Shown here: one piece after another, positions 1 through 64,000 of the stretch
Layout of the letters: the number at the start of each line of letters is the position of its first letter
Numbering within the stretch: position 1 is the stretch's first letter
Made by a program: the position numbers and the translations under genes
The notes under the pieces: generated by a model
Seen by the model: the letters and a program-made list of their open reading frames with translations, nothing else
What the model was told of the DNA's origin: nothing
Database searches by the model: none
Origin: Candidatus Colwellbacteria bacterium
Lineage (GTDB): Bacteria; Patescibacteriota; Minisyncoccia; UBA6257; Colwellbacteraceae
Direction of reading: 5' to 3'
NCBI GenBank assembly: GCA_016176525.1
Contig: JACOWZ010000003.1
Location: forward strand, 63,554 to 127,553
DNA length: 64,000 nucleotides

Positions 1-26
1 TTAATTGAAAGGAGTGTTCCTTAAGA

Positions 27-608
27 ATGCAAGATGGGATTGGGAACGGAACAACCATAGTTGGGTTGGTAGCAAGAAGACAAGCGGGCAAGAACACATT
101 CTGTAAAATCGCCAAGCTTGTTTATGGCGAAGAGAATGTGCATGTAATAAGCACAAGTGAAGTACTGGGTAGGTCTCTTGACTACTGGAGAGTGCCGCGC
201 ACAAAAGAAAATCTGCAGAGGCATCGTGTGTTACTCGCGAACACATTCGGCGGAGACATAATTCTCCATAAAGTAGAAGCCGAGTTGATGGAAAACATCG
301 GCAAAAAGCGACTGATAATCCTTCTATGTGTTCTCCACTCAACAACGTTCGCACTCATCAAAGAGTACAAAGGTACGCTTATAGAAATCACCGCAGAGGA
401 TGAGGTTCGTTGGAAACGCGCAACCAAGAATGGTGAAGGGGGCATCACGCTTGAGCAGTTTAAAGCCAACGAAGAGAAAGAAACAGAGCAGCAGACCCCG
501 ATCTTTATGGATCAGGCAAACAAGCACATTCCAAACAACGGCACCATCAAGCAGTTTGAAACCGAGGCGCGAAAGGTATTCGCTAGCCTACAAGTAAAGC
601 AAAACTGA
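27..608 (+). CDS. hypothetical protein with a degenerate P-loop-like motif (possible small nucleotide kinase/NTPase-like)
   Basis: 193-aa ORF with ATG at 27 preceded by AAAGGAG. N-terminal GLVARRQAGKNT resembles a degenerate Walker-A motif. Followed by an intrinsic terminator. Function not recognised. Confidence 0.4.
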   Translation: MQDGIGNGTTIVGLVARRQAGKNTFCKIAKLVYGEENVHVISTSEVLGRSLDYWRVPRTKENLQRHRVLLANTFGGDIILHKVEAELMENIGKKRLIILLCVLHSTTFALIKEYKGTLIEITAEDEVRWKRATKNGEGGITLEQFKANEEKETEQQTPIFMDQANKHIPNNGTIKQFETEARKVFASLQVKQN

Positions 609-640
609 CCCAAGGGGTCAGTTATTTTTGTTTCTCAAAC
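606..640. terminator. bidirectional rho-independent terminator between the convergent 27..608 gene and typA
   Basis: Hairpin TGACCC-AAG-GGGTCA (606-620) followed by GTTATTTTTGTTT on plus; T-run also present on the minus side. Confidence 0.5.
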
Positions 641-2430
641 TTGCGCCTCTCGTTTTCTGAAAGAATCATTTTTCTCAAACGGATATTTTTCGGCGTTACT
701 TCAACAAGTTCGTCTTCCCCTATGTAATCAAGTGCGTCTTCCAAGCCCATTTCGCGAGGAACATCCAATGTTTCCTGGACGCCAAAATTCTTGGTTCTAA
801 AGTTTGTAAGTTGTTTCTCGCGGCAAATGTTTACTTTTATATCTTCCGCTTTTGCATTTTGCCCCACTACCATTCCTTCATATACCTTTGTACCTGGACT
901 GATAAAAAGCTGTCCGCGCGATTGCGCGTTTATTAGCCCGTAGCTGTTCGCCTCTCCACCCTCGCTTGCGATTAGCGACCCATGAGAATTAGAAGTAAAT
1001 TCTCCTTTATATTCTTCATAACCTAAAAATAAGCTGTTCATAATTCCAAGGCCCTTAGTTGAGGTCATAAATTCATTTCTAATACCGATAAGTCCGCGAG
1101 TAGGAATTGCAAAATCCATAAACGCAACTCCACGGTCAACTTTCATGTCTCTCATCACGCCAAGGCGCTTACCCATCATCTCAATTACAACTCCCTGATA
1201 TTTTTCCGGCACTTCTATTGATACGAGCTCCATCGGCTCATGTTTGCGACCGTCAACTTCCTTAAAAATAACCTGCGGCTTAGAAACTTCTAGCTCATAA
1301 CCCTCGCGCCGCATCTTTTCTATAAAAATTGCCAGGTGCAGTTCGCCCCGTCCGGCGACAACCCAACGGCTGTCGTTATCAGATGGAGTAATAGAAAGAG
1401 CAACGTCAGTTGCAAGCTCGCGATCCAAACGCTCTTTTAGGTTTCGCGATGTTGTAAACTCGCCGTCATTACCGACGAAAGGAGATGTGTTTACACCAAA
1501 GGTCATTTTAATTGTCGGATCATCAATTTTTATAGTTGGCAGCGCTATCGGGTTTTCGACATCCGCAATCGTCTCTCCGATTGAAATATCTGGAATCCCA
1601 GCAATTGCCAAAATATCGCCAGCCTCCGCCTCATCAACCTCAACGCGATTAAGCCCGTCAAAAGACATAATGTATGTAATTTGGGCTTTATTTATTTTTC
1701 CACTCCTATCAATATGCGCAACACGCATTGTCTTCTTTAATTTACCCGAGTAGAGCCGACCGATAGCAAGTTTGCCTTTGTAATTATCAGGCGCAAGATT
1801 AACAGTCAAAAATTGCAGCGGTTTATTACTGTCAATTTTTGGAGCTGGAATATAATCAATAATAGTTTTGAAAAGCGGCTCGATATCTTTCATCTTATTT
1901 AAGTCCGCTTCCGTGCCAGCCTTACCTTGAACACCTGCGGCATAAATTACCGGAAAGTGCGCCTGCTCATCTGTTGCACCAAGCTCAATAAATAAGTCGA
2001 AGGTTTGGTTTAGCGTCCAGTCTGGCCTCGCGTTGGGTTTGTCAATTTTATTAATTACCAAAATTATCTTGTGGCCGGCTTCAATCGCTTTTCGCAAAAC
2101 GAATTTGGTCTGCGGCATCGGGCCTTCTTTCGCATCAACCAATAAAAGCACACCATCAACCATGCGCATTATGCGTTCAACCTCGCCGCCGAAGTCGGCG
2201 TGGCCCGGGGTATCTACAATATTTATCTTGTAATCCTTATATTTAACGGCTGCGTTTTTAGCAAAAATAGTAATGCCGCGCTCTCTCTCAAGCTCGTTTG
2301 AATCCATTATTAGTTCGCTCGGCGCGTCAGTCTTTACTTTAAAATCTTCAGACTGCTTAAGAAGTGCGTCCACAAGGGTCGTTTTGCCGTGGTCAACGTG
2401 GGCAATTATTGCAATGTTACGTATATCCAT
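622..2430 (-). CDS. typA: translational GTPase TypA/BipA
   Basis: 602 aa. N-terminus MDIRNIAIIAHVDHGKTTLVDALL with DTPGHADF and NKIDK GTPase motifs, then an EF-G-like domain II/V architecture typical of BipA. Confidence 0.95.
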   Translation of the reverse strand: MDIRNIAIIAHVDHGKTTLVDALLKQSEDFKVKTDAPSELIMDSNELERERGITIFAKNAAVKYKDYKINIVDTPGHADFGGEVERIMRMVDGVLLLVDAKEGPMPQTKFVLRKAIEAGHKIILVINKIDKPNARPDWTLNQTFDLFIELGATDEQAHFPVIYAAGVQGKAGTEADLNKMKDIEPLFKTIIDYIPAPKIDSNKPLQFLTVNLAPDNYKGKLAIGRLYSGKLKKTMRVAHIDRSGKINKAQITYIMSFDGLNRVEVDEAEAGDILAIAGIPDISIGETIADVENPIALPTIKIDDPTIKMTFGVNTSPFVGNDGEFTTSRNLKERLDRELATDVALSITPSDNDSRWVVAGRGELHLAIFIEKMRREGYELEVSKPQVIFKEVDGRKHEPMELVSIEVPEKYQGVVIEMMGKRLGVMRDMKVDRGVAFMDFAIPTRGLIGIRNEFMTSTKGLGIMNSLFLGYEEYKGEFTSNSHGSLIASEGGEANSYGLINAQSRGQLFISPGTKVYEGMVVGQNAKAEDIKVNICREKQLTNFRTKNFGVQETLDVPREMGLEDALDYIGEDELVEVTPKNIRLRKMILSENERRKFEKQK

Positions 2431-2810
2431 TGGAATTAAAAAACCTCCGGAATCTTCGCGGAGGAAGTGTGGAAAAGATACCAGAGATTATCAGATACTG
2501 CAACTTGTGGTCATTATACGCTATTGGAATATATGCGTGAATTATCACAGAAACTCACTGAAAACCAAAGGATTTTGATTGAAACGTGCTCCAGTAAACT
2601 AGCAACATCTTTAAGGTAAATTGGCCTCGATTCTGGCATTCTCTTCAGAACTATTATTAATTGTAGGTGAAATAATCTTTTTACTAAAAAGACCCATTCT
2701 ATTTTTCCGTTAGGTTTACCAATTTCTCGGTAAATTGCTCCCCTGCCGCAGAATCGTTAGTAAGGAGCGAGACAGAAACTTTAATCCAGAAAGTATATAA
2801 TTATAAAATA

Positions 2811-3353
2811 ATGAAACGGCTTAATTTCGTAAGATTCATAGTGTTTTCTGCGGCGCTTACCCTGCTGTCGCAGGTTGCCCAACTTGCCCGCGCAGACCAC
2901 GAGGGCCCGGAGAGAATCGTCGAAGGTAAATATGCCATTTATCTTTCTATTATTCCTGAAGGAAGCGATTATTTGAATTTGCGTTTCTTTTTTAATGATG
3001 CGAAAACCGGTAAACGCGTGTCGGACATTATCCCCACTGTATCTATAAGCGACGAAGGCGGCGCGGCGATTTTAAGCAACCAGTCGCTTGGGGTAAAAAA
3101 CGGCGTGGCCGAGCTAAAATATGCATTTCCTCACAGTGGATTATTTAATGTGTATTTAAGTTTCGGGGTGGGAGGGGAGCCGGAAAAAGTATACAGCCCA
3201 GAGCTGTGGTCAATTTGGGTGCCTGGCGCAGATGGAGTCGGGGCTCAAGGCAAGTATCCGGTCGGATTATCCGAAATATCCGGCTTTGCCCTCGCCGCAC
3301 TTGCGCTCGTGCTCGTCATTTGGAGTTTTATATCAAACAGAAATCGGAAATGA
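2811..3353 (+). CDS. hypothetical secreted/membrane-anchored protein
   Basis: 180 aa with an N-terminal signal peptide (FIVFSAALTLLSQVAQLARA) and a C-terminal hydrophobic anchor. No recognisable domain. Confidence 0.5.
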   Translation: MKRLNFVRFIVFSAALTLLSQVAQLARADHEGPERIVEGKYAIYLSIIPEGSDYLNLRFFFNDAKTGKRVSDIIPTVSISDEGGAAILSNQSLGVKNGVAELKYAFPHSGLFNVYLSFGVGGEPEKVYSPELWSIWVPGADGVGAQGKYPVGLSEISGFALAALALVLVIWSFISNRNRK

Positions 3354-3367
3354 TATAATATGCGGGT

Positions 3368-4024
3368 ATGAAATTAGATTTAACATCTGACATAAACCGC
3401 GGGTATGAGGCCGGGCTCGGTTATCCCCAAACCGACAAGTTTATGATTGCCGTCCATTGGTGGTCCTTCGGCTTTATAGTGCTATTCGCTATTACAAACT
3501 CCGTTTTAAAAATTGCCTCGTACTACCCATCGCCCTTTTCTTGGAGGGTGATTTCAGCGCCGGAGGCGTGGGGCACCGTTATTATTGGTTTCTTGGCCGC
3601 GCTTTTGCCAACGCTTTTAATAGGAAAATTTAAAAACCATTACTACTGGCGCATTTTGGTAACCTCGACACTCACTGTTTTCGCATATCTCGCGGTTTTC
3701 ATAGCTGGCGGCTCTATAGAGATGCATTTCATTTTCTTCGCCATGATAGCGCTCGTAGCGATTTATGCCGACTGGCGATTGGGCTGGTTTATGCTCGTAC
3801 TTGTCGCCTTGCACCACGGCATATTGAATTATGTGACCCCGACATGGGTGTATTTCTACGGCCGAAATGACTTCTCGGTATTTGCCCACGCCTTTCCTGT
3901 TATAATCGCCGTAATATTCACAACTATAATTTGCAAAACGCACAGAACAACTATTCAACAGATAAAATCGTTAAGGGAAGACTTGCAAGCGATAAATAAG
4001 GATATAAAAGCGGGTAAAAAATAA
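3368..4024 (+). CDS. hypothetical polytopic membrane protein
   Basis: 218 aa with about 5-6 predicted TM helices, 15 nt downstream of the previous gene (likely co-transcribed). Confidence 0.5.
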   Translation: MKLDLTSDINRGYEAGLGYPQTDKFMIAVHWWSFGFIVLFAITNSVLKIASYYPSPFSWRVISAPEAWGTVIIGFLAALLPTLLIGKFKNHYYWRILVTSTLTVFAYLAVFIAGGSIEMHFIFFAMIALVAIYADWRLGWFMLVLVALHHGILNYVTPTWVYFYGRNDFSVFAHAFPVIIAVIFTTIICKTHRTTIQQIKSLREDLQAINKDIKAGKK

Positions 4025-4046
4025 CTCGCGGGTTTATTTTGTTTTG

Positions 4047-4117
4047 TGGACCTAGGCGGAATCGAACCGCCACCTCCTCCATGCCATGGAGGCGTTCTAC
4101 CACTATACTATAGGCCC
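4047..4117 (-). tRNA. tRNA-Ala (anticodon GGC)
   Basis: Minus-strand sequence GGGCCTATAGTATAGTGGTAGAACGCCTCCATGGCATGGAGGAGGTGGCGGTTCGATTCCGCCTAGGTCCA. G3:U70 Ala identity pair. Anticodon stem CCTCC/GGAGG with loop ATGGCAT. T-arm GGCGG-TTCGATT-CCGCC. Confidence 0.85.
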
Positions 4118-4222
4118 TTAATAACTATTAACTTATAACAAATAACCTATAACAAAACAATAGAAAAATAAATCCCCTCACCTTGAAAAGGTGCGGGGAT
4201 AAAGTTAGAATGCGAGTTGTTT

Positions 4223-4309
4223 GGAGGCGTGCGTGAGTGGTTGAAACGAACTGTCTTGAAAACAGTTATGCCAGCAATGGCATCGAAGGTTCGAATCCTT
4301 CCGCCTCCG
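4223..4309 (+). tRNA. tRNA-Ser (anticodon TGA), class II with long variable arm
   Basis: GGAGGCG acceptor stem. Anticodon stem-loop CTGTCTTGAAAACAG. Long variable arm TATGCCAGCAATGGCATC. T-arm GAAGGTTCGAATCCTTC. No encoded CCA. Confidence 0.85.
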
Positions 4310-4310
4310 C

Positions 4311-4344
4311 AAACAAAACCCCGCCTGTCCATGGACAGGCGGGG
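4311..4344 (-). terminator. rho-independent terminator for the 4356..6614 gene (hairpin could also act on plus after tRNA-Ser)
   Basis: Perfect palindrome CCCCGCCTGTCCATGGACAGGCGGGG (4319-4344) with TTTTGTTT immediately 3' on the minus strand. Confidence 0.5.
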
Positions 4345-4355
4345 TAAGTGTTCCC

Positions 4356-6614
4356 TTATTTTGTAGTGCCGCTGAAGTTTACTCTTTGGCTCTCGCCTGC
4401 AGAGTTTTTTGCTGATATCTGATATTGGCAAGTGCCGCTGCAAAGATTTTCGTAAACTCGCGGGTTAGAAGCAAGAATTGTAGCAACCCATTTATAAGAG
4501 CCATCTTTTAATTTATATATTAAGTATTCATCCGGTGCTCCACCAGAAATCGGTGGATCCCACAAAACTCTTATAGAACCTGATGTGCTAGTAGTCTGAA
4601 TATTTGTTGGCGCCCCTGGTACTTGAACGCTAACTTGCGGAGCCAATGTGGTAGCGCTAACACTTACCCGTGGACTTTCGCCAGCGGAATTCTTTGCGAA
4701 TATCTGGTAGTTATAAGTTGTATTGCTAGATAGCCCGGAGTTTGTATAAGTTCTTTGATTTTGTGCAAGAATTGTAGCAACCCATTTATACGAACCACTG
4801 TATAGCTTAAATATCTGGTACTCCGTCGGCACACCTCCAGTTGTAGGAGGATTCCACGTTAAAGTTACAGAACTAGATGTAGAGCTTGTAGACACCCCTG
4901 AAGGCTCACCCGGAATTTGAACAGTCGCAGGCGGTTGCTGAGCTGGAGGCTGTTCGACAGGCGGTTGCTGAGCCGGAGGCTGTTGTGCTGGAGGCTGTTG
5001 CGCAGGCGGCTGTTCGGCAGGCGGTTGCTGAGCCGGAGGCTGTTGTGCGGCAGGCGCTAAAGCAGCAGACACAGTGTTAGAAAACCCGCTCGTAGCCTGC
5101 GAGTTGCGCGCTCTTATTTTGTAATAATATGTAACTCCCCTATCAACCGCAGAATCATTATATGCAGAAGAATTGCCGGGCACCGAAGTGAGGAATATTT
5201 CGCAACCATTACAAATACCACGATATATTTGGAATTCAAGAACTGTTGAACTACCCTGTGAACCCTGCCCCCAAGCAAGAGCAATGCGGTTTTGTTCACC
5301 ACTAGCAGACAAGGACGGCGCGGCAGGAGCCCGAACAATAGGGTCTTGTACTGTATCTTCAAAGAATGTTGCCGCAACTAAATTTGAAAATCCGCTTGTA
5401 GCTTGTGAATTACGCGCTCTTATTTTGTAGTAATAAGTAATACCATCTGAAACATTAGAATCCGTAAAATTCCTTCTACTGCCAGAAACCGTTCTGTAAA
5501 ACGCCTCACACCCGTTGCAAAGGCCGCGGTATATCTGATATTCAATAATTGCAGAACTACCCTGTGAGCCGCGCGACCAGCTTAACTCTATGCCGTCATC
5601 ATCTGTAAAGACAGATAAGTTCGGCGCAGATGGAGCTTGCGCGTCAGCAGTTGAGGGTACAGCAGTTGTTACAGCCACTGTGGAAGCCGCAACTTCGTTC
5701 GATGCAGGCCCAGAGCCAACAGCGTTTGTCGCGCGCACCGTGTAGTAATAAATTACGCCTTGCACAACGTTAAAGTCCGTATATGTGTTTAGGCTGCCAG
5801 CGACTGTTGTAAGCGCGGTTCCAGTGCCAGGACTTGTGCCACGCAAAATAACATAAGAAATTATAGGCGAACTGCCAGCTGATGCAGATGGACTCCAATC
5901 TAATCTAATATTGTTTGAAAAACCGGTTACAGTTAGAAATCTTGGCGCGCTGGGTTGCGAAACAGTTGTAGTAATTTGCGGAGACACAACTGTTGTCGGC
6001 GGAACAGGCGGCGGAGGAATAACTTCCACTACACCCACACCTGGGATTGTCTTCATAATTTCCCCGCTTGGCGTTACGGTTATTATTCTTGAGTTCTCTC
6101 CATCGCCAATAGAAATAACAATATCAGAAGCAGCAATAACGCTGCCGTTGGATCTAAAAACAACAGACTCTGTCCCTCCCTCTACAGGGTTTATAAAAAA
6201 CATTCTATCTGGAAGATTCTGTGTTTTTTCTTCTTGTACAGAGTCGCTTATTGTGCAGGCAGCATCCGGAAAAACTATACCTGATGTTTTAACATAAAAA
6301 TCGCCGCCAACCGGGTTTCTAAAACATAGGCCCCAAAGATTGTTCGCCTCATCTCTAGATTTGGCTTTTATATCCTGCAAATCTTCTACAATAGCATCTA
6401 CAACCTCGTCTAATGTGGCGTCTTGGCCAAAAAAGCCAACTGTGCCAACCCCAAGCCTGCCCGTAAGGCCGGCGACAAGTATGGCTAAGGCAACCAATAC
6501 TGCAATAAAAATAATTGCGCTAATAGCCGAAATACCTGCCCTGTAAGTAGTTTTGTTCATATTCGTCTTTTTATGTAGTGAGCGAAGATTAGCAGAGTTT
6601 GACTGATATGTCAA
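4356..6614 (-). CDS. membrane-anchored surface protein with tandem fibronectin-III-like domains and PAQQP repeats
   Basis: 752 aa. N-terminal signal anchor. Duplicated ~100-aa modules (…ITYYYKIRARNSQATSGFSN… twice; …KWVATILA.N.R.Y…AKNSAGES… twice) typical of FN3-like beta-sandwich repeats. 8x tandem xQPPA linker. Confidence 0.7.
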   Translation of the reverse strand: MTYQSNSANLRSLHKKTNMNKTTYRAGISAISAIIFIAVLVALAILVAGLTGRLGVGTVGFFGQDATLDEVVDAIVEDLQDIKAKSRDEANNLWGLCFRNPVGGDFYVKTSGIVFPDAACTISDSVQEEKTQNLPDRMFFINPVEGGTESVVFRSNGSVIAASDIVISIGDGENSRIITVTPSGEIMKTIPGVGVVEVIPPPPVPPTTVVSPQITTTVSQPSAPRFLTVTGFSNNIRLDWSPSASAGSSPIISYVILRGTSPGTGTALTTVAGSLNTYTDFNVVQGVIYYYTVRATNAVGSGPASNEVAASTVAVTTAVPSTADAQAPSAPNLSVFTDDDGIELSWSRGSQGSSAIIEYQIYRGLCNGCEAFYRTVSGSRRNFTDSNVSDGITYYYKIRARNSQATSGFSNLVAATFFEDTVQDPIVRAPAAPSLSASGEQNRIALAWGQGSQGSSTVLEFQIYRGICNGCEIFLTSVPGNSSAYNDSAVDRGVTYYYKIRARNSQATSGFSNTVSAALAPAAQQPPAQQPPAEQPPAQQPPAQQPPAQQPPVEQPPAQQPPATVQIPGEPSGVSTSSTSSSVTLTWNPPTTGGVPTEYQIFKLYSGSYKWVATILAQNQRTYTNSGLSSNTTYNYQIFAKNSAGESPRVSVSATTLAPQVSVQVPGAPTNIQTTSTSGSIRVLWDPPISGGAPDEYLIYKLKDGSYKWVATILASNPRVYENLCSGTCQYQISAKNSAGESQRVNFSGTTK
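4921..5056 (-). repeat. tandem 15-nt coding repeat (PAQQP x ~8) inside the surface protein gene
   Basis: Direct nucleotide repeats ggcggttgctgagccggaggctgtt… translating to QQPPAQQPPAEQPPAQQPP…. Confidence 0.7.
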
Positions 6615-6615
6615 A

Positions 6616-6645
6616 TTGACATCTCAGCCATATCTATGCTATAAA
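6616..6645 (+). promoter_or_regulatory. candidate sigma70-like promoter for the 6727 gene (TTGACA-N18-TATAAA) in a divergent intergenic region
   Basis: TTGACA at 6616-6621 and TATAAA at 6640-6645. Adjacent inverted repeat TTTGAC-N6-GTCAAA at ~6603-6620. Confidence 0.35.
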
Positions 6646-6726
6646 AGACGAGAAGTTAGGTGTAAGTCTTACAGGCTTACGCCTTAAGACGACAGCACCT
6701 GAACAACTAAAAAGGGATGATAAGAA

Positions 6727-8100
6727 ATGGTAGAAGTGGAAGAAACAGGAGATGCAAGCGCAAAGCATGCGACAACGGTAAAGGTTCCGGTTGAAGACTT
6801 TCACCCAGACACGCACAACGTGAAAGTCTTGAAGCGCGACAACGGCATCATCGTAAGGACCAAACCTAAGGGTGATGTTGAAGAGGGCACCGAAGCGGAG
6901 ATCGTTACGGACGAAGACCACACAGAAACCGTACACACGCTTATAACAAAAGATACCTTCGTGCCTATTAAAGGCGAAGTTAGTCCGAAGGGCTCTTCTG
7001 TTGAAAGCAAAAAACATGTCGGTGAAGTTGAGGTAACCCTCACACCCATACCGGAAAAACCGGAATCCGAAACGGAGGAGGCACAAATGCCACCGGAACC
7101 AGAACCTGAAGAAACTAGAGAACCAACCGAGCAAGAACCCGAGCCGGAAACACAGGAACCGGAATTCCCGGTTCTTGATCTTGAAGAGCGGGTGGAAGCC
7201 GAACCAACCCCGGAAGAGCCCGAGGAACCTCCCGCAGAGGCACCACCGGAACCCGAACCGGAGCCTCCAGCGGAGCCCACACAAGCCCCGCCGGAGCCGA
7301 TTCCCGAGCCCGAACCCATTGAGCCACCTACGGAGCCAGCAGAACCCCCTGCTCCGCCGCCGGTGTTTGACATTACCGTCGAACCACCAGTGCCGAGACA
7401 GGAACGAGTGGAACCTACGCAGGCACCGCCAACTCCGGAACCAGCTCCAGTGCCGGAACCAGTTCCAGTACCAGCTGCACCACCGGCAAGGCCTTTCGTG
7501 CCAGCAGTACCGCGACCGCGCCGAGCAACACCAGAGCCGAGGCCAGTTCCAACACCGGAACCCCCTCAAGCGCCGCCTGCATTGGCACCACCAGCACAGG
7601 CACCGCCAGCAACGCAGTCTGCACCAGTGGCTCCACAGACGCCGGCGACTCCAGTACCGATACCTGTACCTCCTGAACAAACTCCGGAGGAGTCGCGACC
7701 TTGGTACAGAAGCAAGGTTGTGATCAAGACCGGCGTAGGTACACTCGGGGTAATTCTACTTCTAATAGTCGGAATACTATTAGGAGTATGGATCTTCGGC
7801 GGCGAACCGCCACAGGCTCCGCAACAGCAACCACCCGCAGCCCAAGATGGAGGGCAAGCCCTACCCATCTCGGGCACCGGCACAGTAACCTTGCCAACAA
7901 CCGGCTGGTCAAACTGGATTGGCGCGAAACCGGACGAGAGAGTGGCATACACTTTCTCAACACCGGTTGAGGCCATCGCCACAGACCAGTATGGAAACCG
8001 CTACTCAACCACAGAAGGAGTGGTTCTAGTAGGTCCGGTTTCTTTCTCCGGCCCAGCAGGCAACATCGTTACTGCATCCTGGGGACCTCCACCCGTCTAA
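6727..8100 (+). CDS. proline/glutamate-rich membrane-anchored protein (low complexity)
   Basis: 457 aa. Long PEPEPEP/PAPxP tracts. Single TM helix (GVGTLGVILLLIVGILLGVWIF) near residue 340. Short C-terminal domain. GC-rich because of Pro codons. Confidence 0.6.
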   Translation: MVEVEETGDASAKHATTVKVPVEDFHPDTHNVKVLKRDNGIIVRTKPKGDVEEGTEAEIVTDEDHTETVHTLITKDTFVPIKGEVSPKGSSVESKKHVGEVEVTLTPIPEKPESETEEAQMPPEPEPEETREPTEQEPEPETQEPEFPVLDLEERVEAEPTPEEPEEPPAEAPPEPEPEPPAEPTQAPPEPIPEPEPIEPPTEPAEPPAPPPVFDITVEPPVPRQERVEPTQAPPTPEPAPVPEPVPVPAAPPARPFVPAVPRPRRATPEPRPVPTPEPPQAPPALAPPAQAPPATQSAPVAPQTPATPVPIPVPPEQTPEESRPWYRSKVVIKTGVGTLGVILLLIVGILLGVWIFGGEPPQAPQQQPPAAQDGGQALPISGTGTVTLPTTGWSNWIGAKPDERVAYTFSTPVEAIATDQYGNRYSTTEGVVLVGPVSFSGPAGNIVTASWGPPPV

Positions 8101-8108
8101 AAGCACAT

Positions 8109-8139
8109 GAGCTCCGAAACCCATCGGAGCTCTTTTTTA
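8109..8139 (+). terminator. rho-independent terminator after the Pro-rich protein gene
   Basis: GAGCTCCGA-aaccca-TCGGAGCTC hairpin followed by TTTTTTAT. Confidence 0.7.
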
Positions 8140-8148
8140 TAACCCTAG

Positions 8149-10440
8149 TCAAACTACAAAGTTAATCAGTTTATTTTGTACGTATATTACTTTTTTAACT
8201 TCCTTGTTGGAAAGCGCGTTTCCAATCTTTTCGCTCTTTAGAGCAAGCTTGCGCGCATCACTCTCACTTAAACCAACTTGTGCGGCAACTTTAGCACGCA
8301 CCTTGCCGTTAACTTGAATTACTAAATCAAAATATTTTTGCATAATATGCCTTGCATTAAATTCGGGCCAAGATTCAGAATGTATAGATTTTTTATTGCC
8401 TAATTCTGACCAAAGCTCTTCTGTAATAAACGGCGCAAACGGCGCAAGAAGTTTTAAAAATACGTTAAAGTCCGCTTTAGTGCCGCCTTTCTCACTTAAA
8501 TTGTTTAAGAAAATCATAAGCTCCGAAATACATGTATTGTAATGTAAAGTTTCTATGTCCTCTGTTATTTTCTTTATGTGTGCATGAATCCAGTTACTTG
8601 TTACTTGTTGCTTGTTACCTGTTACTTGGTCACCCATTTTCCAGACGCGCTCTAAGAAGCGCGTGATTCCAGTGAGGCCTTCATCTCGCCACTCTCCACC
8701 ATCTTCAAATGGAGAGAGGAACATTAAATACATTCTTATGGCATCCGCGCCAAATTTTTTGATGTATTCGTCCGGGTTTATAACATTGCCTTTTGATTTA
8801 GACATCTTTGCACCGTCTTTCATTAAAAGCCCGTGTCCGCGAAATTGCTTAAAAGGCTCTTCAAAATCTACATATCCCCAGTCGTGCAGAGCGAGCGCCA
8901 CAAAGCGAACATATAACAAATGCAATACCGCATGTTCCGCCCCGCCTATATACATATCTACAGGAAGCCATCGTTTTATGCGTTTTGGATTAGATAGCCC
9001 ATTTTTATATTTCGGGTCTAGGTAGCGCAAGTAGTACCACGCTGAATCTAAGAATGTGTCTGAAACATCTGTTTCGCGCCGAGCTTTTTCTTTACAATTT
9101 GGGCATTTAACTTCGTAAAACTCTTTGTGTGTTGCAAGTGGAGATTTATCTGTGCCGGTTGGCCTAAAGTCTTTTATTTTTGGGAGTAAAACCGGCAAGT
9201 CTTTTTCTGGCACAGGCTGCCAGCCGCATTTATCGCAATAGATCATCGGGATTGGCGGCCCCCAATAGCGCTGGCGGGATATTAGCCAGTCTCGCAAGCG
9301 ATAATTTGTTGTGCGTTTTCCTTTTACTTTCTTTGTAATAACATCGGCATCTACAAGCGGGGCGTTGCTTACGGGCAGATTAAATTTCTTCGCAAACTCC
9401 ATATCACGCTCGTCGTGTGCGGGCACCCCCATAATTGCGCCTGTACCAACACCGGGTAAAACGTAGTTTACAACCCAAATAGGAATCTCCTCGCCCGTTG
9501 CCGGGTTAACTGCTTTTAGGCGAGAATCAATACCTTCTTTTTCTTTTATCGCCTCGGCGGCGGTGTCTCCCCTGCCCTTTATGGTTTTGTTGATAAATTC
9601 AACAACTTCTTTATTCTCGCTCCAACCAGCAGAAATCCACTCACGCGCAAGCTCGGGAGAAACAGCCAAAAATGTAGCGCCAAAAATAGTGTCGGGCCGA
9701 GTTGTAAAAACTTCAATGTTGTTTTGAAATTTAAAATTTGAAATTTTAAATTGAATCAACGATCCCGTTGATTTTCCTATCCAGTTGCGCTGGGCAATCT
9801 TTATTTTTTCGGACCAATCAAGTTTATCTAAATTCTTAAGTAGCCTGTCTGCATATTTTGTAATCTTAAAAAACCATTGCTCTAAATCTTTTTTAACTAC
9901 AATTGTCCCGCACCTCTCGCATTTGCCGCCCTCTACTTGCTCGTCTGCAAGCACGGTTTTGCAAGAGGGGCACCAGTTTACAGCCTGTTTTTTACGGTAA
10001 GCTAAACCGTTTTTATACATTTGAATAAATAGCCACTGTGTCCATTTGTAATATTCCGGATCGTAAGTCTCTAAGTGTTCATTCCAAGCAAAGCCATTAC
10101 CTATCATTTGTAATTGTTTGTAAAAATTCTTTTCGGAAACCTTAGCTTGCTCTGCAGGATGCTTGCCGATTTTAAGCGCATAGTTTTCCGAGTGTATGCC
10201 AAAACCATCCAAGCCCATCGGCTCGAAAACATCATTCCCACTCATGCGCTTGAAACGGCCGTAGATATCCGAACCAGTAAAGGCATACATATTGCCCACA
10301 TGCAGACCTTCTGCCGAGGGATACGGAAACATCATCAAGTTATAGAAAGGCTTTTTAGCCTTATCTAAATTAGGCTCGTAAACTTTAGATGTCTGCCACT
10401 TTTTACTCCACTTTGCCTCAATTTTTCTAAACGGATACAT
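8149..10440 (-). CDS. leuS: leucyl-tRNA synthetase
   Basis: 763 aa. Class I aaRS with a HxGx-type motif (…PYPSAEGLHVGNMYAF…) and a KMSKS motif (…AKMSKSKGNVINP…). Overall LeuRS architecture. Confidence 0.95.
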   Translation of the reverse strand: MYPFRKIEAKWSKKWQTSKVYEPNLDKAKKPFYNLMMFPYPSAEGLHVGNMYAFTGSDIYGRFKRMSGNDVFEPMGLDGFGIHSENYALKIGKHPAEQAKVSEKNFYKQLQMIGNGFAWNEHLETYDPEYYKWTQWLFIQMYKNGLAYRKKQAVNWCPSCKTVLADEQVEGGKCERCGTIVVKKDLEQWFFKITKYADRLLKNLDKLDWSEKIKIAQRNWIGKSTGSLIQFKISNFKFQNNIEVFTTRPDTIFGATFLAVSPELAREWISAGWSENKEVVEFINKTIKGRGDTAAEAIKEKEGIDSRLKAVNPATGEEIPIWVVNYVLPGVGTGAIMGVPAHDERDMEFAKKFNLPVSNAPLVDADVITKKVKGKRTTNYRLRDWLISRQRYWGPPIPMIYCDKCGWQPVPEKDLPVLLPKIKDFRPTGTDKSPLATHKEFYEVKCPNCKEKARRETDVSDTFLDSAWYYLRYLDPKYKNGLSNPKRIKRWLPVDMYIGGAEHAVLHLLYVRFVALALHDWGYVDFEEPFKQFRGHGLLMKDGAKMSKSKGNVINPDEYIKKFGADAIRMYLMFLSPFEDGGEWRDEGLTGITRFLERVWKMGDQVTGNKQQVTSNWIHAHIKKITEDIETLHYNTCISELMIFLNNLSEKGGTKADFNVFLKLLAPFAPFITEELWSELGNKKSIHSESWPEFNARHIMQKYFDLVIQVNGKVRAKVAAQVGLSESDARKLALKSEKIGNALSNKEVKKVIYVQNKLINFVV

Positions 10441-10469
10441 AACTATGGTATTATATCATCCGGTTCTAA

Positions 10470-10823
10470 ATGGGACACCAAGAAGATGCGAGGTTAGCAC
10501 TAGAAGTAGTGGAGAAAATGGTGCATGAGTTTGAGGAGTCTCTAAAAGAAGGGACCCCGCTCTACAACACCATTGCAAAAGAAGAGGAGCCCACGAACGT
10601 TAAAAACTACATAGTCGGCCGCGTGCTTGCGTTGGAAAGCGCCATAAACAGAGAGCTTGATATGCTCTGGAAGTTGATGTACGGCACCGAGAACCCAAAA
10701 AAGGTCAATGTGGCCACAATTGCAAATAAAAAGCGCATGGAACTGCGACAAGCCGCAATGGCTAGGCAAAATGCTCCGCAGCTTGTTGAAGTACCTGTTA
10801 AGGCGCTTACCAAGGCGCACTAA
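10470..10823 (+). CDS. hypothetical protein
   Basis: 117-aa ORF, probably helical and charged, divergent from leuS. Followed by a terminator hairpin. Confidence 0.4.
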   Translation: MGHQEDARLALEVVEKMVHEFEESLKEGTPLYNTIAKEEEPTNVKNYIVGRVLALESAINRELDMLWKLMYGTENPKKVNVATIANKKRMELRQAAMARQNAPQLVEVPVKALTKAH

Positions 10824-10827
10824 AACA

Positions 10828-10850
10828 AAACCCCATTTGGGGTTTATTTT
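10828..10850 (+). terminator. rho-independent terminator
   Basis: AAACCCCA-TT-TGGGGTTT hairpin followed by ATTTTTCT. Confidence 0.5.
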
Positions 10851-10987
10851 TCTAGAATGAAATTGACAAGCGTTCTTTTATATTGTAAAGTCTGGTTCAG
10901 AAACGCTCCTTAAAAACAGGAGGAATTACAACGGAAAAAACAGACACAAACCAGAAGATTCTGGAGTGTCTGAAAAACACTCCGGGG

Positions 10988-11431
10988 TTGCACAAAAAGG
11001 AGATAGCGGCGCGATTAGGTATCGGCCGGTTTAAAACCGCAAAGTGCCTTCGGCAATTAAAGCGAAGTAGCAAAATAGTTCGCATCCGCCGGATGCGCTA
11101 TACGCTATACTTCCTAGAATCGATGCCGCCGCCCAAACGCAAAGCAATCAGTTTTTTGCGAGTGCCACTTATTCGGCGCTTGGCTGAACACTTAGTAAAG
11201 TCTGAATCCGACTCCCTTGAGGTAATGTCGGAATCTGTAGGAGCAACCAAGCGCGTTGTGCGCCGCACGCTGCGGCGCCTAAAACGCGAAGATATGCTCC
11301 GATTCAGCTACGTTGGGCGAAACGGCACCACTAAAAGCAGTATCCATCTGCACCCAGACATGAGAGTAATCACAGTGCAGATAAGAGAAAATAACCTGCG
11401 ACAAGAAAAATCGCAGGTTTTTATATTTTGA
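10988..11431 (+). CDS. winged helix-turn-helix DNA-binding protein (MarR/ArsR-like fold)
   Basis: ORF-track start is TTG at 10988. The in-frame upstream extension from 10889 encodes TEKTDTNQKILECLKNTPGLHKKEIAARLG, the missing helix 1 of the wHTH, with a perfect AGGAGG at 10918-10923. True start is probably a non-canonical codon upstream (see findings). Confidence 0.55.
   Translation: MHKKEIAARLGIGRFKTAKCLRQLKRSSKIVRIRRMRYTLYFLESMPPPKRKAISFLRVPLIRRLAEHLVKSESDSLEVMSESVGATKRVVRRTLRRLKREDMLRFSYVGRNGTTKSSIHLHPDMRVITVQIRENNLRQEKSQVFIF
11394..11429 (+). terminator. rho-independent terminator at the end of the wHTH gene
   Basis: ACCTGCGA-caagaaaaa-TCGCAGGT followed by TTTTATATTTT. Confidence 0.45.
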
Positions 11432-12254
11432 AAATTCTTCTTGCGTTTGCTGTTGTCATTTTAGCAACAGTGTCGGTCGCAACACCCAAAATTTCTGCAA
11501 GTTTCTCTGCAACGTAAACAATATATGTTGGCTCGTTGCGCTTGCCGCGATGCGGCGTAGGGGCAACATAAGGCGCATCTGTCTCCAAAACAATTCTGTC
11601 TAACCCAATATATTTAATAACCTCGTCATAGTCCCGTGCAAATGTAGTTACACCGCCGAAAGAGAAAGAAAAACCCAGCTCCATTAGCGCTTTTGCGTCG
11701 TTTTTGGTGCCAGAGAAAAAGTGAACAACGCCCGGCAGATTAGTTAGTAGTTTATAGTTATTAGTGAGTAGTTTAATTAAATCAGGGAAGGCTTGGCGGC
11801 AGTGAATCATAAGCGGCTTTTGTAATTCGTGTGATAATTTAATTTGCGCTTCAAAAGCGGCAAATTGCTTTTTCTTTGTTTCTTGCGATGAACGATAGTA
11901 ATCCAACCCACACTCGCCTATTGCCACCACTTTGGAATGTTGCCCAACTTTTTTGTAATACTCGTAGTCAAATTCTTCACCGCGAGATGTAAATCCGCCA
12001 GTTGGCGGACCACCTAGCTCTTTCTCGTCGTGGTAAGACTTATCTGTGTGTATCGGGTGCAGGCCAATTGCAGCATATACGCCTTCTTTATAATCTCTTG
12101 CAACATCAATAGCGCGAATGGATGTATTTACTTGTGTGCCTACATTTATTATCCATACACCGCTCTCCAGCGCACGTACAATAACCTCGCGGCTATCTTT
12201 TTCGTAAGCCGCAAATTGTGTGTGCGTATGTACGTCAATAAGCCTAGGATTCAT
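11421..12254 (-). CDS. tatD: TatD-family metal-dependent DNase/hydrolase
   Basis: MNPRLIDVHTHTQF… is a canonical TatD N-terminus, and ..GECGLDYY.. is a canonical internal TatD motif. The ORF track extends the frame to a GTG at 12305, but ATG at 12254 matches the family N-terminus. Confidence 0.8.
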   Translation of the reverse strand: MNPRLIDVHTHTQFAAYEKDSREVIVRALESGVWIINVGTQVNTSIRAIDVARDYKEGVYAAIGLHPIHTDKSYHDEKELGGPPTGGFTSRGEEFDYEYYKKVGQHSKVVAIGECGLDYYRSSQETKKKQFAAFEAQIKLSHELQKPLMIHCRQAFPDLIKLLTNNYKLLTNLPGVVHFFSGTKNDAKALMELGFSFSFGGVTTFARDYDEVIKYIGLDRIVLETDAPYVAPTPHRGKRNEPTYIVYVAEKLAEILGVATDTVAKMTTANARRIFKI

Positions 12255-13680
12255 TGCGCGGGAAAAGAACGCCGATTTCTTTAGCCTGATTACCACTGAA
12301 TGCACCTAAAATTTTATCTGCTGTTTCAGGTAAAAATGGTTGTAGTGCAAGCGCTACTTCATAAACACCCTTTAATAATTGCTGTATATCCTTCTTCGCC
12401 TGCACAGTATCAGTTTTTATTTTTTTGAACGGCTGTTCAGTTTCTATAAAACCGTCTAATTCGCTTATCCAGACCCAGATAGCATTTGCAGCTTTTTGAA
12501 TTTCAAAATTGTCCAGAAACTCATTCTTTGGGTATTTAAGAAATTTAACTTTTTCGGGAATTTCTACTTTGTAGCTAACTGCCATTTTAAGAACGCGGCT
12601 CACCAAATTTCCTAATCCATTTGCGAGGTTTGCGTTGTAAGACTCTTTGAATTTGTCCATTATAACATCGAAATCTTCAAATTGAGCAACCTCGCGCGCT
12701 AGGTAATACCGCAGAGCGTCAATACTATATTCTTTAATAATAGTAATTGGATTAATTACATTACCTAAGCTTTTAGACATTTTGTGTCCGCCGCTTGTTA
12801 TAAAGCCGTGATAGAAAACGCTTTTCGTTGTAGAAATGTCAGCCGACATTAGCATCGCTTGCCACATAAGAGATTGAAAACGTACCTGGTCTTTGCCGGC
12901 AAATTGTATTGTTTCGCCTTTATCCCAGAATTTCTTAAATTTGCCTTCGGAATCATTCGGCCAACCAAGTGTTGAAATATAGTTGGTAAGTGCATCAAAC
13001 CAAACATACATTACCTGCGTATCATCCCCCGGCACAGGCACGCCCCACGCTAACCGGCTCTTCTCGCGCGAAATACTAAAGTCTTCTAGGCCGGATTTAA
13101 CAAAATCAATTGCTTCTTTTCTTCTCCACTCGGGTATTATTGCTTTGGGGTTATCCAAATATTCAAGTAACTTGTCGGCATATTTTGAGAACCTAAAAAA
13201 ATAATTTTCTTCTTTGAGAACCTGTGGAGGTTTTTTATGGATTGCGCAGCTCCCATCAACTATATCTTTCTCCGATAAAAACCTTTCACACCCGACGCAA
13301 TAGAGGCCTTCATACGCTTTTTTATAAATATCCCCTGCTTTGTCGCACAGCCGCCAAATTTCTTGCGCCGCCAATTTGTGGTTTGCATCCGTTGTGCGGA
13401 TAAATGCGTCGTTGGATAAACCTAATATATCTTTCAACTTTCTAAATTCCGCGGCGTAATAGTCAACGTAATCCTGTACATCTTTGCCTGCTTTTTGGGC
13501 CGCTTCAAAAATCTTTTGCCCGTGCTCATCCGTGCCGGTGTTAAAAAACACTTCCCTACCCAGCAAACGATTGTGGCGTGCAATAATATCAGCTTCCACA
13601 ATCTCCAGTGCAAAGCCTATATGCGGGTCTGCGTTTACGTAGGGCAGAGTGGTTGTAATATAGAGCGTGTTCTTGGTCAT
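12244..13680 (-). CDS. metG: methionyl-tRNA synthetase (short form)
   Basis: 478 aa. TTTLPYVNADPHIGFALE (HIGH-like motif), KMSKSLGNVI (KMSKS). Anticodon-binding helical C-terminus. Confidence 0.95.
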   Translation of the reverse strand: MTKNTLYITTTLPYVNADPHIGFALEIVEADIIARHNRLLGREVFFNTGTDEHGQKIFEAAQKAGKDVQDYVDYYAAEFRKLKDILGLSNDAFIRTTDANHKLAAQEIWRLCDKAGDIYKKAYEGLYCVGCERFLSEKDIVDGSCAIHKKPPQVLKEENYFFRFSKYADKLLEYLDNPKAIIPEWRRKEAIDFVKSGLEDFSISREKSRLAWGVPVPGDDTQVMYVWFDALTNYISTLGWPNDSEGKFKKFWDKGETIQFAGKDQVRFQSLMWQAMLMSADISTTKSVFYHGFITSGGHKMSKSLGNVINPITIIKEYSIDALRYYLAREVAQFEDFDVIMDKFKESYNANLANGLGNLVSRVLKMAVSYKVEIPEKVKFLKYPKNEFLDNFEIQKAANAIWVWISELDGFIETEQPFKKIKTDTVQAKKDIQQLLKGVYEVALALQPFLPETADKILGAFSGNQAKEIGVLFPRNES

Positions 13681-14948
13681 TAGCTAATTTGCAAAAGATA
13701 GCTTAGGTCTTTGTTCTGCGGCGCGCCGAGAGCCAAAAGATTTAATTTTTTCGGCACAAAAATATCGCGCGCGACGCTTTTTACTTCTTCTGCTGTTACT
13801 GATTTTACTTTTTGGATAATTTCTTCGGGAGTCAACATCTCTTTCTTTAAAATCTCCTGCAGTCCATAAAATGCAGCGAGCTCGTCAGAAGTTTCAAGCC
13901 CTAATATTAACTTGCCCTCTAAGCTGTTTTTCGCTTTTTGCAATTCCGGACCGAGCACAAGTTCGCTCTTTGCTTTTTGGAGCTCTGCCATAATAACTTT
14001 AACAGCCTCGCTAAATTTTGCTTTATCTAAACCGGCAAAAATAGTCATATACCCATGGTCTGTAAGAAAATCTGTTCCGGATTTTACATAATATGCCGCG
14101 CCAAGCTCCTCGCGCACTTTATGGAATAATCTGGAGCTCATTCCACCACCCATTATTTCTGACAAAACCTCCAATGCAAACCTGCGGTTATCAAAAACAT
14201 CAAAAGTTCGCACACCAAGCGCAATATGAATTTGGTCTAATGGCCTTTCTACTATAGAAAAGGCGGGTTTAGTCTGTGATTCAATAATTTGAAGCTTGCC
14301 TGCTTTCTTGCCACCTGGAACTTCCGCAAAAAATTTCTCCACCTTTTTTATAGTTTCTTCTTCGTTAAAACCACCGGCGATTACAACACTTGTTGCTCCA
14401 GCAACATAATGCTCGCCTTTATAACGCACAAAATCTTCGCGTGTTAAGTTCATAATATTCTCTTTAGGCCCGGCAATATCCCACCCAGCCGGCTGGTCGC
14501 CGTACAAAAGCCCGGTAAGCTGGTCTTGAACATGAATCATCGGGTTATCCGCTCGCATATCTATCTCGCCTATTATTACGCCGCGTTCTTTATTAATTTC
14601 TTTGGCATCAAAAACCTGATTTATGTAAATATCAGAAAGTAAGTCTAGTATTTTATCTATATGTTCGGAAGCAGCTTTAATGTAATAGCCTGTCACTTCT
14701 TCGGCAGTGAAAGCATTATGCTCGGAGCCGATTTCTGCCATCTCTGTTGCAATTTGGAGCGCTGTTGGCCTGCGTTTTGTGCCCTTAAAGCACATATGCT
14801 CTAAAAAGTGAGAAATGCCGTTTATTTTTTTGGTTTCGTACTTAGAGCCGGTTTCAACCAAAACTAAAACCGTAACCGCCAAACTGCCGGGTTGCGGAGC
14901 AGTAATAATACGGAGACCGTTTTTTAGCGTAGTTTTTTTAAAAGCCAT
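13680..14948 (-). CDS. M16-family zinc peptidase (insulinase/pitrilysin-like)
   Basis: 422 aa. HFLEHMCFKGT inverted zincin motif HxxEH near the N-terminus. Two-domain M16 architecture. Confidence 0.8.
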   Translation of the reverse strand: MAFKKTTLKNGLRIITAPQPGSLAVTVLVLVETGSKYETKKINGISHFLEHMCFKGTKRRPTALQIATEMAEIGSEHNAFTAEEVTGYYIKAASEHIDKILDLLSDIYINQVFDAKEINKERGVIIGEIDMRADNPMIHVQDQLTGLLYGDQPAGWDIAGPKENIMNLTREDFVRYKGEHYVAGATSVVIAGGFNEEETIKKVEKFFAEVPGGKKAGKLQIIESQTKPAFSIVERPLDQIHIALGVRTFDVFDNRRFALEVLSEIMGGGMSSRLFHKVREELGAAYYVKSGTDFLTDHGYMTIFAGLDKAKFSEAVKVIMAELQKAKSELVLGPELQKAKNSLEGKLILGLETSDELAAFYGLQEILKKEMLTPEEIIQKVKSVTAEEVKSVARDIFVPKKLNLLALGAPQNKDLSYLLQIS

Positions 14949-16369
14949 TCTTTAAGTTCTGTAATTTTTACTCTCTCTTGTTTTGCGGTGTCGCGGTCGC
15001 GGACTGTAACAGCCTCATCCTTTAAACTGTCAAAGTCCACCGTTACACAATACGGCGTGCCTGCTTCGTCTTGCGCATAGTACCGCTTACCAATATTACC
15101 GCGAGCATCCCACGCAACGGGCAACAGTGAGTAGTTAGTAGCAAGTAGTGAGTAAACTTCTTGGGCTTTTTTAACAAGCTCCGGCTTATTGGCAAGAAGC
15201 GGAAATACTGCAACCTTATATGGCGCAAGCGCGGGTTTTAGTTTAAGAACCACTCTATCCCCATCTTCGTGGTAACTATCAAGCAAAACTGCTAAAAGCG
15301 TGCGTTCGACACCGAATGTCGGCTCCACAACATGCGGGTAAGATTCTAAACCCTTAAAGTGGTTTTTAAGATCGTAGTCGCCGCGGTAAGCTAAACCATA
15401 GAGTTCGCTTTTACCGAAAGGAAAGTCATACTCAAAGTCCACCGTGCGTTTTGAGTAGTGTGCCCTTTCTCCATCTGGAATTTCTGTAAGACTAACTTTT
15501 TTGCGGTCAATACCAACCAAATCCAGCCACTTTAGCATTTCTTCTTGCCAATACTCAAAATGCTCGTTCCAATCGCCTTCTTTAGCATCAAAGAAATACT
15601 CAATCTCCATTTGCTCAAACTCGCGCGTGCGAAAAATAAAATTGCCGGGGGTAATTTCGTTGCGGAACGCCTTACCGATTTGCGCAACTCCGAAAGGCAG
15701 TTTTACGCGCGCGGAGTCCATAATGTTCTTAAAGTTTATAAAAATTCCCTGCGCAGTTTCGGGGCGGAAGTAAACTAACTCCTTATTAACTCTATCGAAT
15801 AGGTCATGGATTGATTTGAGATCTTTTTCTTCTCTAGAGTGTAAATATTTTGCATAGGCATTATAAATCTCATTAATTGGATCAACTGGCCCTAAAGCAG
15901 TATAAAGCATCAGGTTAAACATCTTCGGGGGGGTAAAATCAGCATCCTTATTGCAATTCGGACACTTTTCCCCTGGAGGAATTCCTCTACCCCAAGAATA
16001 CCCGCGATTACTTTTCTTTATTTCGTATCCAAGTTGATCCGCTCTGAAACGAACATGACAATGTTTGCACTCGACAAGTGGATCTGTAAATTCCTTCAGG
16101 TGTCCACTTGCACCCCAAACTTTTGGATTCATGATTATACCGGAATCAATGCCAACCATATCTTTGCGGCTTTGCACAAAGTTTTTCCACCAAAGATTTT
16201 TGATATTGTTTTTTAGCTCTACGCCAAGCGGGCCGTAGTCCCAAGAGTTTGCAAGCCCGCCATAAATTTCTGATCCCGGATATACAAAACCGCGCCTTTT
16301 ACAGAGCGAAACTATTTTTTCCATTAAATTGTTGTTCATTTTATTGTCTAACTTTCCCTTCTCCTTCAC
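14924..16369 (-). CDS. glyQS: glycyl-tRNA synthetase (alpha2 glyQS type)
   Basis: 481 aa. RGFVYPGSEIYGGLANSWDYGPLG is a hallmark GlyRS N-terminus. Class II motifs. Likely true start at MNNNLMEK (~16339). Confidence 0.9.
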   Translation of the reverse strand: MKEKGKLDNKMNNNLMEKIVSLCKRRGFVYPGSEIYGGLANSWDYGPLGVELKNNIKNLWWKNFVQSRKDMVGIDSGIIMNPKVWGASGHLKEFTDPLVECKHCHVRFRADQLGYEIKKSNRGYSWGRGIPPGEKCPNCNKDADFTPPKMFNLMLYTALGPVDPINEIYNAYAKYLHSREEKDLKSIHDLFDRVNKELVYFRPETAQGIFINFKNIMDSARVKLPFGVAQIGKAFRNEITPGNFIFRTREFEQMEIEYFFDAKEGDWNEHFEYWQEEMLKWLDLVGIDRKKVSLTEIPDGERAHYSKRTVDFEYDFPFGKSELYGLAYRGDYDLKNHFKGLESYPHVVEPTFGVERTLLAVLLDSYHEDGDRVVLKLKPALAPYKVAVFPLLANKPELVKKAQEVYSLLATNYSLLPVAWDARGNIGKRYYAQDEAGTPYCVTVDFDSLKDEAVTVRDRDTAKQERVKITELKEWLLKKLR

Positions 16370-18065
16370 TCACTGTTCGGTCATTCGGCAAGAGTGTAGT
16401 TATGCCGGGGGCCACTACTTCGATTTCAGAACCCGTCCAGTCATCCGTTGCAGTAAGCTTGGCTTCAAAAAGAATTTGTGCATATGTGCCCAGGTTATCT
16501 CCTGGCGGATTTATACGGATCTGGAAAACTGCGCTTGGCGCATCGGAGACAATGCCGGCAGTTGCAAAAACCTTATCCAGACGCCAAACCACTTCATTGG
16601 TTGACCCGTCATGCTCCGGCAAATAAGAACTGTTGCCTTTTACAACACCTGTAAACTCTGCTCTAAATGGGAGAAGAGCGCGCACTTCAACGTTTGAGAG
16701 ATCCGTGCTGTAATTTGTTATTTCCCAATGCACGGTAAACTCGGTGGCTTTATCTACCTCCGGCGGCCAAGGCCCGCTATTTACTATAAAAGACTCTGCA
16801 TCCCTATACAAACCAAACGCATTAATTTGTGTTTCCCCTGCTATTTTTGTTTCTAAAAATGCTGATGCTGTGCTCTTACTCTTTGCACTTGCCTCCACAC
16901 TAACTGCAAAGTTCTTATCATTTAATTTCCTTATCGGATAAGAATCTAAAAGTTGAATATTAAAATCTAAAACGCCAGATGCGCCCGGGTTTAAAACCTC
17001 TAAATCTGGACGAAGCTCGCTATTCCATTCCAAAACTTTTGTTCTTGGGTTCCAAACTGCGCCTTCGGTATCTAAGGTCTCAAAATTATACATCTCGCCC
17101 GAGAACTTTGCGCTTACAGTAATATCTTCCATGGCTTCTTTGGAGTTATTTTTAAACACGAGCTCATATTCCATTGTGTCTCCTGGGTGATACTCTCCGC
17201 CCTTATTAGATAGCTCTATATCTAAAGCAAGCACCGGCATATCCATTAAAACTGAAGCCGTAGATTCTACTAGAGCATAATCCTCCTCCAAAAACTCATC
17301 TAAAATACTTGCTTTTATAGCAAACTCTTCGCCCTGCCTTAAGTCCACCTTGCCATTTATTACAATTTTGCCCGACTCCCCCCGTGTAAGGCTTAGTTCC
17401 CAAATATTGTCAGTTGATGGTTTCGGCAGAGAAGATACAAGCGAAAATCTATTCGGAAAATCCATTTTAAGTTTTACAGATTCAAAATCCTCGTTGCCTA
17501 GGTTTTCGTAAAGCACAGATACCTCAAACGGAACGCCGGCAACAACAGTCTCCGGAGCCACAACTTCCAGAGATAGGTCGGCTTCACCAACATCTACATT
17601 GATGGTTCTTCTCTTCTCAAAAACGGTTTTTAGCGAACCTATACCATAATTTATGGATATTGGAATATCTCTTGTGTCCCTTTCTGTAGGCATGGCAACA
17701 AATTCTATAACCTCTGTGTGAGTTCCTTGCGAACGAATATCGCCAATTTCAAATACCTCTATAGCTCTGCCGCTTCTGCCTAAAATACTAATGCCATCTT
17801 GAACTTCAACGTGCAAATTAACATCGGTCATATCACTGTTTGTGTTATTAAAAACCTCCAATTTCACCTCAAAAGGCTTGCCAATTTCAATCTCTTCAGA
17901 GAGCACTTCTGCAGTAAAATCTATACCCACTTGCCGCAGATTCGCCTGCAGATAAAAAAGCGCGCCGGACAAAAGAATCCCTACTATAAGGATGATATAC
18001 CATTTTACTAATCTCTCTCTGGAAATCTTTTTTAGTTTTTTAAATTTTAACCAGTTTTTCAGCAT
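16341..18065 (-). CDS. hypothetical large membrane-anchored extracytoplasmic protein (repeated beta-sandwich-like modules)
   Basis: 574 aa. N-terminal TM (WYIILIVGILLSGALFYL). The rest is predicted extracellular with several ~100-aa repeats of similar composition. No enzyme motifs. Confidence 0.55.
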   Translation of the reverse strand: MLKNWLKFKKLKKISRERLVKWYIILIVGILLSGALFYLQANLRQVGIDFTAEVLSEEIEIGKPFEVKLEVFNNTNSDMTDVNLHVEVQDGISILGRSGRAIEVFEIGDIRSQGTHTEVIEFVAMPTERDTRDIPISINYGIGSLKTVFEKRRTINVDVGEADLSLEVVAPETVVAGVPFEVSVLYENLGNEDFESVKLKMDFPNRFSLVSSLPKPSTDNIWELSLTRGESGKIVINGKVDLRQGEEFAIKASILDEFLEEDYALVESTASVLMDMPVLALDIELSNKGGEYHPGDTMEYELVFKNNSKEAMEDITVSAKFSGEMYNFETLDTEGAVWNPRTKVLEWNSELRPDLEVLNPGASGVLDFNIQLLDSYPIRKLNDKNFAVSVEASAKSKSTASAFLETKIAGETQINAFGLYRDAESFIVNSGPWPPEVDKATEFTVHWEITNYSTDLSNVEVRALLPFRAEFTGVVKGNSSYLPEHDGSTNEVVWRLDKVFATAGIVSDAPSAVFQIRINPPGDNLGTYAQILFEAKLTATDDWTGSEIEVVAPGITTLLPNDRTVSEGEGKVRQ

Positions 18066-18582
18066 TTATAGAAAATTTGCCCGGCGCATCCGAGCATAAA
18101 AACATTATATCTGTGGCGGAGAAATACACAACCTGTGCCTTACCGCAGTCTGCACATTTCGCAAATTTAGGCCCCAAACCAAGTATTTCTAAAAACCGCC
18201 TATAAACTTTCTGCGGCGGAATACCTGAAGAGCATAAAAGGCGATTGGTAAGCACAAACTCGATAGCATGCCAAAGCCGCAAGTCCGGGTTGTGGTATGG
18301 CGTCATACTCTCTATAAAATCTAGGAATTGCATAATTTCGCGACTTACTTCCAGTTTTTGGGCAAGCGCGTCTAAAACCTGGAAATTTTCTTTTTTTGTT
18401 AGCCGCACGTCCACGATATCGCCAACATCTAAATGGCCTGCAAGTTTAGAGTGTATATTAAGCAAGCCCTTTGCACTTGCAGAAATTTTACCAAAGTCCC
18501 TAGTATATAGCACTAAATTTGCATCTGATTCTTTTTTGTGTGTTCTATTAAGAACAACAGCGCGGGTAAAATATTCAGCCAT
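18040..18582 (-). CDS. recO: DNA repair protein RecO (compact form)
   Basis: 180 aa. N-terminal OB-fold pattern (AVVLNRTHKKESDANLVLYTRDFGKISASAKG). C-terminal Cys cluster (CADCGK…FLC) like the RecO zinc finger. Confidence 0.55.
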   Translation of the reverse strand: MAEYFTRAVVLNRTHKKESDANLVLYTRDFGKISASAKGLLNIHSKLAGHLDVGDIVDVRLTKKENFQVLDALAQKLEVSREIMQFLDFIESMTPYHNPDLRLWHAIEFVLTNRLLCSSGIPPQKVYRRFLEILGLGPKFAKCADCGKAQVVYFSATDIMFLCSDAPGKFSINAEKLVKI

Positions 18583-18602
18583 AATGTTAATTGTACCCTA
18601 AC

Positions 18603-18630
18603 TTGACAAATGTAACCATTCTGTTATTAT
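18603..18630 (+). promoter_or_regulatory. candidate promoter (TTGACA-N16-TATTAT) for the 3D-domain gene
   Basis: TTGACA at 18603-18608 and TATTAT at 18625-18630. Followed by a leader hairpin CCCC-GAAA-GGGG plus T6 just before the ATG. Confidence 0.3.
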
Positions 18631-18659
18631 AACGTCATTATAAATGAACCCCGAAAGGG

Positions 18660-19109
18660 GTGTTTTTTATGAAAAAATACACAATTTTCGCCCTCATATT
18701 AGCACTATTTATTGCCCTTAAAATAGGCATATTAGTTGGAGAGGCACAAGATAAGACTCAAATAGAGCCGGAAAGCACGCTATATGACGCGGCGCTTACG
18801 GGCGTTGCTTCGCCCGGGCTATCCGGCGCCAAATATGCTGTTATAACAGCATATTCAAGCACACCGGGGCAAACAGATGATACACCCTTTATTACCGCCT
18901 CTGGAGAGCGAGTACGCGATGGAATTGTAGCCGCAAACTGGCTGCCGTTTGGCGCAGAAATTAGAATTCCCGAGCTCTTCGGAAACAAAGTGTTTATTGT
19001 TAAAGACAGAATGCACCGCAGATTCTCTGACCGCGTGGATATTTGGTTTGCAAACACAAAAGAGGCAAAAAAATTCGGCAAACAAACAGCCCTTATTGAG
19101 GTACTGTAG
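18660..19109 (+). CDS. 3D-domain protein (cell-wall binding / MltA-like lytic transglycosylase domain)
   Basis: Signal peptide then ITAYSS.PGQTDDTPFITASG…VAANWLPFGAEIRIPE…VKDRM…DIWF, the 3D (three-Asp) domain signature. Probable real start ATG at 18669. Confidence 0.8.
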   Translation: MFFMKKYTIFALILALFIALKIGILVGEAQDKTQIEPESTLYDAALTGVASPGLSGAKYAVITAYSSTPGQTDDTPFITASGERVRDGIVAANWLPFGAEIRIPELFGNKVFIVKDRMHRRFSDRVDIWFANTKEAKKFGKQTALIEVL

Positions 19110-20016
19110 AAAAAAGCGTTTGTAAAATCTCTTCAATATTTGTTGCGCCCTGCGGAACATCAATTGCAACAGGCTTGTTGTAGTTAGAAAAAGCAATAGA
19201 CAAACCTTCAGATTCGAGCTTATACAGTAAATGATCTGGCCTACCAACCCATAAATCCAGGTTCGGGAATTCCGCGCTCAATATGTCGTCTCTCATTTTG
19301 TCTAAAAATTCCGGCTGCGCTTCTTTTTTAACTGCCTCATCCGAACTTGCTTTAACTATTTCTGCATAAATCTCGGGCGCAGCTTTAGCTAGGCGCTCTT
19401 TATCTATATAAACTTTGTAGTGTGTAGTTGTAACATCACCCAGAACTTCTTCCCCAACCTCCTCTTCAACTCTAAAAATCTCACCGTTCTTAAAATGTTT
19501 TCCAATAATGCCTCGTATGGCTTTGTTTGCACTTAAATAATTCTCAATTTCTGCAGTATCAGTCTCTGGGTTAAATTTATTCAAATCACTGAATTCAATC
19601 TTTAACCATTGATTAGCGAACAAATTAACCAAAGCAAGTATGCCTTCTTGCGGCAGAGAATTACTCTTTAAGTTTAGGTATAAAATATCATCAATAAACC
19701 TTGATTCTAATTCCCCTGTTAGACTGCCTACAGTAGAACTTATATCTACACTAAAAACTCCCAAGAATTTTGGAGATTCAGAAGAATAATCAATTGCACC
19801 ATTTGCGCTTACGTTTTCTTCACCACTAGAGAAGTCTGCATTGTAAGCAAAAGACCTTGCGCTAAAGAAATTAGAAACGGCCTGTGCAACAATTTTATCC
19901 GGCGACTGCGGGGTAAGATAATTCCATGCAACCGCGCCGCCGGCAACCAGAATTGTCACGCCAATTAAAACTAAAATAGGGGCCACACCCCTGCGAGAAT
20001 GATTAATGTTTTCCAT
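19093..20016 (-). CDS. hypothetical membrane-anchored protein
   Basis: Probable start at MENINHSRRGVAPILVLIGVTILVAGG (signal anchor). The ORF track extends to 20118. No recognisable domain. Confidence 0.5.
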   Translation of the reverse strand: MENINHSRRGVAPILVLIGVTILVAGGAVAWNYLTPQSPDKIVAQAVSNFFSARSFAYNADFSSGEENVSANGAIDYSSESPKFLGVFSVDISSTVGSLTGELESRFIDDILYLNLKSNSLPQEGILALVNLFANQWLKIEFSDLNKFNPETDTAEIENYLSANKAIRGIIGKHFKNGEIFRVEEEVGEEVLGDVTTTHYKVYIDKERLAKAAPEIYAEIVKASSDEAVKKEAQPEFLDKMRDDILSAEFPNLDLWVGRPDHLLYKLESEGLSIAFSNYNKPVAIDVPQGATNIEEILQTLFSTVPQ

Positions 20017-20056
20017 ACAAATAATTATACCAAATAAAAACGGCGAATGATCGCCG

Positions 20057-20329
20057 TTAAACGGACACTTGAGGAATTTGCGTATTAGGCTCAATTCTCT
20101 TATATCCGTTAGTGCCAATGATTTTGCCGATTTGCGGTGTTTGCGGAGAGTTTCCGACTTTTTCTTGTTTTAGCCTGCACCCGTATGGATGCCCGCTAAA
20201 CCTTCCCCAACCGGGCTGGTTGCTTCTTATGTCATAGCCACAGCTAAGACAGCTGAAACATTCCGAATGGCATTGTTTTCTCATAGTCGCGCCGCAATGG
20301 CAAATAGGAGGAGGTGATAAAAGCGACAT
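20057..20329 (-). CDS. possible small Cys-rich zinc-ribbon-like protein
   Basis: 90-aa ORF with CHCG…C..C..C.C pattern. Weak: overlaps the 5' extension of the neighbouring ORF, and no RBS was checked. Confidence 0.2.
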   Translation of the reverse strand: MSLLSPPPICHCGATMRKQCHSECFSCLSCGYDIRSNQPGWGRFSGHPYGCRLKQEKVGNSPQTPQIGKIIGTNGYKRIEPNTQIPQVSV

Positions 20330-20458
20330 TAGCCTATTGCACCTCCTGCCCGATCTTAAGGCTTTGTGGTTTTATCTCTTTTACCAAGATTTTCACCTCA
20401 CTCCCAATTCTTAAGGAGCTTCGCCTACACCCTGCCATAGGCACTTATAGTTGTCAAA

Positions 20459-21799
20459 CTATTGAAGCCAATTGTATTCCCTAGTTAAAATTGTTTCGTT
20501 ATTTTGAGTATTTATTACTCTAAATGTTACGTTACTCCCCGGCTCTATATACATATTCTTAGCCCAGCTGCCCCAGTTGGTTTTATCCATTTTTAACCAC
20601 TGTCCATTTTCAATTCGCATATCTACCCACACCGGCCCCGGGTTATTGCCCATCCAAACCTCTGCCCACCATTTATTTATATTGGGAGAAAGCTCGAAAT
20701 TTACCCGCATAGTTTGCTGTTTTTGCTCTTGTTGTTCTTCGGGTTGTGTTTCAGGCTCTGGCGCAGGTGGAGGCGTATTTGTTTTGCGCACAGAAACGCT
20801 GCGTTCCGCTTTTATACCATCCTTCCAAACAAACCATGCCGGCTTTGGCGAGCCGTCGGCTTTAGCAAGACCCCAGTAACGTTCTCCCTCACCGTAATAA
20901 TTTGCAGTGTTTGCGCTCGGATTATCTTTATAAGTTCTGTAAATTAACCCTGCAACACCTTGAGCTTTAAAAGAATCTAAGTTCGCAAAAAAGTCGCGTA
21001 GTGCGTCTGTTTGATGCTTTTCGTGGCTCCACGTCGGATAACTACTTAACGCAACATCTGATATAAGAATAGGTTTCCCGAAAATACTCTTTAACATTCT
21101 TGCCGCGGTAAGAGTCGAATCCGCAACGCTGCGGTAACTTTCTATATTATTGTGCGTTGAACCACGGAGAGCCTGGATGCTCACCATATCTGATGCGCCA
21201 ACGCTCTCATCAAAATTACTCCAGTCACTACTGCCCCAATTGCCAAAACCCACAACAACTTTTGCAGCGGGGTATTTTGATTTTATAAATCTAGCCTTTT
21301 CAGCCAAGTAATCGTCAAATGGCTCGTAGTTTGTAATATTGCCTTTATTAAATTCTGTTTCTAAAATAATAACAGCTTGTTTACCCCGCATTTTTTTATT
21401 TAGGTGATCTGTAAGTTGCACAGCAAGTGTTTGCCAGTTTTGTTTGTTTTTCCAAGTATTGTGGAGGCTAGACCAACATCCGTTTTCTACACAATTTATG
21501 CTTATGTCATCTCCCCAATAGTAAAACTGTATAACTGGCGAAACGCCCTTTTTTACGGCAGTTTCTAAAAGCTTATCCGGACCTCCCCAACCGCTTGATA
21601 ATGTCCACGAGCCAATCCAAAACATGCCATAGTCGGGTTTTATGCCCGAGCTTTCTTGCACATCGATTGAGTTGATATCCATGCCGAACTTAACCGAATC
21701 CGCAAATGCCGCCGGTGGGCGGTTAAAAAGCAGAAAAATAAAAAGTACCGGCAATGCAAGCCATATAGCAACTATTAAATAACGCCTTAAAATTGTCAT
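20459..21799 (-). CDS. secreted glycoside-hydrolase-like TIM-barrel protein with C-terminal beta-sandwich (CBM-like) domain
   Basis: Probable start MTILRRYLIVAIWLALPVLFIF (signal). Central region with W/G-rich GH-A-clan-like pattern (…ILETEFNKG…). C-terminal ~100 aa W-rich module (NKWWAEVWMGNNPGPVWVDMRIENGQWLKMDKTNWGSW) resembling carbohydrate-binding modules. Family not assigned. Confidence 0.55.
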   Translation of the reverse strand: MTILRRYLIVAIWLALPVLFIFLLFNRPPAAFADSVKFGMDINSIDVQESSGIKPDYGMFWIGSWTLSSGWGGPDKLLETAVKKGVSPVIQFYYWGDDISINCVENGCWSSLHNTWKNKQNWQTLAVQLTDHLNKKMRGKQAVIILETEFNKGNITNYEPFDDYLAEKARFIKSKYPAAKVVVGFGNWGSSDWSNFDESVGASDMVSIQALRGSTHNNIESYRSVADSTLTAARMLKSIFGKPILISDVALSSYPTWSHEKHQTDALRDFFANLDSFKAQGVAGLIYRTYKDNPSANTANYYGEGERYWGLAKADGSPKPAWFVWKDGIKAERSVSVRKTNTPPPAPEPETQPEEQQEQKQQTMRVNFELSPNINKWWAEVWMGNNPGPVWVDMRIENGQWLKMDKTNWGSWAKNMYIEPGSNVTFRVINTQNNETILTREYNWLQ

Positions 21800-21878
21800 A
21801 TTCAATTGATATGACTGACAGAACGCGGCTTTACTACAAAATAAAAGGCCCGCCATAATTGGTGGGCCGTGCGGATCT

Positions 21879-22556
21879 TTAGACCGCGACTTGCCGGCGC
21901 CGTGCAAGGAACTCTTTGCCCTTGCCGACATCGACATTAACCGGAATCCCCTGCTCGCAAAGCGGACAGATTTCTTCCGGCCATATTCGGAGGTTTAAGT
22001 TCACGAGAGCCGTTAGAATCGGCACATCACCAACGTCTTCTGGCTTTACTCCGCCTCGGTTACAGAGAGCGCCAAGTCCGATAACTTTGCCGCCCAAAGA
22101 CTGCGCGACTTCAACAGTCTTCCTTGCTGACCCGCCGCTCGTTAATATGTCTTCTACTACGAGCACGCGCTTGCCGGTGAGAAGTTTATCGTAACCGCGC
22201 TTCACAACGAAACTGTCGCCGTCTTTTTCGGCAAATAATGCGAGAGTGGGACGATTGGTTTTAAGGCCTATATGGTGCGCCACCCACTGGGAAAGGATAA
22301 TACCACCTTTCTCCGGCGCGATGACTACTTCCACTTTCTTGTCCGCAAACCTCCGAGCAATCTCTCGACAGAGACTGGACACCTCTTCTGTATACGGATA
22401 AACCGCATCTTTGTTGACGTAAGTGTGGCCGTGGAACCATCCACTGGGGCACTCTCTGGTCGGATCTTTCTGTGTATAGACAAAGTGGCTGCCCTTAAGT
22501 ATAGCCTTTGTACGAGCAAAGATTTTGAGTATGTCTTCGTTGTTCGTGCTTTTCAC
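21879..22556 (-). CDS. pyrE: orotate phosphoribosyltransferase-like type I PRTase
   Basis: PRPP-binding motif VLVVEDILTSGGS. Adjacent to pyrF. Confidence 0.7.
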   Translation of the reverse strand: MKSTNNEDILKIFARTKAILKGSHFVYTQKDPTRECPSGWFHGHTYVNKDAVYPYTEEVSSLCREIARRFADKKVEVVIAPEKGGIILSQWVAHHIGLKTNRPTLALFAEKDGDSFVVKRGYDKLLTGKRVLVVEDILTSGGSARKTVEVAQSLGGKVIGLGALCNRGGVKPEDVGDVPILTALVNLNLRIWPEEICPLCEQGIPVNVDVGKGKEFLARRRQVAV

Positions 22557-22621
22557 CTCATATATTTCAAGGCGACTCCGTAAGCGACGGAATCTTCTGT
22601 GGAGGATATTAATATATAATT

Positions 22622-22652
22622 ACAAAAAATAAAAGTCCCGCGTTCACGGGAC
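22622..22652 (-). terminator. rho-independent terminator after pyrF
   Basis: GTCCCGTGAACGCGGGAC hairpin (22635-22652) followed on the minus strand by TTTTATTTTTTG. Confidence 0.6.
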
Positions 22653-22662
22653 AAATGTGCTT

Positions 22663-23439
22663 TTATGCGACCACTGCTTCTTGTTTGCGGCGATCTTCCA
22701 GACCTTGCCGAATTTCTTCGGCAATAAGATCTACAGCACGCTCCGGAGAACCAATCTCTGGTGGCGGATTTGTAATCGGCCTGCCGACTACAATATAATC
22801 GGCGCCAAGCGCGATTGCCTCGCGCGGGGTCATAACACGCTTCTGGTCGCCCTTTGCGGCCCATGCGGGCCTAACTCCAGGCGTTACCACAAGAAATTCC
22901 GGCTGGCAGTATCTGCGGATGATAGGCAGTTCGCGCGGTGAGGCAATAACCCCATCCAAACCAAGGTATCCGCCTTCCCAAGTTTCAAACTCTTGAGCAA
23001 AGAGAGCCAGATCTTTAACCAAAGTGCTTAACTCACGATCTTTAGCTTCTTGTAGCTCGGAGGGATTAGCTATGTTCATGGGCTCAAAAATGCCCATCTG
23101 TACAAAGTCGTCGTGGGAAAGGCTTGTAAGTGCGGTGACACCCAGGACAAGCGGAAAATTCTCGCCGGATTTCTTTGCAACTTTTAGCGCATCTTCCAGC
23201 ATCTTGGCCCCGCCCAACGTGTGGACGTTGAACATTTTGGCTCCCAGCTTAACCGGGGCCTTGGATGCGCCAGCGACTGTATTTGGAATATCCATAAACT
23301 TGCCGTCGTAAAAGAGTTGCTCTTTTGTAAGCCCGATTAGTTCGCGCAGGGCGTCAAGCTCACGTAGAGTCTGATCTTTTGGCGCTGTAGCAAACACCGC
23401 CAAGGTGTTGTGCATAAGCTCAAGCCCAATCTTGAACAT
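22663..23439 (-). CDS. pyrF: orotidine-5'-phosphate decarboxylase
   Basis: DGKFMDIPNTV and DYIVVGRPI motifs. The conserved N-terminus (RIIVALDVD…VGMFKIG) lies in-frame upstream of the first ATG, back to a stop at 23557-23559. Likely starts at CTG 23550 with GGAG 10 nt upstream (see findings). Confidence 0.85.
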   Translation of the reverse strand: MFKIGLELMHNTLAVFATAPKDQTLRELDALRELIGLTKEQLFYDGKFMDIPNTVAGASKAPVKLGAKMFNVHTLGGAKMLEDALKVAKKSGENFPLVLGVTALTSLSHDDFVQMGIFEPMNIANPSELQEAKDRELSTLVKDLALFAQEFETWEGGYLGLDGVIASPRELPIIRRYCQPEFLVVTPGVRPAWAAKGDQKRVMTPREAIALGADYIVVGRPITNPPPEIGSPERAVDLIAEEIRQGLEDRRKQEAVVA

Positions 23440-23632
23440 GCCGACACGGTCTTTTAGCTTTTCAACAATGCTTACAGCCTTTGACGGCAGGTCAACGTCT
23501 AGCGCTACGATGATGCGCTCTTGTGGTTCTAGATTTTCGGTTCGTTGCAGTTTTCCTCAACTCCTATTTTTGGAGGTTCTGCAAAGAGACTAGCATAAAA
23601 AGCCGGTGGATGTAAATTACCGCAAAGTGTTC

Positions 23633-24175
23633 TTATTCTGCTCCTGCTTCAATACCTCTGTCTATAATTTTGGAGCCAAGCTCTGTACTTTTTTGTCTTG
23701 CAATTTCTGCACGCGCAGCAACTGCACCCCTTATTTCAGAAACAGCTGCTTTTGCCTCTTCCTCTGCCTCTCCTTGTAGCCTGTCTAAAATACGTTCGTG
23801 GGCCATAAGTGACACAGCAAGGTTTGATGCAATATCCGCGGCCGCAGTTACATTACCCTTCTCTTCAAGCTCGGTGATATGCGCTTCTACACGATCTGCA
23901 TGCGCGGCAAAATTAGAACCTACCTGTGCACGAGCATCAGCGTTCATTCGGTTTTCTATTGTAAGTTGTTCGGCCTCTTCCAAGCGGCGTTCTAAAAGCC
24001 TTGTCGCCCACTTTGCTTTAGATGTTGCCCCAAATGCTAGAGCTCCGCGAACTTGCTCGTTAACGCCCACTTTTATTGGATAGAGAGCGTCTCCCGGCAA
24101 AGAATTCTCTGCGGCAAAGGATACTCCACCCACTGATAACGCAATTAATAATGTAATTATTGATAATAATTTCAT
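23633..24175 (-). CDS. secreted paralog of the anti-sigma periplasmic domain (DUF5667-like)
   Basis: Signal peptide then AENSLPGDALYPIKVGVNEQVRGALAFGA, identical to the extracytoplasmic domain start of the upstream 445-aa protein. The first 98 nt of this region are identical at nucleotide level. Confidence 0.6.
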   Translation of the reverse strand: MKLLSIITLLIALSVGGVSFAAENSLPGDALYPIKVGVNEQVRGALAFGATSKAKWATRLLERRLEEAEQLTIENRMNADARAQVGSNFAAHADRVEAHITELEEKGNVTAAADIASNLAVSLMAHERILDRLQGEAEEEAKAAVSEIRGAVAARAEIARQKSTELGSKIIDRGIEAGAE

Positions 24176-24194
24176 AAACTTATTATAACATAAT

Positions 24195-24219
24195 AAAAAC
24201 CCCGCAGTGCGGGGTTTTT
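24195..24219 (-). terminator. rho-independent (bidirectional-looking) terminator between the two paralogs
   Basis: AAAAA-CCCCGC-AGT-GCGGGG-TTTTT. Confidence 0.5.
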
Positions 24220-24222
24220 ATT

Positions 24223-25560
24223 TTAGAGACTGACCTCTGCTTCAACTTCGACTTCAGCTTCAGCTTCTGCGCTATCTGATTCTGTTTTAGTTTCGTTATT
24301 AGATTCTGCTTTAGCTTGAGATTTTGCTTCGCTGTTAGATTTACCTCTGGTATCGGATTCTGCTTCAATTTCAATTTCTGTTTCGCTTTCAAACTCAGTG
24401 TCGCTTTCAGTCTCAACTTCTGCATCGCCATCAGAATCTACCTCAACCTCGGCCTCCCCTTCTGTTCTAACTTCCGTTTTGATCTTACCGTTATTACTAT
24501 TTATTCTAATCTCAATTATTCCCGGAGGGCCCAAGAAACGGACCCGTGTGTCAATCTTTATAGATGCGTTTATAAGCGCTCTTGCTTCGTTTGCAACTCT
24601 AATCGCTTGGTTTGCGAGGTTAAACGCTTCTGCCTTAGCCTCTGCTTCCAGCTTTGCTTCTGCTTGAACTACCAAGCTTTCTGCAGTCGAGACGCGCGCC
24701 TCTGCGTCAGCTATAGCTTCTACATCTAAGCTATCTTGCTTTCTTTCAAGCTGGGACTTTACAGAAGCTATAACATTTTTTGCAGCATTTATTCCGCCGC
24801 GGGCTTCAACTTCAATTTTTGCCTTAACTTTTACGTCTTCATCAGCACCCTTCTTTACAACATCGGATTCAAGTTTCGTGCGCTTTTCCGCAGCAGTCTT
24901 ACCGCGAGCTTCAACTGAACCCTTTAGAGTGTTTACATGGAATTTAATTGACTCATCAACACTCGCCTGTAATCTTTCTAAGATTTGCTCGTGAGCTCTT
25001 AGTGATGCTTCAAAGCGGCTGGCAATATCAGCAGCGGAGGTAAAGTCATCTTTCTCTTCAAATTCGGCTATGCGAGCCTCCACGCGCTCAGCATGGGCTT
25101 TAAAGTTAGCTTCTATCCTTTCGCGCACATCAGCATCCATGCGCGTTTTTGCAGAAAGTTGTTCGGCCTCTTCAAGCCTGCGTGCTGCAAGCTGTGTGTC
25201 TAACTTTGCCTTTGCTTTAGCGCCAAATGCTAGAGCTCCGCGAACTTGCTCGTTAACGCCCACTTTTATTGGATAGAGAGCGTCTCCCGGCAAAGAATTC
25301 TCTGCGGCAAAGGATACTCCGCCGCTAAGTGATAATGCTATTAATAGTGCAATTATTGGCATTGGTATTATTCTTAAACTTCCTATTAAGCCTTCTAGTG
25401 AAAACTTCTTCGACCTTTCACTTATTAGACGTCTTGTTTCGGGAGCCCTTACATCACCTTGCATAAAGTTAACCAGATTCTCACGAATACGAGATTTACT
25501 CTCTTTAGAGAGTTTGGCTTCCGGCAAATTCTTAAATTTTTCAAAAAAATTCAGGTTCAT
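24223..25560 (-). CDS. putative anti-sigma factor: cytoplasmic N-domain, single TM, DUF5667-like extracytoplasmic domain, acidic tail
   Basis: 445 aa. ~70-aa cytoplasmic segment, TM (IIPMPIIALLIALSL), then the SLPGDALYPIK domain with long coiled regions. C-terminal E/D/S/T-rich tail. Starts 14 nt downstream of the ECF sigma gene. Confidence 0.6.
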   Translation of the reverse strand: MNLNFFEKFKNLPEAKLSKESKSRIRENLVNFMQGDVRAPETRRLISERSKKFSLEGLIGSLRIIPMPIIALLIALSLSGGVSFAAENSLPGDALYPIKVGVNEQVRGALAFGAKAKAKLDTQLAARRLEEAEQLSAKTRMDADVRERIEANFKAHAERVEARIAEFEEKDDFTSAADIASRFEASLRAHEQILERLQASVDESIKFHVNTLKGSVEARGKTAAEKRTKLESDVVKKGADEDVKVKAKIEVEARGGINAAKNVIASVKSQLERKQDSLDVEAIADAEARVSTAESLVVQAEAKLEAEAKAEAFNLANQAIRVANEARALINASIKIDTRVRFLGPPGIIEIRINSNNGKIKTEVRTEGEAEVEVDSDGDAEVETESDTEFESETEIEIEAESDTRGKSNSEAKSQAKAESNNETKTESDSAEAEAEVEVEAEVSL

Positions 25561-25574
25561 TTGTTTGTTTGATT

Positions 25575-26072
25575 CTACATATACTTGCGTAATTTTTTAA
25601 TTGCCCTGTTTAACTTTACGGAAACGTTGTTCGGGCTAATATCTAGAGCCTCTGCAATATCCTTTGGCTCTAGACCGTCTAGATAACGCAGGGTTATAAT
25701 CTCTCTCTCCCATTTATTAAGACGCAGCATCTTGTCCTTTATTTCAGACAAGACTGCTCCCGCTTCTGCCTTCTTGTCTCCCCTATCCGGCAGATTAAAG
25801 CCGACTTCTTCAATTAAGTAATCCAAGCTTTGTTCCTTGCGCTTACGCGAATCGTCAATAATAAGGTTTGTAAGGACCCTGTATAAAAAAGCGCGCATAT
25901 TTTTTACCTCTTTGCCTTCGCTTACATACTGCCAGGCTCGCATAAAAGTCTCTTGGGTAAGCTCCTCGGCGCGCGACTTCTCATATACCCTAAAGTAGCA
26001 ATGCTTATAAAGCGCATCGGCATACAGTTCGTAGGCCTCAAGGAATTCGCTTTTTTTGTCATTACTCAACAT
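25575..26072 (-). CDS. ECF (sigma-24 type) RNA polymerase sigma factor
   Basis: 165 aa with region 2 (ELTQETFMRAWQ) and region 4 HTH (ITLRYLDGLEPKDIAEALDISPNNVSVKLNRAIKKLR). Confidence 0.85.
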   Translation of the reverse strand: MLSNDKKSEFLEAYELYADALYKHCYFRVYEKSRAEELTQETFMRAWQYVSEGKEVKNMRAFLYRVLTNLIIDDSRKRKEQSLDYLIEEVGFNLPDRGDKKAEAGAVLSEIKDKMLRLNKWEREIITLRYLDGLEPKDIAEALDISPNNVSVKLNRAIKKLRKYM

Positions 26073-26106
26073 ATTAGACGTAGAAAGTCAAAGTTTCTTA
26101 CAAAAT

Positions 26107-26128
26107 TGGTGCGCGGGAGAGGATTTGA
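26107..26128 (-). repeat. direct repeat of the tRNA-Leu(GAG) 3' end (decayed tRNA fragment / possible att scar)
   Basis: TGGTGCGCGGGAGAGGATTTGA at 26107-26128 is identical to the 3' end (with CCA) of the intact tRNA-Leu at 26279-26300. Similarity continues ~8 nt with a 1-nt indel. The flanking GC-rich sequence does not fold as a tRNA. Confidence 0.5.
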
Positions 26129-26278
26129 CCTACAAGTCGCTCGTCGCCGTCGCTCCTCCCGCTCGCAGGCCGCCCCTCGCTCATTCGCGAGCTTGCGAAT
26201 TTCGCTGCGGTCGTTCAAATCCCGTCACACATAAGAAAAATATAACATCATATATAACATGTGTCATATTTACCTTCG

Positions 26279-26362
26279 TGGTGCGCGGGAGAGGATTTGA
26301 ACCTCCACGCCTTTCGGCGCTACCACCTCAAGGTAGTGCGTCTGCCGTTTCGCCACCCGCGC
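26279..26362 (-). tRNA. tRNA-Leu (anticodon GAG), class II, encoded CCA
   Basis: GCGCGGGTGGCGAAACGGCAGACGCACTACCTTGAGGTGGTAG-CGCCGAAAGGCGT-GGAGGTTCAAATCCTCTCCCGCGCACCA. Anticodon loop TTGAGGT. Confidence 0.85.
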
Positions 26363-26460
26363 GCAGAATAACTACATAACACAATAACTAAATAACTTAT
26401 AACGGTCAACGGAACTTCTATTAGATTATTATACTGTTACGTGGTTACTACGTTACGTAG

Positions 26461-26841
26461 TTACTTAGTCTCAAGTTTCGCGCGGGCGCCTTTTGCTGAG
26501 AGATTGCGCAAATAATAGAGCTTTGCTCGGCGCACTCTTTGCGGCGCGCTTACAATATCAACTCTAGAAATTAGAGGCGAATGTATTGGATAAACTTTTT
26601 CAACACCGACGCCGGCGACAGTCGCCCGCACCGTAAATGTTGCGCCTTGTTCCGAGCCGTGTTTGCGGGCAAGAATAATGCCCTCAAATTTGCTTATACG
26701 CTCTTTTGAGGATTTTGATTCCTTTTTTTCTTTACCCTTACCTTTCTCTTTCTTACCGGTTTCTAAATCAATAAGAACGCGCTCGTATACCCGCACTTTG
26801 GCTCCCGGCTTTAGCTTTGGCATAACTTTTATATCTATCAT
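26461..26841 (-). CDS. rplS: 50S ribosomal protein L19 with a lysine-rich insertion
   Basis: KFEGIILARKHGSEQGATFTVR…GVGVEKVYPIHSPLISRVDIV…RRAKLYYLRN matches L19. A ~20-aa K/E-rich insertion (TGKKEKGKGKEKKESKSSKE). Confidence 0.9.
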   Translation of the reverse strand: MIDIKVMPKLKPGAKVRVYERVLIDLETGKKEKGKGKEKKESKSSKERISKFEGIILARKHGSEQGATFTVRATVAGVGVEKVYPIHSPLISRVDIVSAPQRVRRAKLYYLRNLSAKGARAKLETK

Positions 26842-26859
26842 AGGATGCAGGCAAGTATA

Positions 26860-27591
26860 TTATTCAGAAGCTAATCTGTCAATAATATTAGACAAATCTT
26901 CGGGCATATCGGCCGATATCGTAACGCGCTTGCCAGATGCAAGCGGCAGCTCAAGAGAATCAGCGTGAAGAAAATGACGACCTAGCCCTAGACTGTCTTT
27001 TTTGCCACCGTATAATTTGTCCCCGACTACAGGGTGGCCAATTGATGCCAAGTGAACACGGATCTGGTGAGTACGGCCAGTTTTTGGATAACATTTGACT
27101 AAGGTGTATCTATCGCCAAAACTTTTCTGCACTTTATACTCGGTAATTGCTTCGCGTACCATTTTCGCGCCGCGCGACACATGCACTGTGCGACGCACTG
27201 TGCCGCCTTTTATGCCAATCGGCTTGTCTATTACTCCATTCTCTTTAACTTTGCCGTGGACTAATGTAATATAGGTTTTTTTAATTTTTTGAGCCTGAAA
27301 AAGCTCTTTAAGATATTCAAAAGTTTTTTGGTTTTTAGCGATTAACATTACACCGGAAGTCTCGCGATCAAGGCGGTGCACTAACCCCGGGCGGGGCACT
27401 TCGTCTTGGAGGTTTTTATCACCAATATTCTTAATTGACGGGTATTTTTGAATAAGCCAATCAACAAGAGTTTCTTCTTTTATCTGTGTGCCATCGCGAA
27501 AATGCTTGCCGCGCACTTCGTGCGCAATTAATCCGGCGGGTTTGTTTATGGCTAAAATATTCTCGTCTTCGTATATTACTTTAGGTTCCAC
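26860..27591 (-). CDS. RluA-family 23S rRNA/tRNA pseudouridine synthase
   Basis: Catalytic motif HRLDRETSGVMLIAKN. RluD-like core. GTG start 4 nt from the tRNA-Val 3' end. Confidence 0.85.
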   Translation of the reverse strand: MEPKVIYEDENILAINKPAGLIAHEVRGKHFRDGTQIKEETLVDWLIQKYPSIKNIGDKNLQDEVPRPGLVHRLDRETSGVMLIAKNQKTFEYLKELFQAQKIKKTYITLVHGKVKENGVIDKPIGIKGGTVRRTVHVSRGAKMVREAITEYKVQKSFGDRYTLVKCYPKTGRTHQIRVHLASIGHPVVGDKLYGGKKDSLGLGRHFLHADSLELPLASGKRVTISADMPEDLSNIIDRLASE

Positions 27592-27595
27592 TTTG

Positions 27596-27667
27596 TGCGC
27601 GGTAGAAGGATCGAACTTCTGACCTTTTCAATGTCAATGAAACGCTCTACCACTGAGCTAACCGCGC
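27596..27667 (-). tRNA. tRNA-Val (anticodon GAC)
   Basis: GCGCGGTTAGCTCAGTGGTAGAGCGTTTCATTGACATTGAAAAGGTCAGAAGTTCGATCCTTCTACCGCGCA. Confidence 0.85.
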
Positions 27668-27746
27668 AATTCCGAGCAATTATAACGAGAAAGTAAATGT
27701 ATTTGCAAATAAAAAAGCTCCGAACGAGTTCGGAGTATGGATATGC

Positions 27747-28292
27747 CTAAGCCCTTTGCATGATTTTGGTAAGCACAAGGTCCACAAATGGATTTAGGCT
27801 CTTCGCGGTAATCTCTGCCACTTGACGAGGATTTAAAAATCCAAACCTCATAGCAACAAGTACCATGGCCGCCTCATCTGCAAGCTCAGGCAGACCAGAG
27901 AAGGAAAAAATCCATCCGTTTGCGAAGATTGCTCCGCCCCATTGGTTTTTAGCGGGGTCTCTGCTCTGCCAGCTGCTCTTGTGCCCCATTGTTTTAATAT
28001 GTGCATCAAGGCGGTTCGCTTTTTCTTGCGCTAACTCAAAGTACTTCCTGGCCTTTACCGGATCTGTTATAGTCCCAATTTGTGAAACTACGACCGGTGC
28101 ACATTCCAATCCGAGCGGGCGAAGGCAAAAGTATCCTCCGCTCCGATGCTTCTCATCCGGCGGAAGAACCGCAAGGATCTTAGCGAATGCGTCTCTAAGC
28201 TCGGGAAGCAAGCTTGCGACAATCCAGTCTGCGGGCCCAGACTTAATAGGTGCTTCTTTCAGCATTTTTTCAACCTCGTTTTTAACGAACAC
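27747..28292 (-). CDS. hypothetical protein (no recognised family)
   Basis: 181-aa ORF between two near-identical tRNAs. Somewhat GC-richer than surroundings. No TM. No motif recognised. Confidence 0.45.
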   Translation of the reverse strand: MFVKNEVEKMLKEAPIKSGPADWIVASLLPELRDAFAKILAVLPPDEKHRSGGYFCLRPLGLECAPVVVSQIGTITDPVKARKYFELAQEKANRLDAHIKTMGHKSSWQSRDPAKNQWGGAIFANGWIFSFSGLPELADEAAMVLVAMRFGFLNPRQVAEITAKSLNPFVDLVLTKIMQRA

Positions 28293-28348
28293 TGGGATTT
28301 TCCCAGCCGCAATAACAATATAATAAAATCAAAATAAAGTCAACTTTG

Positions 28349-28420
28349 TGCGCGTGCCAAGGATCGAACTTGGGACCTTTTCATTATCAGTGAAACGCTC
28401 TACCACTGAGCTACACGCGC
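28349..28420 (-). tRNA. tRNA-Ile (anticodon GAT)
   Basis: GCGCGTGTAGCTCAGTGGTAGAGCGTTTCACTGATAATGAAAAGGTCCCAAGTTCGATCCTTGGCACGCGCA. ~85 % identical to the tRNA-Val 750 bp away. Confidence 0.85.
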
Positions 28421-28483
28421 AAAATAACCGAATAACATAATAACTAAATAACTAGCAACAATCAACAGTTTAAAAATTAGAAC

Positions 28484-28696
28484 TTATAGGTTTAATTTGT
28501 TGAACCCCTCTATGTCAAACTGTATTGGCACCACAACTTCTGCTTCCGCCGAAAAAGCATGCAGTAGATTGCCACTTAAAAAGAAAAGTGAATAAAACAC
28601 AACAAAGAACATCGCGATAAATAGCGCGAAACCGCTTGCAAGAAGAATTAGATTTACTCTATTTATAAGATTATCTGTCATTGAATAATATCTCAC
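28484..28696 (-). CDS. small hypothetical membrane protein
   Basis: 70-aa ORF with one TM. Overlaps the upstream gene end by 26 nt. Uncertain. Confidence 0.3.
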   Translation of the reverse strand: MRYYSMTDNLINRVNLILLASGFALFIAMFFVVFYSLFFLSGNLLHAFSAEAEVVVPIQFDIEGFNKLNL

Positions 28697-29195
28697 CCAA
28701 GAGCTTTGCGATATAAGCCTCGCCTTGGCCAGTAATGTCTACGCTTATAATGTTTAGTAATTTATAAGTGGACTCAAGCTCTTCTATAAAGCGCACGGTG
28801 TTAGTATAGGTTCCACGCGTGTTTATATCAAAACTTATTGCTATTAGATCTTCTGCAAGCGTTCTTTCTGCTCCAAAGCTAAAGTTTAAAGATAAGCTGT
28901 GCCTAGAGGCTAGATCAGAAAATCTCCTCTGTAGCAGAAGAATTTCGTCACGGCTCGGCAATGCGGAGTTTAGTTTTCCAACAAGCGGGTTTACTTCTTG
29001 GTAAACTGTTTTAAGTCGGGATAGTTCGCTTATATTTGCTAAACTAGAATTAAGCTGCGTGCGATTATTAAACACCGTATCTGATTTGCCGCTTATCTCT
29101 GTGCCCAAAAAAGCTAGACCTATTGTAAAAGCTATAATAATGCCGAAGCTTACAGAAACACTCAAGATTAGTTTTTGCTTAAAATTCTGAACCAC
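28671..29195 (-). CDS. hypothetical bitopic membrane protein (PilN/PilO-like topology, unconfirmed)
   Basis: 174 aa. N-terminal TM, then a coiled segment and a small alpha/beta region. Architecture reminiscent of type IV pilus alignment proteins, but no sequence motif confirms this. Confidence 0.4.
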   Translation of the reverse strand: MVQNFKQKLILSVSVSFGIIIAFTIGLAFLGTEISGKSDTVFNNRTQLNSSLANISELSRLKTVYQEVNPLVGKLNSALPSRDEILLLQRRFSDLASRHSLSLNFSFGAERTLAEDLIAISFDINTRGTYTNTVRFIEELESTYKLLNIISVDITGQGEAYIAKLLGEILFNDR

Positions 29196-29241
29196 TTTAT
29201 CCTAATAATACCACGAATAAAGAAATAGGCACGTAAAAAAA

Positions 29242-30132
29242 GTGAGAAATAAAATAAGAGAAATAAATTTAGAAACAAAGGAATATCCGCGCCTTTTGGC
29301 AGAAATTCCAGGACCACCAAAAAGGCTTTTTGTTGTTGGCGATATGGATATACGAGCGCCCTCCGTTGCAATAGTTGGCACCCGTAAAGCCGGCGCCCTA
29401 GGGCTTATTATTGCAGAGCAAATTGCCGAGGGCTTAGCCCGGAGCGGGTTAACTATAGTAAGCGGCCTTGCTATGGGGGTAGATTCCGCAGCGCACAGAG
29501 GCGCCTTAAAAGGGGGCGGTAAAACAATAGCAGTTTTGGGCAGTGGAATAACCGATATTTACCCTAAACAAAACACCGGGTTGGCAGAAAAGATATTAGA
29601 AACCGGAGGCGCTCTTATATCGGAATACTACGATTCAGTAGAAACTCATGTTGGCAGTTTTCCGGCGAGAAATAGAATAATAAGCGGCCTTTCGGTTGCA
29701 ACCGTGGTTGTAGAAGCTCCAGAGAAGTCCGGCGCCCTTATTACTGCAAGCCGCGCCGCAGAACAAGGCAGAACTGTTTTTGTTGTGCCTGGCCCCGTAA
29801 ACAATAGAAATTATAAAGGCTCACATGCATTAATTCGCGATGGAGGCACGCTCGCATCTTCTGCAGAAGATATATTAGAAGATCTTGGATTATTAAATAG
29901 CGTAGAGATAACCGAATCTAAGAACAAAACCAAAAAAAATATTTTAGAAAATCTGCAAAACTATGACAAAACAATTGTTGAAGCAATCTTAAAAATTGGA
30001 AGGCCTACAGATGCAGATGAGATAATAGAGTTAACCAAACTCTCGCCACAAATAGTGGGCGCTAGCCTTGCGGTTTTAACAATAGAAAATATCGTGGCAG
30101 AAAAAACGGGCAAATATACTATCATTGACTAG
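29242..30132 (+). CDS. dprA: DNA processing protein DprA (Smf)
   Basis: …VAIVGTRKAGALGLIIAEQIAEGLARSGLTIVSGLAMGVDSAAHRGAL… Rossmann-like DprA core plus C-terminal winged-helix-like extension. Confidence 0.9.
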   Translation: MRNKIREINLETKEYPRLLAEIPGPPKRLFVVGDMDIRAPSVAIVGTRKAGALGLIIAEQIAEGLARSGLTIVSGLAMGVDSAAHRGALKGGGKTIAVLGSGITDIYPKQNTGLAEKILETGGALISEYYDSVETHVGSFPARNRIISGLSVATVVVEAPEKSGALITASRAAEQGRTVFVVPGPVNNRNYKGSHALIRDGGTLASSAEDILEDLGLLNSVEITESKNKTKKNILENLQNYDKTIVEAILKIGRPTDADEIIELTKLSPQIVGASLAVLTIENIVAEKTGKYTIID

Positions 30133-30162
30133 ATACATTAAATACTGTAATAGTCTAAAGCT

Positions 30163-32328
30163 ATGAATCTAATGATAGTTGAATCCCCGACTAAAGCGAA
30201 AACAATATCTAAATATCTAGATAAAAGTTTTGCAATTGTTCCAAGTGTGGGGCATATAAGGGACTTACCCAAAAGCAACAAGAAAGCCGTGGATATTGCC
30301 GCCGGCTTTGTTCCACATTACGAAATAACAAAAGGAAAGGAAAAAGTAATTCAAGAAATAAAATCTAAATCTGCAAAGGCAGATAAGGTTTATCTTGCAA
30401 CCGACCCAGACAGAGAGGGTGAAGCGATAGCATGGCATATAAAAGAAGCTTGCGATATAAAGGACCCTAAAAGGGTTGTTTTCCACGAAATTACAGAAGA
30501 AGCGATTAAAGAGGCTCTAACACATCCGCGCGATATAGACATATCACTTAAAATTGCCCAAGAAGCACGACGTGTTTTAGATAGGCTTGTAGGATATGAC
30601 TTAAGCGGCCTTATATGGAAAAAGGTCCGCTACGGCTTATCTGCCGGGCGCGTACAATCACCGGCACTCCGCATAATTATGGAGCGCGAGCGTGAAATAC
30701 GCGCGTTTAAACCAGAGGAATACTGGGTTATAACGGGTGATTTTGAGACCGAAAGAAAAATAAAAATACAACTTACCTGCGATGAACAGCCTAAAAATAA
30801 AGAAAGGCTGGAATTTATATTAAACACTGCCAAAAATGGAGTGTGGCGTGCAGTAGAGGTAAAAGAAACAAAAACCAAACGTTCTCCTAAACCTCCTTAT
30901 ATAACTTCGACACTCCAACAAAGCGCAAGTTCTAGACTCGGATTCTCGCCGGCATTTACAATGTCTCTTGCCCAAAAACTATATGAGCTTGGGGCTATAA
31001 CCTACATGCGCACAGACAGTGTAAATATAAATAGAAATGCACTATCTGAAATACATAAAACAATAACAAGCAAATATGGGAAAGAGTACCTTGAGCCACG
31101 CGTATATTCTACTAAAAGCAAATTAGCCCAAGAGGCACACGAAGCCATACGTCCGACAAAGATTAGAGTTGAATCTGCCGGTAGTTCTGTAGAACAAAAG
31201 AAGCTCTATTCTCTTATATGGGAACGGGCCCTAAGTTCGCAAATGTCTGATGCAAAAATAATACGGACAAAAATATCTGCAAATATTAATAATGGTATAG
31301 ACTTCCCGAATTTCTCTACCACGGGCAGTGTAATAGTTTTTGACGGCTGGTTAAAGGTTGACACGCGAGCGCGTGGCGAAGATATAGAGCTACCGCAGAT
31401 AATCCTAAACGAAAACTTAGAACTAAAACAAATAAACAATGAAAGGAAAGAAACAGAACCACCAAAACGATACACAGAAGCAGGTCTAGTAAAAGAACTG
31501 GAAAAACGCGGCATAGGCAGACCATCAACATATGCAACAATAATAAAGACAATAGTGGACCGCGGATATGTTCTAAAAGTAAATAAAGCCCTGCACCCGA
31601 CAGATACAGGCGATGTTGTAAGCACATTTTTGGAAAAAAACTTCCAAAAGTATATAAGCGATTCTTTCACCGCAGAGATGGAAGATAAATTGGATAATAT
31701 CGCTTCCGGGAAAGCTGAATACGTAAAGACCTTAGAAAAATTCTACACTCCTTTCCATAAAGAAATTCAAGCCAAGGCTAAAACAACCGAGAAACTTACT
31801 ATACTTGGCCCAGCAGAACCGGAGTTTAAATGCCCTGTTTGCGGCAAAGATATGGTTGTAAAACTTGCTAAAAACGGAAAATTCTTAAGCTGCGCAAACT
31901 TCCCAAAATGCACAGGCGCGAGGCGCATAGATGGCAGAGAATTAGAGGGCCCGAAAGAAACTGGCGAAACCTGCCCAGAATGCGGCGGCAAATTAGTAGA
32001 ACGCGAGGGCAAGTTTGGTAAATTTATATCCTGCTCAAATTATCCAAAATGCAAATATATAAAGAATAGTCCCGAAGAAGAAGCAAAAATGAAAACGGGC
32101 GTAAAATGCCCAAAATGCGGCACCGGAGAAATGGTAGAGCGCCGCGGAAAATTCGGTCCATTTTACAGCTGTTCAAATTATCCGAAATGCGCAAATGCAA
32201 TTAAAGCGCGTCCAACTGGAGCACTATGTAATATGTGCGGATCATTAATGATGGAGGGAACAAAAACAATCCCAGAACGCTGCAGTAATAAAGGATGCCC
32301 CATGCATAACCCACACAAACTTGAATAA
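30163..32328 (+). CDS. topA: DNA topoisomerase I
   Basis: 721 aa. Toprim N-terminus (MIVESPTKAKTISKYL), active-site region, and C-terminal C4 zinc ribbons (CPVCGK…CANFPKC repeated 3x). Confidence 0.95.
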   Translation: MNLMIVESPTKAKTISKYLDKSFAIVPSVGHIRDLPKSNKKAVDIAAGFVPHYEITKGKEKVIQEIKSKSAKADKVYLATDPDREGEAIAWHIKEACDIKDPKRVVFHEITEEAIKEALTHPRDIDISLKIAQEARRVLDRLVGYDLSGLIWKKVRYGLSAGRVQSPALRIIMEREREIRAFKPEEYWVITGDFETERKIKIQLTCDEQPKNKERLEFILNTAKNGVWRAVEVKETKTKRSPKPPYITSTLQQSASSRLGFSPAFTMSLAQKLYELGAITYMRTDSVNINRNALSEIHKTITSKYGKEYLEPRVYSTKSKLAQEAHEAIRPTKIRVESAGSSVEQKKLYSLIWERALSSQMSDAKIIRTKISANINNGIDFPNFSTTGSVIVFDGWLKVDTRARGEDIELPQIILNENLELKQINNERKETEPPKRYTEAGLVKELEKRGIGRPSTYATIIKTIVDRGYVLKVNKALHPTDTGDVVSTFLEKNFQKYISDSFTAEMEDKLDNIASGKAEYVKTLEKFYTPFHKEIQAKAKTTEKLTILGPAEPEFKCPVCGKDMVVKLAKNGKFLSCANFPKCTGARRIDGRELEGPKETGETCPECGGKLVEREGKFGKFISCSNYPKCKYIKNSPEEEAKMKTGVKCPKCGTGEMVERRGKFGPFYSCSNYPKCANAIKARPTGALCNMCGSLMMEGTKTIPERCSNKGCPMHNPHKLE

Positions 32329-32360
32329 CTTTACAGCCACTACTATAATAACGGCGGAAT

Positions 32361-34049
32361 ATGGCAACTTTGGAAGGACTAAAAAACAAGTCGGACCTTG
32401 TTCGCCGGGCGTTAAAACTAGCAGATAAAATTAGTGCGGAGACAAAGCGCCCCAGCGGAAGCTCTTATTTAAAACATTATACTGCAGTTGCAGAACAGCT
32501 TGCCGCATGGGATATGGATGAAGCAACGGTAGCTGCAGGGCTTTTGCACGACATAACAGAAGATACATCTGTTACATTGCAAGACATAGAGTTGGAATTT
32601 GGAGAAGAAGTAAAAAACCTAGTAGAGGGTGTAACAAAACTTGGAAGAATAAAATCAAACGGCTCTAATATGCAGGCCGAAACCTTGCGTAAAATGATAA
32701 TAGCGATGGCAAAAGACTTGCGGGTTATATTTATAAAGCTTGTATCTCGACTGGATAACATGAAAACTCTAGGCAAATTAAGCCAAGAGCAAAAACAAAT
32801 ACATGCTAAAGAAACAATGGAGGTTTATGCTCCACTTGCACAGCGCTTGGGTATTCAGCGCTTGGCAGGCGAGTTGGAGGATTTATCATTTCCTCACTTG
32901 TATCCAGAAGAGCACAAATGGCTGCTAGAAAATGTGCAGGACCGCTACGAAGAAAGAGAAAAATACTTATCAGAAATAAAGCCGCTTGTAATTCGGACAT
33001 TAAGAAAGGTTGGGATAAAAAACGCGAATATCGATTTTAGGGCAAAGCGATACGCGAGCTTATATAAAAAACTTCTACGCTACGATATGGATATAGATAA
33101 AATATATGACCTTGTCGCCTTTAGGATAATAGTAAACGACACAAAAGAATGTTACGAAGCACTAGGAGCAATACATAACCTTTGGCATCCAATGCCGGGC
33201 AGAATTAAGGATTATATTGCCTCTCCGAAAGCAAACGGATACCAAAGCATACACACCACAGTAATAGGACCGGACCTTAAAGCGATAGAATTTCAGATAA
33301 GAACCAGAGACATGCACAAGCGCGTAGAAAATGGCGCAGCAGCACAGTGGGCTTACGAGCAAATAAAAGGAAGTAAAAAATATATTAAAAGAAGGGCGGA
33401 GTCAGTAGCTCCTAGCGAAATAGCATGGGTAGAAAAACTGCGCGCCTGGCAAAAAGAATACCAAAACCCCCAAGAATTTTTGGATGCCCTAAAGATTGAT
33501 TTTTTCAAAGACAGGATATTCGTATTAACGCCAAAGGGGGAGGTTATAGACCTGCCGCAGGGTGCAACACTTATTGATTTCGCCTATGCAATACATTCGG
33601 ATATCGGCAATCAATGTGTCGGAGCAAAAGTTAACGGCAAAATTGTGCCCTTAGATTACAAGTTAAAATCGCAAGATATAGTAGAAATAATAACAAGAAA
33701 GAATAAAAAACCCTCTACCTCCTGGTTAGACTTTGTAGTTACAGCCAACGCAAAATCTCAAATTAAGAAAGCAATACGCAGAAAAAACGACAGTTTAATT
33801 GTAAGTCGCATGCAAACAGAGTTAAAAATGACAATAGAAGACAGAATAGGGCTCTTAAAAGATATAAGCTCTGTAATCTCGAGATCTCATATAAACATAA
33901 CTGGCATTACTTCATCGCAGATGGGAGGCGGCAAATATCAAGCGCTTAAAATAAAGTGCAGTACAGCGGATAAAGACAAAGTGTGGAAGCTTATATTAAA
34001 ACTTAAAAAAATAAAAGAGATTAAAGAGATAGATTATCGTTTTGTCTGA
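32361..34049 (+). CDS. bifunctional (p)ppGpp synthetase/hydrolase (Rel/SpoT homolog), compact form
   Basis: HD-domain motif (LLHDITEDT), synthetase region (…YQSIHTTV…), TGS domain and C-terminal ACT-like domain. 562 aa. Confidence 0.9.
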   Translation: MATLEGLKNKSDLVRRALKLADKISAETKRPSGSSYLKHYTAVAEQLAAWDMDEATVAAGLLHDITEDTSVTLQDIELEFGEEVKNLVEGVTKLGRIKSNGSNMQAETLRKMIIAMAKDLRVIFIKLVSRLDNMKTLGKLSQEQKQIHAKETMEVYAPLAQRLGIQRLAGELEDLSFPHLYPEEHKWLLENVQDRYEEREKYLSEIKPLVIRTLRKVGIKNANIDFRAKRYASLYKKLLRYDMDIDKIYDLVAFRIIVNDTKECYEALGAIHNLWHPMPGRIKDYIASPKANGYQSIHTTVIGPDLKAIEFQIRTRDMHKRVENGAAAQWAYEQIKGSKKYIKRRAESVAPSEIAWVEKLRAWQKEYQNPQEFLDALKIDFFKDRIFVLTPKGEVIDLPQGATLIDFAYAIHSDIGNQCVGAKVNGKIVPLDYKLKSQDIVEIITRKNKKPSTSWLDFVVTANAKSQIKKAIRRKNDSLIVSRMQTELKMTIEDRIGLLKDISSVISRSHINITGITSSQMGGGKYQALKIKCSTADKDKVWKLILKLKKIKEIKEIDYRFV

Positions 34050-35007
34050 TTATCTTGTCTATAATAGACTGAAGTTCTTCTTTTGAGTAAAAGTTGATTG
34101 TAATCCTACCTCTGTCCCCTTCTTCACGCAGCTCTACTTTAGTGCCAAGAAGCTCCTCTAATTTCTCTTTTATCGCTAAAGTCTCCGGGTTCATCGGTGT
34201 CTGCACCGGTTGCGGAGCCTTATTTTTAACACTCTCTGGTTTAGAGCGCAAAACACGCAATTTAAGCTCACGTACACTTAGATTATCGCGCAAAATTTCT
34301 TGAAACATGCGTTCTTGTTCCATAATATCTGGAATTGACAAGAGTATTCGCGCTTGACTCTCGCCAATACGCCTTTCTGAAACCGCAGCTTGGATATTCG
34401 AAGGCAAGTTAAGCAAACGCACTGCGTTTGCCACTACCTCGCGGCTTTTACCCAAACGCGCGCCTATTTCCCTTTGCGTAAGTCCGAATTCGTCTTGTAG
34501 GCGCGCAAATGCCCTAGCAGTCTCAATTGGGTTTAAATCTTCTCTTTGGATATTTTCAATAACCGCGAGCTCCAATTTTTCACGGGCTCCCCCCTCGCGC
34601 CGCACAACCGCCGGTACTGTGCGCAAACCCGCAAGTTTTGAAGCCATTAACCTTCGTTCACCCGCAATAAGCTCGTAGTTCACAACATGGCCAGTTTCTG
34701 TTTCACGCTCAATTTTTGATACAACAAGGGGTTGTATAACGCCGTGCTCCCTAATAGAGCTTGCCAATTCCCTTAAGGCTTCTTCGTTAAAATCGCGCCT
34801 CGGTTGGTGCGGATTCGGCACGATTTTATCAACTTCTATATGGAATACAGCCTCACCTGCGCGCGCTTGCACATCTTGAGTTGTTTTAATAGGTGGTTGT
34901 TCTACTGGAGTAGGCTGTTGCTGCTGTGGTATAGGAGTATCAACAGGCTCGGAATGTAGCATAGCCGGCGGCGGGTGCGAACCTTCCTTTAGATTATTAT
35001 CGTCCAT
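34021..35007 (-). CDS. parB: chromosome partitioning protein ParB/Spo0J
   Basis: GVIQPLVV and YELIAGERR ParB-box motifs. HTH region. Pro/Gln-rich N-terminal extension. Confidence 0.9.
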   Translation of the reverse strand: MDDNNLKEGSHPPPAMLHSEPVDTPIPQQQQPTPVEQPPIKTTQDVQARAGEAVFHIEVDKIVPNPHQPRRDFNEEALRELASSIREHGVIQPLVVSKIERETETGHVVNYELIAGERRLMASKLAGLRTVPAVVRREGGAREKLELAVIENIQREDLNPIETARAFARLQDEFGLTQREIGARLGKSREVVANAVRLLNLPSNIQAAVSERRIGESQARILLSIPDIMEQERMFQEILRDNLSVRELKLRVLRSKPESVKNKAPQPVQTPMNPETLAIKEKLEELLGTKVELREEGDRGRITINFYSKEELQSIIDKIIRQNDNLSL

Positions 35008-35045
35008 TATTAATTAATTATGCCTCTAGTAGGCTCTATTTTCAA

Positions 35046-35074
35046 TTGAAAAACAGGCAAAATAAATTTATACT
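35046..35074 (+). promoter_or_regulatory. candidate sigma70-like promoter (TTGAAA-N17-TATACT) 11 nt upstream of tRNA-Leu(CAA)
   Basis: TTGAAA at 35046-35051, TATACT at 35069-35074, tRNA 5' end at 35086. Confidence 0.4.
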
Positions 35075-35085
35075 GTAAGATAGTT

Positions 35086-35168
35086 GCCGCGGTGGCGGAA
35101 TGGCAGACGCGTTGGACTCAAAATCCAATGGCCGCAAGGCTGTGAGAGTTCGAGTCTCTCCCGCGGCA
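35086..35168 (+). tRNA. tRNA-Leu (anticodon CAA), class II
   Basis: GCCGCGGTGGCGGAATGGCAGACGCGTTGGACTCAAAATCCAATGGCCGCAAGGCTGTGAGAGTTCGAGTCTCTCCCGCGGCA. Anticodon loop CTCAAAA. Confidence 0.85.
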
Positions 35169-35172
35169 CAAA

Positions 35173-35706
35173 TTAGGATTTTTTAACATCTATTCCTCCT
35201 TTTTTAAGGAGAAATACGGACGTGTAGAAAGTTAACGTACCCAAAGCGAGGCCTGCCAAAATATCCAGCGGCCAGTGGACCCCAGCTCCAATTCGGCCAA
35301 GACCTATTAGCACAACGCCTATTACAAACCACTGCCCTGCCCTTTTTGAAAGATAAAATGCGGATAGCGCAAGAGGGACAGTAAACATCATATGCCTTGA
35401 TGGCATAGAGGAACTTGCTTCGTGTGCAATTAGAGATTCAACACCAAGTTCAAGAAAGGGCCTCTCGTTTGGAATAAGCGAGTTTATTAAAGGCACAAGT
35501 ATGCCTAAGCCTAATATAAAAGAAAGTGTGAGTGCCGAAACCAGATAAAATTTATGCTTGCCGCTTAGAGATTGTACAAATAAAAGCCATATAAATACGC
35601 CAATAAGAATAAAGATTAAATATTTAGCAAAAAATATAGAGAAATATCGGCCCGCTGCGGAAGCTGAGCCAACCATATATATAAATTCAAAGATTGTCTG
35701 ATTCAT
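35173..35706 (-). CDS. PAP2-family membrane phosphatase (undecaprenyl-diphosphatase/PgpB-like)
   Basis: 177 aa, polytopic. PAP2 signature pieces PSRH and GVHWPLDILAG. Confidence 0.7.
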   Translation of the reverse strand: MNQTIFEFIYMVGSASAAGRYFSIFFAKYLIFILIGVFIWLLFVQSLSGKHKFYLVSALTLSFILGLGILVPLINSLIPNERPFLELGVESLIAHEASSSMPSRHMMFTVPLALSAFYLSKRAGQWFVIGVVLIGLGRIGAGVHWPLDILAGLALGTLTFYTSVFLLKKGGIDVKKS

Positions 35707-35709
35707 TAC

Positions 35710-35922
35710 CTATCTTCTAACGTAAGGCAGTAGCCCCATAAAGCGCGCACGCTTTATAGCTCGAGCTAGAGCGCGCTGATGTTTGGCACAGGTTGAAGTG
35801 TGCAAAGGGTCAATAATTTTTGCCTGTGAAGAAATAAAGCGCTTCAATAGCTCTACTTCTTTATAATCAATATCGGATAAATTTTGCGAGCAAAAAAAAC
35901 ATTGAGTTTTCTTGTAAGCCAT
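35710..35922 (-). CDS. rpsR: 30S ribosomal protein S18
   Basis: CFFC…[14 protein letters not shown]…KII…[27 protein letters not shown]. Confidence 0.9.
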   Translation of the reverse strand: [70 protein letters not shown]

Positions 35923-35927
35923 GGTGA

Positions 35928-36356
35928 TTAAAATGGTAAATCTTCTGGTTTTACTTCTTCAGAGTTCAAATCTATAACCGGCATTTCTTCTTTACCTTTA
36001 GGCGCAGGCCCGCCGGCAGCGCCTGGACTCTTTCTCGGGCCAAACTGAACACGCTCTGCAATAATTTCTGTAGAATACCTTTTAGAGCCATCCTGTGCAT
36101 CCCAAGAGCGAGTCTGTATGCGGCCTTCAACTAAAGCCAAACTGCCCTTTGTAAGATATTGGTGGATAGTCTCTCCCTGCTTGCCAAATGCGACAATATT
36201 ATGGAACTGCGTGTCTTGTTGATTTTCGCCCTGCTGGTTTTTCCAAACTCTATTTGTGGCGAGGCCGAAAGAAACAACAGATGTGCCAGAAGGCAGCGAC
36301 TTTAGTTCTGGATCTCTTGTTAGGTTGCCTATCAGAAATACTTTGTTTAAATTCAC
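35928..36356 (-). CDS. ssb: single-stranded DNA-binding protein
   Basis: OB-fold N-terminus MNLNKVFLIGNLTRDPELK…, Gly/Pro-rich linker and acidic C-terminal tail ending DLPF. Confidence 0.9.
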   Translation of the reverse strand: MNLNKVFLIGNLTRDPELKSLPSGTSVVSFGLATNRVWKNQQGENQQDTQFHNIVAFGKQGETIHQYLTKGSLALVEGRIQTRSWDAQDGSKRYSTEIIAERVQFGPRKSPGAAGGPAPKGKEEMPVIDLNSEEVKPEDLPF

Positions 36357-36358
36357 GG

Positions 36359-36802
36359 TTATATCTTATCAGTTGTATTGTTGTTTTGCAACGCGGCAAT
36401 TTCTGCCTGTAATGCTTCGTTAGAAAGCTGCGGCCCAGCCTTTACCGTTTTCTTTTTAGATGACGCGGCAGCGCTCTTATATTTAGAAGTTCTCTGTGTT
36501 GGGGGAGAAGTAATTATAAGATAGCGCAAAATATCTGCATCAAGTCTTAGTTTTTTATCGAGCTCAACTGCATTTACTGCGCTAGAGTCAAACCGAATAT
36601 AACCAAAATAAGCTTGGTTTCTCTTTAGAATAGGATAAGCAAGTTGAATTAAAGAAACCGGGCTTGCAACAATAACCGCTACATCCATTTTAGAAAGAAT
36701 ATCGCCAATGTGCCGAGCACCGTCTTCCGAGGCGGCTAAAAAGGAAATTTCGTATTCTTTTTTAATTTCTTCGGACATGAAATTGTAGATAGTTGATATC
36801 AA
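36359..36802 (-). CDS. rpsF: 30S ribosomal protein S6 with extended C-terminus
   Basis: EYEISFLA… S6-like N-terminal fold. Conserved rpsF-ssb-rpsR order. Confidence 0.75.
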   Translation of the reverse strand: MISTIYNFMSEEIKKEYEISFLAASEDGARHIGDILSKMDVAVIVASPVSLIQLAYPILKRNQAYFGYIRFDSSAVNAVELDKKLRLDADILRYLIITSPPTQRTSKYKSAAASSKKKTVKAGPQLSNEALQAEIAALQNNNTTDKI

Positions 36803-39800
36803 ATAATATCTGAAGAGTCAACCCCCTCGGAACCTTTTGCCATGCGACCAATTGGCAATTCTCTCCCGATAATAACATTTTCTTTGAGTCCGCGCAGATA
36901 ATCTATTCTGCCCTCGCTTGAAGCACCAATTAAAACTCTTGATGTTTCTTGGAAAGACGCAGCGGATAAGAAACCATCGGCAGTAAGCGCCGTACGTGTT
37001 AGCCCAAGCAAGGCTTCCGCACCCTTAGCCACGGTTTTGTGAGCGTCCTTAACTTTTTTATTTACTTCAGTAAACCTTGACTTGTCTACTATGTCGCCCA
37101 CTACAAAGCCTGAGTCGCCGGACAAAGTTACAATAACTCTGTTAAACATCTGGCGAACTACTATCTCTATATGTTTGTTGTTAACAGGGCTGCCTTCAGA
37201 AACATACACTCGCTGAATCTCTTTGATAATATACCTATAGCACTCCTCTTTGCCTTTAAGCCTGAAAAGTTCACGTAAATCCAAACTGCCCGCGCTTAAA
37301 ACATCTCCCTCTTTTACAGCATCGCCGACTTTTACATATAAAGAATTAGTGCGAGTCACCGGATACTCAATATATTTTGCTTCTTTGGCTTTCTTAGTTT
37401 TCTTAGCTTTCTTCTCAGAGGAAGCTGGAGTAATGTAAACTGTGCGCAGAAGATCTTTGTCTTCAATTTTAGCAACTGCGCCGTCAACTTCTGTTATAAT
37501 CGCTTTACCTTTCGGAGACCTTACCTCCAAGAGCTCTTCAACACGCGGCAAACCGGATGTAATGTCTCTGCCTGCTGCACCTCCTGCGTGCTTTGTGCGG
37601 AGTGTCAGCTGTGTACCCGGCTCACCAATGGATTGTGCAGCCACAATACCAACTGCCTCGCCAACTTTTATGGGCTCGTTATTACCCAGGTCTAACCCAT
37701 AGCACATTGCGCATATTCCATATAAAGTCTTACATTTAATCGGAGAGCGGACTTCAACAGAAGCGATATCAGACGCTTGGATCTCTTCTGCCGCTTTGTG
37801 GCCTATTATCTCGCCTTCTGCTACAACCACCTTTTTGCTAACCTTAATATCTTTTAAGGCGGTTCTTGAGAAAAGCCTTGTTGCAAAATCATGCCCAAAA
37901 TCAAGGCCGTCTTGCCGCCAAATTATAATACCTTCTTTAGTTTTGCAATTTTCTTCGCGAATAATTACATCTTGCGCAGTATCAATAAGGCGGCGTGTTA
38001 GGTAACCGGCGTCCGCTGTCTTTAGAGCAGTGTCTACTAATCCTTTTCTGGAACCGTGAGTAGAAATAAAGTATTCCAAAACAGAGTGGCCTTCTTTTAA
38101 TGATGTCCTTATCGGCAGTTCTATAATTTCCCCCTTCGGGTTTGCAACTAATCCTTTCATGCCCATCATTTGCATAGGCTGTGCCCAGCTGCCACGAGCG
38201 CCAGAATCAATCATCATATAAACAGAGCTTTTTTCGGAAAGCGTATTCGGAATAGTTTTAGCAATTGTTTTGTGCGCCTCGCCCCAAATCTCAATTACTC
38301 TTGACTCTCGCTCATCGTTTGTAAGAAGACCTTCGTTGTATTCTTCTTTAATTTGCGCCTCTTTCTTTTCGGCTTCGGCAATATGGCGCTCTCTCTCCGC
38401 CGGAATAGTAAGGTCGTCCATACCCCAACTAAGCCCTGATTTTGTGGCATAGCGAAACCCTAATAGCTTAATGCTGTCTAAAACATCTTTTGCCTTCTTT
38501 GAGCCATACATGCTAATTAGTTTTGCAGTTAGTTTGGCAAGTGCTTTTTTATTTAATGTCTCATTTACAAAATCCATCCCCGGCGGAAGCACCTCATTAA
38601 AAAGGACTCTGCCGTAGGTAGTTTCTAATTTGCCTACTTTTATCTGCGCATTTAGAGAGATAAAGTGGTTAGCGTAAGCGAGCATTGCCTCATCGTAAGA
38701 AGCGAAAACAGAGCCGGAGCCGGTTGCATCAGATTCAACATGCGTAAGGTAATAGCAGCCAAGTACTATATCTTGCGAAGGCGTTGCAATAGGGTCGCCG
38801 GAAGCCGGCTTCAAAAGCGTATTTTCGCCGGAGAGCATAAGCGTCACTGCCTCCGATTGCGCTTCTTCAGAAAGAGGCAAGTGCACAGCCATCAAGTCCC
38901 CATCAAAGTCAGCGTTAAACGCTGCACAGACCATAGGCGGGATCTGAATAACTAAGTCTTCTACAAGCACGGGGTAAAACGCCTGTACAGAAAGCCTGTG
39001 CAAGGTTGGCTGGCGGTTTAAGAGGATAACTTTATTTCTTATAACTTCTTCCAATATTTCCCAAATTTCTGGCGGAGCTTCTTCTATAAGCCTATTGGAA
39101 TTGCGAATATTGTGCGCAAGCCCTCTTTCAATAACTTTAGAGATTACAAAGGGCCTAAAAATCTCTAAAGCCATTCTTTTTGGAATACCGCATTCGTTTA
39201 GCCTCATATTCGGGCCAACAACAATAACCGAGCGGCCAGAATAGTCTACTCTTTTACCCAAAAGGTTTTGCCTAAACCTGCCTTGTTTGCCTTTTAACAT
39301 ATCGGCTAAAGACCGCAATGCTCTTCTCCTAGCAGGGCCGGTTGCGGTTTTACTCTCTGGGTTATCAATAAGGGCATCAACCGCCTCTTGTAGCATTCTT
39401 TTTTCGTTTACAACAATCACATCCGGCGCGCGTAGTTCCAAAAGTTTCTTTAAGCGGTTGTTTCTATTTATAACTCTTCTATATAAGTCGTTTAAATCAG
39501 ACGTAGCGTATCTACCGCCGTCTAATGCAACCATCGGCCGCAGATCAGGAGGTAGCACTGGAAGTATGGCCAAAACCATCCACTCAGGGTTTATTTTATT
39601 TTTCTGCATTGACTTTGCGAGCTTCAATCTGCGCAGAAGTTTTTTAAGTTTTAATTTATTGCCATCTTTCTCTAATTCTTTCTCTACATCTTCGGCAATT
39701 TTACCCAAATTTAAATTCTTTAAGCACGCGCGTATTCCCTCGGCGCCGCGCTGTGCAGTAAACACATTGCCAAATCTCTGTGCTAGGCGTAGGTATCCAA

Positions 39801-40341
39801 CCTCATCCAGAATCTTGCCTACATCAAGGCTTTTTAAAGATTCTTTTGTCTCTTGGGCGGTCGCCTTAAGACTTTCGTCATTGCGGCTCTTATATTCTTT
39901 ATCAACATCTTCTATAGCATGCTTAATCTTTTCTAAATCAACAGAAGTTACAATATAAGATGCATAATATGCAACTTTTTCAAGTTTTAATGGCGGTGCG
40001 TCTAATATTAAGCTAATTTGGGTTTTTAAAAACCACGGATGCACAACAGGCGCTGCAAGTTTTATGTGGCCTAATCGCTCTCTGCGGACTATTGAGCGCG
40101 TTACTTCAACACCACACTTGTCGCAAATAATGCCTTTATACCTTATTTTAGAGTATTTACCGCAATAACACTCCCAGTCTTTAGTGGGGCCGAATATTCT
40201 CTCCGAGAAAAGTCCATCTTTTTCCGGCCTTTGAGTTCTATAGTTTATAGTTTCCGGTTTTAGAACCTCGCCATGAGACCAAGACAAAATATCCTCAGGT
40301 GAAGCAATTCTTATTTTGAGCGCTTTAAAATCTGTATCCAT
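36799..40341 (-). CDS. rpoC: DNA-directed RNA polymerase subunit beta'
   Basis: 1180 aa. Zinc-binding CxxC…CxxC N-terminus. NADFDGD catalytic motif. Trigger-loop and bridge-helix regions. Confidence 0.97.
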   Translation of the reverse strand: MDTDFKALKIRIASPEDILSWSHGEVLKPETINYRTQRPEKDGLFSERIFGPTKDWECYCGKYSKIRYKGIICDKCGVEVTRSIVRRERLGHIKLAAPVVHPWFLKTQISLILDAPPLKLEKVAYYASYIVTSVDLEKIKHAIEDVDKEYKSRNDESLKATAQETKESLKSLDVGKILDEVGYLRLAQRFGNVFTAQRGAEGIRACLKNLNLGKIAEDVEKELEKDGNKLKLKKLLRRLKLAKSMQKNKINPEWMVLAILPVLPPDLRPMVALDGGRYATSDLNDLYRRVINRNNRLKKLLELRAPDVIVVNEKRMLQEAVDALIDNPESKTATGPARRRALRSLADMLKGKQGRFRQNLLGKRVDYSGRSVIVVGPNMRLNECGIPKRMALEIFRPFVISKVIERGLAHNIRNSNRLIEEAPPEIWEILEEVIRNKVILLNRQPTLHRLSVQAFYPVLVEDLVIQIPPMVCAAFNADFDGDLMAVHLPLSEEAQSEAVTLMLSGENTLLKPASGDPIATPSQDIVLGCYYLTHVESDATGSGSVFASYDEAMLAYANHFISLNAQIKVGKLETTYGRVLFNEVLPPGMDFVNETLNKKALAKLTAKLISMYGSKKAKDVLDSIKLLGFRYATKSGLSWGMDDLTIPAERERHIAEAEKKEAQIKEEYNEGLLTNDERESRVIEIWGEAHKTIAKTIPNTLSEKSSVYMMIDSGARGSWAQPMQMMGMKGLVANPKGEIIELPIRTSLKEGHSVLEYFISTHGSRKGLVDTALKTADAGYLTRRLIDTAQDVIIREENCKTKEGIIIWRQDGLDFGHDFATRLFSRTALKDIKVSKKVVVAEGEIIGHKAAEEIQASDIASVEVRSPIKCKTLYGICAMCYGLDLGNNEPIKVGEAVGIVAAQSIGEPGTQLTLRTKHAGGAAGRDITSGLPRVEELLEVRSPKGKAIITEVDGAVAKIEDKDLLRTVYITPASSEKKAKKTKKAKEAKYIEYPVTRTNSLYVKVGDAVKEGDVLSAGSLDLRELFRLKGKEECYRYIIKEIQRVYVSEGSPVNNKHIEIVVRQMFNRVIVTLSGDSGFVVGDIVDKSRFTEVNKKVKDAHKTVAKGAEALLGLTRTALTADGFLSAASFQETSRVLIGASSEGRIDYLRGLKENVIIGRELPIGRMAKGSEGVDSSDII

Positions 40342-40345
40342 TTTA

Positions 40346-43300
40346 TTATTGTTCTTCCTCGTCTTTTACCGGCTCAACGACTAAGCCCAGTGCTTTTAAT
40401 TCATTCAACATTACCTTAAACGAAGCCGGGATGTTAGGCCTTTTAATTTTTTCTCCTCTTATTATAGATTCGTACGCTGCCGAGCGGCCCAAAACATCGT
40501 CAGATTTAATAGTTAGCATTTCCTGCAGAGTGTGCGCTGCTCCATAGCCTTCCAGAGCCCAGACCTCCATTTCTCCAAACCTTTGCCCTCCCTGTTGGGC
40601 TTTTCCACCAAGAGGCTGCTGGGTAATTAGAGAATACGGCCCAATTGAGCGCATATTAATTTTATCTACCACCAAGTGGTTAAGTTTCATCATATAAACA
40701 ACCCCTACTGTTGCGGCTCTATCAAAAGGTTCGCCGCTTCTACCATCATAAAGAATAACTTGGCCTGATTCCGGCAAGCCTGCGCTCTTCAACTCCTCCT
40801 TAATTTGTTCTTCAGAAGCACCCGCAAAAACCGGTGTTATTGCTCTGTAACCTAATTTCTTTGCAGCCCAACCCAAGTGCGTTTCTAATATTTGCCCCAA
40901 GTTCATACGAGATACAACACCTAATGGGTTTAAAACTATATCCACTGGCGTGCCGTCTTCCAAGTAGGGCATATCTTCTACTGGGCGCACGGTTGAAACA
41001 ACACCTTTGTTGCCGTGGCGACCAGCCATTTTATCTCCCGCTTGAATATTGCGAAGCTCTGCAACTTGTATCTGAATGCGCGAAATTATACCGGCATCTA
41101 ACTTATCTCCTTTGTCGCGCGAAAAGATTTTTACCCCAACAATACGCCCCGCCTTGCCGTGCGGCAATTCAAGAGATGTATCTTTAACATCACGGACTTT
41201 CTCGCCGAATATTGCGCGCAAAAGCCTCTCCTCGGCCGTAAGTTCACTCTCTCCTTTAGGAGAAATTTTGCCGACAAGTATGTCTCCACCGCGCACTTCG
41301 GCGCCGATGCGGACTATACCTTCTTCGTCTAAGTTGCGCAGTTTTTCTTCTGAAACATTTGGAATATCCGGGGTAGTAAGCTCTGGACCAAGTTTTGTAT
41401 CGCGGACGTCAACTTCAAACTCCTCAATATGCACAGAAGTGAATAAATCTTTTCTCTGCACAGCCTCCGAAAGAATAATAGCATCCTCAAAGTTGGCTCC
41501 TTCAAAAGACAAAAAAGCAACAACCAAGTTCTGGCCAAGCGCTAATTCGCCGTTGTCTATAGACTGGCCATCAGAGAGGGGTGTTCCCTTCTTAACTTTG
41601 TCGCCTTTACGCACAATCGGCCTTTGCGAAATAGACATATACTGGTTAGACATCTTAAATTTTGAGAGTTGGTACTCATCTTTTTTACCAGAGTCGGTTT
41701 TTACAACTACATGCAAGCCGTCCACCTCTACTACTGTGCCCGCATTTTTTGCGGTTACAATACTGCCTGAATTTTTAGCAACTACGCTCTCCATACCGGT
41801 TGAAACATAAGGCGCATCTGGCCTTACACAAGGCACAGCTTGCCTCTGCATGTTAGAGGCCATAAGCGCACGGTTTGCATCGTCGTGCTCCAAAAAAGGA
41901 ATTAAAGATGTAGCAACGCTTGTAAACTGGTTTGGCGCAACGTCTATAAAATCAATTTCTTCGGCTGGACATATACCAGGAGAACCGTAGATTCTCGCAT
42001 CAACGGTTTTGTCTAAAATCTTGCCATCGTCGCCAATTTTTACATTTGCAATAGCAATTTTATGTTTCTGTTCTGTAAGCGCGTCAAGCCAATGCAGATC
42101 TTTTGTTAATTTGCCCTTTTCTACTTTAATGTATGGGGTGACTAAAAAACCAAGCTCGTTTACTTTAACATAGCCAGCAAGCTGGTTTACCAAACCGATG
42201 TTTGCACCCTCTGGAGACTGAATAGGGCAAATTCTACCGTAGTAAGAAGTATGTACATCGCGCACCTCCATACCCGCCCGCTCACGTGTAAGCCCTCCGG
42301 GGCCCAAAAAAGTAATACGCCTTTTATGCTCCAATTCATCAAGAGGATTAACCTGTTGCATAAACTGCGACATTTGCGAAGAAGAAAAGAATTCTTTTAC
42401 AACAGATATTAAGGGCCTTGAGTTTACTAGTTGAACCGGCGTTACAGATTCTAAATCTGCTGTGGACATTCTATCTTGTATATTTCTTCTCATTCTGGAA
42501 AAACCAAGGCGCAGCCTTGACTGTAAAAGTTCGCCAACTGCCCTCACGCGCCTATTGCCTAAGTGGTCTATATCATCCGCTTCAGCTTTTGTATCTGCAT
42601 TCAACCGTATTATTTCACGGATAATTGCTACAATATCACCTGCTTCTAGGTTTTTGTTTTTTGATGTTGTCCCAAGCCTCTGGTTTAATTTAAATCTGCC
42701 TACTTTTGATAAGTCATATCTCTCTTCAGACAAAAGCATGCCGTCAATAAGTTTTTTAGCATCTTCCGCAGTTGCTAAATCTCCGGGGCGAATTCTTTTA
42801 TAAATCTCAATATAGGCGCTTTCTGCATCTTTTGCTGAATCTTTCTCTAAAGTAAGCCGTAACTCCTCACCAAACTCGCGCTTTATATCCGCCTCACTCA
42901 AACCAAAAACACGAAGAAGCGAAGTTACTGCAACTTTTCTGTGGCGGTCAATTTTAACCCCTATAAAACCCGAATAATCCGTTTCAAACTCAAGCCATGC
43001 TCCGCGACTTGGTATTAGCTTTGCTCCAAATAATTTTTTGCCTTTGTAAACATTCTCAACAAAATAAACACCTGGAGATCTTACAAGTTGCGAAATAACA
43101 ATGCGCTCCACGCCGTTTATAATAAATGTTCCGCGCGGTGTCATAATAGGGAAATCGCCAAAGTATATTTCCTGCTCTTTATTGTCTTTTGATTGTTTAT
43201 TTACAAGTTTAACTTTAACGCGCAGTGGTGCTTCGTATGTTATGCCTTTTGACACAGCTTCTTCTTCGGAGTATTTAGGGGAGTCAAAAAAATAATCTGT

Positions 43301-43480
43301 AAAATATAGCTCCAAATTTCGGCCTGCGTAGTCTTTTATGGCAGAAATTTCTTCGCAAAGCTCTTTTAAACCGGTTTTCAAGAACCACTCGTAAGACTCA
43401 AGTTGAATGTCAACTAAACCCGGCTGGGGCGTAAGCGGCCCTTTATACGAAGAGAAGTTTTTAACTTGTAGTTTTGGCAT
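40346..43480 (-). CDS. rpoB: DNA-directed RNA polymerase subunit beta
   Basis: 1044 aa with the conserved rif region, GEMEVWALEGYGAA and C-terminal clamp. Immediately upstream of rpoC. Confidence 0.97.
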   Translation of the reverse strand: MPKLQVKNFSSYKGPLTPQPGLVDIQLESYEWFLKTGLKELCEEISAIKDYAGRNLELYFTDYFFDSPKYSEEEAVSKGITYEAPLRVKVKLVNKQSKDNKEQEIYFGDFPIMTPRGTFIINGVERIVISQLVRSPGVYFVENVYKGKKLFGAKLIPSRGAWLEFETDYSGFIGVKIDRHRKVAVTSLLRVFGLSEADIKREFGEELRLTLEKDSAKDAESAYIEIYKRIRPGDLATAEDAKKLIDGMLLSEERYDLSKVGRFKLNQRLGTTSKNKNLEAGDIVAIIREIIRLNADTKAEADDIDHLGNRRVRAVGELLQSRLRLGFSRMRRNIQDRMSTADLESVTPVQLVNSRPLISVVKEFFSSSQMSQFMQQVNPLDELEHKRRITFLGPGGLTRERAGMEVRDVHTSYYGRICPIQSPEGANIGLVNQLAGYVKVNELGFLVTPYIKVEKGKLTKDLHWLDALTEQKHKIAIANVKIGDDGKILDKTVDARIYGSPGICPAEEIDFIDVAPNQFTSVATSLIPFLEHDDANRALMASNMQRQAVPCVRPDAPYVSTGMESVVAKNSGSIVTAKNAGTVVEVDGLHVVVKTDSGKKDEYQLSKFKMSNQYMSISQRPIVRKGDKVKKGTPLSDGQSIDNGELALGQNLVVAFLSFEGANFEDAIILSEAVQRKDLFTSVHIEEFEVDVRDTKLGPELTTPDIPNVSEEKLRNLDEEGIVRIGAEVRGGDILVGKISPKGESELTAEERLLRAIFGEKVRDVKDTSLELPHGKAGRIVGVKIFSRDKGDKLDAGIISRIQIQVAELRNIQAGDKMAGRHGNKGVVSTVRPVEDMPYLEDGTPVDIVLNPLGVVSRMNLGQILETHLGWAAKKLGYRAITPVFAGASEEQIKEELKSAGLPESGQVILYDGRSGEPFDRAATVGVVYMMKLNHLVVDKINMRSIGPYSLITQQPLGGKAQQGGQRFGEMEVWALEGYGAAHTLQEMLTIKSDDVLGRSAAYESIIRGEKIKRPNIPASFKVMLNELKALGLVVEPVKDEEEQ

Positions 43481-44194
43481 TTATTTTAAGTATTTGAAAA
43501 CATTTACATTGTGTTCATCTAAAGTTGTTGCAAAAATTGCTCGTTTGGTTTCTGGGTGTGTAATATAAAATAAAAAATTAGACTCCAGTGGGTCACTAGA
43601 AGCCGTAATTGATTCAATGCCGGGATTTGCAATGGGTGTCGGCGGCAACCCTTTGTACATATAGGTGTTGTACAGTGAATCAATCTCAAAATCCTTTTTC
43701 AAAATTGGGTGGCATGGGAGGGGCTTAACATAGCATATTGTTGCATCAACATGCAGAGCCTCATTCCTTCGCAAACGTTCTAAAAGAATGCCTGCAACCA
43801 ACCGTTTATCCTCTAAAGTTATAACTTCTTTTTCAAGAAGAGAGGCTAGAATAAGGGTTTCGTATTCATTTGATTCTGCAAGCAGGGGTGCGGCTTTTTT
43901 ATCAAAATTCTCTTTAAACCTAGCTAGCACTACCTCTGCGGTAGAGAATAAATAAAATTCGTAGGTATCAGGCAAAAGATAGCCTTCACTAGAGGAGGGT
44001 ATTACTTCCCCTTCGCGAAGAACATCCTCTGTAATAAGAAGATCGTTAATCTCCTGCGCTGTCATACCTTCTCTTATTAGTACAGATTTTACCGCGGCTA
44101 AGCTTGGGCCCCTTACTCCAAAATCTAAAAGCAGTAAAAGAACAATTGTGGCCAAAAGAACAGCCAGTTTAACAGAGGTTTTAGACATTATCAA
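43481..44194 (-). CDS. mltG: endolytic murein transglycosylase MltG (YceG family)
   Basis: N-terminal TM. EGYLLPDTYEF and NTYMYKGLPPTPIANPG family motifs. Confidence 0.8.
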   Translation of the reverse strand: MIMSKTSVKLAVLLATIVLLLLLDFGVRGPSLAAVKSVLIREGMTAQEINDLLITEDVLREGEVIPSSSEGYLLPDTYEFYLFSTAEVVLARFKENFDKKAAPLLAESNEYETLILASLLEKEVITLEDKRLVAGILLERLRRNEALHVDATICYVKPLPCHPILKKDFEIDSLYNTYMYKGLPPTPIANPGIESITASSDPLESNFLFYITHPETKRAIFATTLDEHNVNVFKYLK

Positions 44195-45267
44195 TACCCT
44201 GCGCGTCTTTTGGCAGTATGGAGTATGATACCTGTGAGGATTGCCACTGTCAAGAGGCTTGAACCGCCAAAGCTTATAAGCGGCAAAGTTATCCCTGTAA
44301 CCGGCAAAAGACCTAAATTAGAACCGATATTAACTATAAAATGGATTAAAAGCATAACACTTGTGCCTATAGATATAAACTTAAAAAAATTATTGTCCGA
44401 GGCCATGCCAATCTTCAAAATTCTAAAAATAAAGAAAACAAAAAGCGACACTAGAATAAAAGCGCCAAAAATCCCCCACTCTTCAACAAAAGCGGCAAAA
44501 GGAAAATCGGTTGCAGCGTTAGGCAAAAACCCGAGCTGGGCTTGAGTCCCCTGCCCAAAACCTTTGCCAAAAAAACCCGCAGAACCTATGGCAATCTTAG
44601 ACTGTATAACATTGTAGCTTATGCCAAGTGGGTCAATCTCTGGGTTTAAGAGGGCCATTACTCTGTCTTTCTGATAATCAGCAAGTCCGAAATTCCACAT
44701 AAAAATACCCAAGATAAAAAACGCTACAAGCATAATAAGAACAAACTTTGCCGGAATCTCGCTTGTAAGCAAAAATCCTGCCCAAATGCCAAGAATCATC
44801 AACGCAGTGCCCATGTCTGGGCCTAAAGCCGTAAATATGACAGCCGGCAAGAGATATATAAGTGAAATTACAATAATGCTTGGCCGTTTTATTGCAACGT
44901 GGCGCGAAGCAAAAAATTTAGCGAACAAAAGTATAAGAGCAATCTTCATAAATTCAGACGGTTGCAAACGAAAGTCTCCCACCGCAAACCACCTTTTAGT
45001 GCCCGCTATCTCTGGCGCAAAAAAATAAGCTGAGATTAATAAGAGAAGCGCTATAAAATAAACCCCGAATATTACCCATCTGTAGCTCAATATAGCCTTA
45101 AGATTAAAAATCGGCAGAGTAAGCACTATAAAAAAGGCAATTGCGGCAGATATTAATTGTTTTTGGAACAGCTCTATATTAAGAGATAGAAGATTTACAA
45201 GCCCAATGCTTAAAAGTAAAAGAAAGGAAACTAAAAGCCAGATGTCGTAATTCCTAATAAAATTCAT
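44191..45267 (-). CDS. FtsW/RodA/SpoVE-family peptidoglycan glycosyltransferase (SEDS)
   Basis: 358 aa, ~10 TM. Conserved …GSAGFFGKGFGQGTQ…LPNAATDFPFAAFVEEWG… SEDS loop. Confidence 0.85.
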   Translation of the reverse strand: MNFIRNYDIWLLVSFLLLLSIGLVNLLSLNIELFQKQLISAAIAFFIVLTLPIFNLKAILSYRWVIFGVYFIALLLLISAYFFAPEIAGTKRWFAVGDFRLQPSEFMKIALILLFAKFFASRHVAIKRPSIIVISLIYLLPAVIFTALGPDMGTALMILGIWAGFLLTSEIPAKFVLIMLVAFFILGIFMWNFGLADYQKDRVMALLNPEIDPLGISYNVIQSKIAIGSAGFFGKGFGQGTQAQLGFLPNAATDFPFAAFVEEWGIFGAFILVSLFVFFIFRILKIGMASDNNFFKFISIGTSVMLLIHFIVNIGSNLGLLPVTGITLPLISFGGSSLLTVAILTGIILHTAKRRAGY

Positions 45268-45277
45268 CTAACTAAAT

Positions 45278-46021
45278 TTATCTCGGAGGTACCTCGACCG
45301 CCGTATTAATATTAACTATATCGCGGCCTTGGAGTATTATACTAAACTCTAAATTCGCAAAAGCTTCAAGTGTAGGCGGCTCTAAAATTGAAGCGCTGAC
45401 AATAATGCCTTCGGCATTTAGCCCAACCACTATTATTTGCAATTTCTCATAAGCAACTGCTTCAATATTTACTACTTCTCCGGAAACAGTCGCTCCAGCA
45501 TCACTCTTATTAAGATTCAAATTAATAACATTTACCTCTGGCTGTGGTTTTACCTCATCTTTAGGCACCCAATTAGGTGAAGTTACAGTAAAGTCAATCC
45601 TGCCCACATCGGCGCTGTTGATATTAAAAAGCGGCATAGCAATATATTTCTGTGCCCTCGGTAAAAGCGACGTAACACCACCTAGGTTTGTAAGGCGCGG
45701 GCCAAATTTATGAAAAACCTCCAAATTATACTCCAATAAATTAGAGCCATAATTTTCACTTGGGTTTGAAATTCTAAGAAGAATTAATGTATCTCTCTCG
45801 CCTAGAGCGAAAGCTAAAACCTCGGAGCTTTCTACTTTAAGATTTTTTAGCTCGCATGGAATACATGGCCCGCCGCAATCAACATCAACTTCCTTCTGGT
45901 TTTTAATATTGTCAGAACACGAAGGGCTCTCATAAGAAATAGTATAGTAAATTCCAAAACCAATAAGAGATAATACTCCAGCAAAAAATAAGCCATAAAG
46001 AAGCTGTTTTATAAGTCTCAC
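45278..46021 (-). CDS. hypothetical membrane-anchored protein
   Basis: 247 aa with N-terminal signal anchor. Cys cluster CSDN…CGGPCIPC. No recognised domain. Confidence 0.5.
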   Translation of the reverse strand: MRLIKQLLYGLFFAGVLSLIGFGIYYTISYESPSCSDNIKNQKEVDVDCGGPCIPCELKNLKVESSEVLAFALGERDTLILLRISNPSENYGSNLLEYNLEVFHKFGPRLTNLGGVTSLLPRAQKYIAMPLFNINSADVGRIDFTVTSPNWVPKDEVKPQPEVNVINLNLNKSDAGATVSGEVVNIEAVAYEKLQIIVVGLNAEGIIVSASILEPPTLEAFANLEFSIILQGRDIVNINTAVEVPPR

Positions 46022-46033
46022 TTAAATATTATA

Positions 46034-48985
46034 CTACGGAATTACCAGAACGTGCGTGCCGGCAGTACTACCTACAACAGCATTTGTAGAAGGATCTGTG
46101 GCAGTTGCTTGAATAGAGATTGTGTAAGCGCCCGAGTCAACGCCGCTGCCTACAACAACTCCCATTGTGTAAGTGCAAGGCGATGAGAGCGATGGCTCAC
46201 AACCGCTAGTTGAGCCAAATGAAACAGTGATGTCTTCTGTGGGCGATACAGAACCAGCTAGAGATATATTAACAAAACCAAGCGTGCGCTTTGTTACATG
46301 TATGTTTGTAAGATACGCGCCAGATGTCGTTTGAATTTTTATTGCTGGGTCTGACGCAACAGTAAGGTTAGAAGAAACCACTAGAGTAAATGTTGTTTCC
46401 CCGCTTGCGCCAGTGCCAGCTTCCGTAGCGCTTAACGTAACAGAGTAAGTGCCAGGCAAAACATCTGCCGCTGTATTAATGGTCACTTCACGCGCGCATG
46501 GGTCCGTCGGGTCTAGAGAACAAGTTGAATTCGGCGAGAAGCTAACCGTTATGCCCGGGTTAGCCGGCGAAACAGTTGCAGACAAGCTTGCCGTCGAAGG
46601 CTCTGTTGTAATTTTTGTTACAGTAAGATTAGTCGAAGTAGATGAACCCTGCATTATTGTGTCTGACGGCGGATCCGCAAATATAACTATGCCGGAAGAT
46701 ACAACCAACTCAAATGTAGCAGCGCCTTTCTGTGTAGCATCACCAGACCCAAGAACCGTAATTGCATAGGTGCCAACAGGGGTTGCTGCGGTTGTTGTGA
46801 CGTTCAGGTCAATAGAACATGTAGGCGTGCAACTGGTTTCTGAAAGAGTCGCTGTAATCGTAGGTTCTGCAGGGTTAACTTGTGTAGATAGCGCCACCGG
46901 ACCTTGAGCTCCAGTAAGTTCGGCTACTGTAACAGAAGTTTCAGCGCTTCCACCGGAGGAAACCGTTGCAAGCGGCGGAACAGAAGCCATTACAATAGTT
47001 GAAGGGTTAACTGTAAGTTCATATACCGCTTCTGCCGTAGCGCCAGACCCAGCTTCAACCGCACTAACTTTTATTGTGTAGGCGCCGGCAGGAGTAAGAG
47101 CGGAAGTAATTATATTAATTGCAGATGCGCATGACTGCTCTGCCCCACCAGGCGTACATGTTGTTGGAGAAAATGTTGTAGAAATTGAAGGCTCTGCAGG
47201 GAAAACGCCGGCGGAGAAAGTAACTAATTGCGGAGAACCAGTAAGCTTTGTAACAGTAACCTCTGCTGAAGAGCTGCCGCCTTGGTCAATATTCCCTGCC
47301 ACGGGGTCAACTGTTGCGACAAGAGTTGAGCTTACAACCGCAAGCGTATAAGTGGTACTGCCGGTGTCTGTTCCACCAACGCCATTTCCGGTGATTGTAA
47401 TAGTGTACTGACCCATCGGCGTCTCTGGTGTTGTTGCAACAACCATATCTGAAGTGCAGTCAGGCTCTGGGTCGCAGCTAACCGGCGCAAGCGAAACTGC
47501 AACGGTTGATTCTGCAGGCAATACACTGCTTGTAAGAGAAACGTCCGCAGACTCCCCTGTAACTTGGTGGACACCTATGATAGATGCAGTAAACTCGCCT
47601 GCCACAACTGAACCGTGTGAAGGGCTAGAGTCTAAAACTATTGTCGCGGGTTCAATAACCAATGCATATGTTGTCTCTTTCGTATTACCGTTCGGATCGG
47701 TGCCTATAATTGTAATGTCATACGAACCCGCTGGGGTTTCTGGTTCGGTTGTAAGAAGCATTATAGATGCGCAACTATTTACAGCTGGATCTAGTGGATC
47801 ATTAGGAGTGCACGATACAGGGTTAAATGTTACACCTACGGTAGGTTCAGTGGGTAAGATGTTCGCAGAAAACCCAACCGCTGCAGGTAACCCTTGCAGT
47901 CTTGTAACGACAACGCTACTTGTTACATCACTACCTTGGCCAACTTCCGAAGTTGACGGGTCAGCTTCAATACTAAAATCAAAACTGTTGACGGTTAGGG
48001 TGTAGACTGCAGACTGGTACTCGCCGCTTGTCGCCTCTGTGCCAGTAATTGTAATATCATAGTTGCCCGGAGGGGTAAGCGTTGTTGTTGAAACTGTCGC
48101 GTTAGAGGTGCAGGGTATTTCTATTGTCGGCATGCAAGAAGAAGGGTCAAATGCAACAGATACGCTAGCTTCTACAGGACTTACTTCGTATGAAAATGCC
48201 ACACTCTGCGGTACACCCGTGAGTTTGGCCACTGTTACTGTTGTATCTGCACTCTCTCCCGGATCAACAGATTCCCCGGATGGATCAACCGAAATTATAA
48301 ATGTTGAGGGCTCATAGAAACCTTCGTAGTAGCTTTGGTAGTAGCCTTGGCCATAGTAATAGCCTTGGCTGTAGTAGTAGCCTTGGTAGTAGCCCTGATA
48401 ATAACCTTGGCTGTAGTAGTAGCCTTGGCCATAGTAATAGCCCTGATAATAGCCTTGAGAGTAATAGTAGCCTTGGCCATAGTAATAGCCCTGATAATAG
48501 CCTTGAGAGTAATAGTAGCCTTGAGAGTAATAGTAGCCTTGGTAGTATCCCTGATAATAGCCTTGATAATAGCCCTGCGTGTAGTAAACACCCTCGGAGT
48601 AATAAAGGGCTTGGTAATAACCTTGATAGTAGCCTTGGGTGTAGTAAACGCCTTGGGTGTAGTAGATACCCTGGTAATAGCCTTCGGAGTAATAAAGGGC
48701 TTGGTAATAACCCTCATAAAGACCTTCGTAGTAGCCTTGAGAATAGCCGCCTCCACCTCCTCCTCCGCCTCCACCTCCTCCGCACCCGAGCTCAAACATT
48801 CTACCTGCTGAATCTCCATCAGTTTCACCATCAGTAGTAAGGGCTAAAAACTCTATATTATCATCGCATTCTATTAAAACCGCCTCAGCAGTATTAACCG
48901 CGGTTGTAACCGCGGCTAAAAAAGAGAGAGAAACAACGCCTAAAAATGCAAATCGTATTAGCGTTGTATTCTTTTTGAGCTTCAT
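46034..48985 (-). CDS. giant secreted surface protein: signal peptide, Gly12 tract, Tyr/Gly/Gln-rich repeat domain, then ~8 tandem Ig-like beta-sandwich domains
   Basis: 983 aa. Residues 69-80 are GGGGGGGGGGGG. Residues 81-226 are (G/S/Q)YY(Q/E/S)G-type repeats with ~45 % Tyr. Downstream ~90-aa modules recur with pattern …VTV.KLTG.PQ.V.FS…P.EP.I…F.P..CTP…C…T….G.Y.ITI…. Confidence 0.75.
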   Translation of the reverse strand: MKLKKNTTLIRFAFLGVVSLSFLAAVTTAVNTAEAVLIECDDNIEFLALTTDGETDGDSAGRMFELGCGGGGGGGGGGGGYSQGYYEGLYEGYYQALYYSEGYYQGIYYTQGVYYTQGYYQGYYQALYYSEGVYYTQGYYQGYYQGYYQGYYYSQGYYYSQGYYQGYYYGQGYYYSQGYYQGYYYGQGYYYSQGYYQGYYQGYYYSQGYYYGQGYYQSYYEGFYEPSTFIISVDPSGESVDPGESADTTVTVAKLTGVPQSVAFSYEVSPVEASVSVAFDPSSCMPTIEIPCTSNATVSTTTLTPPGNYDITITGTEATSGEYQSAVYTLTVNSFDFSIEADPSTSEVGQGSDVTSSVVVTRLQGLPAAVGFSANILPTEPTVGVTFNPVSCTPNDPLDPAVNSCASIMLLTTEPETPAGSYDITIIGTDPNGNTKETTYALVIEPATIVLDSSPSHGSVVAGEFTASIIGVHQVTGESADVSLTSSVLPAESTVAVSLAPVSCDPEPDCTSDMVVATTPETPMGQYTITITGNGVGGTDTGSTTYTLAVVSSTLVATVDPVAGNIDQGGSSSAEVTVTKLTGSPQLVTFSAGVFPAEPSISTTFSPTTCTPGGAEQSCASAINIITSALTPAGAYTIKVSAVEAGSGATAEAVYELTVNPSTIVMASVPPLATVSSGGSAETSVTVAELTGAQGPVALSTQVNPAEPTITATLSETSCTPTCSIDLNVTTTAATPVGTYAITVLGSGDATQKGAATFELVVSSGIVIFADPPSDTIMQGSSTSTNLTVTKITTEPSTASLSATVSPANPGITVSFSPNSTCSLDPTDPCAREVTINTAADVLPGTYSVTLSATEAGTGASGETTFTLVVSSNLTVASDPAIKIQTTSGAYLTNIHVTKRTLGFVNISLAGSVSPTEDITVSFGSTSGCEPSLSSPCTYTMGVVVGSGVDSGAYTISIQATATDPSTNAVVGSTAGTHVLVIP
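48305..48781 (-). repeat. tandem 12-18-nt coding microsatellite-like repeats (Tyr/Gly/Gln domain plus Gly12 tract)
   Basis: Iterated units such as tagtagccttggccatagtaatagccctgataatagccttgagagtaa… on the plus strand, translating to GYYQGYYYSQGYYY… on the minus strand. Confidence 0.75.
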
Positions 48986-49112
48986 AATAGTTAAAACTTA
49001 AATTTTAAGCTCTATGAACGTAAGCCTATACCAAATGTTTAATATAGGTCAACAAACACATGTGGATAACTTCTTTAGTATATTAATTTATAAATGTTTT
49101 TCCGGTTTTTAA

Positions 49113-49142
49113 TAAAAAATGCCCCAATAATTTTATTGGGGC
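49113..49142 (-). terminator. rho-independent terminator after the metalloprotease gene
   Basis: TGCCCCAATAA-tttt-TTATTGGGGCA hairpin followed on the minus strand by TTTTTTATT. Confidence 0.55.
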
Positions 49143-49158
49143 AGATGGGTAGATAGGG

Positions 49159-50415
49159 CTAGAACCTCTTCATGCCTTCCGGAATACATGTTGATGTCCA
49201 GCTCGTTTTGGGAATGAAGACTTCGTCGTCGTACAGCTTGTCGTTTTTGATCGGTTCCCGCCAGTCGTATGCTTCGGCCAGCGCGAACAGATCAAGGTTC
49301 GACAGGCAATTGCGTTCATTCCACTTGTGGCCGGTCATTACGTCGTCCGGTTGGTTTTTGAAACAGCCATAGCGCGGAGAGCAGTGGGTGGTTTCAGGCC
49401 AAGCTCCAGAGTGTCCGGCGCCGATGCAGTGGCCGAATTCATGGAGAACCAAGTTGCGTAGATCCACCGGCTGTTGGCTGTTTTGGTACTCGCCGATACC
49501 CTCGTGTTTGGTGATGCAGACTGGTTTTCCGGAATTCAGAGGGTTGCTTTCCCAGCGCGCTTCCCCGCTATGTTTTACGAAAGGGATTGGATCTCCGACC
49601 ATCGCGATAGCGATTAGAATGTCGGCGGTCCTCACCTCTTCCGGCCCAGCGTTGTATCCGGCAACCTTGATTGTCCAGGAAAGGCCGGAGAGCTGGGTGA
49701 ATTGCTGGGAGTTTTCAGCCAGGAACCATTCCCAGTATTCCGCCGCTTCCATGGCGGCTTGAACCGCGGGGTGCCGATAGGTCGCATCCGGTCCGATCCA
49801 GCTCTGGTTTTGGACCATTGCTCGGACCGAAAAATATGCGGGGGGCAAGATGACAACCTTCAGACCAACCGGTTGCACGGGGATTTTGTAGCCCCACATG
49901 TACCAGTGTGTCTCGGGCGACAGAATCTTGATTTTGATCTCCGCGTTTGCGGTTTGATCAAATTCATCTTCTGCTGAGACTTGTACGATGTAGTCACCCG
50001 CCTCTGCATAGGTATACGTCGGCTCCTTGTCGGTCGCGGTTTCTCCGTCGCCGAAGTTCCATCGAATTGTCGTTATCTTCGACGATAAGGTTTCGGCTCG
50101 GAACAGCACATTTTTCCCCTGCAATGCGGTGTATCCGTCGATATCGCGCATGATATCAGTTCCGATGACCGCTAGATTTAAGACTAGCGGTTGCACTACC
50201 GGTACACTTTCTGGCGTCTTGGGTGTTTCTACCTCCGGTGTATCGGGAGGCGGCTTCGTAATCTGTTCTTCCGGCTCCTCCGGTGGCAATACAGGTTCTG
50301 CAGTTTCTGTCTTCTCTGTGACAATGATTTCGGGTTTGCTTCCCACACAACCGCTCAAGAGCGCCTGTGCAAGAAAAACCGCAAAGACCACCGCACAAAT
50401 GTTTTTCTGGTTCAT
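49159..50415 (-). CDS. lipoprotein with PKD domain and C-terminal metzincin-type zinc metalloprotease domain (matrixin/serralysin-like HExxHxxGxxH)
   Basis: Lipobox LLSGC. PKD signature IRWNFGDGETATDKEPTYTYAEAGDYIVQVSAED. Zinc motif VLHEFGHCIGAGHS. Gene is conspicuously GC-rich versus flanks, and many spurious ORFs overlap it on both strands. Confidence 0.75.
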   Translation of the reverse strand: MNQKNICAVVFAVFLAQALLSGCVGSKPEIIVTEKTETAEPVLPPEEPEEQITKPPPDTPEVETPKTPESVPVVQPLVLNLAVIGTDIMRDIDGYTALQGKNVLFRAETLSSKITTIRWNFGDGETATDKEPTYTYAEAGDYIVQVSAEDEFDQTANAEIKIKILSPETHWYMWGYKIPVQPVGLKVVILPPAYFSVRAMVQNQSWIGPDATYRHPAVQAAMEAAEYWEWFLAENSQQFTQLSGLSWTIKVAGYNAGPEEVRTADILIAIAMVGDPIPFVKHSGEARWESNPLNSGKPVCITKHEGIGEYQNSQQPVDLRNLVLHEFGHCIGAGHSGAWPETTHCSPRYGCFKNQPDDVMTGHKWNERNCLSNLDLFALAEAYDWREPIKNDKLYDDEVFIPKTSWTSTCIPEGMKRF

Positions 50416-50523
50416 TCAGGTTTCACCCTTGTTAAGAAAACTAAGTATAGGCTAGCACATTACATGTGTTTTGTCAAAGTATTGACCGATTTTTTTTAGG
50501 GTGATACTATTTAAAAATCAAAA

Positions 50524-50976
50524 ATGAAAAACAAATTATTAATATTTTCAGGTTTGGCGCTCATCGCAATTTTTCTAGGGCTTTTTATCACAATTGGACC
50601 GGCTTTAAATAACAACACATCCGACGGCCCCAAAGTAACAGATGTATTAAATACTCCCGGGCAAGACGCAACCGACGAGGAAAGGCGGCAACATTTTGAA
50701 CTCGCCGCAATGTTGGCAGAAGAAGCAGATTTGCTTGATATTACTGGCTGCAAAGCAGACCCAGTTGTACTTAAACTTACAGACCAAGAAACTTTTGGAG
50801 TAAAAAATGATGATATTGTCCCACACGTTTTGAGAATAAGCGACGAAATAGAGTTTACAGTAGAGGCAAACTCTACGACTGGGCTTAAAGCAGACTTTGG
50901 GCATGGAGTTGGGCTCTATGGTTATGGATGTGATGGATCCACCGGCGCAATAGGGCTTTTTTTGGTAACTTTCTAA
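50524..50976 (+). CDS. small membrane-anchored protein with cupredoxin-like beta-sandwich domain (putative)
   Basis: 150 aa. N-terminal TM. Region CKADPVVLKLTDQETFGVKNDDIVPHVLRISDEIEFTVEAN…FGHGVGLYGYGCDG resembles the cupredoxin-like N-domains of the two downstream paralogs. Confidence 0.45.
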   Translation: MKNKLLIFSGLALIAIFLGLFITIGPALNNNTSDGPKVTDVLNTPGQDATDEERRQHFELAAMLAEEADLLDITGCKADPVVLKLTDQETFGVKNDDIVPHVLRISDEIEFTVEANSTTGLKADFGHGVGLYGYGCDGSTGAIGLFLVTF

Positions 50977-50985
50977 AAAATATCT

Positions 50986-52251
50986 TTGGATATGCCGAAC
51001 CCATCGCAAAAGAATAAAAGCGGGGCAACGGCAATGTCGCTTCTTATATCTTCTGTAAGCATAATAATTCTTGCAGAAGTCTGGATGCTTTTGGGGTTTA
51101 AAATACCTATTCCCTTTTTTGACACTGCAACTCTCTATGCTTCGGAAATTAAATATTTAGAAGATAACAATCTCTCTTTTTACGAACTTGCAAAATATTT
51201 TACAAAAATCTCTAATGAAGAAGGCGCAGAATATGCCTATAATCTATTAAAAATTGCGCCAATCCCACCAAATACGGATATGCACCTCCTTGGGCATGTT
51301 GTTAGCGATGAATTATACAAACAAAAAGGCAGCGAGGGCATAAAAATTTGTACGCCGGACTTTAGAAATGCATGCTCGCACTCAATCGTGGTTGGGTTAT
51401 TACTAGAAAAAGGCGATTCCGCAATGGACGAAATATCCGAAGCGTGCCGCCTTGCGCCCGGGGGCAGGGGCGCATACACTATGTGCTTCCACGGTTTGGG
51501 CCATGGCGTGCTTGCCTACAGCGACTATGACATGCAGGATGCTGTTGAGCTTTGCGCAACAACCGGCACAAAGGAATATCTCCAAAGAGAATATATTGAG
51601 TGCGTTGGCGGAACAGTTATGGAAATTGTCGGCGGCGGATTCCATAACCAAGAATTGTGGCAAAAAAAATCGGATGAATATTTAAGTGTGTCTGACCCGC
51701 TTTATCTATGCTCAAAAGAAATAATGCCCGAAATAGCGCAAGCACAGTGTTATACATATTTAACTCCGCATCTTTTTAAACGCGCTGGCGGCAGTTTAAG
51801 TAATTTAACTCCCGATGTTTATGAGCGCGCGTTTGTATATTGCGAAGGCATACCAAAGAGTGAAGCTTCTTTAAGGGCAAGTTGCTATGGTGGATTTGGC
51901 AAGGAATTCGTTGTGCTCGCAAAAGCGCGAGATGTTCGCCAAATTGGCAATATGACAGACGAAGAACTTGCGAAGGTGTACGAATGGTGCAGTTTAGCGC
52001 CGCATAGCGAGGGTATAAACGCGTGTATTAATACATCCGCGGCTTCAATATTTTGGGGCGGCGAAAATGAACCTGTTGCTGTTATTAAATTTTGCAGTAT
52101 TGTGGAGGACACTTCTATACAGCAAGAATGTTTTGCGAACCTCTTTAATTCCGTAAAGTATTACATAAATGACCTTGCTTATTTAGAAAATTTTTGTGCA
52201 AAAGTACCGAATAATTATAAAGGCACTTGCGAAGAAAAATTAGTAAACTAG
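50986..52251 (+). CDS. Cys/His-rich membrane-anchored paralog 1 (CxHGxGHG family, unknown function)
   Basis: 421 aa. TM at ~17-38 (alternative start ~51034). Motifs HLLGHVVSDELY, ACSHSIVVGLL, MCFHGLGHGVLAY. Many paired Cys. Confidence 0.65.
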   Translation: MDMPNPSQKNKSGATAMSLLISSVSIIILAEVWMLLGFKIPIPFFDTATLYASEIKYLEDNNLSFYELAKYFTKISNEEGAEYAYNLLKIAPIPPNTDMHLLGHVVSDELYKQKGSEGIKICTPDFRNACSHSIVVGLLLEKGDSAMDEISEACRLAPGGRGAYTMCFHGLGHGVLAYSDYDMQDAVELCATTGTKEYLQREYIECVGGTVMEIVGGGFHNQELWQKKSDEYLSVSDPLYLCSKEIMPEIAQAQCYTYLTPHLFKRAGGSLSNLTPDVYERAFVYCEGIPKSEASLRASCYGGFGKEFVVLAKARDVRQIGNMTDEELAKVYEWCSLAPHSEGINACINTSAASIFWGGENEPVAVIKFCSIVEDTSIQQECFANLFNSVKYYINDLAYLENFCAKVPNNYKGTCEEKLVN

Positions 52252-52255
52252 AGAT

Positions 52256-53299
52256 ATGAAAGCATATAAAATATTAGGAATAGCTGGAGCAGTGGTTTTT
52301 ATAATTTTAGGTTTTTTTGCAGTTATAAATTTTAGCACAAACTCTCACGATAAATACCCCTTATCTTCCGGTACGGCAAGTTCTAATGGAGCGATGAACC
52401 CGGTAGAAGAACGCAATAAGTGGGCAGGGCTTATTGATAAATTTGGGCCGGAGTATGCATACGCCGAATTTAAAAAAGAATATGCACCTACCCACTTTGG
52501 AATTCAGCACGCCGCCGCGCACTTGGTTGGAGAATTACTGTACGACAAACTTGGCGTAGATGGAGTAACGGTTTGCGACTCCACTTTTGCATTCGGGTGC
52601 TACCACAGCTTTTTTGGCAAAGCTCTTGCAGTAAATGGATTGAGTATAATTAAAAAACTTGATGAGGCATGCATTCAAGCATACGGCCCGCTTGGCACAG
52701 GATGCACGCACGGCATAGGCCACGGGCTGGTGGAATATTTTGGCCACCAACAATTAATTAAAGCACTTGAGGCTTGTACGCTTACAACGCAGGTAAAAAA
52801 GCTCTTTGGCTGCACATCTGGCGTATTTATGGAATACAACGTGCCAATTGTGTTTGATGGCCCAACTGCGAAAACAGAAATTAGAGAACTTAATGCCGCA
52901 AATCCGCACGAGCCGTGTAATACAATTGTGCCGGAGAAATTCAGAGAATCTTGCTACTACGAAATGGGCCAATGGTGGGATAAAGTTTTTAATAAAGATT
53001 ACAAACACATTGGACTCTTATGCGAAGAAGCGCAATCTGAATACAGAGAACCGTGTTATTTAGGTATAGGCAATGTTGCCGCGCCGTCAAATGAATATAA
53101 TGTACAAGAAACTATAAATACATGTCTTCTTATGCCAAATGAAGATGCAAAACTCTTATGTAGGGCAGGGGCATCTTGGAGTTTCTTTGCAGTGCCCGAG
53201 CAGAGGCAACTATCCCCTAAACTTTGCGAAGGTTTGGTAAGCGCAGAAACACACAGGTGCGCGCAAAAAGCCGACCTTATTGGAGTTGGAAGAACATAA
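52256..53299 (+). CDS. Cys/His-rich membrane-anchored paralog 2
   Basis: 347 aa. N-terminal TM. QHAAAHLVGELLY, GCYHSFFGKALA, GCTHGIGHGLVEY in the same order as paralog 1. Confidence 0.65.
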   Translation: MKAYKILGIAGAVVFIILGFFAVINFSTNSHDKYPLSSGTASSNGAMNPVEERNKWAGLIDKFGPEYAYAEFKKEYAPTHFGIQHAAAHLVGELLYDKLGVDGVTVCDSTFAFGCYHSFFGKALAVNGLSIIKKLDEACIQAYGPLGTGCTHGIGHGLVEYFGHQQLIKALEACTLTTQVKKLFGCTSGVFMEYNVPIVFDGPTAKTEIRELNAANPHEPCNTIVPEKFRESCYYEMGQWWDKVFNKDYKHIGLLCEEAQSEYREPCYLGIGNVAAPSNEYNVQETINTCLLMPNEDAKLLCRAGASWSFFAVPEQRQLSPKLCEGLVSAETHRCAQKADLIGVGRT

Positions 53300-53304
53300 A
53301 TAAA

Positions 53305-54513
53305 ATGCTAAAACGTTACCTTATAACCGGCCTCTTAATAATACCAATCAGTTTAATTGGATTTTTGTCTTACCAAAATGGAGGCACGGCTTATGTTGTA
53401 AGCCCTTTACAGCTTGAAGCTTATGCCAACGAAGTGATAGAAATATGTACGAATGATTCTTACAGGCCGTCTTGCTATGACAAAGAGATACCAAAGCTGA
53501 TGGACAATATATCTATGGAAGATGCTTTTAAAGTTACTGTAATTATTCAGCAAAAAGACACATCATACCCGTACTGCCACGTACTTGGGCATAACTTAAG
53601 TGCAAGAGAAGTACAAAAAGACCCATCCAACTGGAAAGAAGTCTTAGCGCGATGCCCCAGTGGAGTTTGCTCAAACGGATGTTTACACGGCGGCTTGCAG
53701 GAAAAATTCCGCGGTGAATACCCAACAGAAGAAGAATTGGTAGCTCTAAAGCCGGACCTCTTCAACATTTGTGAGAAAAAAGAAAACTGGAACCCTACCG
53801 GCCTTGAGCAAGCGTCTTGCTACCATGCCCTCGGGCACTTATCTATGTATCTTACAAAGGCTGATATTTATAAATCTCTAGATCTTTGCAAAGAGATGGC
53901 GCTAAAACCCGACGGTAGAGATTATCAGCAACTTTGCTTTGACGGGGCATTTATGCAGATCTTTCAGCCGTTGGAACCGGAAGATTTTGCGCTTGTTGAG
54001 GGCAAAGAGCCGGCGAAAGAAGAAGTATATTCTTTTTGCAGCAAGTTTACAGGACAGCAAAGAGGTTCGTGCTGGAGTGAGACTTGGCCTTTATTTAGAG
54101 AGGAACTGCAAAAACCGGAAGGCCTTGTGGCGCACTGTGAGAAATCAGATCTGGCTGAACGACAGAGATGCTACAATGCGCTTGTTTATGTTCTAACTGC
54201 ACAATTCAGTTTTGATTCGGAACGCATTAAAAACTACTGCTCTGGCCTTCCTGCAGGCACGAGAGAACTCTGTTTTGCAAACGCTTCGTCACGAATGATA
54301 GAAACTGACTACAGGAACATAGACTTAGCGGTACAACTCTGCAGCGAAGCAGCGCTATTTGATAAAGATGGTGAGTGCTTCCAAGAACTTATTAAATATT
54401 CAACATTTAATTTCCATGCCGGATCTGAACAATTCTTTAAAATATGCAACGCTATGCCAGAACCTTGGAGTAGTAAGTGTTTAAACAACCCAAACGCTAA
54501 TTATGCCAATTAA
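53305..54513 (+). CDS. Cys/His-rich membrane-anchored paralog 3
   Basis: Probable start MLKRYLITGLLIIPISLIGFL at 53305 (ORF track 53224 overlaps paralog 2). YCHVLGHNLSAREV, GCLHGGLQEKF, SCYHALGHLSMYL. Confidence 0.65.
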   Translation: MLKRYLITGLLIIPISLIGFLSYQNGGTAYVVSPLQLEAYANEVIEICTNDSYRPSCYDKEIPKLMDNISMEDAFKVTVIIQQKDTSYPYCHVLGHNLSAREVQKDPSNWKEVLARCPSGVCSNGCLHGGLQEKFRGEYPTEEELVALKPDLFNICEKKENWNPTGLEQASCYHALGHLSMYLTKADIYKSLDLCKEMALKPDGRDYQQLCFDGAFMQIFQPLEPEDFALVEGKEPAKEEVYSFCSKFTGQQRGSCWSETWPLFREELQKPEGLVAHCEKSDLAERQRCYNALVYVLTAQFSFDSERIKNYCSGLPAGTRELCFANASSRMIETDYRNIDLAVQLCSEAALFDKDGECFQELIKYSTFNFHAGSEQFFKICNAMPEPWSSKCLNNPNANYAN

Positions 54514-55966
54514 ATTAATAGCCGCTATATTTGTACCGGCAATAATAGGAATAGGATTCTTGGCAATGCCCGATCCAGAAAACAAGACCAACCTAACCAA
54601 TAATGTTTATATAGTAGAGCTTAAAGATGATGGATTTTACCCAATGGAGATTACTGTACAAAAGGGCGACTCGGTAAAATTTATAAGTGATGCATACGAT
54701 TATTTCTGGCCTGCAAGCGACCCGCACCCAACCCACGAGTTTTTAGGCGGCTTTGACCCAGAAACTGCAATTGAACGCGGTGAAAGCTGGGCTTACACTT
54801 TCAATGAAACCGGATCTTGGAACTACCATGACCACATCCACGTATCATTTAAAGGGACTATAAATGTTGTGAGTAATTCTTCGCAACAAGAAACTTCGCT
54901 TACAGAAGATTGCGAATCCGTAACAGACGAGAATAAGAAAGCATATTGCTGGTACGAAGCCATTAAAGATAAGGCGAAAAATCAGAGTATTGACGCAGCA
55001 TTTTCATTATTTACAAAAGTTTATGCAGAGGGAGCTCCCCTAGGCTGCCACTGGACATCGCACTTAATTGGAGAAGAAGCTTTTAAGAAATTTATAGAAG
55101 GCGAAAGGTTCCAAATTACGAACGCAACATCTTATTGCGGGTATGGCTTTTACCACGGCTTTATGGAGCCGTTGCTCCGTAAAAATCCAGATACAAAGCT
55201 TGCCATTGATTTTTGCGAAGAAGTAGCGCGGCAATTGGGAGACGACGGCAGAAACAACTGCTACCATGGCATCGGCCACGGCTTTAGCGAAGACCCGCCG
55301 CCAGCGGAGACTTTTGGGAACGCGAACCTAATGGCGAGGCCGGGCTTAAGCGTTTGCGAAGGTTTATTTGAAAAAGTTTCCCAGAGGTATTTGGAAACTT
55401 GCGCAACTGGCGTATACACTGTTGTCGCCCATTTTATAGAAGAAGGGCTCTATGGGTTGGAGAAGCTGGATCACCACGACCCGTTTAAATTTTGCAGAAC
55501 ACAACCCAAAAAATATGAAGTTGCATGCCATGGAGAATTTGCTCCAAAATTAGACTTAATAACAAACTGGGATGTTTCAAAAGTGCCAAGCTTTATAGGC
55601 GAACTAGAGGATGTATACACTAAAGAAATAGTAATAAGAGGAGCAGTTGGAGCAATGATGCAAAGGGACGTAGCTAAAAAAGATCATACAGCTTATATTC
55701 TAGGCTGTAGAACATTTCCAGAAGACCTACGCATTATTTGCCTTAAGGGTATTGTTTGGGGATTTATGATGCACGGATTACCCGAACAAGAGTACATAAA
55801 ACTATTGAAATTCTGCGAATCACCGATGACAAAAGTTGAAGAAAACTTCTGCTATACAGAAAGCTTTTCCAGATTCAAGGCAGTTTATGCCCCGGGAAAA
55901 TTCCAGACGATATGCTCTCTAGACGACAAATATAAAGAGTATTGCAACACAGCAAATGAAAACTAA
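54503..55966 (+). CDS. Cys/His-rich paralog 4 with N-terminal cupredoxin-like domain
   Basis: 487 aa. TM, then ~95-aa beta-sandwich-like domain (FYPMEITVQKGDSVKFISDAYDYFWPASDPHPTHEF…WNYHDHIHVSFKGTINVV). Then GCHWTSHLIGEEAF, YCGYGFYHGFMEPLL, NCYHGIGHGFSED. Confidence 0.65.
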   Translation: MPIKLIAAIFVPAIIGIGFLAMPDPENKTNLTNNVYIVELKDDGFYPMEITVQKGDSVKFISDAYDYFWPASDPHPTHEFLGGFDPETAIERGESWAYTFNETGSWNYHDHIHVSFKGTINVVSNSSQQETSLTEDCESVTDENKKAYCWYEAIKDKAKNQSIDAAFSLFTKVYAEGAPLGCHWTSHLIGEEAFKKFIEGERFQITNATSYCGYGFYHGFMEPLLRKNPDTKLAIDFCEEVARQLGDDGRNNCYHGIGHGFSEDPPPAETFGNANLMARPGLSVCEGLFEKVSQRYLETCATGVYTVVAHFIEEGLYGLEKLDHHDPFKFCRTQPKKYEVACHGEFAPKLDLITNWDVSKVPSFIGELEDVYTKEIVIRGAVGAMMQRDVAKKDHTAYILGCRTFPEDLRIICLKGIVWGFMMHGLPEQEYIKLLKFCESPMTKVEENFCYTESFSRFKAVYAPGKFQTICSLDDKYKEYCNTANEN

Positions 55967-57386
55967 AGCTATATTTGTAATTGCGGGTTTAATAGCGATT
56001 ACAGTTGCGGGAATATACGCAACCGACATTCAATCTCTAAAGCAAGGAGAGCGCGTGATTGAGTTCCGTGAAGACGGCTTTTCCCCCAACGAGCTAATGA
56101 TAAAGCTCGGCGAAAGTGTTACTTTTGTCGGGAAAATTGACAGGGCTTTTTGGCCGGCCTCCGACATGCACCCAACACACCTTAAATACCCGGAATTTGA
56201 CCCCAAAGAACCGCTACCTCCGTTTGGCAGCTGGTCGTTTAAGTTTACTCAAGCCGGAGATTGGGCTCTCCACGACCATCTAGCGCCATATTTTACCGGC
56301 GTTATACATGTAAAAGCTGAAAGTGAGTCTAGTAAAAGCGACCCTTGCGCGGAGAACTCAAATTCTTTGGACTGCTCGGAAAAATTAATACTCTCTACTA
56401 TAAGAGCAAAGGGGCTGGAGCCTGCTTTTGATTTGCTTGCTCGGATATACGATCAAAACCCTGAATTCCCAGGGTCGTGCCACACCGTTACACACAATAT
56501 GGGAATAGTTGCATATAAAAACTTTCTTAAAGACAAAGATGCTGTTATAACCCCTAAAACCGCTTTTTGTGCAAGCGGATTTTACCACGGTTTTATGGAA
56601 GCGCTTTTAACTGCTAATAGAGATCCAATAGCTGCAAAAGAATTCTGCGCTTATATAGATGAAAGATTGAGTGTATCTGCGCCTGACGCGGCGCTTCAAT
56701 GCTATCATGGCATCGGCCACGGCGCGATGGACATTGCAATATTGTCTGCTGTGGATAAAAGCGAAGAATCACTCATAGAACCGGCTTTAAGGCTTTGCGA
56801 AAAAACTTCGGATTCTGAAGAACAGTTGTATAGATGTTCATCTGGAATTTTTAACGGTATAGCTAACTTTTACATTACCGGCGAGCACGGATTATCTGCG
56901 AACAAAAAAAATCCTGCATGGGTTTGCGATAAACAGCCGGATACATATAAAGAAAGCTGTTATGGAAATATGAACTCCGTAATGTTGTGGGCTGCCGGCA
57001 ATGAATTTAGTGACGCTATAAAGTTTGTGGAAAATATTAAAAATGATTTGTATGCAATACCATCCGCCAGATATTTGGCAGGGCTCGCTGCTCTAAAGTT
57101 TTCAAACAACTACGACCAAGCCATAACTGCCTGCAGAGCAACGCAAGAAAGGCTCTACAAATCTTGCATAGAAGGCTTTGCGCACGGATTTTTAGAACAT
57201 GGAACTCCCGGGCTTGAATATAAAGATGCTTTTAGTTTTTGCAAAGCCGAATTAATGAGCCTAAACGAAAGAGAGGTATGTTTTAAATATGTTTTATCTA
57301 ATATACACGGATGGTATGCCGCAGAAAAAGCAAAAAACATTTGCGAATCTACAGAAGTAAATTACAAACACTACTGTAAGAGTTAG
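55956..57386 (+). CDS. Cys/His-rich paralog 5 with N-terminal cupredoxin-like domain
   Basis: 476 aa. TM, then (FSPNELMIKLGESVTFVGKIDRAFWPASDMHPTHLKY…WALHDHLAPYFTGVIHV). Then SCHTVTHNMGIVAY, FCASGFYHGFMEALL, QCYHGIGHGAMDIA. 11-nt overlap with paralog 4. Confidence 0.65.
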   Translation: MKTKAIFVIAGLIAITVAGIYATDIQSLKQGERVIEFREDGFSPNELMIKLGESVTFVGKIDRAFWPASDMHPTHLKYPEFDPKEPLPPFGSWSFKFTQAGDWALHDHLAPYFTGVIHVKAESESSKSDPCAENSNSLDCSEKLILSTIRAKGLEPAFDLLARIYDQNPEFPGSCHTVTHNMGIVAYKNFLKDKDAVITPKTAFCASGFYHGFMEALLTANRDPIAAKEFCAYIDERLSVSAPDAALQCYHGIGHGAMDIAILSAVDKSEESLIEPALRLCEKTSDSEEQLYRCSSGIFNGIANFYITGEHGLSANKKNPAWVCDKQPDTYKESCYGNMNSVMLWAAGNEFSDAIKFVENIKNDLYAIPSARYLAGLAALKFSNNYDQAITACRATQERLYKSCIEGFAHGFLEHGTPGLEYKDAFSFCKAELMSLNEREVCFKYVLSNIHGWYAAEKAKNICESTEVNYKHYCKS

Positions 57387-57417
57387 TGCAGACGGCACTT
57401 TTACGAAAATCTTTGAA

Positions 57418-57529
57418 TTGCTGGCAAAACCTACTTTCGCCGATAAACAACTATCATCGGCACGCAACACTTTCACTTCTCTGTTCGGAATGGGAAGAGG
57501 TGGGCCATATTGCGTTAAATCACCAGCAA
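57418..57529 (-). rRNA. rrf: 5S ribosomal RNA
   Basis: Minus-strand sequence TTGCTGGTGATTTAACGCAATATGGCCCACCTCTTCCCATTCCGAACAGAGAAGTGAAAGTGTTGCGTGCCGATGATAGT…GCCAGCAA matches the 5S consensus (CCCACCTGATCCCATGCCGAACTCAGAAGTGAAAC…GCCGATGGTAGT) with terminal helix I pairing. Confidence 0.8.
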
Positions 57530-57580
57530 ATCAAAGATTTCCAAATTTAGAACAAACATTGTAATGACCAGTTTCTCACT

Positions 57581-60678
<3,098 letters not shown>

Positions 60679-61003
60679 TGAGAAACTGATCATTACAATG
60701 CTTGTTCTGCCTCGATTCCACAAAGACCCTTAATCTTAATTAGAATCGAGCTATATAGGACCTCCCCTGAAAATATAATTAATGTATCGCGGCTAACTAT
60801 ATTTTCAGGGTAGGTCCAGGTTTTTAATAATCAGTCTTCCAGGAATTTAAAAAACCCCTAGAGTAGGGGCTCTAAAAGACGCGAAAAAACGCGCCTCAGA
60901 TCCCCGCCTTAAGTGTTTTTGTTACAAATATCATCTCCAGTTGTATTGTCATTATAAAAGATAGAGTTTTAATGTCAAGAGGTATGCAAGCCAAAAACAA
61001 AAA

Positions 61004-61060
61004 GCCCCGTCCTGTCTTGCTAAGCCCTCACTGCTTAGCAAAACAGAAACGGAACTTTTT
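61004..61060 (-). terminator. candidate terminator downstream of the 61100..61798 gene
   Basis: TTGCTAAGC-AGTGAGG-GCTTAGCAA hairpin on minus followed by GACAGGACGGGGCTTTTTGTTTTTGG. A second hairpin CCCCTA-CTC-TAGGGG + TTTTTT lies at 60849-60870. Confidence 0.35.
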
Positions 61061-61099
61061 ACATGAAACATTATAGCACACCCCGCACTGCGGGAGAGG

Positions 61100-61798
61100 C
61101 TATCTTTTTGATTCCATTTGGTCTCTAAACCTAGAGAGCAAGTGAGCAGCATATTCTTTGCCGCCCAAACCAAATGCTATACCTCCTGCCAAAGCTAACA
61201 TAGCTATTACGCCGGTCACTAGGGTCTGTATTATCTCAACAGCGATACCAAGCTGTATTAAAGCAGCTCCAATACCGGTGATTATAATAGCCCACCACGC
61301 AACCGAACCCAAAGTTTTGCCTGCCTGCAGTTTTGCTCCCATTACAGAAGCTTGAATAATTCCCTTCAAGAAGCTGCCCAAAAGGACTGCTCCAAGAAGA
61401 ATTATAACTGCCGCTACAACTCTTGGGATATACGTAAGAAGAGGTGCAACTAACGCAGAGACTGTGCCGCTGCCGAACAAAATGTCGGTAACCGCCAAAA
61501 CTGTTACGATGACGAAGAACCAGTAAGTTAATCGTCCAAAAAATCTGGAAATGCTAAGGCGCAAACCAGACCTTTCAAACTCTTTATCTAACCCAGTTCT
61601 CCCTACTATAGAATCAACTTTTGTGGCAACCAACACTCTTTCAACCAAGTGGCCTAAACCAGAAGCAACTATTAAACCTACAATGAAAATTAAAAGGCCT
61701 CCAAAAAGCACAGGAACATACATAGCAATTATCTGCCAAACTTCCAATAAAGAGGCCGATACAGCTTCTGTCCAGTCCTGAAATGACGTTGTAACCAT
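61100..61798 (-). CDS. hypothetical polytopic membrane protein with internal duplication (mechanosensitive-channel-like TM repeats?)
   Basis: 232 aa, ~5 TM helices. Two halves with similar G/A/I/L-rich helices. No catalytic motif. Confidence 0.55.
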   Translation of the reverse strand: MVTTSFQDWTEAVSASLLEVWQIIAMYVPVLFGGLLIFIVGLIVASGLGHLVERVLVATKVDSIVGRTGLDKEFERSGLRLSISRFFGRLTYWFFVIVTVLAVTDILFGSGTVSALVAPLLTYIPRVVAAVIILLGAVLLGSFLKGIIQASVMGAKLQAGKTLGSVAWWAIIITGIGAALIQLGIAVEIIQTLVTGVIAMLALAGGIAFGLGGKEYAAHLLSRFRDQMESKR

Positions 61799-61975
61799 AA
61801 TCTATATTTTATATTCTAGAATTTTGTTTCGACCTTTTTGATTATAACGGTTTAAATTATAGCAAAAAATGCCCAAAAAACGGGTTTTTAAGTGTGGATA
61901 ACTAAAAAGCGCTATTTTGCCCCGAACCACAAAATAAACACACCTCCTCGCGCCTTAAACTAGCTAAAATTTAGC

Positions 61976-63361
61976 TCAAACGCCGTTCGCGGCTATTTTG
62001 TGGTTCGGGGCTGGATCAAATATTGATTTAGGCAGCTTTTTACCTTGCAAAAACAAAGATATACGTTTGCCGCCGTAAATTGACGGGAGAATCCCTACGC
62101 CATTACACCCCAAGTTATACATCAGAACAGGATTTAGCGGCTCGGGACCGATAATGCGCAGGCCCGAAGGCGTGTAACCCATAAGTCCGTGCCATTTAAA
62201 TTTGTATTCAATGTTATTTTTAGGAGCGTATTTATAGGTTTTATGTATAAACTGGTCTATATCGTCTTCCATCTCTTTTGGAAAATCATGATTTTGCGGT
62301 TGATAAAATCGGGTATCTTCCATTACCGCTTCTGGGCCGCCAATAGAAACAAGATTATGTCCATTATCTTTCTCACCTTCATATGGCCTACGCGTAAGAT
62401 AGTAATATACTGGATCTTCAGAAGTTTTTAAGTAACTGATTGCAGTCGGCGGCTTGCTTGGTTTCTCTAAAAAGCCCGCCATGTAACCGACGGCACCTAC
62501 AACACTCTTATGAAACTTGGAATTAATATCTGGGCCTTGGTTGTTTACAATATCAATTTTCTCAAACCCGTTAGTGCAGAGCACAACCTTGCCCACTATT
62601 ATTTTCCGGTTATCTAAAATTAACTCTGCATTATTTTTATTTAACGTTATTTGAGAAACAGGCGCCTTTTCGCCTAAATAAAAACGTCCCGGGTATTTTG
62701 TAATCAAGTACCCTACAAGCTCTTCGGTAAACGAAGCGCTATTCATAACTCCCTTCCTGGTAGCCACTGCGGCCACATAGCTCTTATCCTCCGTTTCCAG
62801 CCGCGCAAGAATTTCTTTATGTGGAACCAAAACACAAAAATCTTTTAATTCATTCGGAAGTTTCTCTGTAATAACTGTGTCGCCACTAACAAGCACATGC
62901 TCAAAATTAATGCCAGCATCCAGGCTATATTTTCTGTTTTTTAAATGAATTATAAGCTCTTCTAAATCTTTAATGCCAGCGTATCCAGTAAATTGAGAAA
63001 AATGGGTTTTAAGTCTCGCTTCGTTGTAAATTTCTTCGAGCAACAACCAAGCTGAATCAATATCATCTTGTGCGCGCGCAGCAAGTTTTAATCCAAATTT
63101 TTCTACAAGTCTTGCAAATTGCTGCTCAAAGTAACTCACAATCTGCCCGGCATTGTGGCCTGTTGCACCATGAGCTACATAGCCTGCTTCAAGGAGTAAT
63201 ACTTTCTTGTCTGTATTATTTTTCAGCGTAAAATAAGCAGTAGAAACGCCAGCAATCCCGCCCCCTATAATAGCAACATCTGGTTTAATCTCTTTTGGCA
63301 ATTCCGCCGGTGGGCGCGTGCGCTTTAATTGTTTTATCCAAGGCGAATTATTAATAATCAT
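61976..63361 (-). CDS. FAD-dependent oxidoreductase (DAO/glycine-oxidase-like family)
   Basis: N-terminal dinucleotide-binding motif DVAIIGGGIAGVSTAY. 461 aa. Confidence 0.8.
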   Translation of the reverse strand: MIINNSPWIKQLKRTRPPAELPKEIKPDVAIIGGGIAGVSTAYFTLKNNTDKKVLLLEAGYVAHGATGHNAGQIVSYFEQQFARLVEKFGLKLAARAQDDIDSAWLLLEEIYNEARLKTHFSQFTGYAGIKDLEELIIHLKNRKYSLDAGINFEHVLVSGDTVITEKLPNELKDFCVLVPHKEILARLETEDKSYVAAVATRKGVMNSASFTEELVGYLITKYPGRFYLGEKAPVSQITLNKNNAELILDNRKIIVGKVVLCTNGFEKIDIVNNQGPDINSKFHKSVVGAVGYMAGFLEKPSKPPTAISYLKTSEDPVYYYLTRRPYEGEKDNGHNLVSIGGPEAVMEDTRFYQPQNHDFPKEMEDDIDQFIHKTYKYAPKNNIEYKFKWHGLMGYTPSGLRIIGPEPLNPVLMYNLGCNGVGILPSIYGGKRISLFLQGKKLPKSIFDPAPNHKIAANGV

Positions 63362-63364
63362 ACT

Positions 63365-63435
63365 GTGGACCTAGCCAGAATCGAACTGGCGTCTCTACAA
63401 TGCGAATGTAGCGTCTTACCACTGGACCATAGGCC
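63365..63435 (-). tRNA. tRNA-Ala (anticodon CGC)
   Basis: GGGCCTATGGTCCAGTGGTAAGACGCTACATTCGCATTGTAGAGACGCCAGTTCGATTCTGGCTAGGTCCA. G3:U70 pair. Anticodon loop TTCGCAT. Confidence 0.85.
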
Positions 63436-63499
63436 CGAACGAGATTATATTACCAGATTCTTTGACTAAGTGAAGCTCACTTTGTAATATTTAAGGGTT

Positions 63500-64000
63500 A
63501 TGGATTTACACATAGCAACCCAAAATAAGCCCAACAACAAAATTGTCCGAGACTATGACAAGCTTTTAAAAGTTGTTGAGGGCCTGCGGTTAATCGGCTT
63601 GAAGATAGTTGTAACAATCGGCTCTTGGGATTTGCTGCATATCGGCCACGTTAGGTACTTGCTAAGAGGCAAGTCACACGGTGATGTGTTAATTGTAGGT
63701 GTGGACACAGATCAAGCAGTGCGCGCGTATAAAGGGCCGCTGCGCCCGGTTGTGCCAGAAGGTGAACGGTGTGAAATGCTCTCGTATCAAAGCTGCGTTG
63801 ATTTAATAACAATGGTGGACGATGTAGAGAAAGGCGGCAAGTGGAACTACGGTTTAATAAAAAAAATAAAACCAGACGTCTTTATAGCTGTCGAAGACAG
63901 TTATCCTCCAAAACAACTTAAAGAAATTAAAAAATACTGCAAGCGTGTTGTTGTACTGCCAAGACAAGCAGAGAAAACTTCTACAACGCAGATGATTCAA
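63500..64000 (+). CDS. cytidylyl/adenylyltransferase-like protein (RfaE domain II / glycerol-3-phosphate cytidylyltransferase family), 3'-truncated by window end
   Basis: ATG at 63500, open through 64000 (167 codons). Nucleotidyltransferase HxGH motif in VVTIGSWDLLHIGHVRYL…GDVLIVGVDTDQAV. Not in the ORF track because no stop lies within the window. Confidence 0.7.
   Translation, partial: MDLHIATQNKPNNKIVRDYDKLLKVVEGLRLIGLKIVVTIGSWDLLHIGHVRYLLRGKSHGDVLIVGVDTDQAVRAYKGPLRPVVPEGERCEMLSYQSCVDLITMVDDVEKGGKWNYGLIKKIKPDVFIAVEDSYPPKQLKEIKKYCKRVVVLPRQAEKTSTTQMIQ

Follow-up and report, generated by a model that had tools for sequence, protein, structure and literature searches.

The pyrF gene of an uncultivated CPR bacterium is an otherwise intact uridine-synthesis gene that lacks an ATG, GTG or TTG codon 5´ of its essential first strand. 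The gene lies on the minus strand of the window, a term that denotes here the whole 64,000-nucleotide stretch that was analysed. The segment upstream of the first canonical start is conserved protein-coding sequence, and its bases recur in independently assembled data. A functional full-length pyrF started at the near-cognate codon CTG 23550 on a leadered mRNA is the reading that we favour, tentatively and with a likelihood placed a little short of even. Both the use of this codon and the sufficiency of the protein made from it are what we infer from the sequence.

Reading frame and start region of pyrF

The elements of the start region are as follows.

22663–23550, minus strand: proposed full-length pyrF CDS with the CTG 23550 start, 295 codons plus TAA
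23437–23439, minus strand: ATG (M40), the first canonical start, used by automatic gene callers and giving the truncated 258-aa protein P0001
23440–23514, minus strand: codons for β1 (IIVA), the invariant Asp20 (GAC 23499–23497) and α1, all 5´ of the first ATG
23509–23514, minus strand: ATC ATC (I15, I16), near-cognate alternatives for the start where β1 begins, in a poor start context
23530–23532, minus strand: CTA (Leu), aligned with Met1 of nearly all homologues in protein and DNA alignments
23548–23550, minus strand: CTG, the near-cognate codon favoured as the start; the β1 Asp follows 17 codons later
23551–23560, minus strand: out-of-frame TTG (23560–23558), followed by AGG and an A4 run (23554–23551)
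23555–23564, minus strand: purine-rich, SD-like GGAGTTGAGG just 5´ of CTG, with GGAG 10 nt and GAGG 4 nt before CTG
23557–23559, minus strand: in-frame TGA, the upstream bound of the pyrF frame
23564–23596, minus strand: putative 10-codon upstream ORF from ATG 23596 to TAG 23566–23564, its stop 13 nt before CTG

On the minus strand, 39 in-frame codons extend from TGA 23559–23557 to ATG 23439 and read GKLQRTENLEPQERIIVALDVDLPSKAVSIVEKLKDRVG; none of the 39 is ATG, GTG or TTG. The minus-strand reading thereby bears out the initial annotation, which had described an N-terminal extension of pyrF free of these three codons. The positions that it gave for CTG (23550–23548), the two ATC codons (23514–23509), TGA (23559–23557), ATG (23439) and GGAG (23564–23561) are all correct. 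Its length of 37 codons back to the TGA holds if the codons are counted from the CTG onward, but the true count from TGA to ATG is 39. The only single-mismatch codon 5´ of the conserved EPQER segment is CTG 23550 (GGA AAA CTG CAA CGA ACC GAA AAT), and the ATC codons at 23514 and 23511 stand 5 and 4 codons before the β1 Asp, respectively. The out-of-frame TTG 23560 overlaps the in-frame TGA, and its own frame, without a slip, stops after 22 codons at TGA 23494–23492. If tRNA-Lys slipped by +1 on AAA-A, the ribosome would reach the pyrF frame exactly at CTG.

No start codon is present among the ten codons between TGA 23559 and the next in-frame upstream stop, TAG 23592–23590. An alternative genetic code or readthrough of the TGA was rejected, with no start before TAG 23592 and with the long conserved ORFs intact under table 11. 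By our own arithmetic under a uniform codon model, a run of 39 random codons without a start has a chance of roughly 15% and is not rare. Chance does not account for the location of an essential, conserved part of the enzyme 5´ of every canonical start.

Two Logan contigs (SRR12113430 and SRR12113383) match the window at 100% identity along 4.4 kb and 1.6 kb, with the start region included. A sequencing error had been named at the outset as a possible refutation; since two separate assemblies show the same bases, a random error is unlikely. Public protein collections hold this pyrF solely as the truncated call of 258 residues (P0001).

The upstream segment encodes the N-terminus of OMP decarboxylase

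Profiles, invariant columns, sequence identity and an AlphaFold model agree with the earlier proposal that the extension is the conserved N-terminus of OMP decarboxylase. The Pfam profile PF00215 (OMPdecase) scores 140.7 bits against a cut-off of 27, and its alignment starts at residue 14, which corresponds to profile position 2. Addition of the upstream residues raises the TIGR01740 score from 117.7 to 135 bits (cut-off 92.3) and the NF001273 score from 166.6 to 189 bits, just under the cut-off of 193. The product of ATG 23439 misses profile positions 1–46 of the 233 in the NCBIfam pyrF model. In an alignment with 19 homologues, all of the invariant family columns within the segment are kept (I16, V17, A18, D20, V21, A27 and G39). 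The mean identity of the segment to these homologues is 59%, compared with 54% for the rest of the protein, and the value for the segment is near those found between the homologues themselves. The active-site residues D20, K42, D84, K86 and D89, which represent the β1 Asp, the β2 Lys and the D-x-K-x-x-D motif, occupy invariant columns and are all present; D20 is encoded 5´ of ATG 23439. Other CPR PyrF proteins are 50–57% identical to the protein, and their source names include Berkelbacteria, Pacebacteria, Uhrbacteria and Portnoybacteria.

The AlphaFold model (pLDDT 93, pTM 0.90) has eight β-strands that alternate with helices. DSSP assigns β1 to residues 15–18 and α1 to residues 24–34 of the model, with pLDDT values of 97–98, and M40 (ATG 23439) opens β2. 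OMP decarboxylases in the PDB match the protein by sequence with E = 4e-37. The β1 Asp is part of the active-site network in the solved OMP decarboxylases. Because β1, α1 and Asp20 are encoded 5´ of ATG 23439, a product from this codon would miss one strand, one helix and an active-site Asp. The full-length protein is a type-1 OMP decarboxylase with a predicted (β/α)8 barrel and putative catalysis. It resembles the type-1 enzymes described by PF00215, TIGR01740 and NF001273 in its catalytic and invariant residues and in the predicted eight-stranded β/α barrel, and differs from them in the lack of a canonical start and in an NF001273 score slightly below the cut-off. It also carries, after β2, an insertion of about 25 residues that is characteristic of the CPR clade. 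A separate 9-residue insert, FETWEGGYL (residues about 190–198; window 22960–23010, minus strand), lies before the conserved GLDGV motif and is absent in 19 of the 19 aligned homologues.

Position of the start in homologues

Nearly all homologues in the 19-member alignment begin with M-E-[AP]-x-[ED]-[RK]-IIVALD. The alignment places the N-terminus 5´ of ATG 23439, as originally proposed, but the family Met falls on CTA 23532–23530 and not on CTG 23550. The nearest relatives listed, L165 and L166, start with ATG at this family Met1 and carry an SD sequence 6–8 nt upstream. At Met1, the DNA alignment pairs aaatCTAgaacca of the window with aaatATGgaacca of L165, and the start regions read aaatCTAgaaccacaagag in the window, aaatATGgaaccaaaagaa in L165 and gattATGgaagcgcaagaa in L166. 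Homology of the 5´ leader with that of L165 is merely suggestive and was used solely for the ATG–CTA alignment.

CTA 23532 differs from ATG by two changes and is not a credible start. That the family start position is occupied by CTA and not by CTG counts against the CTG reading. After CTA, the residues E-P-Q-E-R continue to match the family pattern E-[AP]-[KQR]-[ED]-[RK], which suggests that these codons are translated and hence that the start lies 5´ of 23529. In the 160 pyrF loci listed, the nearest canonical start, which is not necessarily the true one, is located 1–25 codons before the Asp with a mode of 10–12; the values 1 and 3 fall within the IVALD motif itself. The N-terminus given by CTG, 17 codons before the Asp, is inside this range. 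Among the matches listed from the protein search and from the scans of genome and metagenome collections, which are mostly distant pyrF genes, no relatives above about 57% identity were present except identical copies. Our confidence in the CTG start is limited because the matches listed include no close relative that could show conservation of this codon.

Start-site context in the window

SD-like 4-mers precede 4 of the 46 starts in the window, compared with 7.6% of random 15-nt windows, and almost no SD-like 5-mers in the window stand before a real gene start. TATAAT-like boxes that end 4–13 nt before the start are found in 13 of the 46 genes against a background of 5.5%. By these counts, the genome looks SD-poor, with many leaderless or very short-leader mRNAs. 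Starts that illustrate this character include those at 2811, 3368, 10440, 24175, 32361, 46021 and 61798. The closest pyrF relatives, from other CPR lineages, have clear AGGAGG sites, unlike the genome of the window.

The initial annotation had cited GGAG about 10 nt before CTG in support of this start. Its position is right, but as an argument it has little force, with SD-like 4-mers at background level in the window. Because SD motifs are not enriched at the starts of the 46 window genes, GGAG and GAGG provide no real support for CTG, and the SD argument was dropped.

A start-context PWM built from the 46 window start contexts discriminates weakly, with scores of 1.1 ± 3.7 for true starts and -3.9 ± 4.4 for internal codons. 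CTG 23550 scores -0.86, TTG 23560 -1.04, ATC 23514 -9.0, ATC 23511 -6.8 and ATG 23439 -7.2. In this matrix, CTG ranks at percentile 28 among true starts and at percentile 74 among internal codons. The ATC codons lie at the 2nd–4th percentile of true starts, the worst context of all candidates. No TAnnnT or -10-like box was seen by eye 6–12 nt before CTG or the ATC codons, and a promoter scan found none there either. A CTG start would consequently be located on a leadered mRNA, since no -10 box lies at leaderless distance.

The predicted fold of the leader RNA is not better than that of shuffled sequences (z = 0.73). In this non-significant fold, CTG is mostly paired within a UUGCAG/CUGCAA stem (P(unpaired) 0.08), and AUCAUC is exposed in the loop of an AGCGC/GCGCU hairpin (P(unpaired) 0.72–0.78). 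The fold mildly favours ATC and is given little weight. It is a matter of speculation that translation of the 10-codon upstream ORF would open the predicted stem that holds CTG. A known RNA leader or riboswitch was discarded as an explanation, given this z value and the lack of an Rfam match in 23400–23700 even at E ≤ 1.

About 25 window genes with Pfam-anchored N-termini, e.g. BipA, TopA, SSB, RecO, FtsW and DprA, start canonically where expected. Other window ORFs also have long upstream stretches without a start, and those stretches are plainly non-coding. Odd start codons throughout the genome were therefore rejected as an explanation; pyrF is the sole exception found in the window.

Initiation at CTG and its precedents

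In the favoured reading, the ancestral ATG of pyrF would have been lost and the enzyme most likely is still made at a low level. fMet-tRNA would initiate at CTG 23550–23548 on an mRNA with a 5´ leader, which may be transcribed from its own promoter or jointly with the DUF5667 gene upstream. The predicted product comprises 295 residues that begin with (M)QRTENLEPQERIIVALD.

Near-cognate initiation is established in other bacteria. In Escherichia coli, CUG, AUA, AUC and AUU initiate at 1–2% of the AUG level, or at 0.02–3% in low-copy constructs, and ACG gave Met-initiated GFP (10.1101/063800). Natural CTG starts are found in plasmid repA, in ano of E. coli and in rpsL of Deinococcus deserti (PMC5960689), and four CUG-initiated proteoforms were described in Salmonella (PMC11005335). 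In D. deserti, 60% of the mRNAs are leaderless; one CTG-started and one ATC-started gene, both confirmed by N-terminal peptides, are carried on leadered mRNAs, and CUG reportedly fails to drive the translation of leaderless mRNAs in E. coli (PMC4007540). A first search of the literature gave nothing relevant on non-canonical starts in Patescibacteria.

The window pyrF shares with the cases in E. coli, D. deserti and Salmonella a conserved coding segment 5´ of every ATG, GTG and TTG and an in-frame single-mismatch codon, and it shares with D. deserti a leaderless-rich genome, the CTG and ATC starts there being on leadered mRNAs. It differs in that its CTG is away from the usual start position of the family, and in that the cases elsewhere rest on N-terminal peptides, reporter fusions and ribosome profiling, while the window pyrF is known from sequence alone. 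That CUG is a poor initiator counts against the CTG reading. Among housekeeping genes, infC (IF3) of E. coli has a conserved AUU start that is autoregulated via IF3, and its use depends on initiation fidelity. The pyrF gene resembles infC as a housekeeping gene on a non-canonical start, but nothing ties PyrF to initiation fidelity. As bacterial genes with CTG and ATC starts have been documented before, the window pyrF is a further instance and no new mechanism. If CTG is used, the gene would represent a natural case of initiation at CUG, in a genome with apparently little reliance on Shine-Dalgarno pairing.

ACG at the start position in two other CPR lineages

Among the best 120 protein matches, one other entry, P0086 (247 aa), is N-terminally truncated. 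Its contigs L003 and L004, from two runs, read aatAGGAGGtatgatatACGacagctaaagacaaaataatc and have no canonical start before IIVALD; an ACG codon is located 8 nt after a perfect SD sequence. P0048, which is 87% identical to P0086, starts with MEAKDRIIVALD, and the ACG stands where P0048 has ATG. One more of the 160 pyrF loci listed from the genome and metagenome collections, L094, is without a canonical start and reads tgTAAGGAGGTGtagttACGgaagcaaaagacagg. Its relatives L011 (86% identity) and L107 (79% identity to L094) have ATG at exactly the ACG codon, with the same SD spacing. The two sites are the following.

L003 134–150 (equivalent to L004 64–80): ACG site with a perfect SD 7–8 nt upstream
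L094 1484–1500: ACG site with a perfect SD 7–8 nt upstream

L003 and L094 are just 50% identical, which indicates independent ATG-to-ACG events. At the level of sequence, these loci demonstrate a recurrent substitution of the start codon in CPR pyrF. A gene of this kind accounts for about 1–2% of the CPR-type pyrF genes sampled, too small a number for further conclusions. The two loci say nothing on the expression of the ACG alleles, because any codon one base away from ATG is near-cognate by definition. Together with the window gene, the two ACG cases hint that symbionts with small genomes tolerate decay of the pyrF start codon. A further idea is that the change of the pyrF ATG to a near-cognate codon (CTG here, ACG at Met1 with perfect SD spacing in two unrelated lineages) would be a recurrent, selected CPR feature that holds a very proficient enzyme at trace level, or that ties PyrF synthesis to initiation fidelity or to translation of a short upstream ORF; we consider this a long shot.

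P0001 (258 aa) and P0086 (247 aa), the product of L003, are both held in protein collections without the first strand and the active-site Asp. Such truncated pyrF calls can be scored as defective or be mis-modelled in metabolic reconstructions of CPR bacteria, and the presence of pyrE and pyrF bears on the nucleotide salvage capacity of these organisms. A start-less pyrF misleads gene callers and is an oddity of a known kind; its start is useful for annotation, and the understanding of CPR translation initiation gains modestly.

Alternative explanations

A recent start loss, by which pyrF would be a young pseudogene or a barely expressed gene so far free of other lesions, appears rather unlikely but carries real weight. 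Two one-hit routes to it are visible in the sequence: a change of ATG to CTG at 23550, or a 1-nt insertion that converted AAA to AAAA 3´ of an ancestral in-frame TTG 23560. The arrangement is shared by no diverged relative among the matches listed, and the ATG-to-ACG changes in the two other CPR pyrF lineages, seen against relatives at 86–87% identity, form the pattern expected of slightly deleterious start mutations that become fixed by drift when populations are small. Since de novo nucleotide synthesis is commonly missing in CPR bacteria, pyrF may be under weak selection. A loss is opposed by the 295 codons without stop or frameshift, by the retention of all invariant residues, by the occurrence of the same allele in two separate read sets and by the intact state of the adjoining pyrE-like gene. 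If an ATG once stood at 23532, that codon took two hits while the rest of the gene stayed undamaged, which speaks for continued selection. The intact ORF, an N-terminal segment that is unrelaxed and no more diverged than the remaining protein, and the two-hit CTA beside the conserved EPQER together argue against simple decay, but a single ATG-to-CTG change that killed the gene recently would look identical to CTG initiation. The 258-residue product of ATG 23439 as a real functional protein is barely conceivable: it is the sole ORF that a standard gene caller can yield, and the form found in databases, yet it is without β1, α1, the invariant Asp20 and the first 46 profile positions, its ATG has a poor context, and the codons upstream of it are conserved as protein.

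Initiation at ATC 23514 or 23511, giving M-I-V-A-L-D or M-V-A-L-D right at β1, is improbable. ATC is a documented rare bacterial start (10.1101/063800; PMC4007540), the two codons lie in the mostly unpaired loop of the predicted hairpin, and the nearest canonical start is 4–5 codons before the Asp in some pyrF loci; the fold in question is not significant, the start context is the worst of the candidates, and the family-conserved EPQER codons would be left untranslated. The initial proposal of a CTG or ATC start 5´ of ATG 23439 is hence retained for the upstream N-terminus and for CTG as the best single candidate, and weakened for ATC. Initiation at TTG 23560 followed by a +1 slip on A-AAA-A (23554–23551), with M-R-K-L-Q-R-T-E-N... 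as the product, is very unlikely. TTG is canonical and its context is close to that of CTG, perfect re-pairing of tRNA-Lys in the +1 frame is possible on the A4 run directly before CTG, and in L003 an out-of-frame ATG likewise overlaps the in-frame TGA. Programmed +1 frameshifting of the prfB type is a known system, and the window resembles it in having the canonical start TTG 23560 in one frame, with the functional protein encoded in +1, and an AAA-A that allows re-pairing. Unlike prfB, the window shows neither an in-frame stop nor a hungry codon at the shift site and lacks a conserved stimulator, and its arrangement is not conserved among relatives. The A site holds ACU, which is neither a stop nor a known hungry codon, no conserved stimulator was found and none is arguable in an SD-poor genome, and an A4 run seldom causes a slip spontaneously. 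The out-of-frame GTG of L094 occupies another frame and is immediately followed by TAG, so that the NTG-A geometry is not a common feature. A shared signal of NTG-A overlapping the in-frame TGA in the window and L003 was therefore judged a coincidence, and a prfB-like programmed shift is kept as a minor alternative only, given the same frame difference, the next 0-frame codon ACT and the lack of a conserved stimulator. A sequencing or assembly artefact, in which the real genome has a canonical start, e.g. ATG at 23550 or AAA in place of AAAA, has a slimmer chance still. All of the data are metagenomic, and the two Logan runs have neighbouring accessions and possibly belong to one study with the window, so that a shared systematic error is conceivable; against it stand the complete identity of two separately assembled runs to the window along 4.4 kb and 1.6 kb and the lack of a comparable defect in any other window gene. 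A 4-nt homopolymer is also not an error-prone context for short reads.

Neighbouring genes and other features of the window

Two features lie 3´ of pyrF.

22635–22652, minus strand: intrinsic-terminator-like hairpin with a T-run, just 3´ of the pyrF stop (terminator scan)
21879–22556, minus strand: intact pyrE-like orotate phosphoribosyltransferase gene with a GTG start (PF00156)

The pyrE-like gene scores 105.6 bits with TIGR01367 (pyrE_Therm), under the cut-off of 150. The first-ATG call of the 492-aa ORF at 20459–21937 (minus strand) overlaps its 3´ end by 59 nt (21879–21937); the real start of this ORF is probably further downstream, near the hydrophobic segment MTILRRYL... The region 5´ of pyrF (23633–26072, minus strand) encodes an ECF-type sigma factor (25575–26072) followed by two DUF5667 paralogues (24223–25560 and 23633–24175), which share about 127 nt at 79% nucleotide identity (25128–25252 and 23935–24059). 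No terminator is predicted between the upstream DUF5667 gene and pyrF.

No 16S rRNA gene is present within the 64-kb window. At 57419–63436 (minus strand), a 23S rRNA of 3021 nt, compared with a 2925-position model, is followed by 5S, and two protein-sized ORFs (61100–61798 and 61976–63361) are located between tRNA-Ala(CGC) and the 23S rRNA. This suggests an rRNA arrangement that is unlinked or carries an insertion. A 983-residue ORF at 46034–48985 (minus strand) contains runs of GGAGGAGG-type Gly-rich repeats and has no Pfam match, as is also the case for several large ORFs near it (50986–57386).

Follow-up and report, generated by a model that had tools for sequence, protein, structure and literature searches.

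A conserved sigma/DUF5667 module of Patescibacteria with a candidate promoter inside its putative anti-sigma gene and a gene-converted sensor paralog

Why should a sigma factor locus carry a second, apparently secreted copy of its putative sensor domain, and why should 98 nucleotides be identical in two genes that have otherwise diverged? These questions are raised by a locus in the genome of Candidatus Colwellbacteria (Patescibacteria), an uncultivated groundwater bacterium. The window, by which we mean the whole 64,000-nucleotide stretch of DNA that was analysed, derives from a metagenome-assembled genome. Open reading frame calls on the window give three minus-strand genes in the order ECF sigma factor, 445-aa membrane protein and 180-aa paralog, all located exactly where a first-pass annotation had placed them. 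That annotation attributed the identical patch either to recent gene conversion or to constraint on the nucleotides themselves, such as an embedded RNA or regulatory element. The locus has the following features, listed in the direction of transcription.

26077-26101, minus strand: P1, an ECF-type promoter motif (GTAAGA-N15-CGTC, then TAAT), 4 nt before the sigma ATG
25575-26072, minus strand: ECF (group IV) sigma factor, 165 aa (Pfam Sigma70_r2 and Sigma70_r4_2; TIGR02937; SigW the best solved relative)
24223-25560, minus strand: putative anti-sigma/sensor protein, 445 aa (DUF5667, E = 3e-12; directly after the sigma gene in 70 of 80 related loci)
25428-25452, minus strand: P2, an internal sigma-type promoter motif (GTAAGG-N15-CGTC) within codons V37 R38 ... 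R44 L45 of the anti-sigma gene
25424-25427, minus strand: the TAAT that follows P2 in the window sequence
25412-25418, minus strand: AAAGGTC element downstream of P2, codons E48 R49 S50, conserved at the nucleotide level in the family
25360-25362, minus strand: conserved internal ATG (Met67) where the membrane helix begins, the first in-frame start codon after P2
25223-25320, minus strand: gene-conversion tract, anti-sigma copy, 98/98 identical to 24030-24127
24192-24222, minus strand: intrinsic terminator-like hairpin between the anti-sigma and small genes (perfect 15-nt arms, folding energy, U-rich tail)
24182-24190, minus strand: predicted extended -10 promoter, TGTTATAAT, 6 nt before the small-gene ATG
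24030-24127, minus strand: gene-conversion tract, small-gene copy, codons G17 to G49, 98/98 identical to 25223-25320
23633-24175, minus strand: small DUF5667 paralog, 180 aa (DUF5667, E = 3e-10; 61% identical to the anti-sigma protein)

The assignment of the first gene to the ECF sigma factors is borne out by its domains: Sigma70_r2 scores 43.9 bits and Sigma70_r4_2 48.5 bits in Pfam, and TIGR02937 reaches 89.5 bits against a cut-off of 42.9 (E = 2e-25). The protein consists of regions 2 and 4 only and has the length of a group IV factor (about 160-200 aa), with SigW matching at E = 1e-14. The core of P1 (TAAG-N16-CGTC) recurs upstream of the sigma gene in 41 of 70 related loci, with identical spacing in 40 of these 41, against a background rate of 0.016 per 210 nt. 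The distance from CGTC to the ATG is 4-8 nt in 22 of the 41. As a motif, P1 has the form of an autoregulatory ECF promoter, and it predicts a leaderless, autoregulated sigma transcript.

Only 14 nt separate the sigma stop codon from the start of the 445-aa protein, as first annotated. Its residues 1-63 form a helical N-terminus in the cytoplasm and lead into one membrane helix (about 64-85); the DUF5667 ectodomain, which is all-helical, spans about residues 86-337, and the C-terminal tail (366-445) is acidic and disordered. Hydropathy and charge analysis gives a single hydrophobic segment at residues 58-85 and 14 lysines and arginines in residues 1-63. The suspected resemblance of the SLPGDALYPIK segment to DUF5667 (PF18915) proved well founded, since both downstream proteins exceed the Pfam gathering cut-off of 27 bits: the 445-aa protein scores 47.2 bits (residues 89-201) and the 180-aa protein 40.8 bits (residues 25-118). 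AlphaFold2 models about residues 85-330 of the larger protein with pLDDT above 90, and its N-terminus, at moderate confidence, as short helices (19-37, 41-50 and 55-62). For the ectodomain model, Foldseek found nothing significant in the PDB (best E = 0.3, TM below 0.25), profile comparison with PDB sequences yielded weak helical-repeat noise only, and no known anti-sigma domain was found in the N-terminus by Pfam, NCBIfam or a profile search against solved structures. The anti-sigma label is putative and rests on gene context in those 70 of 80 loci together with topology, the N-in single-pass arrangement and the co-oriented adjacency to the sigma gene being those of a membrane anti-sigma factor. 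On its outer side the membrane helix ends in a signal-peptidase-like site, with S, T or A at position -3 in 78 of 78 orthologs, A, G or S at -1 in 75 of 78, and A at +1 in 76 of 78.

Comparison across genomes shows that the sigma/DUF5667 pair is a conserved two-gene module of Patescibacteria. Specifically, a sigma gene lies directly upstream of the DUF5667 gene in 11 of 12 metagenome loci in addition to the 70 of 80 genome loci, and the family comprises about 6,000 clusters at 50% identity. Patescibacteria have small genomes and few regulators, and the pair looks like a major envelope-signalling module of the group. Our literature searches found no full-text paper on DUF5667 or PF18915, and nothing relevant on ECF sigma factors in Parcubacteria or Patescibacteria or on internal promoters in anti-sigma genes. 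Through the comparison this sigma group also gains a defined promoter motif. Its strict form occurs 79 times in the roughly 0.9 Mb of loci examined, nearly always upstream of the sigma gene, the internal Met or adjacent genes that encode secreted proteins; these adjacent genes become candidate regulon members. We also considered the module as a tRNA-flanked mobile island and rejected this idea; the 22-nt repeat has no further copy and the composition shows no anomaly.

A putative regulatory element inside the anti-sigma coding sequence is present at 25428-25452, outside the 98-nt patch. In 42 family genes, the codons at the corresponding V-R-x5-R positions are GTA in 39, AGA or AGG in 39 and CGT in 39, where background use for these residues is 19%, 25% and 17%, respectively (p = 1e-20 to 1e-27). 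Control conserved residues, namely the arginines of RRLxE and the valine of KV.xNE, are spread over all codons. Furthermore, the -35 hexamer variants of P1 and P2 co-vary (Fisher p = 9e-4), and the encoded residue shifts with the variant: GTAATA yields V-I in loci L075 and L090, GTAATG yields V-M in L076, and GTAAGT yields V-S in L071. P1 and P2 of the window share the -10 sequence CGTCTAAT. The P2 hexamer of the window, GTAAGG, is the rarer form, so that a search of the window with the strict pattern GTAAGA-N13-17-CGTC misses P2 and the family comparison reveals it. Codon choice across the family thus shows that the promoter motif is constrained at the nucleotide level within the anti-sigma codons, and from this pattern we infer that P2 acts as a promoter.

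The position of P2 relative to Met67 points to what such a promoter would produce. Methionine occupies this position in 43 of 44 genes with P2 and in 19 of 33 genes without it (Fisher p = 1e-5). The Met67 ATG lies 65 nt after the CGTC of P2 in the window, and the predicted product is a 379-aa isoform (residues 67-445). This leader exceeds the family mode of 47-53 nt, which, like the rarer GTAAGG hexamer, counts against P2 in the window. Between the two sits the AAAGGTC element, whose Q-R-S codons are CAA AGG TCR in 12 of 13 genes and which also occurs in the non-coding leaders of the orphan genes at L052 and L053. Taken together, the codon bias, the co-variation of the -35 hexamers and the internal Met indicate that the family probably makes, under the control of sigma, a secreted sensor domain lacking the anti-sigma part. 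The conserved signal-peptidase-like motif may be retained only for this shorter secreted isoform.

Genes that lack a partner sigma factor tell the same story. Stand-alone DUF5667 proteins without a cytoplasmic domain account for about 30 of the top 149 cluster representatives and occur in 9 of 80 loci, and orphan family genes start at the Met equivalent to Met67. In the true orphans (L010, L052 and L053) the motif lies in non-coding DNA 47-48 nt before the ATG, showing that sigma-less orphan genes in other members of the phylum are the internal P2-to-Met unit set free. Two proteins of about 180 aa, P0139 and P0135, were rejected as complete short orphans because both reading frames are open to the contig start; they are possibly cut full-length genes.

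An alternative is that GTAAGR-N15-CGTC is a pause or titration site, a promoter for downstream genes only, or a by-product of the V-R-x5-R protein motif. Such a reading would fit the about 40% of family genes in which P2 is absent or unrecognisable, the lack of a Shine-Dalgarno sequence before Met67 and the presence of AAAGGTC as a second nucleotide element nearby. However, the codon bias cannot stem from protein constraint, the encoded residue follows the P1 variant, the motif co-occurs with the internal start codon, and the orphans consist of exactly the motif, about 47 nt and an ATG at the membrane helix. We therefore consider this alternative unlikely and retain the internal promoter as the preferred reading. 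P2 would then be a sigma-cognate promoter embedded in the anti-sigma coding sequence, under a constraint so strong that it decides which amino acids are encoded. If real, it amounts to a compact form of feedback, with the sensor domain made a second time minus the inhibitory domain, and it explains why stand-alone secreted DUF5667 proteins are common.

The small gene appears to supply a comparable product by another route. As had been proposed, the 180-aa protein begins with a signal-peptide-like segment and is paralogous to the sensor domain: it is 61% identical to the anti-sigma protein over 174 aa, both proteins contain GGVSFAAENSLPGDALYPIKVGVNEQVRGALAFGA, and a predicted signal peptide spans residues 1-21 with predicted cleavage at VSFA|AE. 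Its mature part corresponds to the first five ectodomain helices, the protein being equivalent to anti-sigma residues 68-240, and its secretion is a prediction. The hairpin noted between the two genes also stood up on folding (-19.9 kcal/mol, z = -5.1) and is followed by UUUUUAUUAU. A simple terminator scanner does not list it, because the A/U-extended stem consumes the U tail. Beyond the hairpin, TGTTATAAT predicts a housekeeping-type, leaderless small-gene transcript, and the same TGnTATAAT-N6-9-ATG layout precedes the genes at 3368(+), 10440(-) and 20016(-). The GTAAGA-N15-CGTC motif was not found before the small gene, so that its link to the sigma circuit is one of homology and position only.

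Outside the patch, synonymous sites of the two paralogs are saturated (dS about 1.9, dN about 0.40, dN/dS about 0.21; pN 0.31, pS 0.69), which agrees with the earlier description of them as otherwise diverged. The intact 180-codon reading frame and the low dN/dS suggest purifying selection on the small gene. It could nevertheless be a decaying, functionless fragment of a duplicated anti-sigma gene, given that it has neither the cytoplasmic domain nor the C-terminal half, that its non-synonymous change runs about 1.3-fold faster than in the anti-sigma copy, and that copy-number comparison found a tandem small copy in none of 94 related loci. Against decay stand a reading frame kept open despite saturated dS, a dN/dS well below one, and the possession of its own start codon, signal peptide, cleavage site and extended -10 in the usual layout of this genome. 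The frequency of stand-alone DUF5667 proteins elsewhere in the family argues the same way, and we judge a functionless fragment to be quite improbable. The small protein is on record in a public library as predicted protein P0121; exact-sequence look-up gave no contig on record for it or for the 445-aa protein, and a metagenome scan with the small protein recovered no conspecific assembly, only relatives that are at most 51% identical.

The remaining question concerns the patch itself. The reported 98/98 identity between the two intervals holds, and its flanks at the same offset are only 55-68% identical; the next longest exact run is 18 nt, and third-position identity outside the patch is 42%. 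When the 150 differences were shuffled 20,000 times over the 474 aligned sites, no identical run was longer than 38 nt, and the analytic chance of a 98-nt run is about 9e-17. Given the amino acids, 32 identical codons would arise with a probability of about 3e-11 at the paralogs' own rate outside the patch, where 35 of 75 identical residues share a codon, and of about 1e-15 with column-specific rates from 78 orthologs. Those orthologs vary freely at synonymous sites here: across the 33 patch positions, the codon is the same for 633 of 1629 identical residues (39%), and dS within the patch ranges from 0.9 to saturated. Identity that includes synonymous sites in saturated paralogs, combined with orthologs free of nucleotide-level constraint, is the signature of gene conversion, and on statistical grounds the patch represents recent interlocus gene conversion. 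The tract takes in the end of the membrane helix, the VSFA|AE site and the juxtamembrane motif NSLPGDALYPIKVGVNEQVRGALAF, lying over the slowest-evolving and most conserved protein segment of the family. Because it spans the end of the signal peptide and the cleavage site, the two predicted mature N-termini are identical. The 18-nt run at 23963-23980 (EEAEQL) was considered as a second conversion tract and set aside, not being significant because of residue conservation there.

Could the patch be an assembly or polishing artefact? The source is metagenome-assembled, and no second assembly or conspecific contig for the patch was found in the public collections searched. Each copy, however, is bordered left and right by unique, diverged sequence that stays in frame, and neither reading frame is broken. 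Furthermore, reads differing by about 30% would not mis-map in polishing, and a collapsed repeat removes a copy rather than creating an internal identical tract. An artefact is thus very improbable. Selection on the nucleotides (an RNA, a regulatory site or a recombination signal), for which one might cite the strong protein conservation of the segment and the in-coding element that the family carries elsewhere as P2, is hardly credible in view of the free codon variation among orthologs, fold z-scores of -0.31 (sense) and +1.72 (antisense), no Rfam match to either copy (sub-threshold hits fell on the terminator hairpin only) and no third copy within the window. Of the two explanations first offered for the patch, gene conversion is therefore supported and the embedded element is not.

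Taken alone the patch is unremarkable, gene conversion between tandem paralogs being well known; its interest lies in the module around it. We propose that the 60-aa cytoplasmic N-terminus of the membrane protein would hold the sigma factor and that the helical ectodomain would sense an envelope signal. Proteolysis would release sigma, possibly by a cut, as in RsiV, at the [S/T/A]-x-[A/G]|A-E site that bounds the membrane helix on its outer side. With the sigma-type motif P2 about 50-65 nt upstream of the conserved internal Met where this helix begins, active sigma would in addition transcribe a shorter mRNA. Its product would lack the anti-sigma part, consist of a signal peptide and the ectodomain, and could serve as a secreted signal sink, a feedback element or an effector. 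The small gene is an old tandem duplicate that codes for a signal peptide and half of the ectodomain, the first half; the strong terminator before it and its housekeeping-type extended -10 imply that this kind of product would also be supplied constitutively and independently of sigma. To this overall explanation, which joins module, internal promoter, orphans, small gene and conversion patch, we assign a probability of roughly 0.6.

A more specific version can be offered tentatively, at somewhat less than even odds. One gene would encode two proteins of opposite logic: P2 would be read by the same sigma factor that the full-length protein inhibits and, once sigma is freed, would switch the cell to the secreted ectodomain without the anti-sigma part as output or feedback sink. 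The orphans across Patescibacteria and the small gene would be evolutionary escapes of this internal unit. Gene conversion would hold the cleavage site and juxtamembrane segment of the small protein identical to those of the sensor, making it a hard-wired decoy that competes for the same protease or ligand. The decoy or co-sensor role suggested at first annotation gains plausibility from the internal sigma-type promoter.

Known systems share parts of this design. The locus resembles SigW/RsiW of B. subtilis in its two-domain sigma factor, its downstream N-in single-pass protein and the autoregulation predicted from a CGTC-type -10. It differs in having no recognisable ZAS, RskA or other anti-sigma domain, in an ectodomain of DUF5667 type whose all-helical model has no solved relative, and in a predicted leaderless mRNA with GTAAGA, rather than an AAC-type motif, as the -35.

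In RsiV, signal peptidase carries out the site-1 cleavage, and the inducer, lysozyme, is sequestered by the ectodomain as well (PMC4183432, PMC6066255, PMC5014341). The present system is like SigV/RsiV in that a sequence motif of signal-peptidase type is conserved where the membrane helix ends on the outer side and, as a concept, in a sensor ectodomain that could act as a stoichiometric sink for the signal. It has no sequence or fold relation to RsiV: we found no Pfam or NCBIfam hit and no match to solved RsiV sequences, and the model is all-helical. To our knowledge, neither an internal promoter nor a stand-alone ectodomain paralog has been reported for RsiV, and our literature search likewise found none.

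RseB/MucB, periplasmic co-regulators whose genes neighbour those of RseA/MucA, offer another parallel: here too an exported protein is encoded right behind the anti-sigma gene and could modulate the ectodomain of the anti-sigma protein. RseB, however, is not a paralog of RseA and belongs to the same operon, whereas the small protein is paralogous to the sensor domain, gives no Pfam hit to MucB_RseB, and is encoded as its own unit, with a terminator and its own promoter in place of co-transcription. Finally, tufA/tufB exemplify interlocus gene conversion between bacterial paralogs (PMC5485169). The likeness is a non-reciprocally homogenised tract between two paralogs on one chromosome; the difference is that here a mere 98-nt island is homogenised in otherwise saturated paralogs, on the slowest-evolving segment, where residual identity may still support recombination.

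All three minus-strand open reading frames described in the first-pass annotation were recovered, together with the hairpin proposed to separate the last two; two matches to a sigma-type promoter motif were found as well:

26077-26101, minus strand: P1, promoter motif match 5′ of the sigma gene
25575-26072, minus strand: ECF sigma ORF, 165 aa
25428-25452, minus strand: P2, copy of the motif (GTAAGG-N15-CGTC) inside anti-sigma codons
24223-25560, minus strand: putative anti-sigma (DUF5667 membrane protein) ORF, 445 aa, starting 14 nt past the sigma stop codon
24192-24222, minus strand: hairpin with perfect 15-nt arms between the anti-sigma gene and the small gene
23633-24175, minus strand: small DUF5667 ORF, 180 aa

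The 165-aa protein carries Sigma70_r2 and r4_2 (TIGR02937 E = 2e-25) and its closest solved relative is SigW, matches that identify it as the ECF sigma factor it had been taken for. The 445-aa and 180-aa proteins, which share 61% identity across 174 aa, both exceed the Pfam gathering threshold for DUF5667, the domain to which their ectodomains had been likened. The 445-aa protein is entered in the database as hypothetical, on a 645-kb contig of a Candidatus Colwellbacteria MAG. Its 63-aa N-terminus is basic, with no known anti-sigma domain detected, and is followed by a single hydrophobic segment, an ectodomain modelled as all-helical and a disordered acidic tail. The ectodomain model is confident (pLDDT >90 at about residues 85-330) and has no significant relative among solved structures. 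The tail (C-terminal 80 residues; window 24223-24465, minus strand) is of low complexity, with 37% D+E and E-x-E-x periodicity. It is encoded by imperfect 33-nt direct repeats and gives spurious NCBIfam matches to MSCRAMM serine-aspartate repeat adhesins.

The DUF5667 family is very large (about 6,000 clusters at 50% identity), and about one fifth of the best matches begin at the membrane helix, without a cytoplasmic domain. Relatives were sought in one genome per species, which gave 80 loci, every one in a Patescibacteria-type MAG. In 70 of these the DUF5667 membrane protein gene immediately follows the sigma gene. A second DUF5667 ORF was found in none of the 80 loci, up to 6 kb either side. 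The nearest two relatives, at 48% and 42% identity, look the same in lacking the tandem small copy, as do 12 metagenome loci. With the 98-nt patch of identity between the two genes left out, the best match of the small protein is the neighbouring 445-aa protein (51% identity; next best 50%), and dN between the paralogs is 0.40 versus 0.47 and 0.51 to the nearest outgroup. These sequence comparisons, together with the lack of a copy in relatives, identify the tandem copy as an old, lineage-restricted duplication. Non-synonymous change has been about 1.3-fold faster in the small copy.

The reported identity of nucleotides 24030-24127 and 25223-25320 holds at 98/98 positions. Identity of the flanks at this offset is 55-68%, the second-longest exact run is 18 nt, and neither the patch nor the DUF5667 domain recurs elsewhere in the 64-kb window. 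Outside the patch, synonymous sites are saturated (pS 0.69, dS about 1.9), and a dN of about 0.40 gives a dN/dS of about 0.21, indicative of purifying selection. Only 35 of 75 identical residues there share a codon, and third-position identity is 42%. In 20,000 shuffles of the differences, the longest identical run never exceeded 38 nt. Even with all 32 residues taken as constrained, 32 identical codons would arise with a probability of 3e-11 at the paralogs' own rate and about 1e-15 with column-specific ortholog rates.

Gene conversion, a known process (PMC5485169), was one of two explanations initially offered for the patch, and the comparison of paralogs and 78 orthologs assigns the 98 nt to a gene-conversion tract: dS is saturated outside the patch, and the orthologs vary freely at synonymous positions. 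Of all protein segments in the family, the one under the patch is the most conserved (consensus GGGVSFAAENSLPGDALYPVKVxVNEEVR), from which we infer that this slow-evolving segment retained enough identity for recombination once its flanks had diverged. An assembly artefact is unlikely because both patch copies have unique in-frame flanks. The other initial explanation, constraint at the nucleotide level such as an embedded RNA element, fails: over the same 33 codons the 78 orthologs use the window's codon at just 39% of identical residues, ortholog dS inside the patch ranges from 0.9 to saturated, neither strand of the patch has an RNA fold better than that of shuffled sequences, and no Rfam family matches it. 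A gene-conversion tract is by itself ordinary; the interesting part is the family-level regulatory design around it.

A conserved motif, GTAAGA-N15-CGTC, emerged when the regions 5′ of sigma were aligned. Of 70 loci, 41 carry its core, TAAG-N16-CGTC, and in 40 of these the spacing is invariant; the background rate for the core is 0.016 per 210 nt. The CGTC often lies 4-8 nt ahead of the sigma ATG, a distance that implies leaderless, autoregulated transcription of sigma. Across all loci there are 79 instances of the strict motif. Besides the sites 5′ of sigma, about 30 are inside the anti-sigma gene and a few precede neighbouring small secreted-protein genes.

Several other sites were recorded. 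Strict motifs at five loci in other genomes (L022:7202, L040:7715(-), L045:7417(-), L072:4880 and L078:2961) lie 34-47 nt 5′ of small signal-peptide protein genes adjoining the sigma module, making these genes candidate regulon members of this sigma group. In three further loci (L068:5944, L074:5860 and L063:2116) the strict motif falls between the sigma and anti-sigma genes, 8-11 nt ahead of the anti-sigma start, suggesting that the full-length anti-sigma gene has its own sigma-dependent promoter there. Weaker matches in the window, GTAAGT-N15-CGTC at 6543-6567 (plus) and GTAAGA-N16-CGTC at 6647-6672 (minus), sit between two divergent genes. One (4356-6614, minus) encodes a surface protein of 752 aa with FN3-like repeats, the other (6727-8100, plus) a proline-rich membrane protein of 457 aa. 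These genes may be regulon members, with matches near chance (0.32 strict matches expected per window). Upstream of P1, an exact repeat of the final 22 nt of tRNA-Leu(gag) (26279-26362, minus) occurs 172 nt further downstream (26107-26128 versus 26279-26300), and the downstream copy ends 5 nt ahead of P1. No third copy was found, and the partly GC-rich 150 nt between the repeats are without a tRNA or Rfam match. Related genomes have an intact tRNA of other identity (Pro, Ala or Ser) immediately next to P1. The duplicated 22 nt may be a scar of integration or an att-like repeat.

The motifs inside the anti-sigma gene occupy cytoplasmic-domain codons, 40-70 nt 5′ of a conserved Met where the membrane helix starts, and read in frame as V-R-x5-R. 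Among 42 non-redundant genes with this peptide motif, Val is encoded by GTA in 39 (background 19%), the first Arg by AGA or AGG in 39 (background 25%) and the second Arg by CGT in 39 (background 17%), with C as the next base in 35 (binomial p 1e-20 to 1e-27). At control residues (RRLxE arginines, KV.xNE valine) all codons are used. The −35 hexamer of the internal motif tracks the upstream hexamer within genomes (Fisher p = 9e-4), with the encoded residue changing accordingly (GTAATA = V-I, GTAATG = V-M, GTAAGT = V-S). The internal Met is present in 43 of 44 genes with the motif versus 19 of 33 without (p = 1e-5), and the sole exception among the former has an alternative start codon at the same position. 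Finally, three sigma-less DUF5667 orphans that start at the internal Met (L010, L052 and L053) carry the motif 47-48 nt upstream, in now non-coding DNA, with both hexamers conserved and the spacer diverged. The codon bias, the free control codons, the covariation, the start-codon co-occurrence and the orphans together show by comparison that the internal motif is constrained as DNA.

In the window, the −10 sequence of P2, CGTCTAAT, is identical to that of P1, and the first in-frame start codon after P2 is Met67 (25360-25362), the internal Met at the start of the membrane helix. Another element constrained at the nucleotide level, AAAGGTC (25412-25418, minus), occurs 3′ of P2. The peptide it encodes is (Q/E)-R-S, with CAA AGG TCR used in 12 of 13 genes. 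The element lies about 27-32 nt ahead of the internal ATG in relatives, and recurs in the non-coding leaders of L052 and L053.

The small gene appears to be controlled separately. The hairpin preceding it has a folding energy of −19.9 kcal/mol (z = −5.1), with UUUUUAUUAU after it. The GTAAGA-N15-CGTC motif was not found at this gene, and TGTTATAAT sits 6 nt ahead of its ATG, an extended −10, leaderless layout like that of three other genes in the window. The small gene thus looks like an independent, housekeeping-type transcription unit. TGnTATAAT lies 6-9 nt from the start codon at 3368(+), 10440(−), 20016(−) and 24175(−), and this genome seems to make frequent use of leaderless mRNAs from housekeeping promoters.

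Comparison across genomes establishes, at the sequence level, the sigma/DUF5667 pairing, the P1 motif, and, for P2, the nucleotide constraint, the covariation with P1 and the association with the internal Met. In the mechanism we propose, the N-terminus of the 445-aa protein would sequester sigma; once the helical ectodomain sensed a signal, proteolysis would release it. Freed sigma would then transcribe P1 and P2, the P2 product being a signal peptide plus ectodomain with no anti-sigma part. If this short form is secreted, a signal-peptidase-type site is expected; a family-wide [S/T/A]-x-[A/G]|A-E site past the Gly-rich helix end fits signal peptidase I. The small gene would provide a constitutive supply of the N-terminal half of the ectodomain, and conversion has left it with a signal-peptide end, a cleavage site and a juxtamembrane motif that match the sensor's exactly. 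Because these elements match, a decoy or competitor role for the small protein is plausible.

The literature search found no paper mentioning DUF5667, and no precedent for a sigma-cognate promoter embedded in anti-sigma coding sequence or for a paralogous stand-alone ectodomain. The module is a predicted ECF sigma/anti-sigma pair from an uncharacterised, very large family, and the family-level regulatory design around the patch is testable. The module has no homology to RseB and does not belong to that family, and its small gene is a predicted separate transcription unit. Homology to RsiV is likewise lacking, and the module is not a member of the RsiV family either. RsiV offers a precedent for site-1 cleavage (PMC4183432, PMC6066255), and the predicted signal-peptidase site could double as a site-1 cleavage site, like that of RsiV; the sensor ectodomain of RsiV also doubles as an inducer sink (PMC5014341).

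Follow-up and report, generated by a model that had tools for sequence, protein, structure and literature searches.

Organization of the locus

The window, a stretch of 64,000 nucleotides from Candidatus Colwellbacteria, a tiny groundwater bacterium of the CPR/Patescibacteria, carries on its minus strand an uninterrupted open reading frame of 983 codons plus a stop (46034..48985). From its position between HYS87_00685 and a gene for a PKD-domain protein, this ORF is probably HYS87_00690; the proteins of the adjoining genes are on record at NCBI under Candidatus Colwellbacteria. As judged by its sequence, the product is an exported, strongly acidic cell-envelope protein, consisting from the N to the C terminus of a signal or anchor, a Cys-bracketed acidic segment, a Gly12 tract, a Tyr-rich tract and seven Ig-like modules. 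An earlier sequence-only reading had described a protein that is secreted or surface-bound and in which tandem Ig-like modules come after a low-complexity Tyr/Gly/Gln domain. These results support it, though at 983 aa the protein is not the giant that it was called.

The first 35 residues (MKLKKNTTLIRFAFLGVVSLSFLAAVTTAVNTAEA; 48881..48985, minus strand) are predicted from hydropathy to be an N-terminal export signal or signal-anchor, and a basic n-region and an A-E-A motif can be recognized there by eye. This is the sole hydrophobic segment of the protein (Kyte-Doolittle above 1.6 in 19-residue windows starting from aa 7–15, spanning approximately aa 7–33), and no recognizable C-terminal anchor was found in it. 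The Gly12 tract (aa 69–80; 48746..48781, minus strand) is present but does not directly follow the signal peptide as previously stated, since an acidic segment of 33 aa intervenes (aa 36–68; 48782..48880, minus strand), with C40 and C68 at its ends and nine D/E against one R. The DNA of the Gly12 tract is an exact 18-nt tandem duplication (TRF at 48747-48781: period 18, 1.9 copies, 100% matches). Relatives also have Cys-containing segments directly 5' of the Tyr repeat, for example with a '..PASC..H..GEC' motif, and shorter Gly runs precede the repeat in P0046, P0057, P0058, L022 and L033.

Upstream of the gene lies a lipoprotein-like PKD-domain protein with the metzincin motif HEFGHCIGAGH (49159..50415, minus strand; PKD 1.9e-12, Peptidase_M10 weak), of which no homologue was found in any other Tyr-repeat locus. 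A terminator-like hairpin with a 10-bp stem and a T run (49120..49143, minus strand) separates the two genes, and therefore the Tyr-repeat gene probably starts its own transcription unit. Downstream there is a 247aa-RodA-MltG block, whose closest relatives have no such gene upstream of them; the particular fusion that forms the present Tyr-repeat gene is thus of recent date and perhaps marginal to the system described below.

The Tyr-rich tract

The Tyr-repeat module covers aa 81–225 (145 aa; 48311..48745, minus strand) and is built of YY/YYY runs with (x)Q/E-G spacers. In fact, Tyr accounts for 44.8% of it, in agreement with the roughly 150 residues and 45% first noticed, followed by Gly (20%), Gln (16.6%) and Ser (6.2%), these four together making up 87.6%, while the other 758 residues of the protein contain 2% Tyr. 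There are 29 Tyr runs (19 YY, 8 YYY and 2 single Y), and the spacers between them are mainly QG, SQG and GQG. K, R, H and D are wholly absent, a few Glu being the only charged residues, and a look through all reading frames of the 64 kb revealed no second Tyr-rich stretch. AF2 run without an alignment gave the repeat a mean pLDDT of 51, which is low confidence, with strands and hairpins throughout and 10-residue block means of 66–75 at about aa 156–205; no carbohydrate-binding-module-like fold is seen in this model.

At the DNA level, the tract had been taken for a near-perfect array of 12–18-nt repeats, which we did not find: most periods show 56–83% matches by TRF, and the 19 QGYY units are encoded by 10 distinct DNA versions. 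Exact repeats are limited to the Gly12 duplication and one perfectly periodic core with a 48-nt (16-aa) unit, the sole long one (48417..48523, minus strand; 107 nt, within which 59 nt recur exactly in direct orientation 48 nt further on; TRF period 48, 90–93% matches, 2.9–3.6 copies). The earlier expectation of hypervariability by slippage is therefore overstated, as slippage is plausible in no more than the 107-nt core and the Gly tract. Synonymous differences run through most of the array, which is evidence for selection acting on the peptide and against slippage of recent date; the Tyr repeat is accordingly taken to be maintained at the peptide level.

The Ig-like modules

Alignment, AF2 and Foldseek together define seven tandem Ig-like beta-sandwich modules (46037..48310, minus strand), with limits at aa 226-333, 334-445, 446-551, 552-660, 661-763, 764-870 and 871-983. 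About eight Cys-containing beta-sandwich modules had been proposed; alignment and AF2 bear out their type, and the count is seven. They are 103–113 aa long with 24–46% pairwise identity, and each has a conserved Cys pair that closes a loop of 3–12 residues. The residues P, V, P, C, C, G, Y and L are invariant across the alignment, and a TP-x-G-x-Y-x-I-T-I motif is visible by eye. The structure prediction, as had been suggested for these modules, returned an Ig-like fold, an 8-strand beta sandwich with a pLDDT of 97.9. Its best Foldseek matches were 1wcq (E 4e-5, TM 0.70), 8jmw and 4uid, all of them Ig-like linker domains, which come from a sialidase of bacterial origin, from the peptidase Vpr and from SbsC, an S-layer protein. 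None of the modules reached a Pfam cut-off, the nearest being FlgD_ig with 23 vs 27 bits. A module HMM detected 163 domains in 44 proteins, mostly in C-terminal arrays of S53/kumamolisin peptidases. The fold and the profile-level sequence similarity are thus shared with these arrays (Pfam DUF5980/PF19410), with SbsC and with the sialidase linker, but most relatives lack the conserved Cys pair, which is shared only by the modules of P0003.

Distribution of the Tyr-repeat module

We scanned the GTDB species representatives, JGI metagenomes and IMG/VR with a degenerate DNA pattern for QGYYQGYY and obtained 83 Tyr-rich ORFs in 80 other loci. Their pooled composition (Y 43.5, G 17.9, Q 16.1 and S 8.9%) and their YY(Y)-x-Q/E-G grammar resemble those of the tract described here, a likeness of grammar that is partly built in, since the search pattern itself derives from this tract. 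Among the GTDB species representatives, 35 of the 55 pattern loci have a Tyr-rich ORF; 27 of these are labelled as CPR, 3 as 'bacterium' and 5 otherwise, and three of the last five look like mis-binned CPR contigs. The 20 pattern loci lacking a Tyr-rich ORF are non-CPR in 18 cases. The JGI metagenomes contributed 107 pattern loci and IMG/VR a single match at one locus. Moreover, small secreted CPR proteins carry similar repeats, and several genomes possess at least two Tyr-repeat genes.

A protein search among 1.84 billion representatives gave merely 13 matches at E<=1e-3, about half of which are unrelated repeats. No Pfam or NCBIfam model covers the module and no published description was found in the literature searched, so the module is previously undescribed. 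Such tracts had been considered untypical of bacterial proteins, which holds for bacteria at large but not for CPR, where the module recurs in many secreted proteins. The view of the tract as a eukaryote-like oddity is ruled out by this recurrence, largely within CPR.

The partner domains vary and include N_methyl pilin, PT-HINT, CARDB, Bact_surface_Ig-like, GBS_Bsp-like and InlB B-repeat, as well as a PG-binding-like N-terminus in L024, L031, L038 and L041 (recognized by eye; Pfam negative). In the commonest architecture a signal is followed by the repeat and then by a 170-aa domain, with the repeat adjoining the N-terminal signal as in the present protein. The Ig module of the present type was found in none of the 83 other ORFs. 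On sequence evidence, the Tyr repeat is thus a lineage-specific building block of secreted CPR proteins, one that has joined promiscuously with many different extracellular domains.

A linked Cys/His-rich gene cluster

Tyr-repeat genes are genomically coupled to a conserved cluster of six genes, which in the window lies at 50524-57386, 1.5 kb from the Tyr-repeat gene and on the opposite strand, with one unrelated gene between. Its first gene (50524..50976, plus strand; HYS87_00700, annotated 'hypothetical protein') encodes A150, a small membrane-anchored protein with a cupredoxin-like C-terminal part. A150 homologues with 34–45% identity are present in 10 Tyr-repeat loci; C76, H101, C136 and D137 are conserved, and one homologue has a weak Cupredoxin_1 match. 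Three N-terminally anchored, Cys-rich proteins follow on the plus strand, B421 (50986-52251), B347 (52256-53299) and B429 (53224-54513, its true start being likely an ATG near 53305). They are paralogous with 23–29% mutual identity, share the signature HxxxH...H...CxHxxxH and have homologues of 44–64% identity in 18–25 Tyr-repeat loci, and no Pfam, NCBIfam or PDB match to these B-type proteins was found.

The last two genes, C487 (54503-55966) and C476 (55956-57386), also on the plus strand, encode an N-terminal cupredoxin domain joined to a B-type Cys/His-rich domain. In 63 sequences of the B/C domain from 30 sources, H132, H169, H173 and eight Cys are 100% invariant, and H100 and H104 are 97–98% conserved. 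The cupredoxin homology of C487 and C476 is real by sequence profiles (Cu-nitrite reductase 8e-8, amicyanin 2e-6, laccases about 1e-3; Cupredoxin_1 in homologue L063 with 28.3 bits vs a cut-off of 27). With amicyanin, with plastocyanin and with domain 1 of both Cu-nitrite reductase and the multicopper oxidases, they share the first of the His ligand positions and the two His on either side of the Cys position. However, Asp occupies the place of the type-1 Cys, and Phe or Leu that of the Met; the invariant motifs are instead WPAS(D/N)xHPxH and HDH, with four invariant His in this domain, which is followed by a 350-aa Cys/His-rich domain without known relatives. These four His and the five near-invariant His of the B/C domain make up candidate metal sites, with putative copper binding by the cupredoxin domains. 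All cluster proteins are predicted to be extracytoplasmic and have even Cys counts.

Cluster families were detected in 31 of the 80 Tyr-rich loci vs 3 of 83 other scan loci, the latter being mostly non-CPR and hence not a proper CPR background; two of these three contain Tyr-repeat proteins under the cutoff. The families are present in 25 of the 46 loci of at least 6 kb, and 29 cluster-linked loci are independent at <90% nucleotide identity. Gene order is conserved, the nearest cluster gene lies at a median of about 1 kb, and in L024, L041, L109 and L123 the genes lie side by side on the same strand. The linkage does not depend on which partner domain is present and so follows the repeat itself.

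Possible functions of the Tyr repeat

The best overall explanation, to which we give an even chance, is that the gene encodes a Tyr-repeat envelope protein of a self-associating layer, with the His-rich and cupredoxin-bearing proteins as accessory machinery. With 45% Tyr, the tract would act as a multivalent aromatic 'sticker' that associates, probably in a beta-rich form, with Tyr repeats of other proteins or with surface glycans. Through this association a Tyr-rich layer outside the cell would be created or added to, with the Ig domains projecting from it, Gly12 being a hinge and the seven disulfide-containing domains a rigid stalk. The adjacent cluster proteins would be the best candidates for assembling the layer or for its oxidative stabilization by coupling of tyrosines to one another. 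Composition, context and analogy suggest self-association, glycan binding and cross-linking, and we infer a layer that is self-associating or adhesive and possibly oxidatively cross-linked. Dityrosine cross-linking or phase separation of the tract, as first proposed, may be hypothesized, with some indirect support from the linked cluster.

Two known systems offer analogies. The SYGQ-rich prion-like domains of FUS, EWSR1 and TAF15, whose tyrosines are stickers for self-association, have nearly the same four-letter alphabet, regularly spaced tyrosines and a similar absence of charged residues but for a few Glu. There is no homology, however, and the present tract belongs to an extracellular part of a bacterial protein, lies between Cys residues and Ig domains, has YY/YYY runs and no [G/S]Y[G/S] motif, and contains about 45% Tyr compared with roughly 12% in FUS. 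The functional-amyloid systems curli (csgBAC/csgDEFG) and Pseudomonas fap likewise combine a secreted protein of imperfect G/Q/S/aromatic-rich repeats with a dedicated accessory cluster, arranged divergently here as in curli, and the weak AF2 beta hairpins fit the likeness. Nevertheless, the repeat units have 4–6 residues rather than the 19–23 of the strand-loop-strand units, the protein has no Pfam Curlin or Fap match, the cluster proteins are unrelated to the curli/fap accessory proteins, and the outer-membrane secretion channel has no counterpart.

Alternatively, the repeat may be a ligand-binding adhesive tip whose tyrosines stack on sugar rings of a host cell wall, capsule or environmental polysaccharide, attaching the cell or its pili to a host, with the cluster unrelated or merely co-regulated. 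CPR bacteria are known as epibionts, the partner domains are all of adhesin type, and the repeat is C-terminal, far from the anchor, in the pilin-like proteins P0056, P0059, P0065, L008 and L036 and at the extreme C-terminus of the 800–990-aa proteins L024, L031, L038 and L041. Yet in the present protein and the commonest architecture it sits beside the N-terminal signal and is not distal, its model lacks a carbohydrate-binding-module-like fold, and the cluster that accompanies it through all architectures is left unexplained. We consider this reading unlikely, at about one chance in five.

Somewhat more doubtful is the reading of the repeat as a substrate of copper-dependent oxidation (dityrosine or DOPA-quinone) by the adjacent proteins, giving a covalently hardened coat or cement. 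The physical linkage, the cupredoxin homology with His retained at the positions matching HCH and FHGTH in nitrite reductase and multicopper oxidases, the five near-invariant His of the B/C domain and the extracytoplasmic location with even Cys counts speak for it. A precedent is found in Bacillus subtilis, where the Tyr-rich coat proteins CotC, CotU and CotG are cross-linked in a surface layer that also contains the copper oxidase CotA; like the present proteins they are extracytoplasmic and very rich in Tyr, but they are small, rich in Lys and Asp, without a signal peptide and from Firmicutes. Against it, CotA is a three-domain laccase, while C487 and C476 have a single cupredoxin domain with no type-1 site and HPxH and HDH only, vs four HxH motifs; Pfam gave neither a tyrosinase nor a multicopper-oxidase match above its threshold, and an anaerobic, fermentative life is assumed for many groundwater CPR, in which case the oxidant may be missing. 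This reading takes up the final step of the layer model in a more specific form.

It is improbable that the tract is a neutral, slippage-born spacer merely separating the membrane from the Ig stalk: its place between the Gly12 hinge and the stalk, the low AF2 confidence and the exact 48-nt core and 18-nt duplication, which show recent expansion, would fit, but the recurrence of its composition and grammar in 83 ORFs of distant CPR lineages, the heavy synonymous variation of identical peptide units, the exclusion of K, R, H and D and the linkage to a conserved cluster do not.

Finally, we considered whether faulty assembly had produced the tract or whether the gene is a pseudogene. No frame disruption was found in the single ORF, and Logan contigs from runs SRR12113430 and SRR12113383 agree with the window at 100% identity on either flank of the repeat; all of them end at 48445/48446 and 48494, inside the exact core, and thus they independently support the flanks and reading frame but not the copy number of the 48-nt unit, whose gain or loss would keep the frame. 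Although both short-read assemblies break within the repeat and the exact protein is absent from the protein collection that holds both neighbours, an artefact or pseudogene is very improbable, given the identical flanks in three contigs from two runs, a signal peptide and seven confidently folded modules sharing one frame across the repeat, an exact stretch of just 107 nt with a period that is a multiple of three and that 150-nt reads should span, and the module's presence in 80 other loci.

Organization of the target protein

The target gene (46034..48985, minus strand), which encodes the Tyr-repeat surface protein, is translated in the window as one ORF of 983 codons. Its product starts with a hydrophobic N-terminus (MKLKKNTTLIRFAFLGVVSLSFLAAVTTAVNTAEA, aa 1–35), in which hydropathy locates the only hydrophobic segment of the protein, at about aa 7–33, and in which a basic n-region and an A-E-A motif are visible. 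Judged from these features, it carries a putative N-terminal export signal, signal-anchor or pilin-type leader, a trait that we require of members of the family. Then follow an acidic segment between C40 and C68 (aa 36–68), a Gly12 tract (aa 69–80), the Tyr tract (aa 81–225) and seven modules of 103–113 residues each (aa 226–983), which share 24–46% mutual identity and each contain a conserved Cys pair. The sequence-only reading had put the Gly12 tract straight after the signal peptide and counted about eight beta-sandwich modules; the acidic segment in fact intervenes, and the count was one too high. Its domain of about 150 residues with about 45% Tyr agrees well with the 145 aa and 65 Tyr (44.8%) counted here. 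Gly, Gln and Ser make up 20%, 16.6% and 6% of the tract, and Lys, Arg, His and Asp are not present at all. Tyr represents 2% of the protein outside the tract, and no second Tyr-rich stretch was found in any frame of the 64-kb window.

The target has no match above threshold in Pfam, NCBIfam or PHROGs. A full-length search returned neither a close relative nor the target itself, and the Ig modules alone gave matches, at 25–43% identity. The exact sequence and the variant starting at M63 are missing from the 15-billion-protein collection, which contains both flanking genes, and the NCBI accessions of these genes (MBI2013339 and MBI2013341) leave one number free between them; the deposited protein may differ from ours, or else the collection has lost it. 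No sortase-type LPXTG anchor was recognized, as the protein ends in ...AGTHVLVIP without a C-terminal hydrophobic segment, and CW_binding_1 (choline-/cell-wall-binding), SLH and LysM gave no Pfam match to it at E<=1.

Repeat DNA and its independent support

The tandem-repeat finder TRF reported many overlapping periods in the target repeat, with matches mostly of 56–83%. The 19 QGYY units are written in ten DNA versions that encode the same peptide with different codons, and the Tyr codons of the tract are divided between TAC (37) and TAT (28). Exact repetition is found at two sites only, namely a 59-nt repeat displaced by 48 nt, as a result of which about 48417–48523 is perfectly periodic (the core, with 16-aa units), and an 18-nt duplication encoding Gly12. 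The near-perfect 12–18-nt tandem array described earlier thus stands for the Gly12 duplication, and fails for most TRF periods and for the other exact repeat with its 48-nt period.

Logan contigs from the runs SRR12113430 (L001 and L002) and SRR12113383 (L170) are 100% identical to the window over 40496–48446 and 48494–56415. All three end within the exact core, the second run breaking at the same place. Because they are identical on both flanks and end in the core, they independently support the gene, the reading frame and the greater part of the repeat, though not the count of 16-aa core units; an altered number of these units would keep the target in frame. A terminator-like hairpin (49143–49120) precedes the gene.

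Distribution of the tyrosine-repeat module

We defined the tyrosine-repeat module of the Patescibacteria candidate phyla group (CPR) as a stretch of 40 residues or more with a Tyr content of 35% or higher, made up of YY/YYY runs with (x)Q/E-G spacers between them. The target, with 44.8% over 145 aa and the spacers QG, SQG and GQG, falls within this definition. It also lies in a CPR genome, as eight of the proteins encoded around it are identical to NCBI entries from a Candidatus Colwellbacteria MAG (645-kb contig). With its N-terminal 238 aa as the protein query, we obtained small secreted proteins with (S/G/T/A)QGYY(Y) repeats, the named sources including Parcubacteria C7867-004 (with CARDB) and Spechtbacterales. 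A phmmer search of the repeat against 1.84 billion representatives gave 13 matches, about half of which are unrelated eukaryotic or other repeats (proteins P0087–P0092 and P0094); phmmer is a poor census tool for this repeat because of the HMMER bias correction.

The degenerate DNA pattern based on QGYYQGYY occurs 8 times in the window versus 0 in shuffles. Among 185,579 species-representative genomes it picked out 55 loci, with a Tyr-rich ORF in 35. Twenty-seven of these 35 are labelled Patescibacteria, Saccharibacteria, Taylor-, Doudna- or Nomurabacteria, Paceibacterota or Parcubacteria, 3 are labelled ‘bacterium’ and 5 have other labels. Among these five, the ‘Gammaproteobacteria’ MAGs L016 and L034 also have the CPR gene cluster treated below, and one 3-kb contig mirrors a Paceibacterota locus. 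The other 20 pattern loci lack a Tyr-rich ORF, and 18 of them represent chance matches outside CPR. The same pattern gave 107 loci in JGI metagenomes and one single-match locus in IMG/VR; with this result and no PHROG match, a phage origin of the target was rejected.

In the pooled tracts of the 83 Tyr-rich ORFs retrieved (80 loci), Y, G, Q and S account for 43.5, 17.9, 16.1 and 8.9%, YY is commoner than YYY, and the spacers rank QG > SQG > GQG > AQG, matching the grammar of the target. The module is lineage-restricted and kept at the peptide level, and in the target it is part of an exported multidomain protein. No model for it exists in Pfam, NCBIfam or PHROGs, and the literature searched contained neither the Tyr-repeat motif nor ‘tyrosine-rich’ in connection with CPR or Patescibacteria. 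AF2 prediction of aa 36–260 without an alignment gave a mean pLDDT of 51, with 10-residue block means of 66–75 over about aa 156–205, a weak hint that the repeat may have beta propensity (hairpins).

Partner domains of the Tyr repeat

The fusion of the Tyr repeat to extracellular domains is promiscuous. In some proteins the repeat comes straight after the signal peptide, often behind a short Gly run or a Cys pair, and in others it forms the extreme C-terminus of 800–990 aa proteins. It is also found on pilin-like proteins with an N_methyl leader, between Cys knots in some ORFs, and ahead of CARDB, Bact_surface_Ig-like, GBS_Bsp-like or InlB B-repeat domains. Several genomes contain at least two Tyr-repeat genes. 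The Ig-module type of the target was found in 0 of the 83 ORFs, so its fusion is so far unique.

The commonest architecture consists of a signal peptide, in some cases a Gly run, the Tyr repeat and a conserved domain of about 170 aa (SKGSGTFVIDHPLDPKNKLLYHSFVESPDVKNIYDG...), present in the proteins P0046, P0054, P0055, P0057, P0058, P0061, P0063, P0076 and P0077 and at the loci L009, L017, L019, L022, L033, L053, L054, L058 and L059. This domain has no Pfam or NCBIfam match, one chance-level match in PDB (E 0.085) and one weak PHROGs match of unknown function.

Some subgroups show further features. At the loci L016 and L025 (about 1173–2411 in L016) the repeat runs into a Hint/PT-HINT autoprocessing domain, ...YY(F)QGSY|CF.(A/P)(D/G)T.(I/V)LMADGTTK, whose self-cleavage would leave the Tyr tract as a new C-terminus, possibly with transfer to another molecule. 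At L023, L047, L142, L156 and L157 the motif (I/V)(V/I)PASC(P/E)S..H..G(E/D)C lies directly ahead of the repeat, with a Cys pair comparable to the C40...C68 bracket in the target. Small membrane-anchored Tyr-repeat ORFs at L102, L108, L131 and L132 end in a Cys/Gly/Asp-rich tail (GCGSCGGGCDSCSGGDDDDGC), which is absent in L023/L086. Near the ORFs of all these last six loci we noted, by eye only, a TPR protein, a 552-aa possibly YcaO-like protein and a 303-aa protein that is possibly SagB/nitroreductase-like; the association is weak because several of these loci are near-duplicates.

Linkage to a conserved six-gene cluster

We clustered the ORFs flanking Tyr-repeat genes and found that the commonest families are homologues (30–64% identity) of A150, B421, B347, B429, C487 and C476, six genes of the window at 50524–57386 (plus strand) that begin 1.5 kb from the start of the target. 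At least one of these families is present in 31 of the 80 Tyr-rich loci versus 3 of 83 other scan loci, a comparison in which the controls are mostly non-CPR; two of the three other scan loci with a cluster family encode Tyr-repeat proteins under the cutoff. The proportion is 25 of 46 for Tyr-rich loci of at least 6 kb, and 29 linked loci are independent at <90% nucleotide identity. The conserved order is B421-B347-B429-C(-A150). Tyr-repeat genes lie at a median distance of about 1 kb from the closest gene of the cluster, and in the complete genome L024 as well as in L041, L109 and L123 they adjoin it on the same strand. Since the linkage is present across all partner-domain classes, it follows the Tyr repeat itself. 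Tyr-repeat genes are thus physically linked to a conserved gene cluster whose products are anchored and rich in Cys/His, and two of these products have cupredoxin domains.

Proteins encoded by the cluster

All six cluster proteins are annotated as hypothetical by NCBI, and each has one N-terminal hydrophobic segment and an even number of Cys (2–20). The B and C proteins have in common a domain of about 350 aa with the pattern HxxxH...H...CxHxxxH. Three His (H132, H169, H173) and eight Cys are identical in all of 63 sequences of this B/C domain from 30 sources, and 97–98% of the sequences retain H100 and H104. Sequence and profile searches found no relatives in Pfam, NCBIfam or PDB. The HxxxH...H and CxHxxxH elements resemble tyrosinase/type-3 copper proteins at the level of the motif only; Pfam Tyrosinase matched none of the B/C proteins or homologues searched.

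C487 and C476 have an extra N-terminal cupredoxin domain ahead of the B/C domain. A six-sequence profile of it matches Cu-nitrite reductase (8e-8), amicyanin (2e-6), plastocyanin and laccases (about 1e-3), and a C homologue at locus L063 passes Pfam Cupredoxin_1 (28.3 bits vs cut-off 27), so that homology to the cupredoxin fold is clear. The domain has Asp at the type-1 Cys position, Phe/Leu at the Met position and a variable residue at the second His position; a type-1 blue copper protein was rejected on this loss of the His-Cys-His-Met ligand set. Two motifs, WPAS(D/N)xHPxH and HDH, do not vary and correspond in the alignment to FHGTH and HCH of nitrite reductase/multicopper oxidases, and a putative metal site of another type is plausible from these residues. 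A multicopper oxidase/laccase was likewise rejected, as one domain with HPxH and HDH only is present, versus two or three domains and four HxH motifs; Cu-oxidase_3 scored 20.6 in one homologue (cut-off 21). Literature searches on cupredoxin with CPR returned only NirK electron-carrier proposals.

Neither Pfam nor NCBIfam covers at least three of the families (Tyr repeat, B/C domain and A150) or the partner domain of 170 aa. The module, the B/C domain and the linkage between them appear to be undescribed.

Ig-like modules

An HMM built from the seven modules of the target found 163 domains in 44 proteins. The majority belong to C-terminal arrays in acidobacterial S53/kumamolisin peptidases, and Pfam labels parts of these arrays DUF5980, I-set or MG2. 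AF2 with a 33-sequence alignment predicted an eight-strand beta sandwich (pLDDT 97.9), bearing out the Ig-like fold proposed for these modules. The best PDB matches by Foldseek are an Ig-like linker of Micromonospora sialidase (E 4e-5, TM 0.70), peptidase Vpr and the S-layer protein SbsC. By Pfam gathering score the target does not belong to DUF5980 (PF19410), since it matches only FlgD_ig (23 bits, cut-off 27) and DUF4625 (13.5 bits); by fold and profile similarity its modules belong with the arrays labelled DUF5980, I-set or MG2. The Ig part is an ordinary stalk and a routine member of a known fold class.

Known systems and possible role

In composition or logic, the tract comes closest to FET-type SYGQ domains, to functional-amyloid operons, and to Tyr-rich spore-coat proteins with laccase. 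None of them qualifies the target as a member, the spore coat being compared by description. FET-type prion-like domains were rejected on zero [G/S]Y[G/S] motifs in the target, and curli/Fap functional amyloid on the absence of Curlin/Fap models and csg/fap accessory genes in the target or its neighbours (Pfam, NCBIfam). Bacillus CotC/CotU did not appear among the matches of the 238-aa and phmmer repeat searches, and the likeness is by description only. A collagen-like (Gly-X-Y)n repeat was also rejected, the Gly-Gly spacing being 4 (14 times) or 6 (8 times) and never 3. We class the target among bacterial surface proteins whose low-complexity domain is adhesive or cohesive.

In the reading that we favour, the uncharged 45% Tyr tract would act as a multivalent aromatic sticker and associate with like tracts or surface glycans, and the cluster would assemble the resulting layer or cross-link it oxidatively. 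Module and cluster may well constitute a new CPR-specific system. In a fuller version, which we put forward tentatively and consider rather unlikely, the Tyr-repeat proteins and the A150/B/C cluster would be an unrecognised CPR-specific extracellular system, with the repeat as a shared tag that brings different passengers (Ig stalks, pilins, CARDB, PG-binding-like and Hint-processed proteins) together in a single Tyr-rich surface layer or attachment cement. A new family of membrane-anchored metalloproteins, encoded by the cluster and built on a five-His domain that in some members is joined to a cupredoxin devoid of the type-1 site, would be responsible for assembling this layer or cross-linking it oxidatively. 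A live alternative is that the tract is an adhesive tip for host glycans. The view of the tract as a neutral spacer is disfavoured, and so is an assembly artefact; the family-wide conservation, the synonymous variation and the independent contigs speak against both.

CPR/Patescibacteria make up a large share of bacterial diversity and live attached to other cells, and to our knowledge most of their surface proteins have no known function. The module is nearly confined to CPR, is found in several secreted proteins per genome and is tied to a cluster of putative metal-site proteins, and it thereby offers an entry point to the surface layer or attachment apparatus. The proposed CPR-specific system, if real, would explain in molecular terms how these ultra-small epibionts construct their surface and adhere to hosts. 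As far as we know, work on low-complexity ‘sticker’ domains rich in aromatic residues has dealt almost exclusively with the interior of eukaryotic cells, and the Tyr repeat would be a bacterial, extracellular counterpart of this theme.

Neighbouring genes

Downstream of the target, on the same strand, lie genes for a 247-aa membrane protein, RodA, MltG/YceG, rpoB and rpoC. The 247-aa protein (45278–46021, minus strand), with a CxxxxxxxxxxxxxCGGPCIPC motif, starts 12 bp past the stop of the target. It has three distant relatives only (32–33% identity), which also lie directly upstream of RodA, so that the 247aa-RodA(-MltG) linkage is kept and the 247-aa protein may be a CPR-specific partner of the elongation machinery. 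In none of the three is a Tyr-repeat gene found upstream of this block, and the target is therefore not a conserved part of it.

Upstream of the target, a lipoprotein-like PKD protein (49159–50415, minus strand) has an LLSGC lipobox, a PKD domain and the metzincin motif HEFGHCIGAGH. Three sequencing runs contain it in identical form, and the other Tyr-repeat loci have no counterpart of it. The 23S and 5S rRNA genes are located at 57419–60665 (minus strand) with no 16S gene in the 64-kb window, which suggests that 16S is encoded apart from them. Two further low-complexity surface-type proteins are encoded near the beginning of the window: a 752-aa protein (4356–6614, minus strand) with a (PPAQQ)n tract and several repeats that by eye resemble fibronectin-III, and a Pro/Glu-rich (PEPEP...) 457-aa protein (6727–8100, plus strand) with a hydrophobic segment near its C-terminal third. 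These two genes account for the GC-rich, AT-skewed stretch at 6–8 kb.
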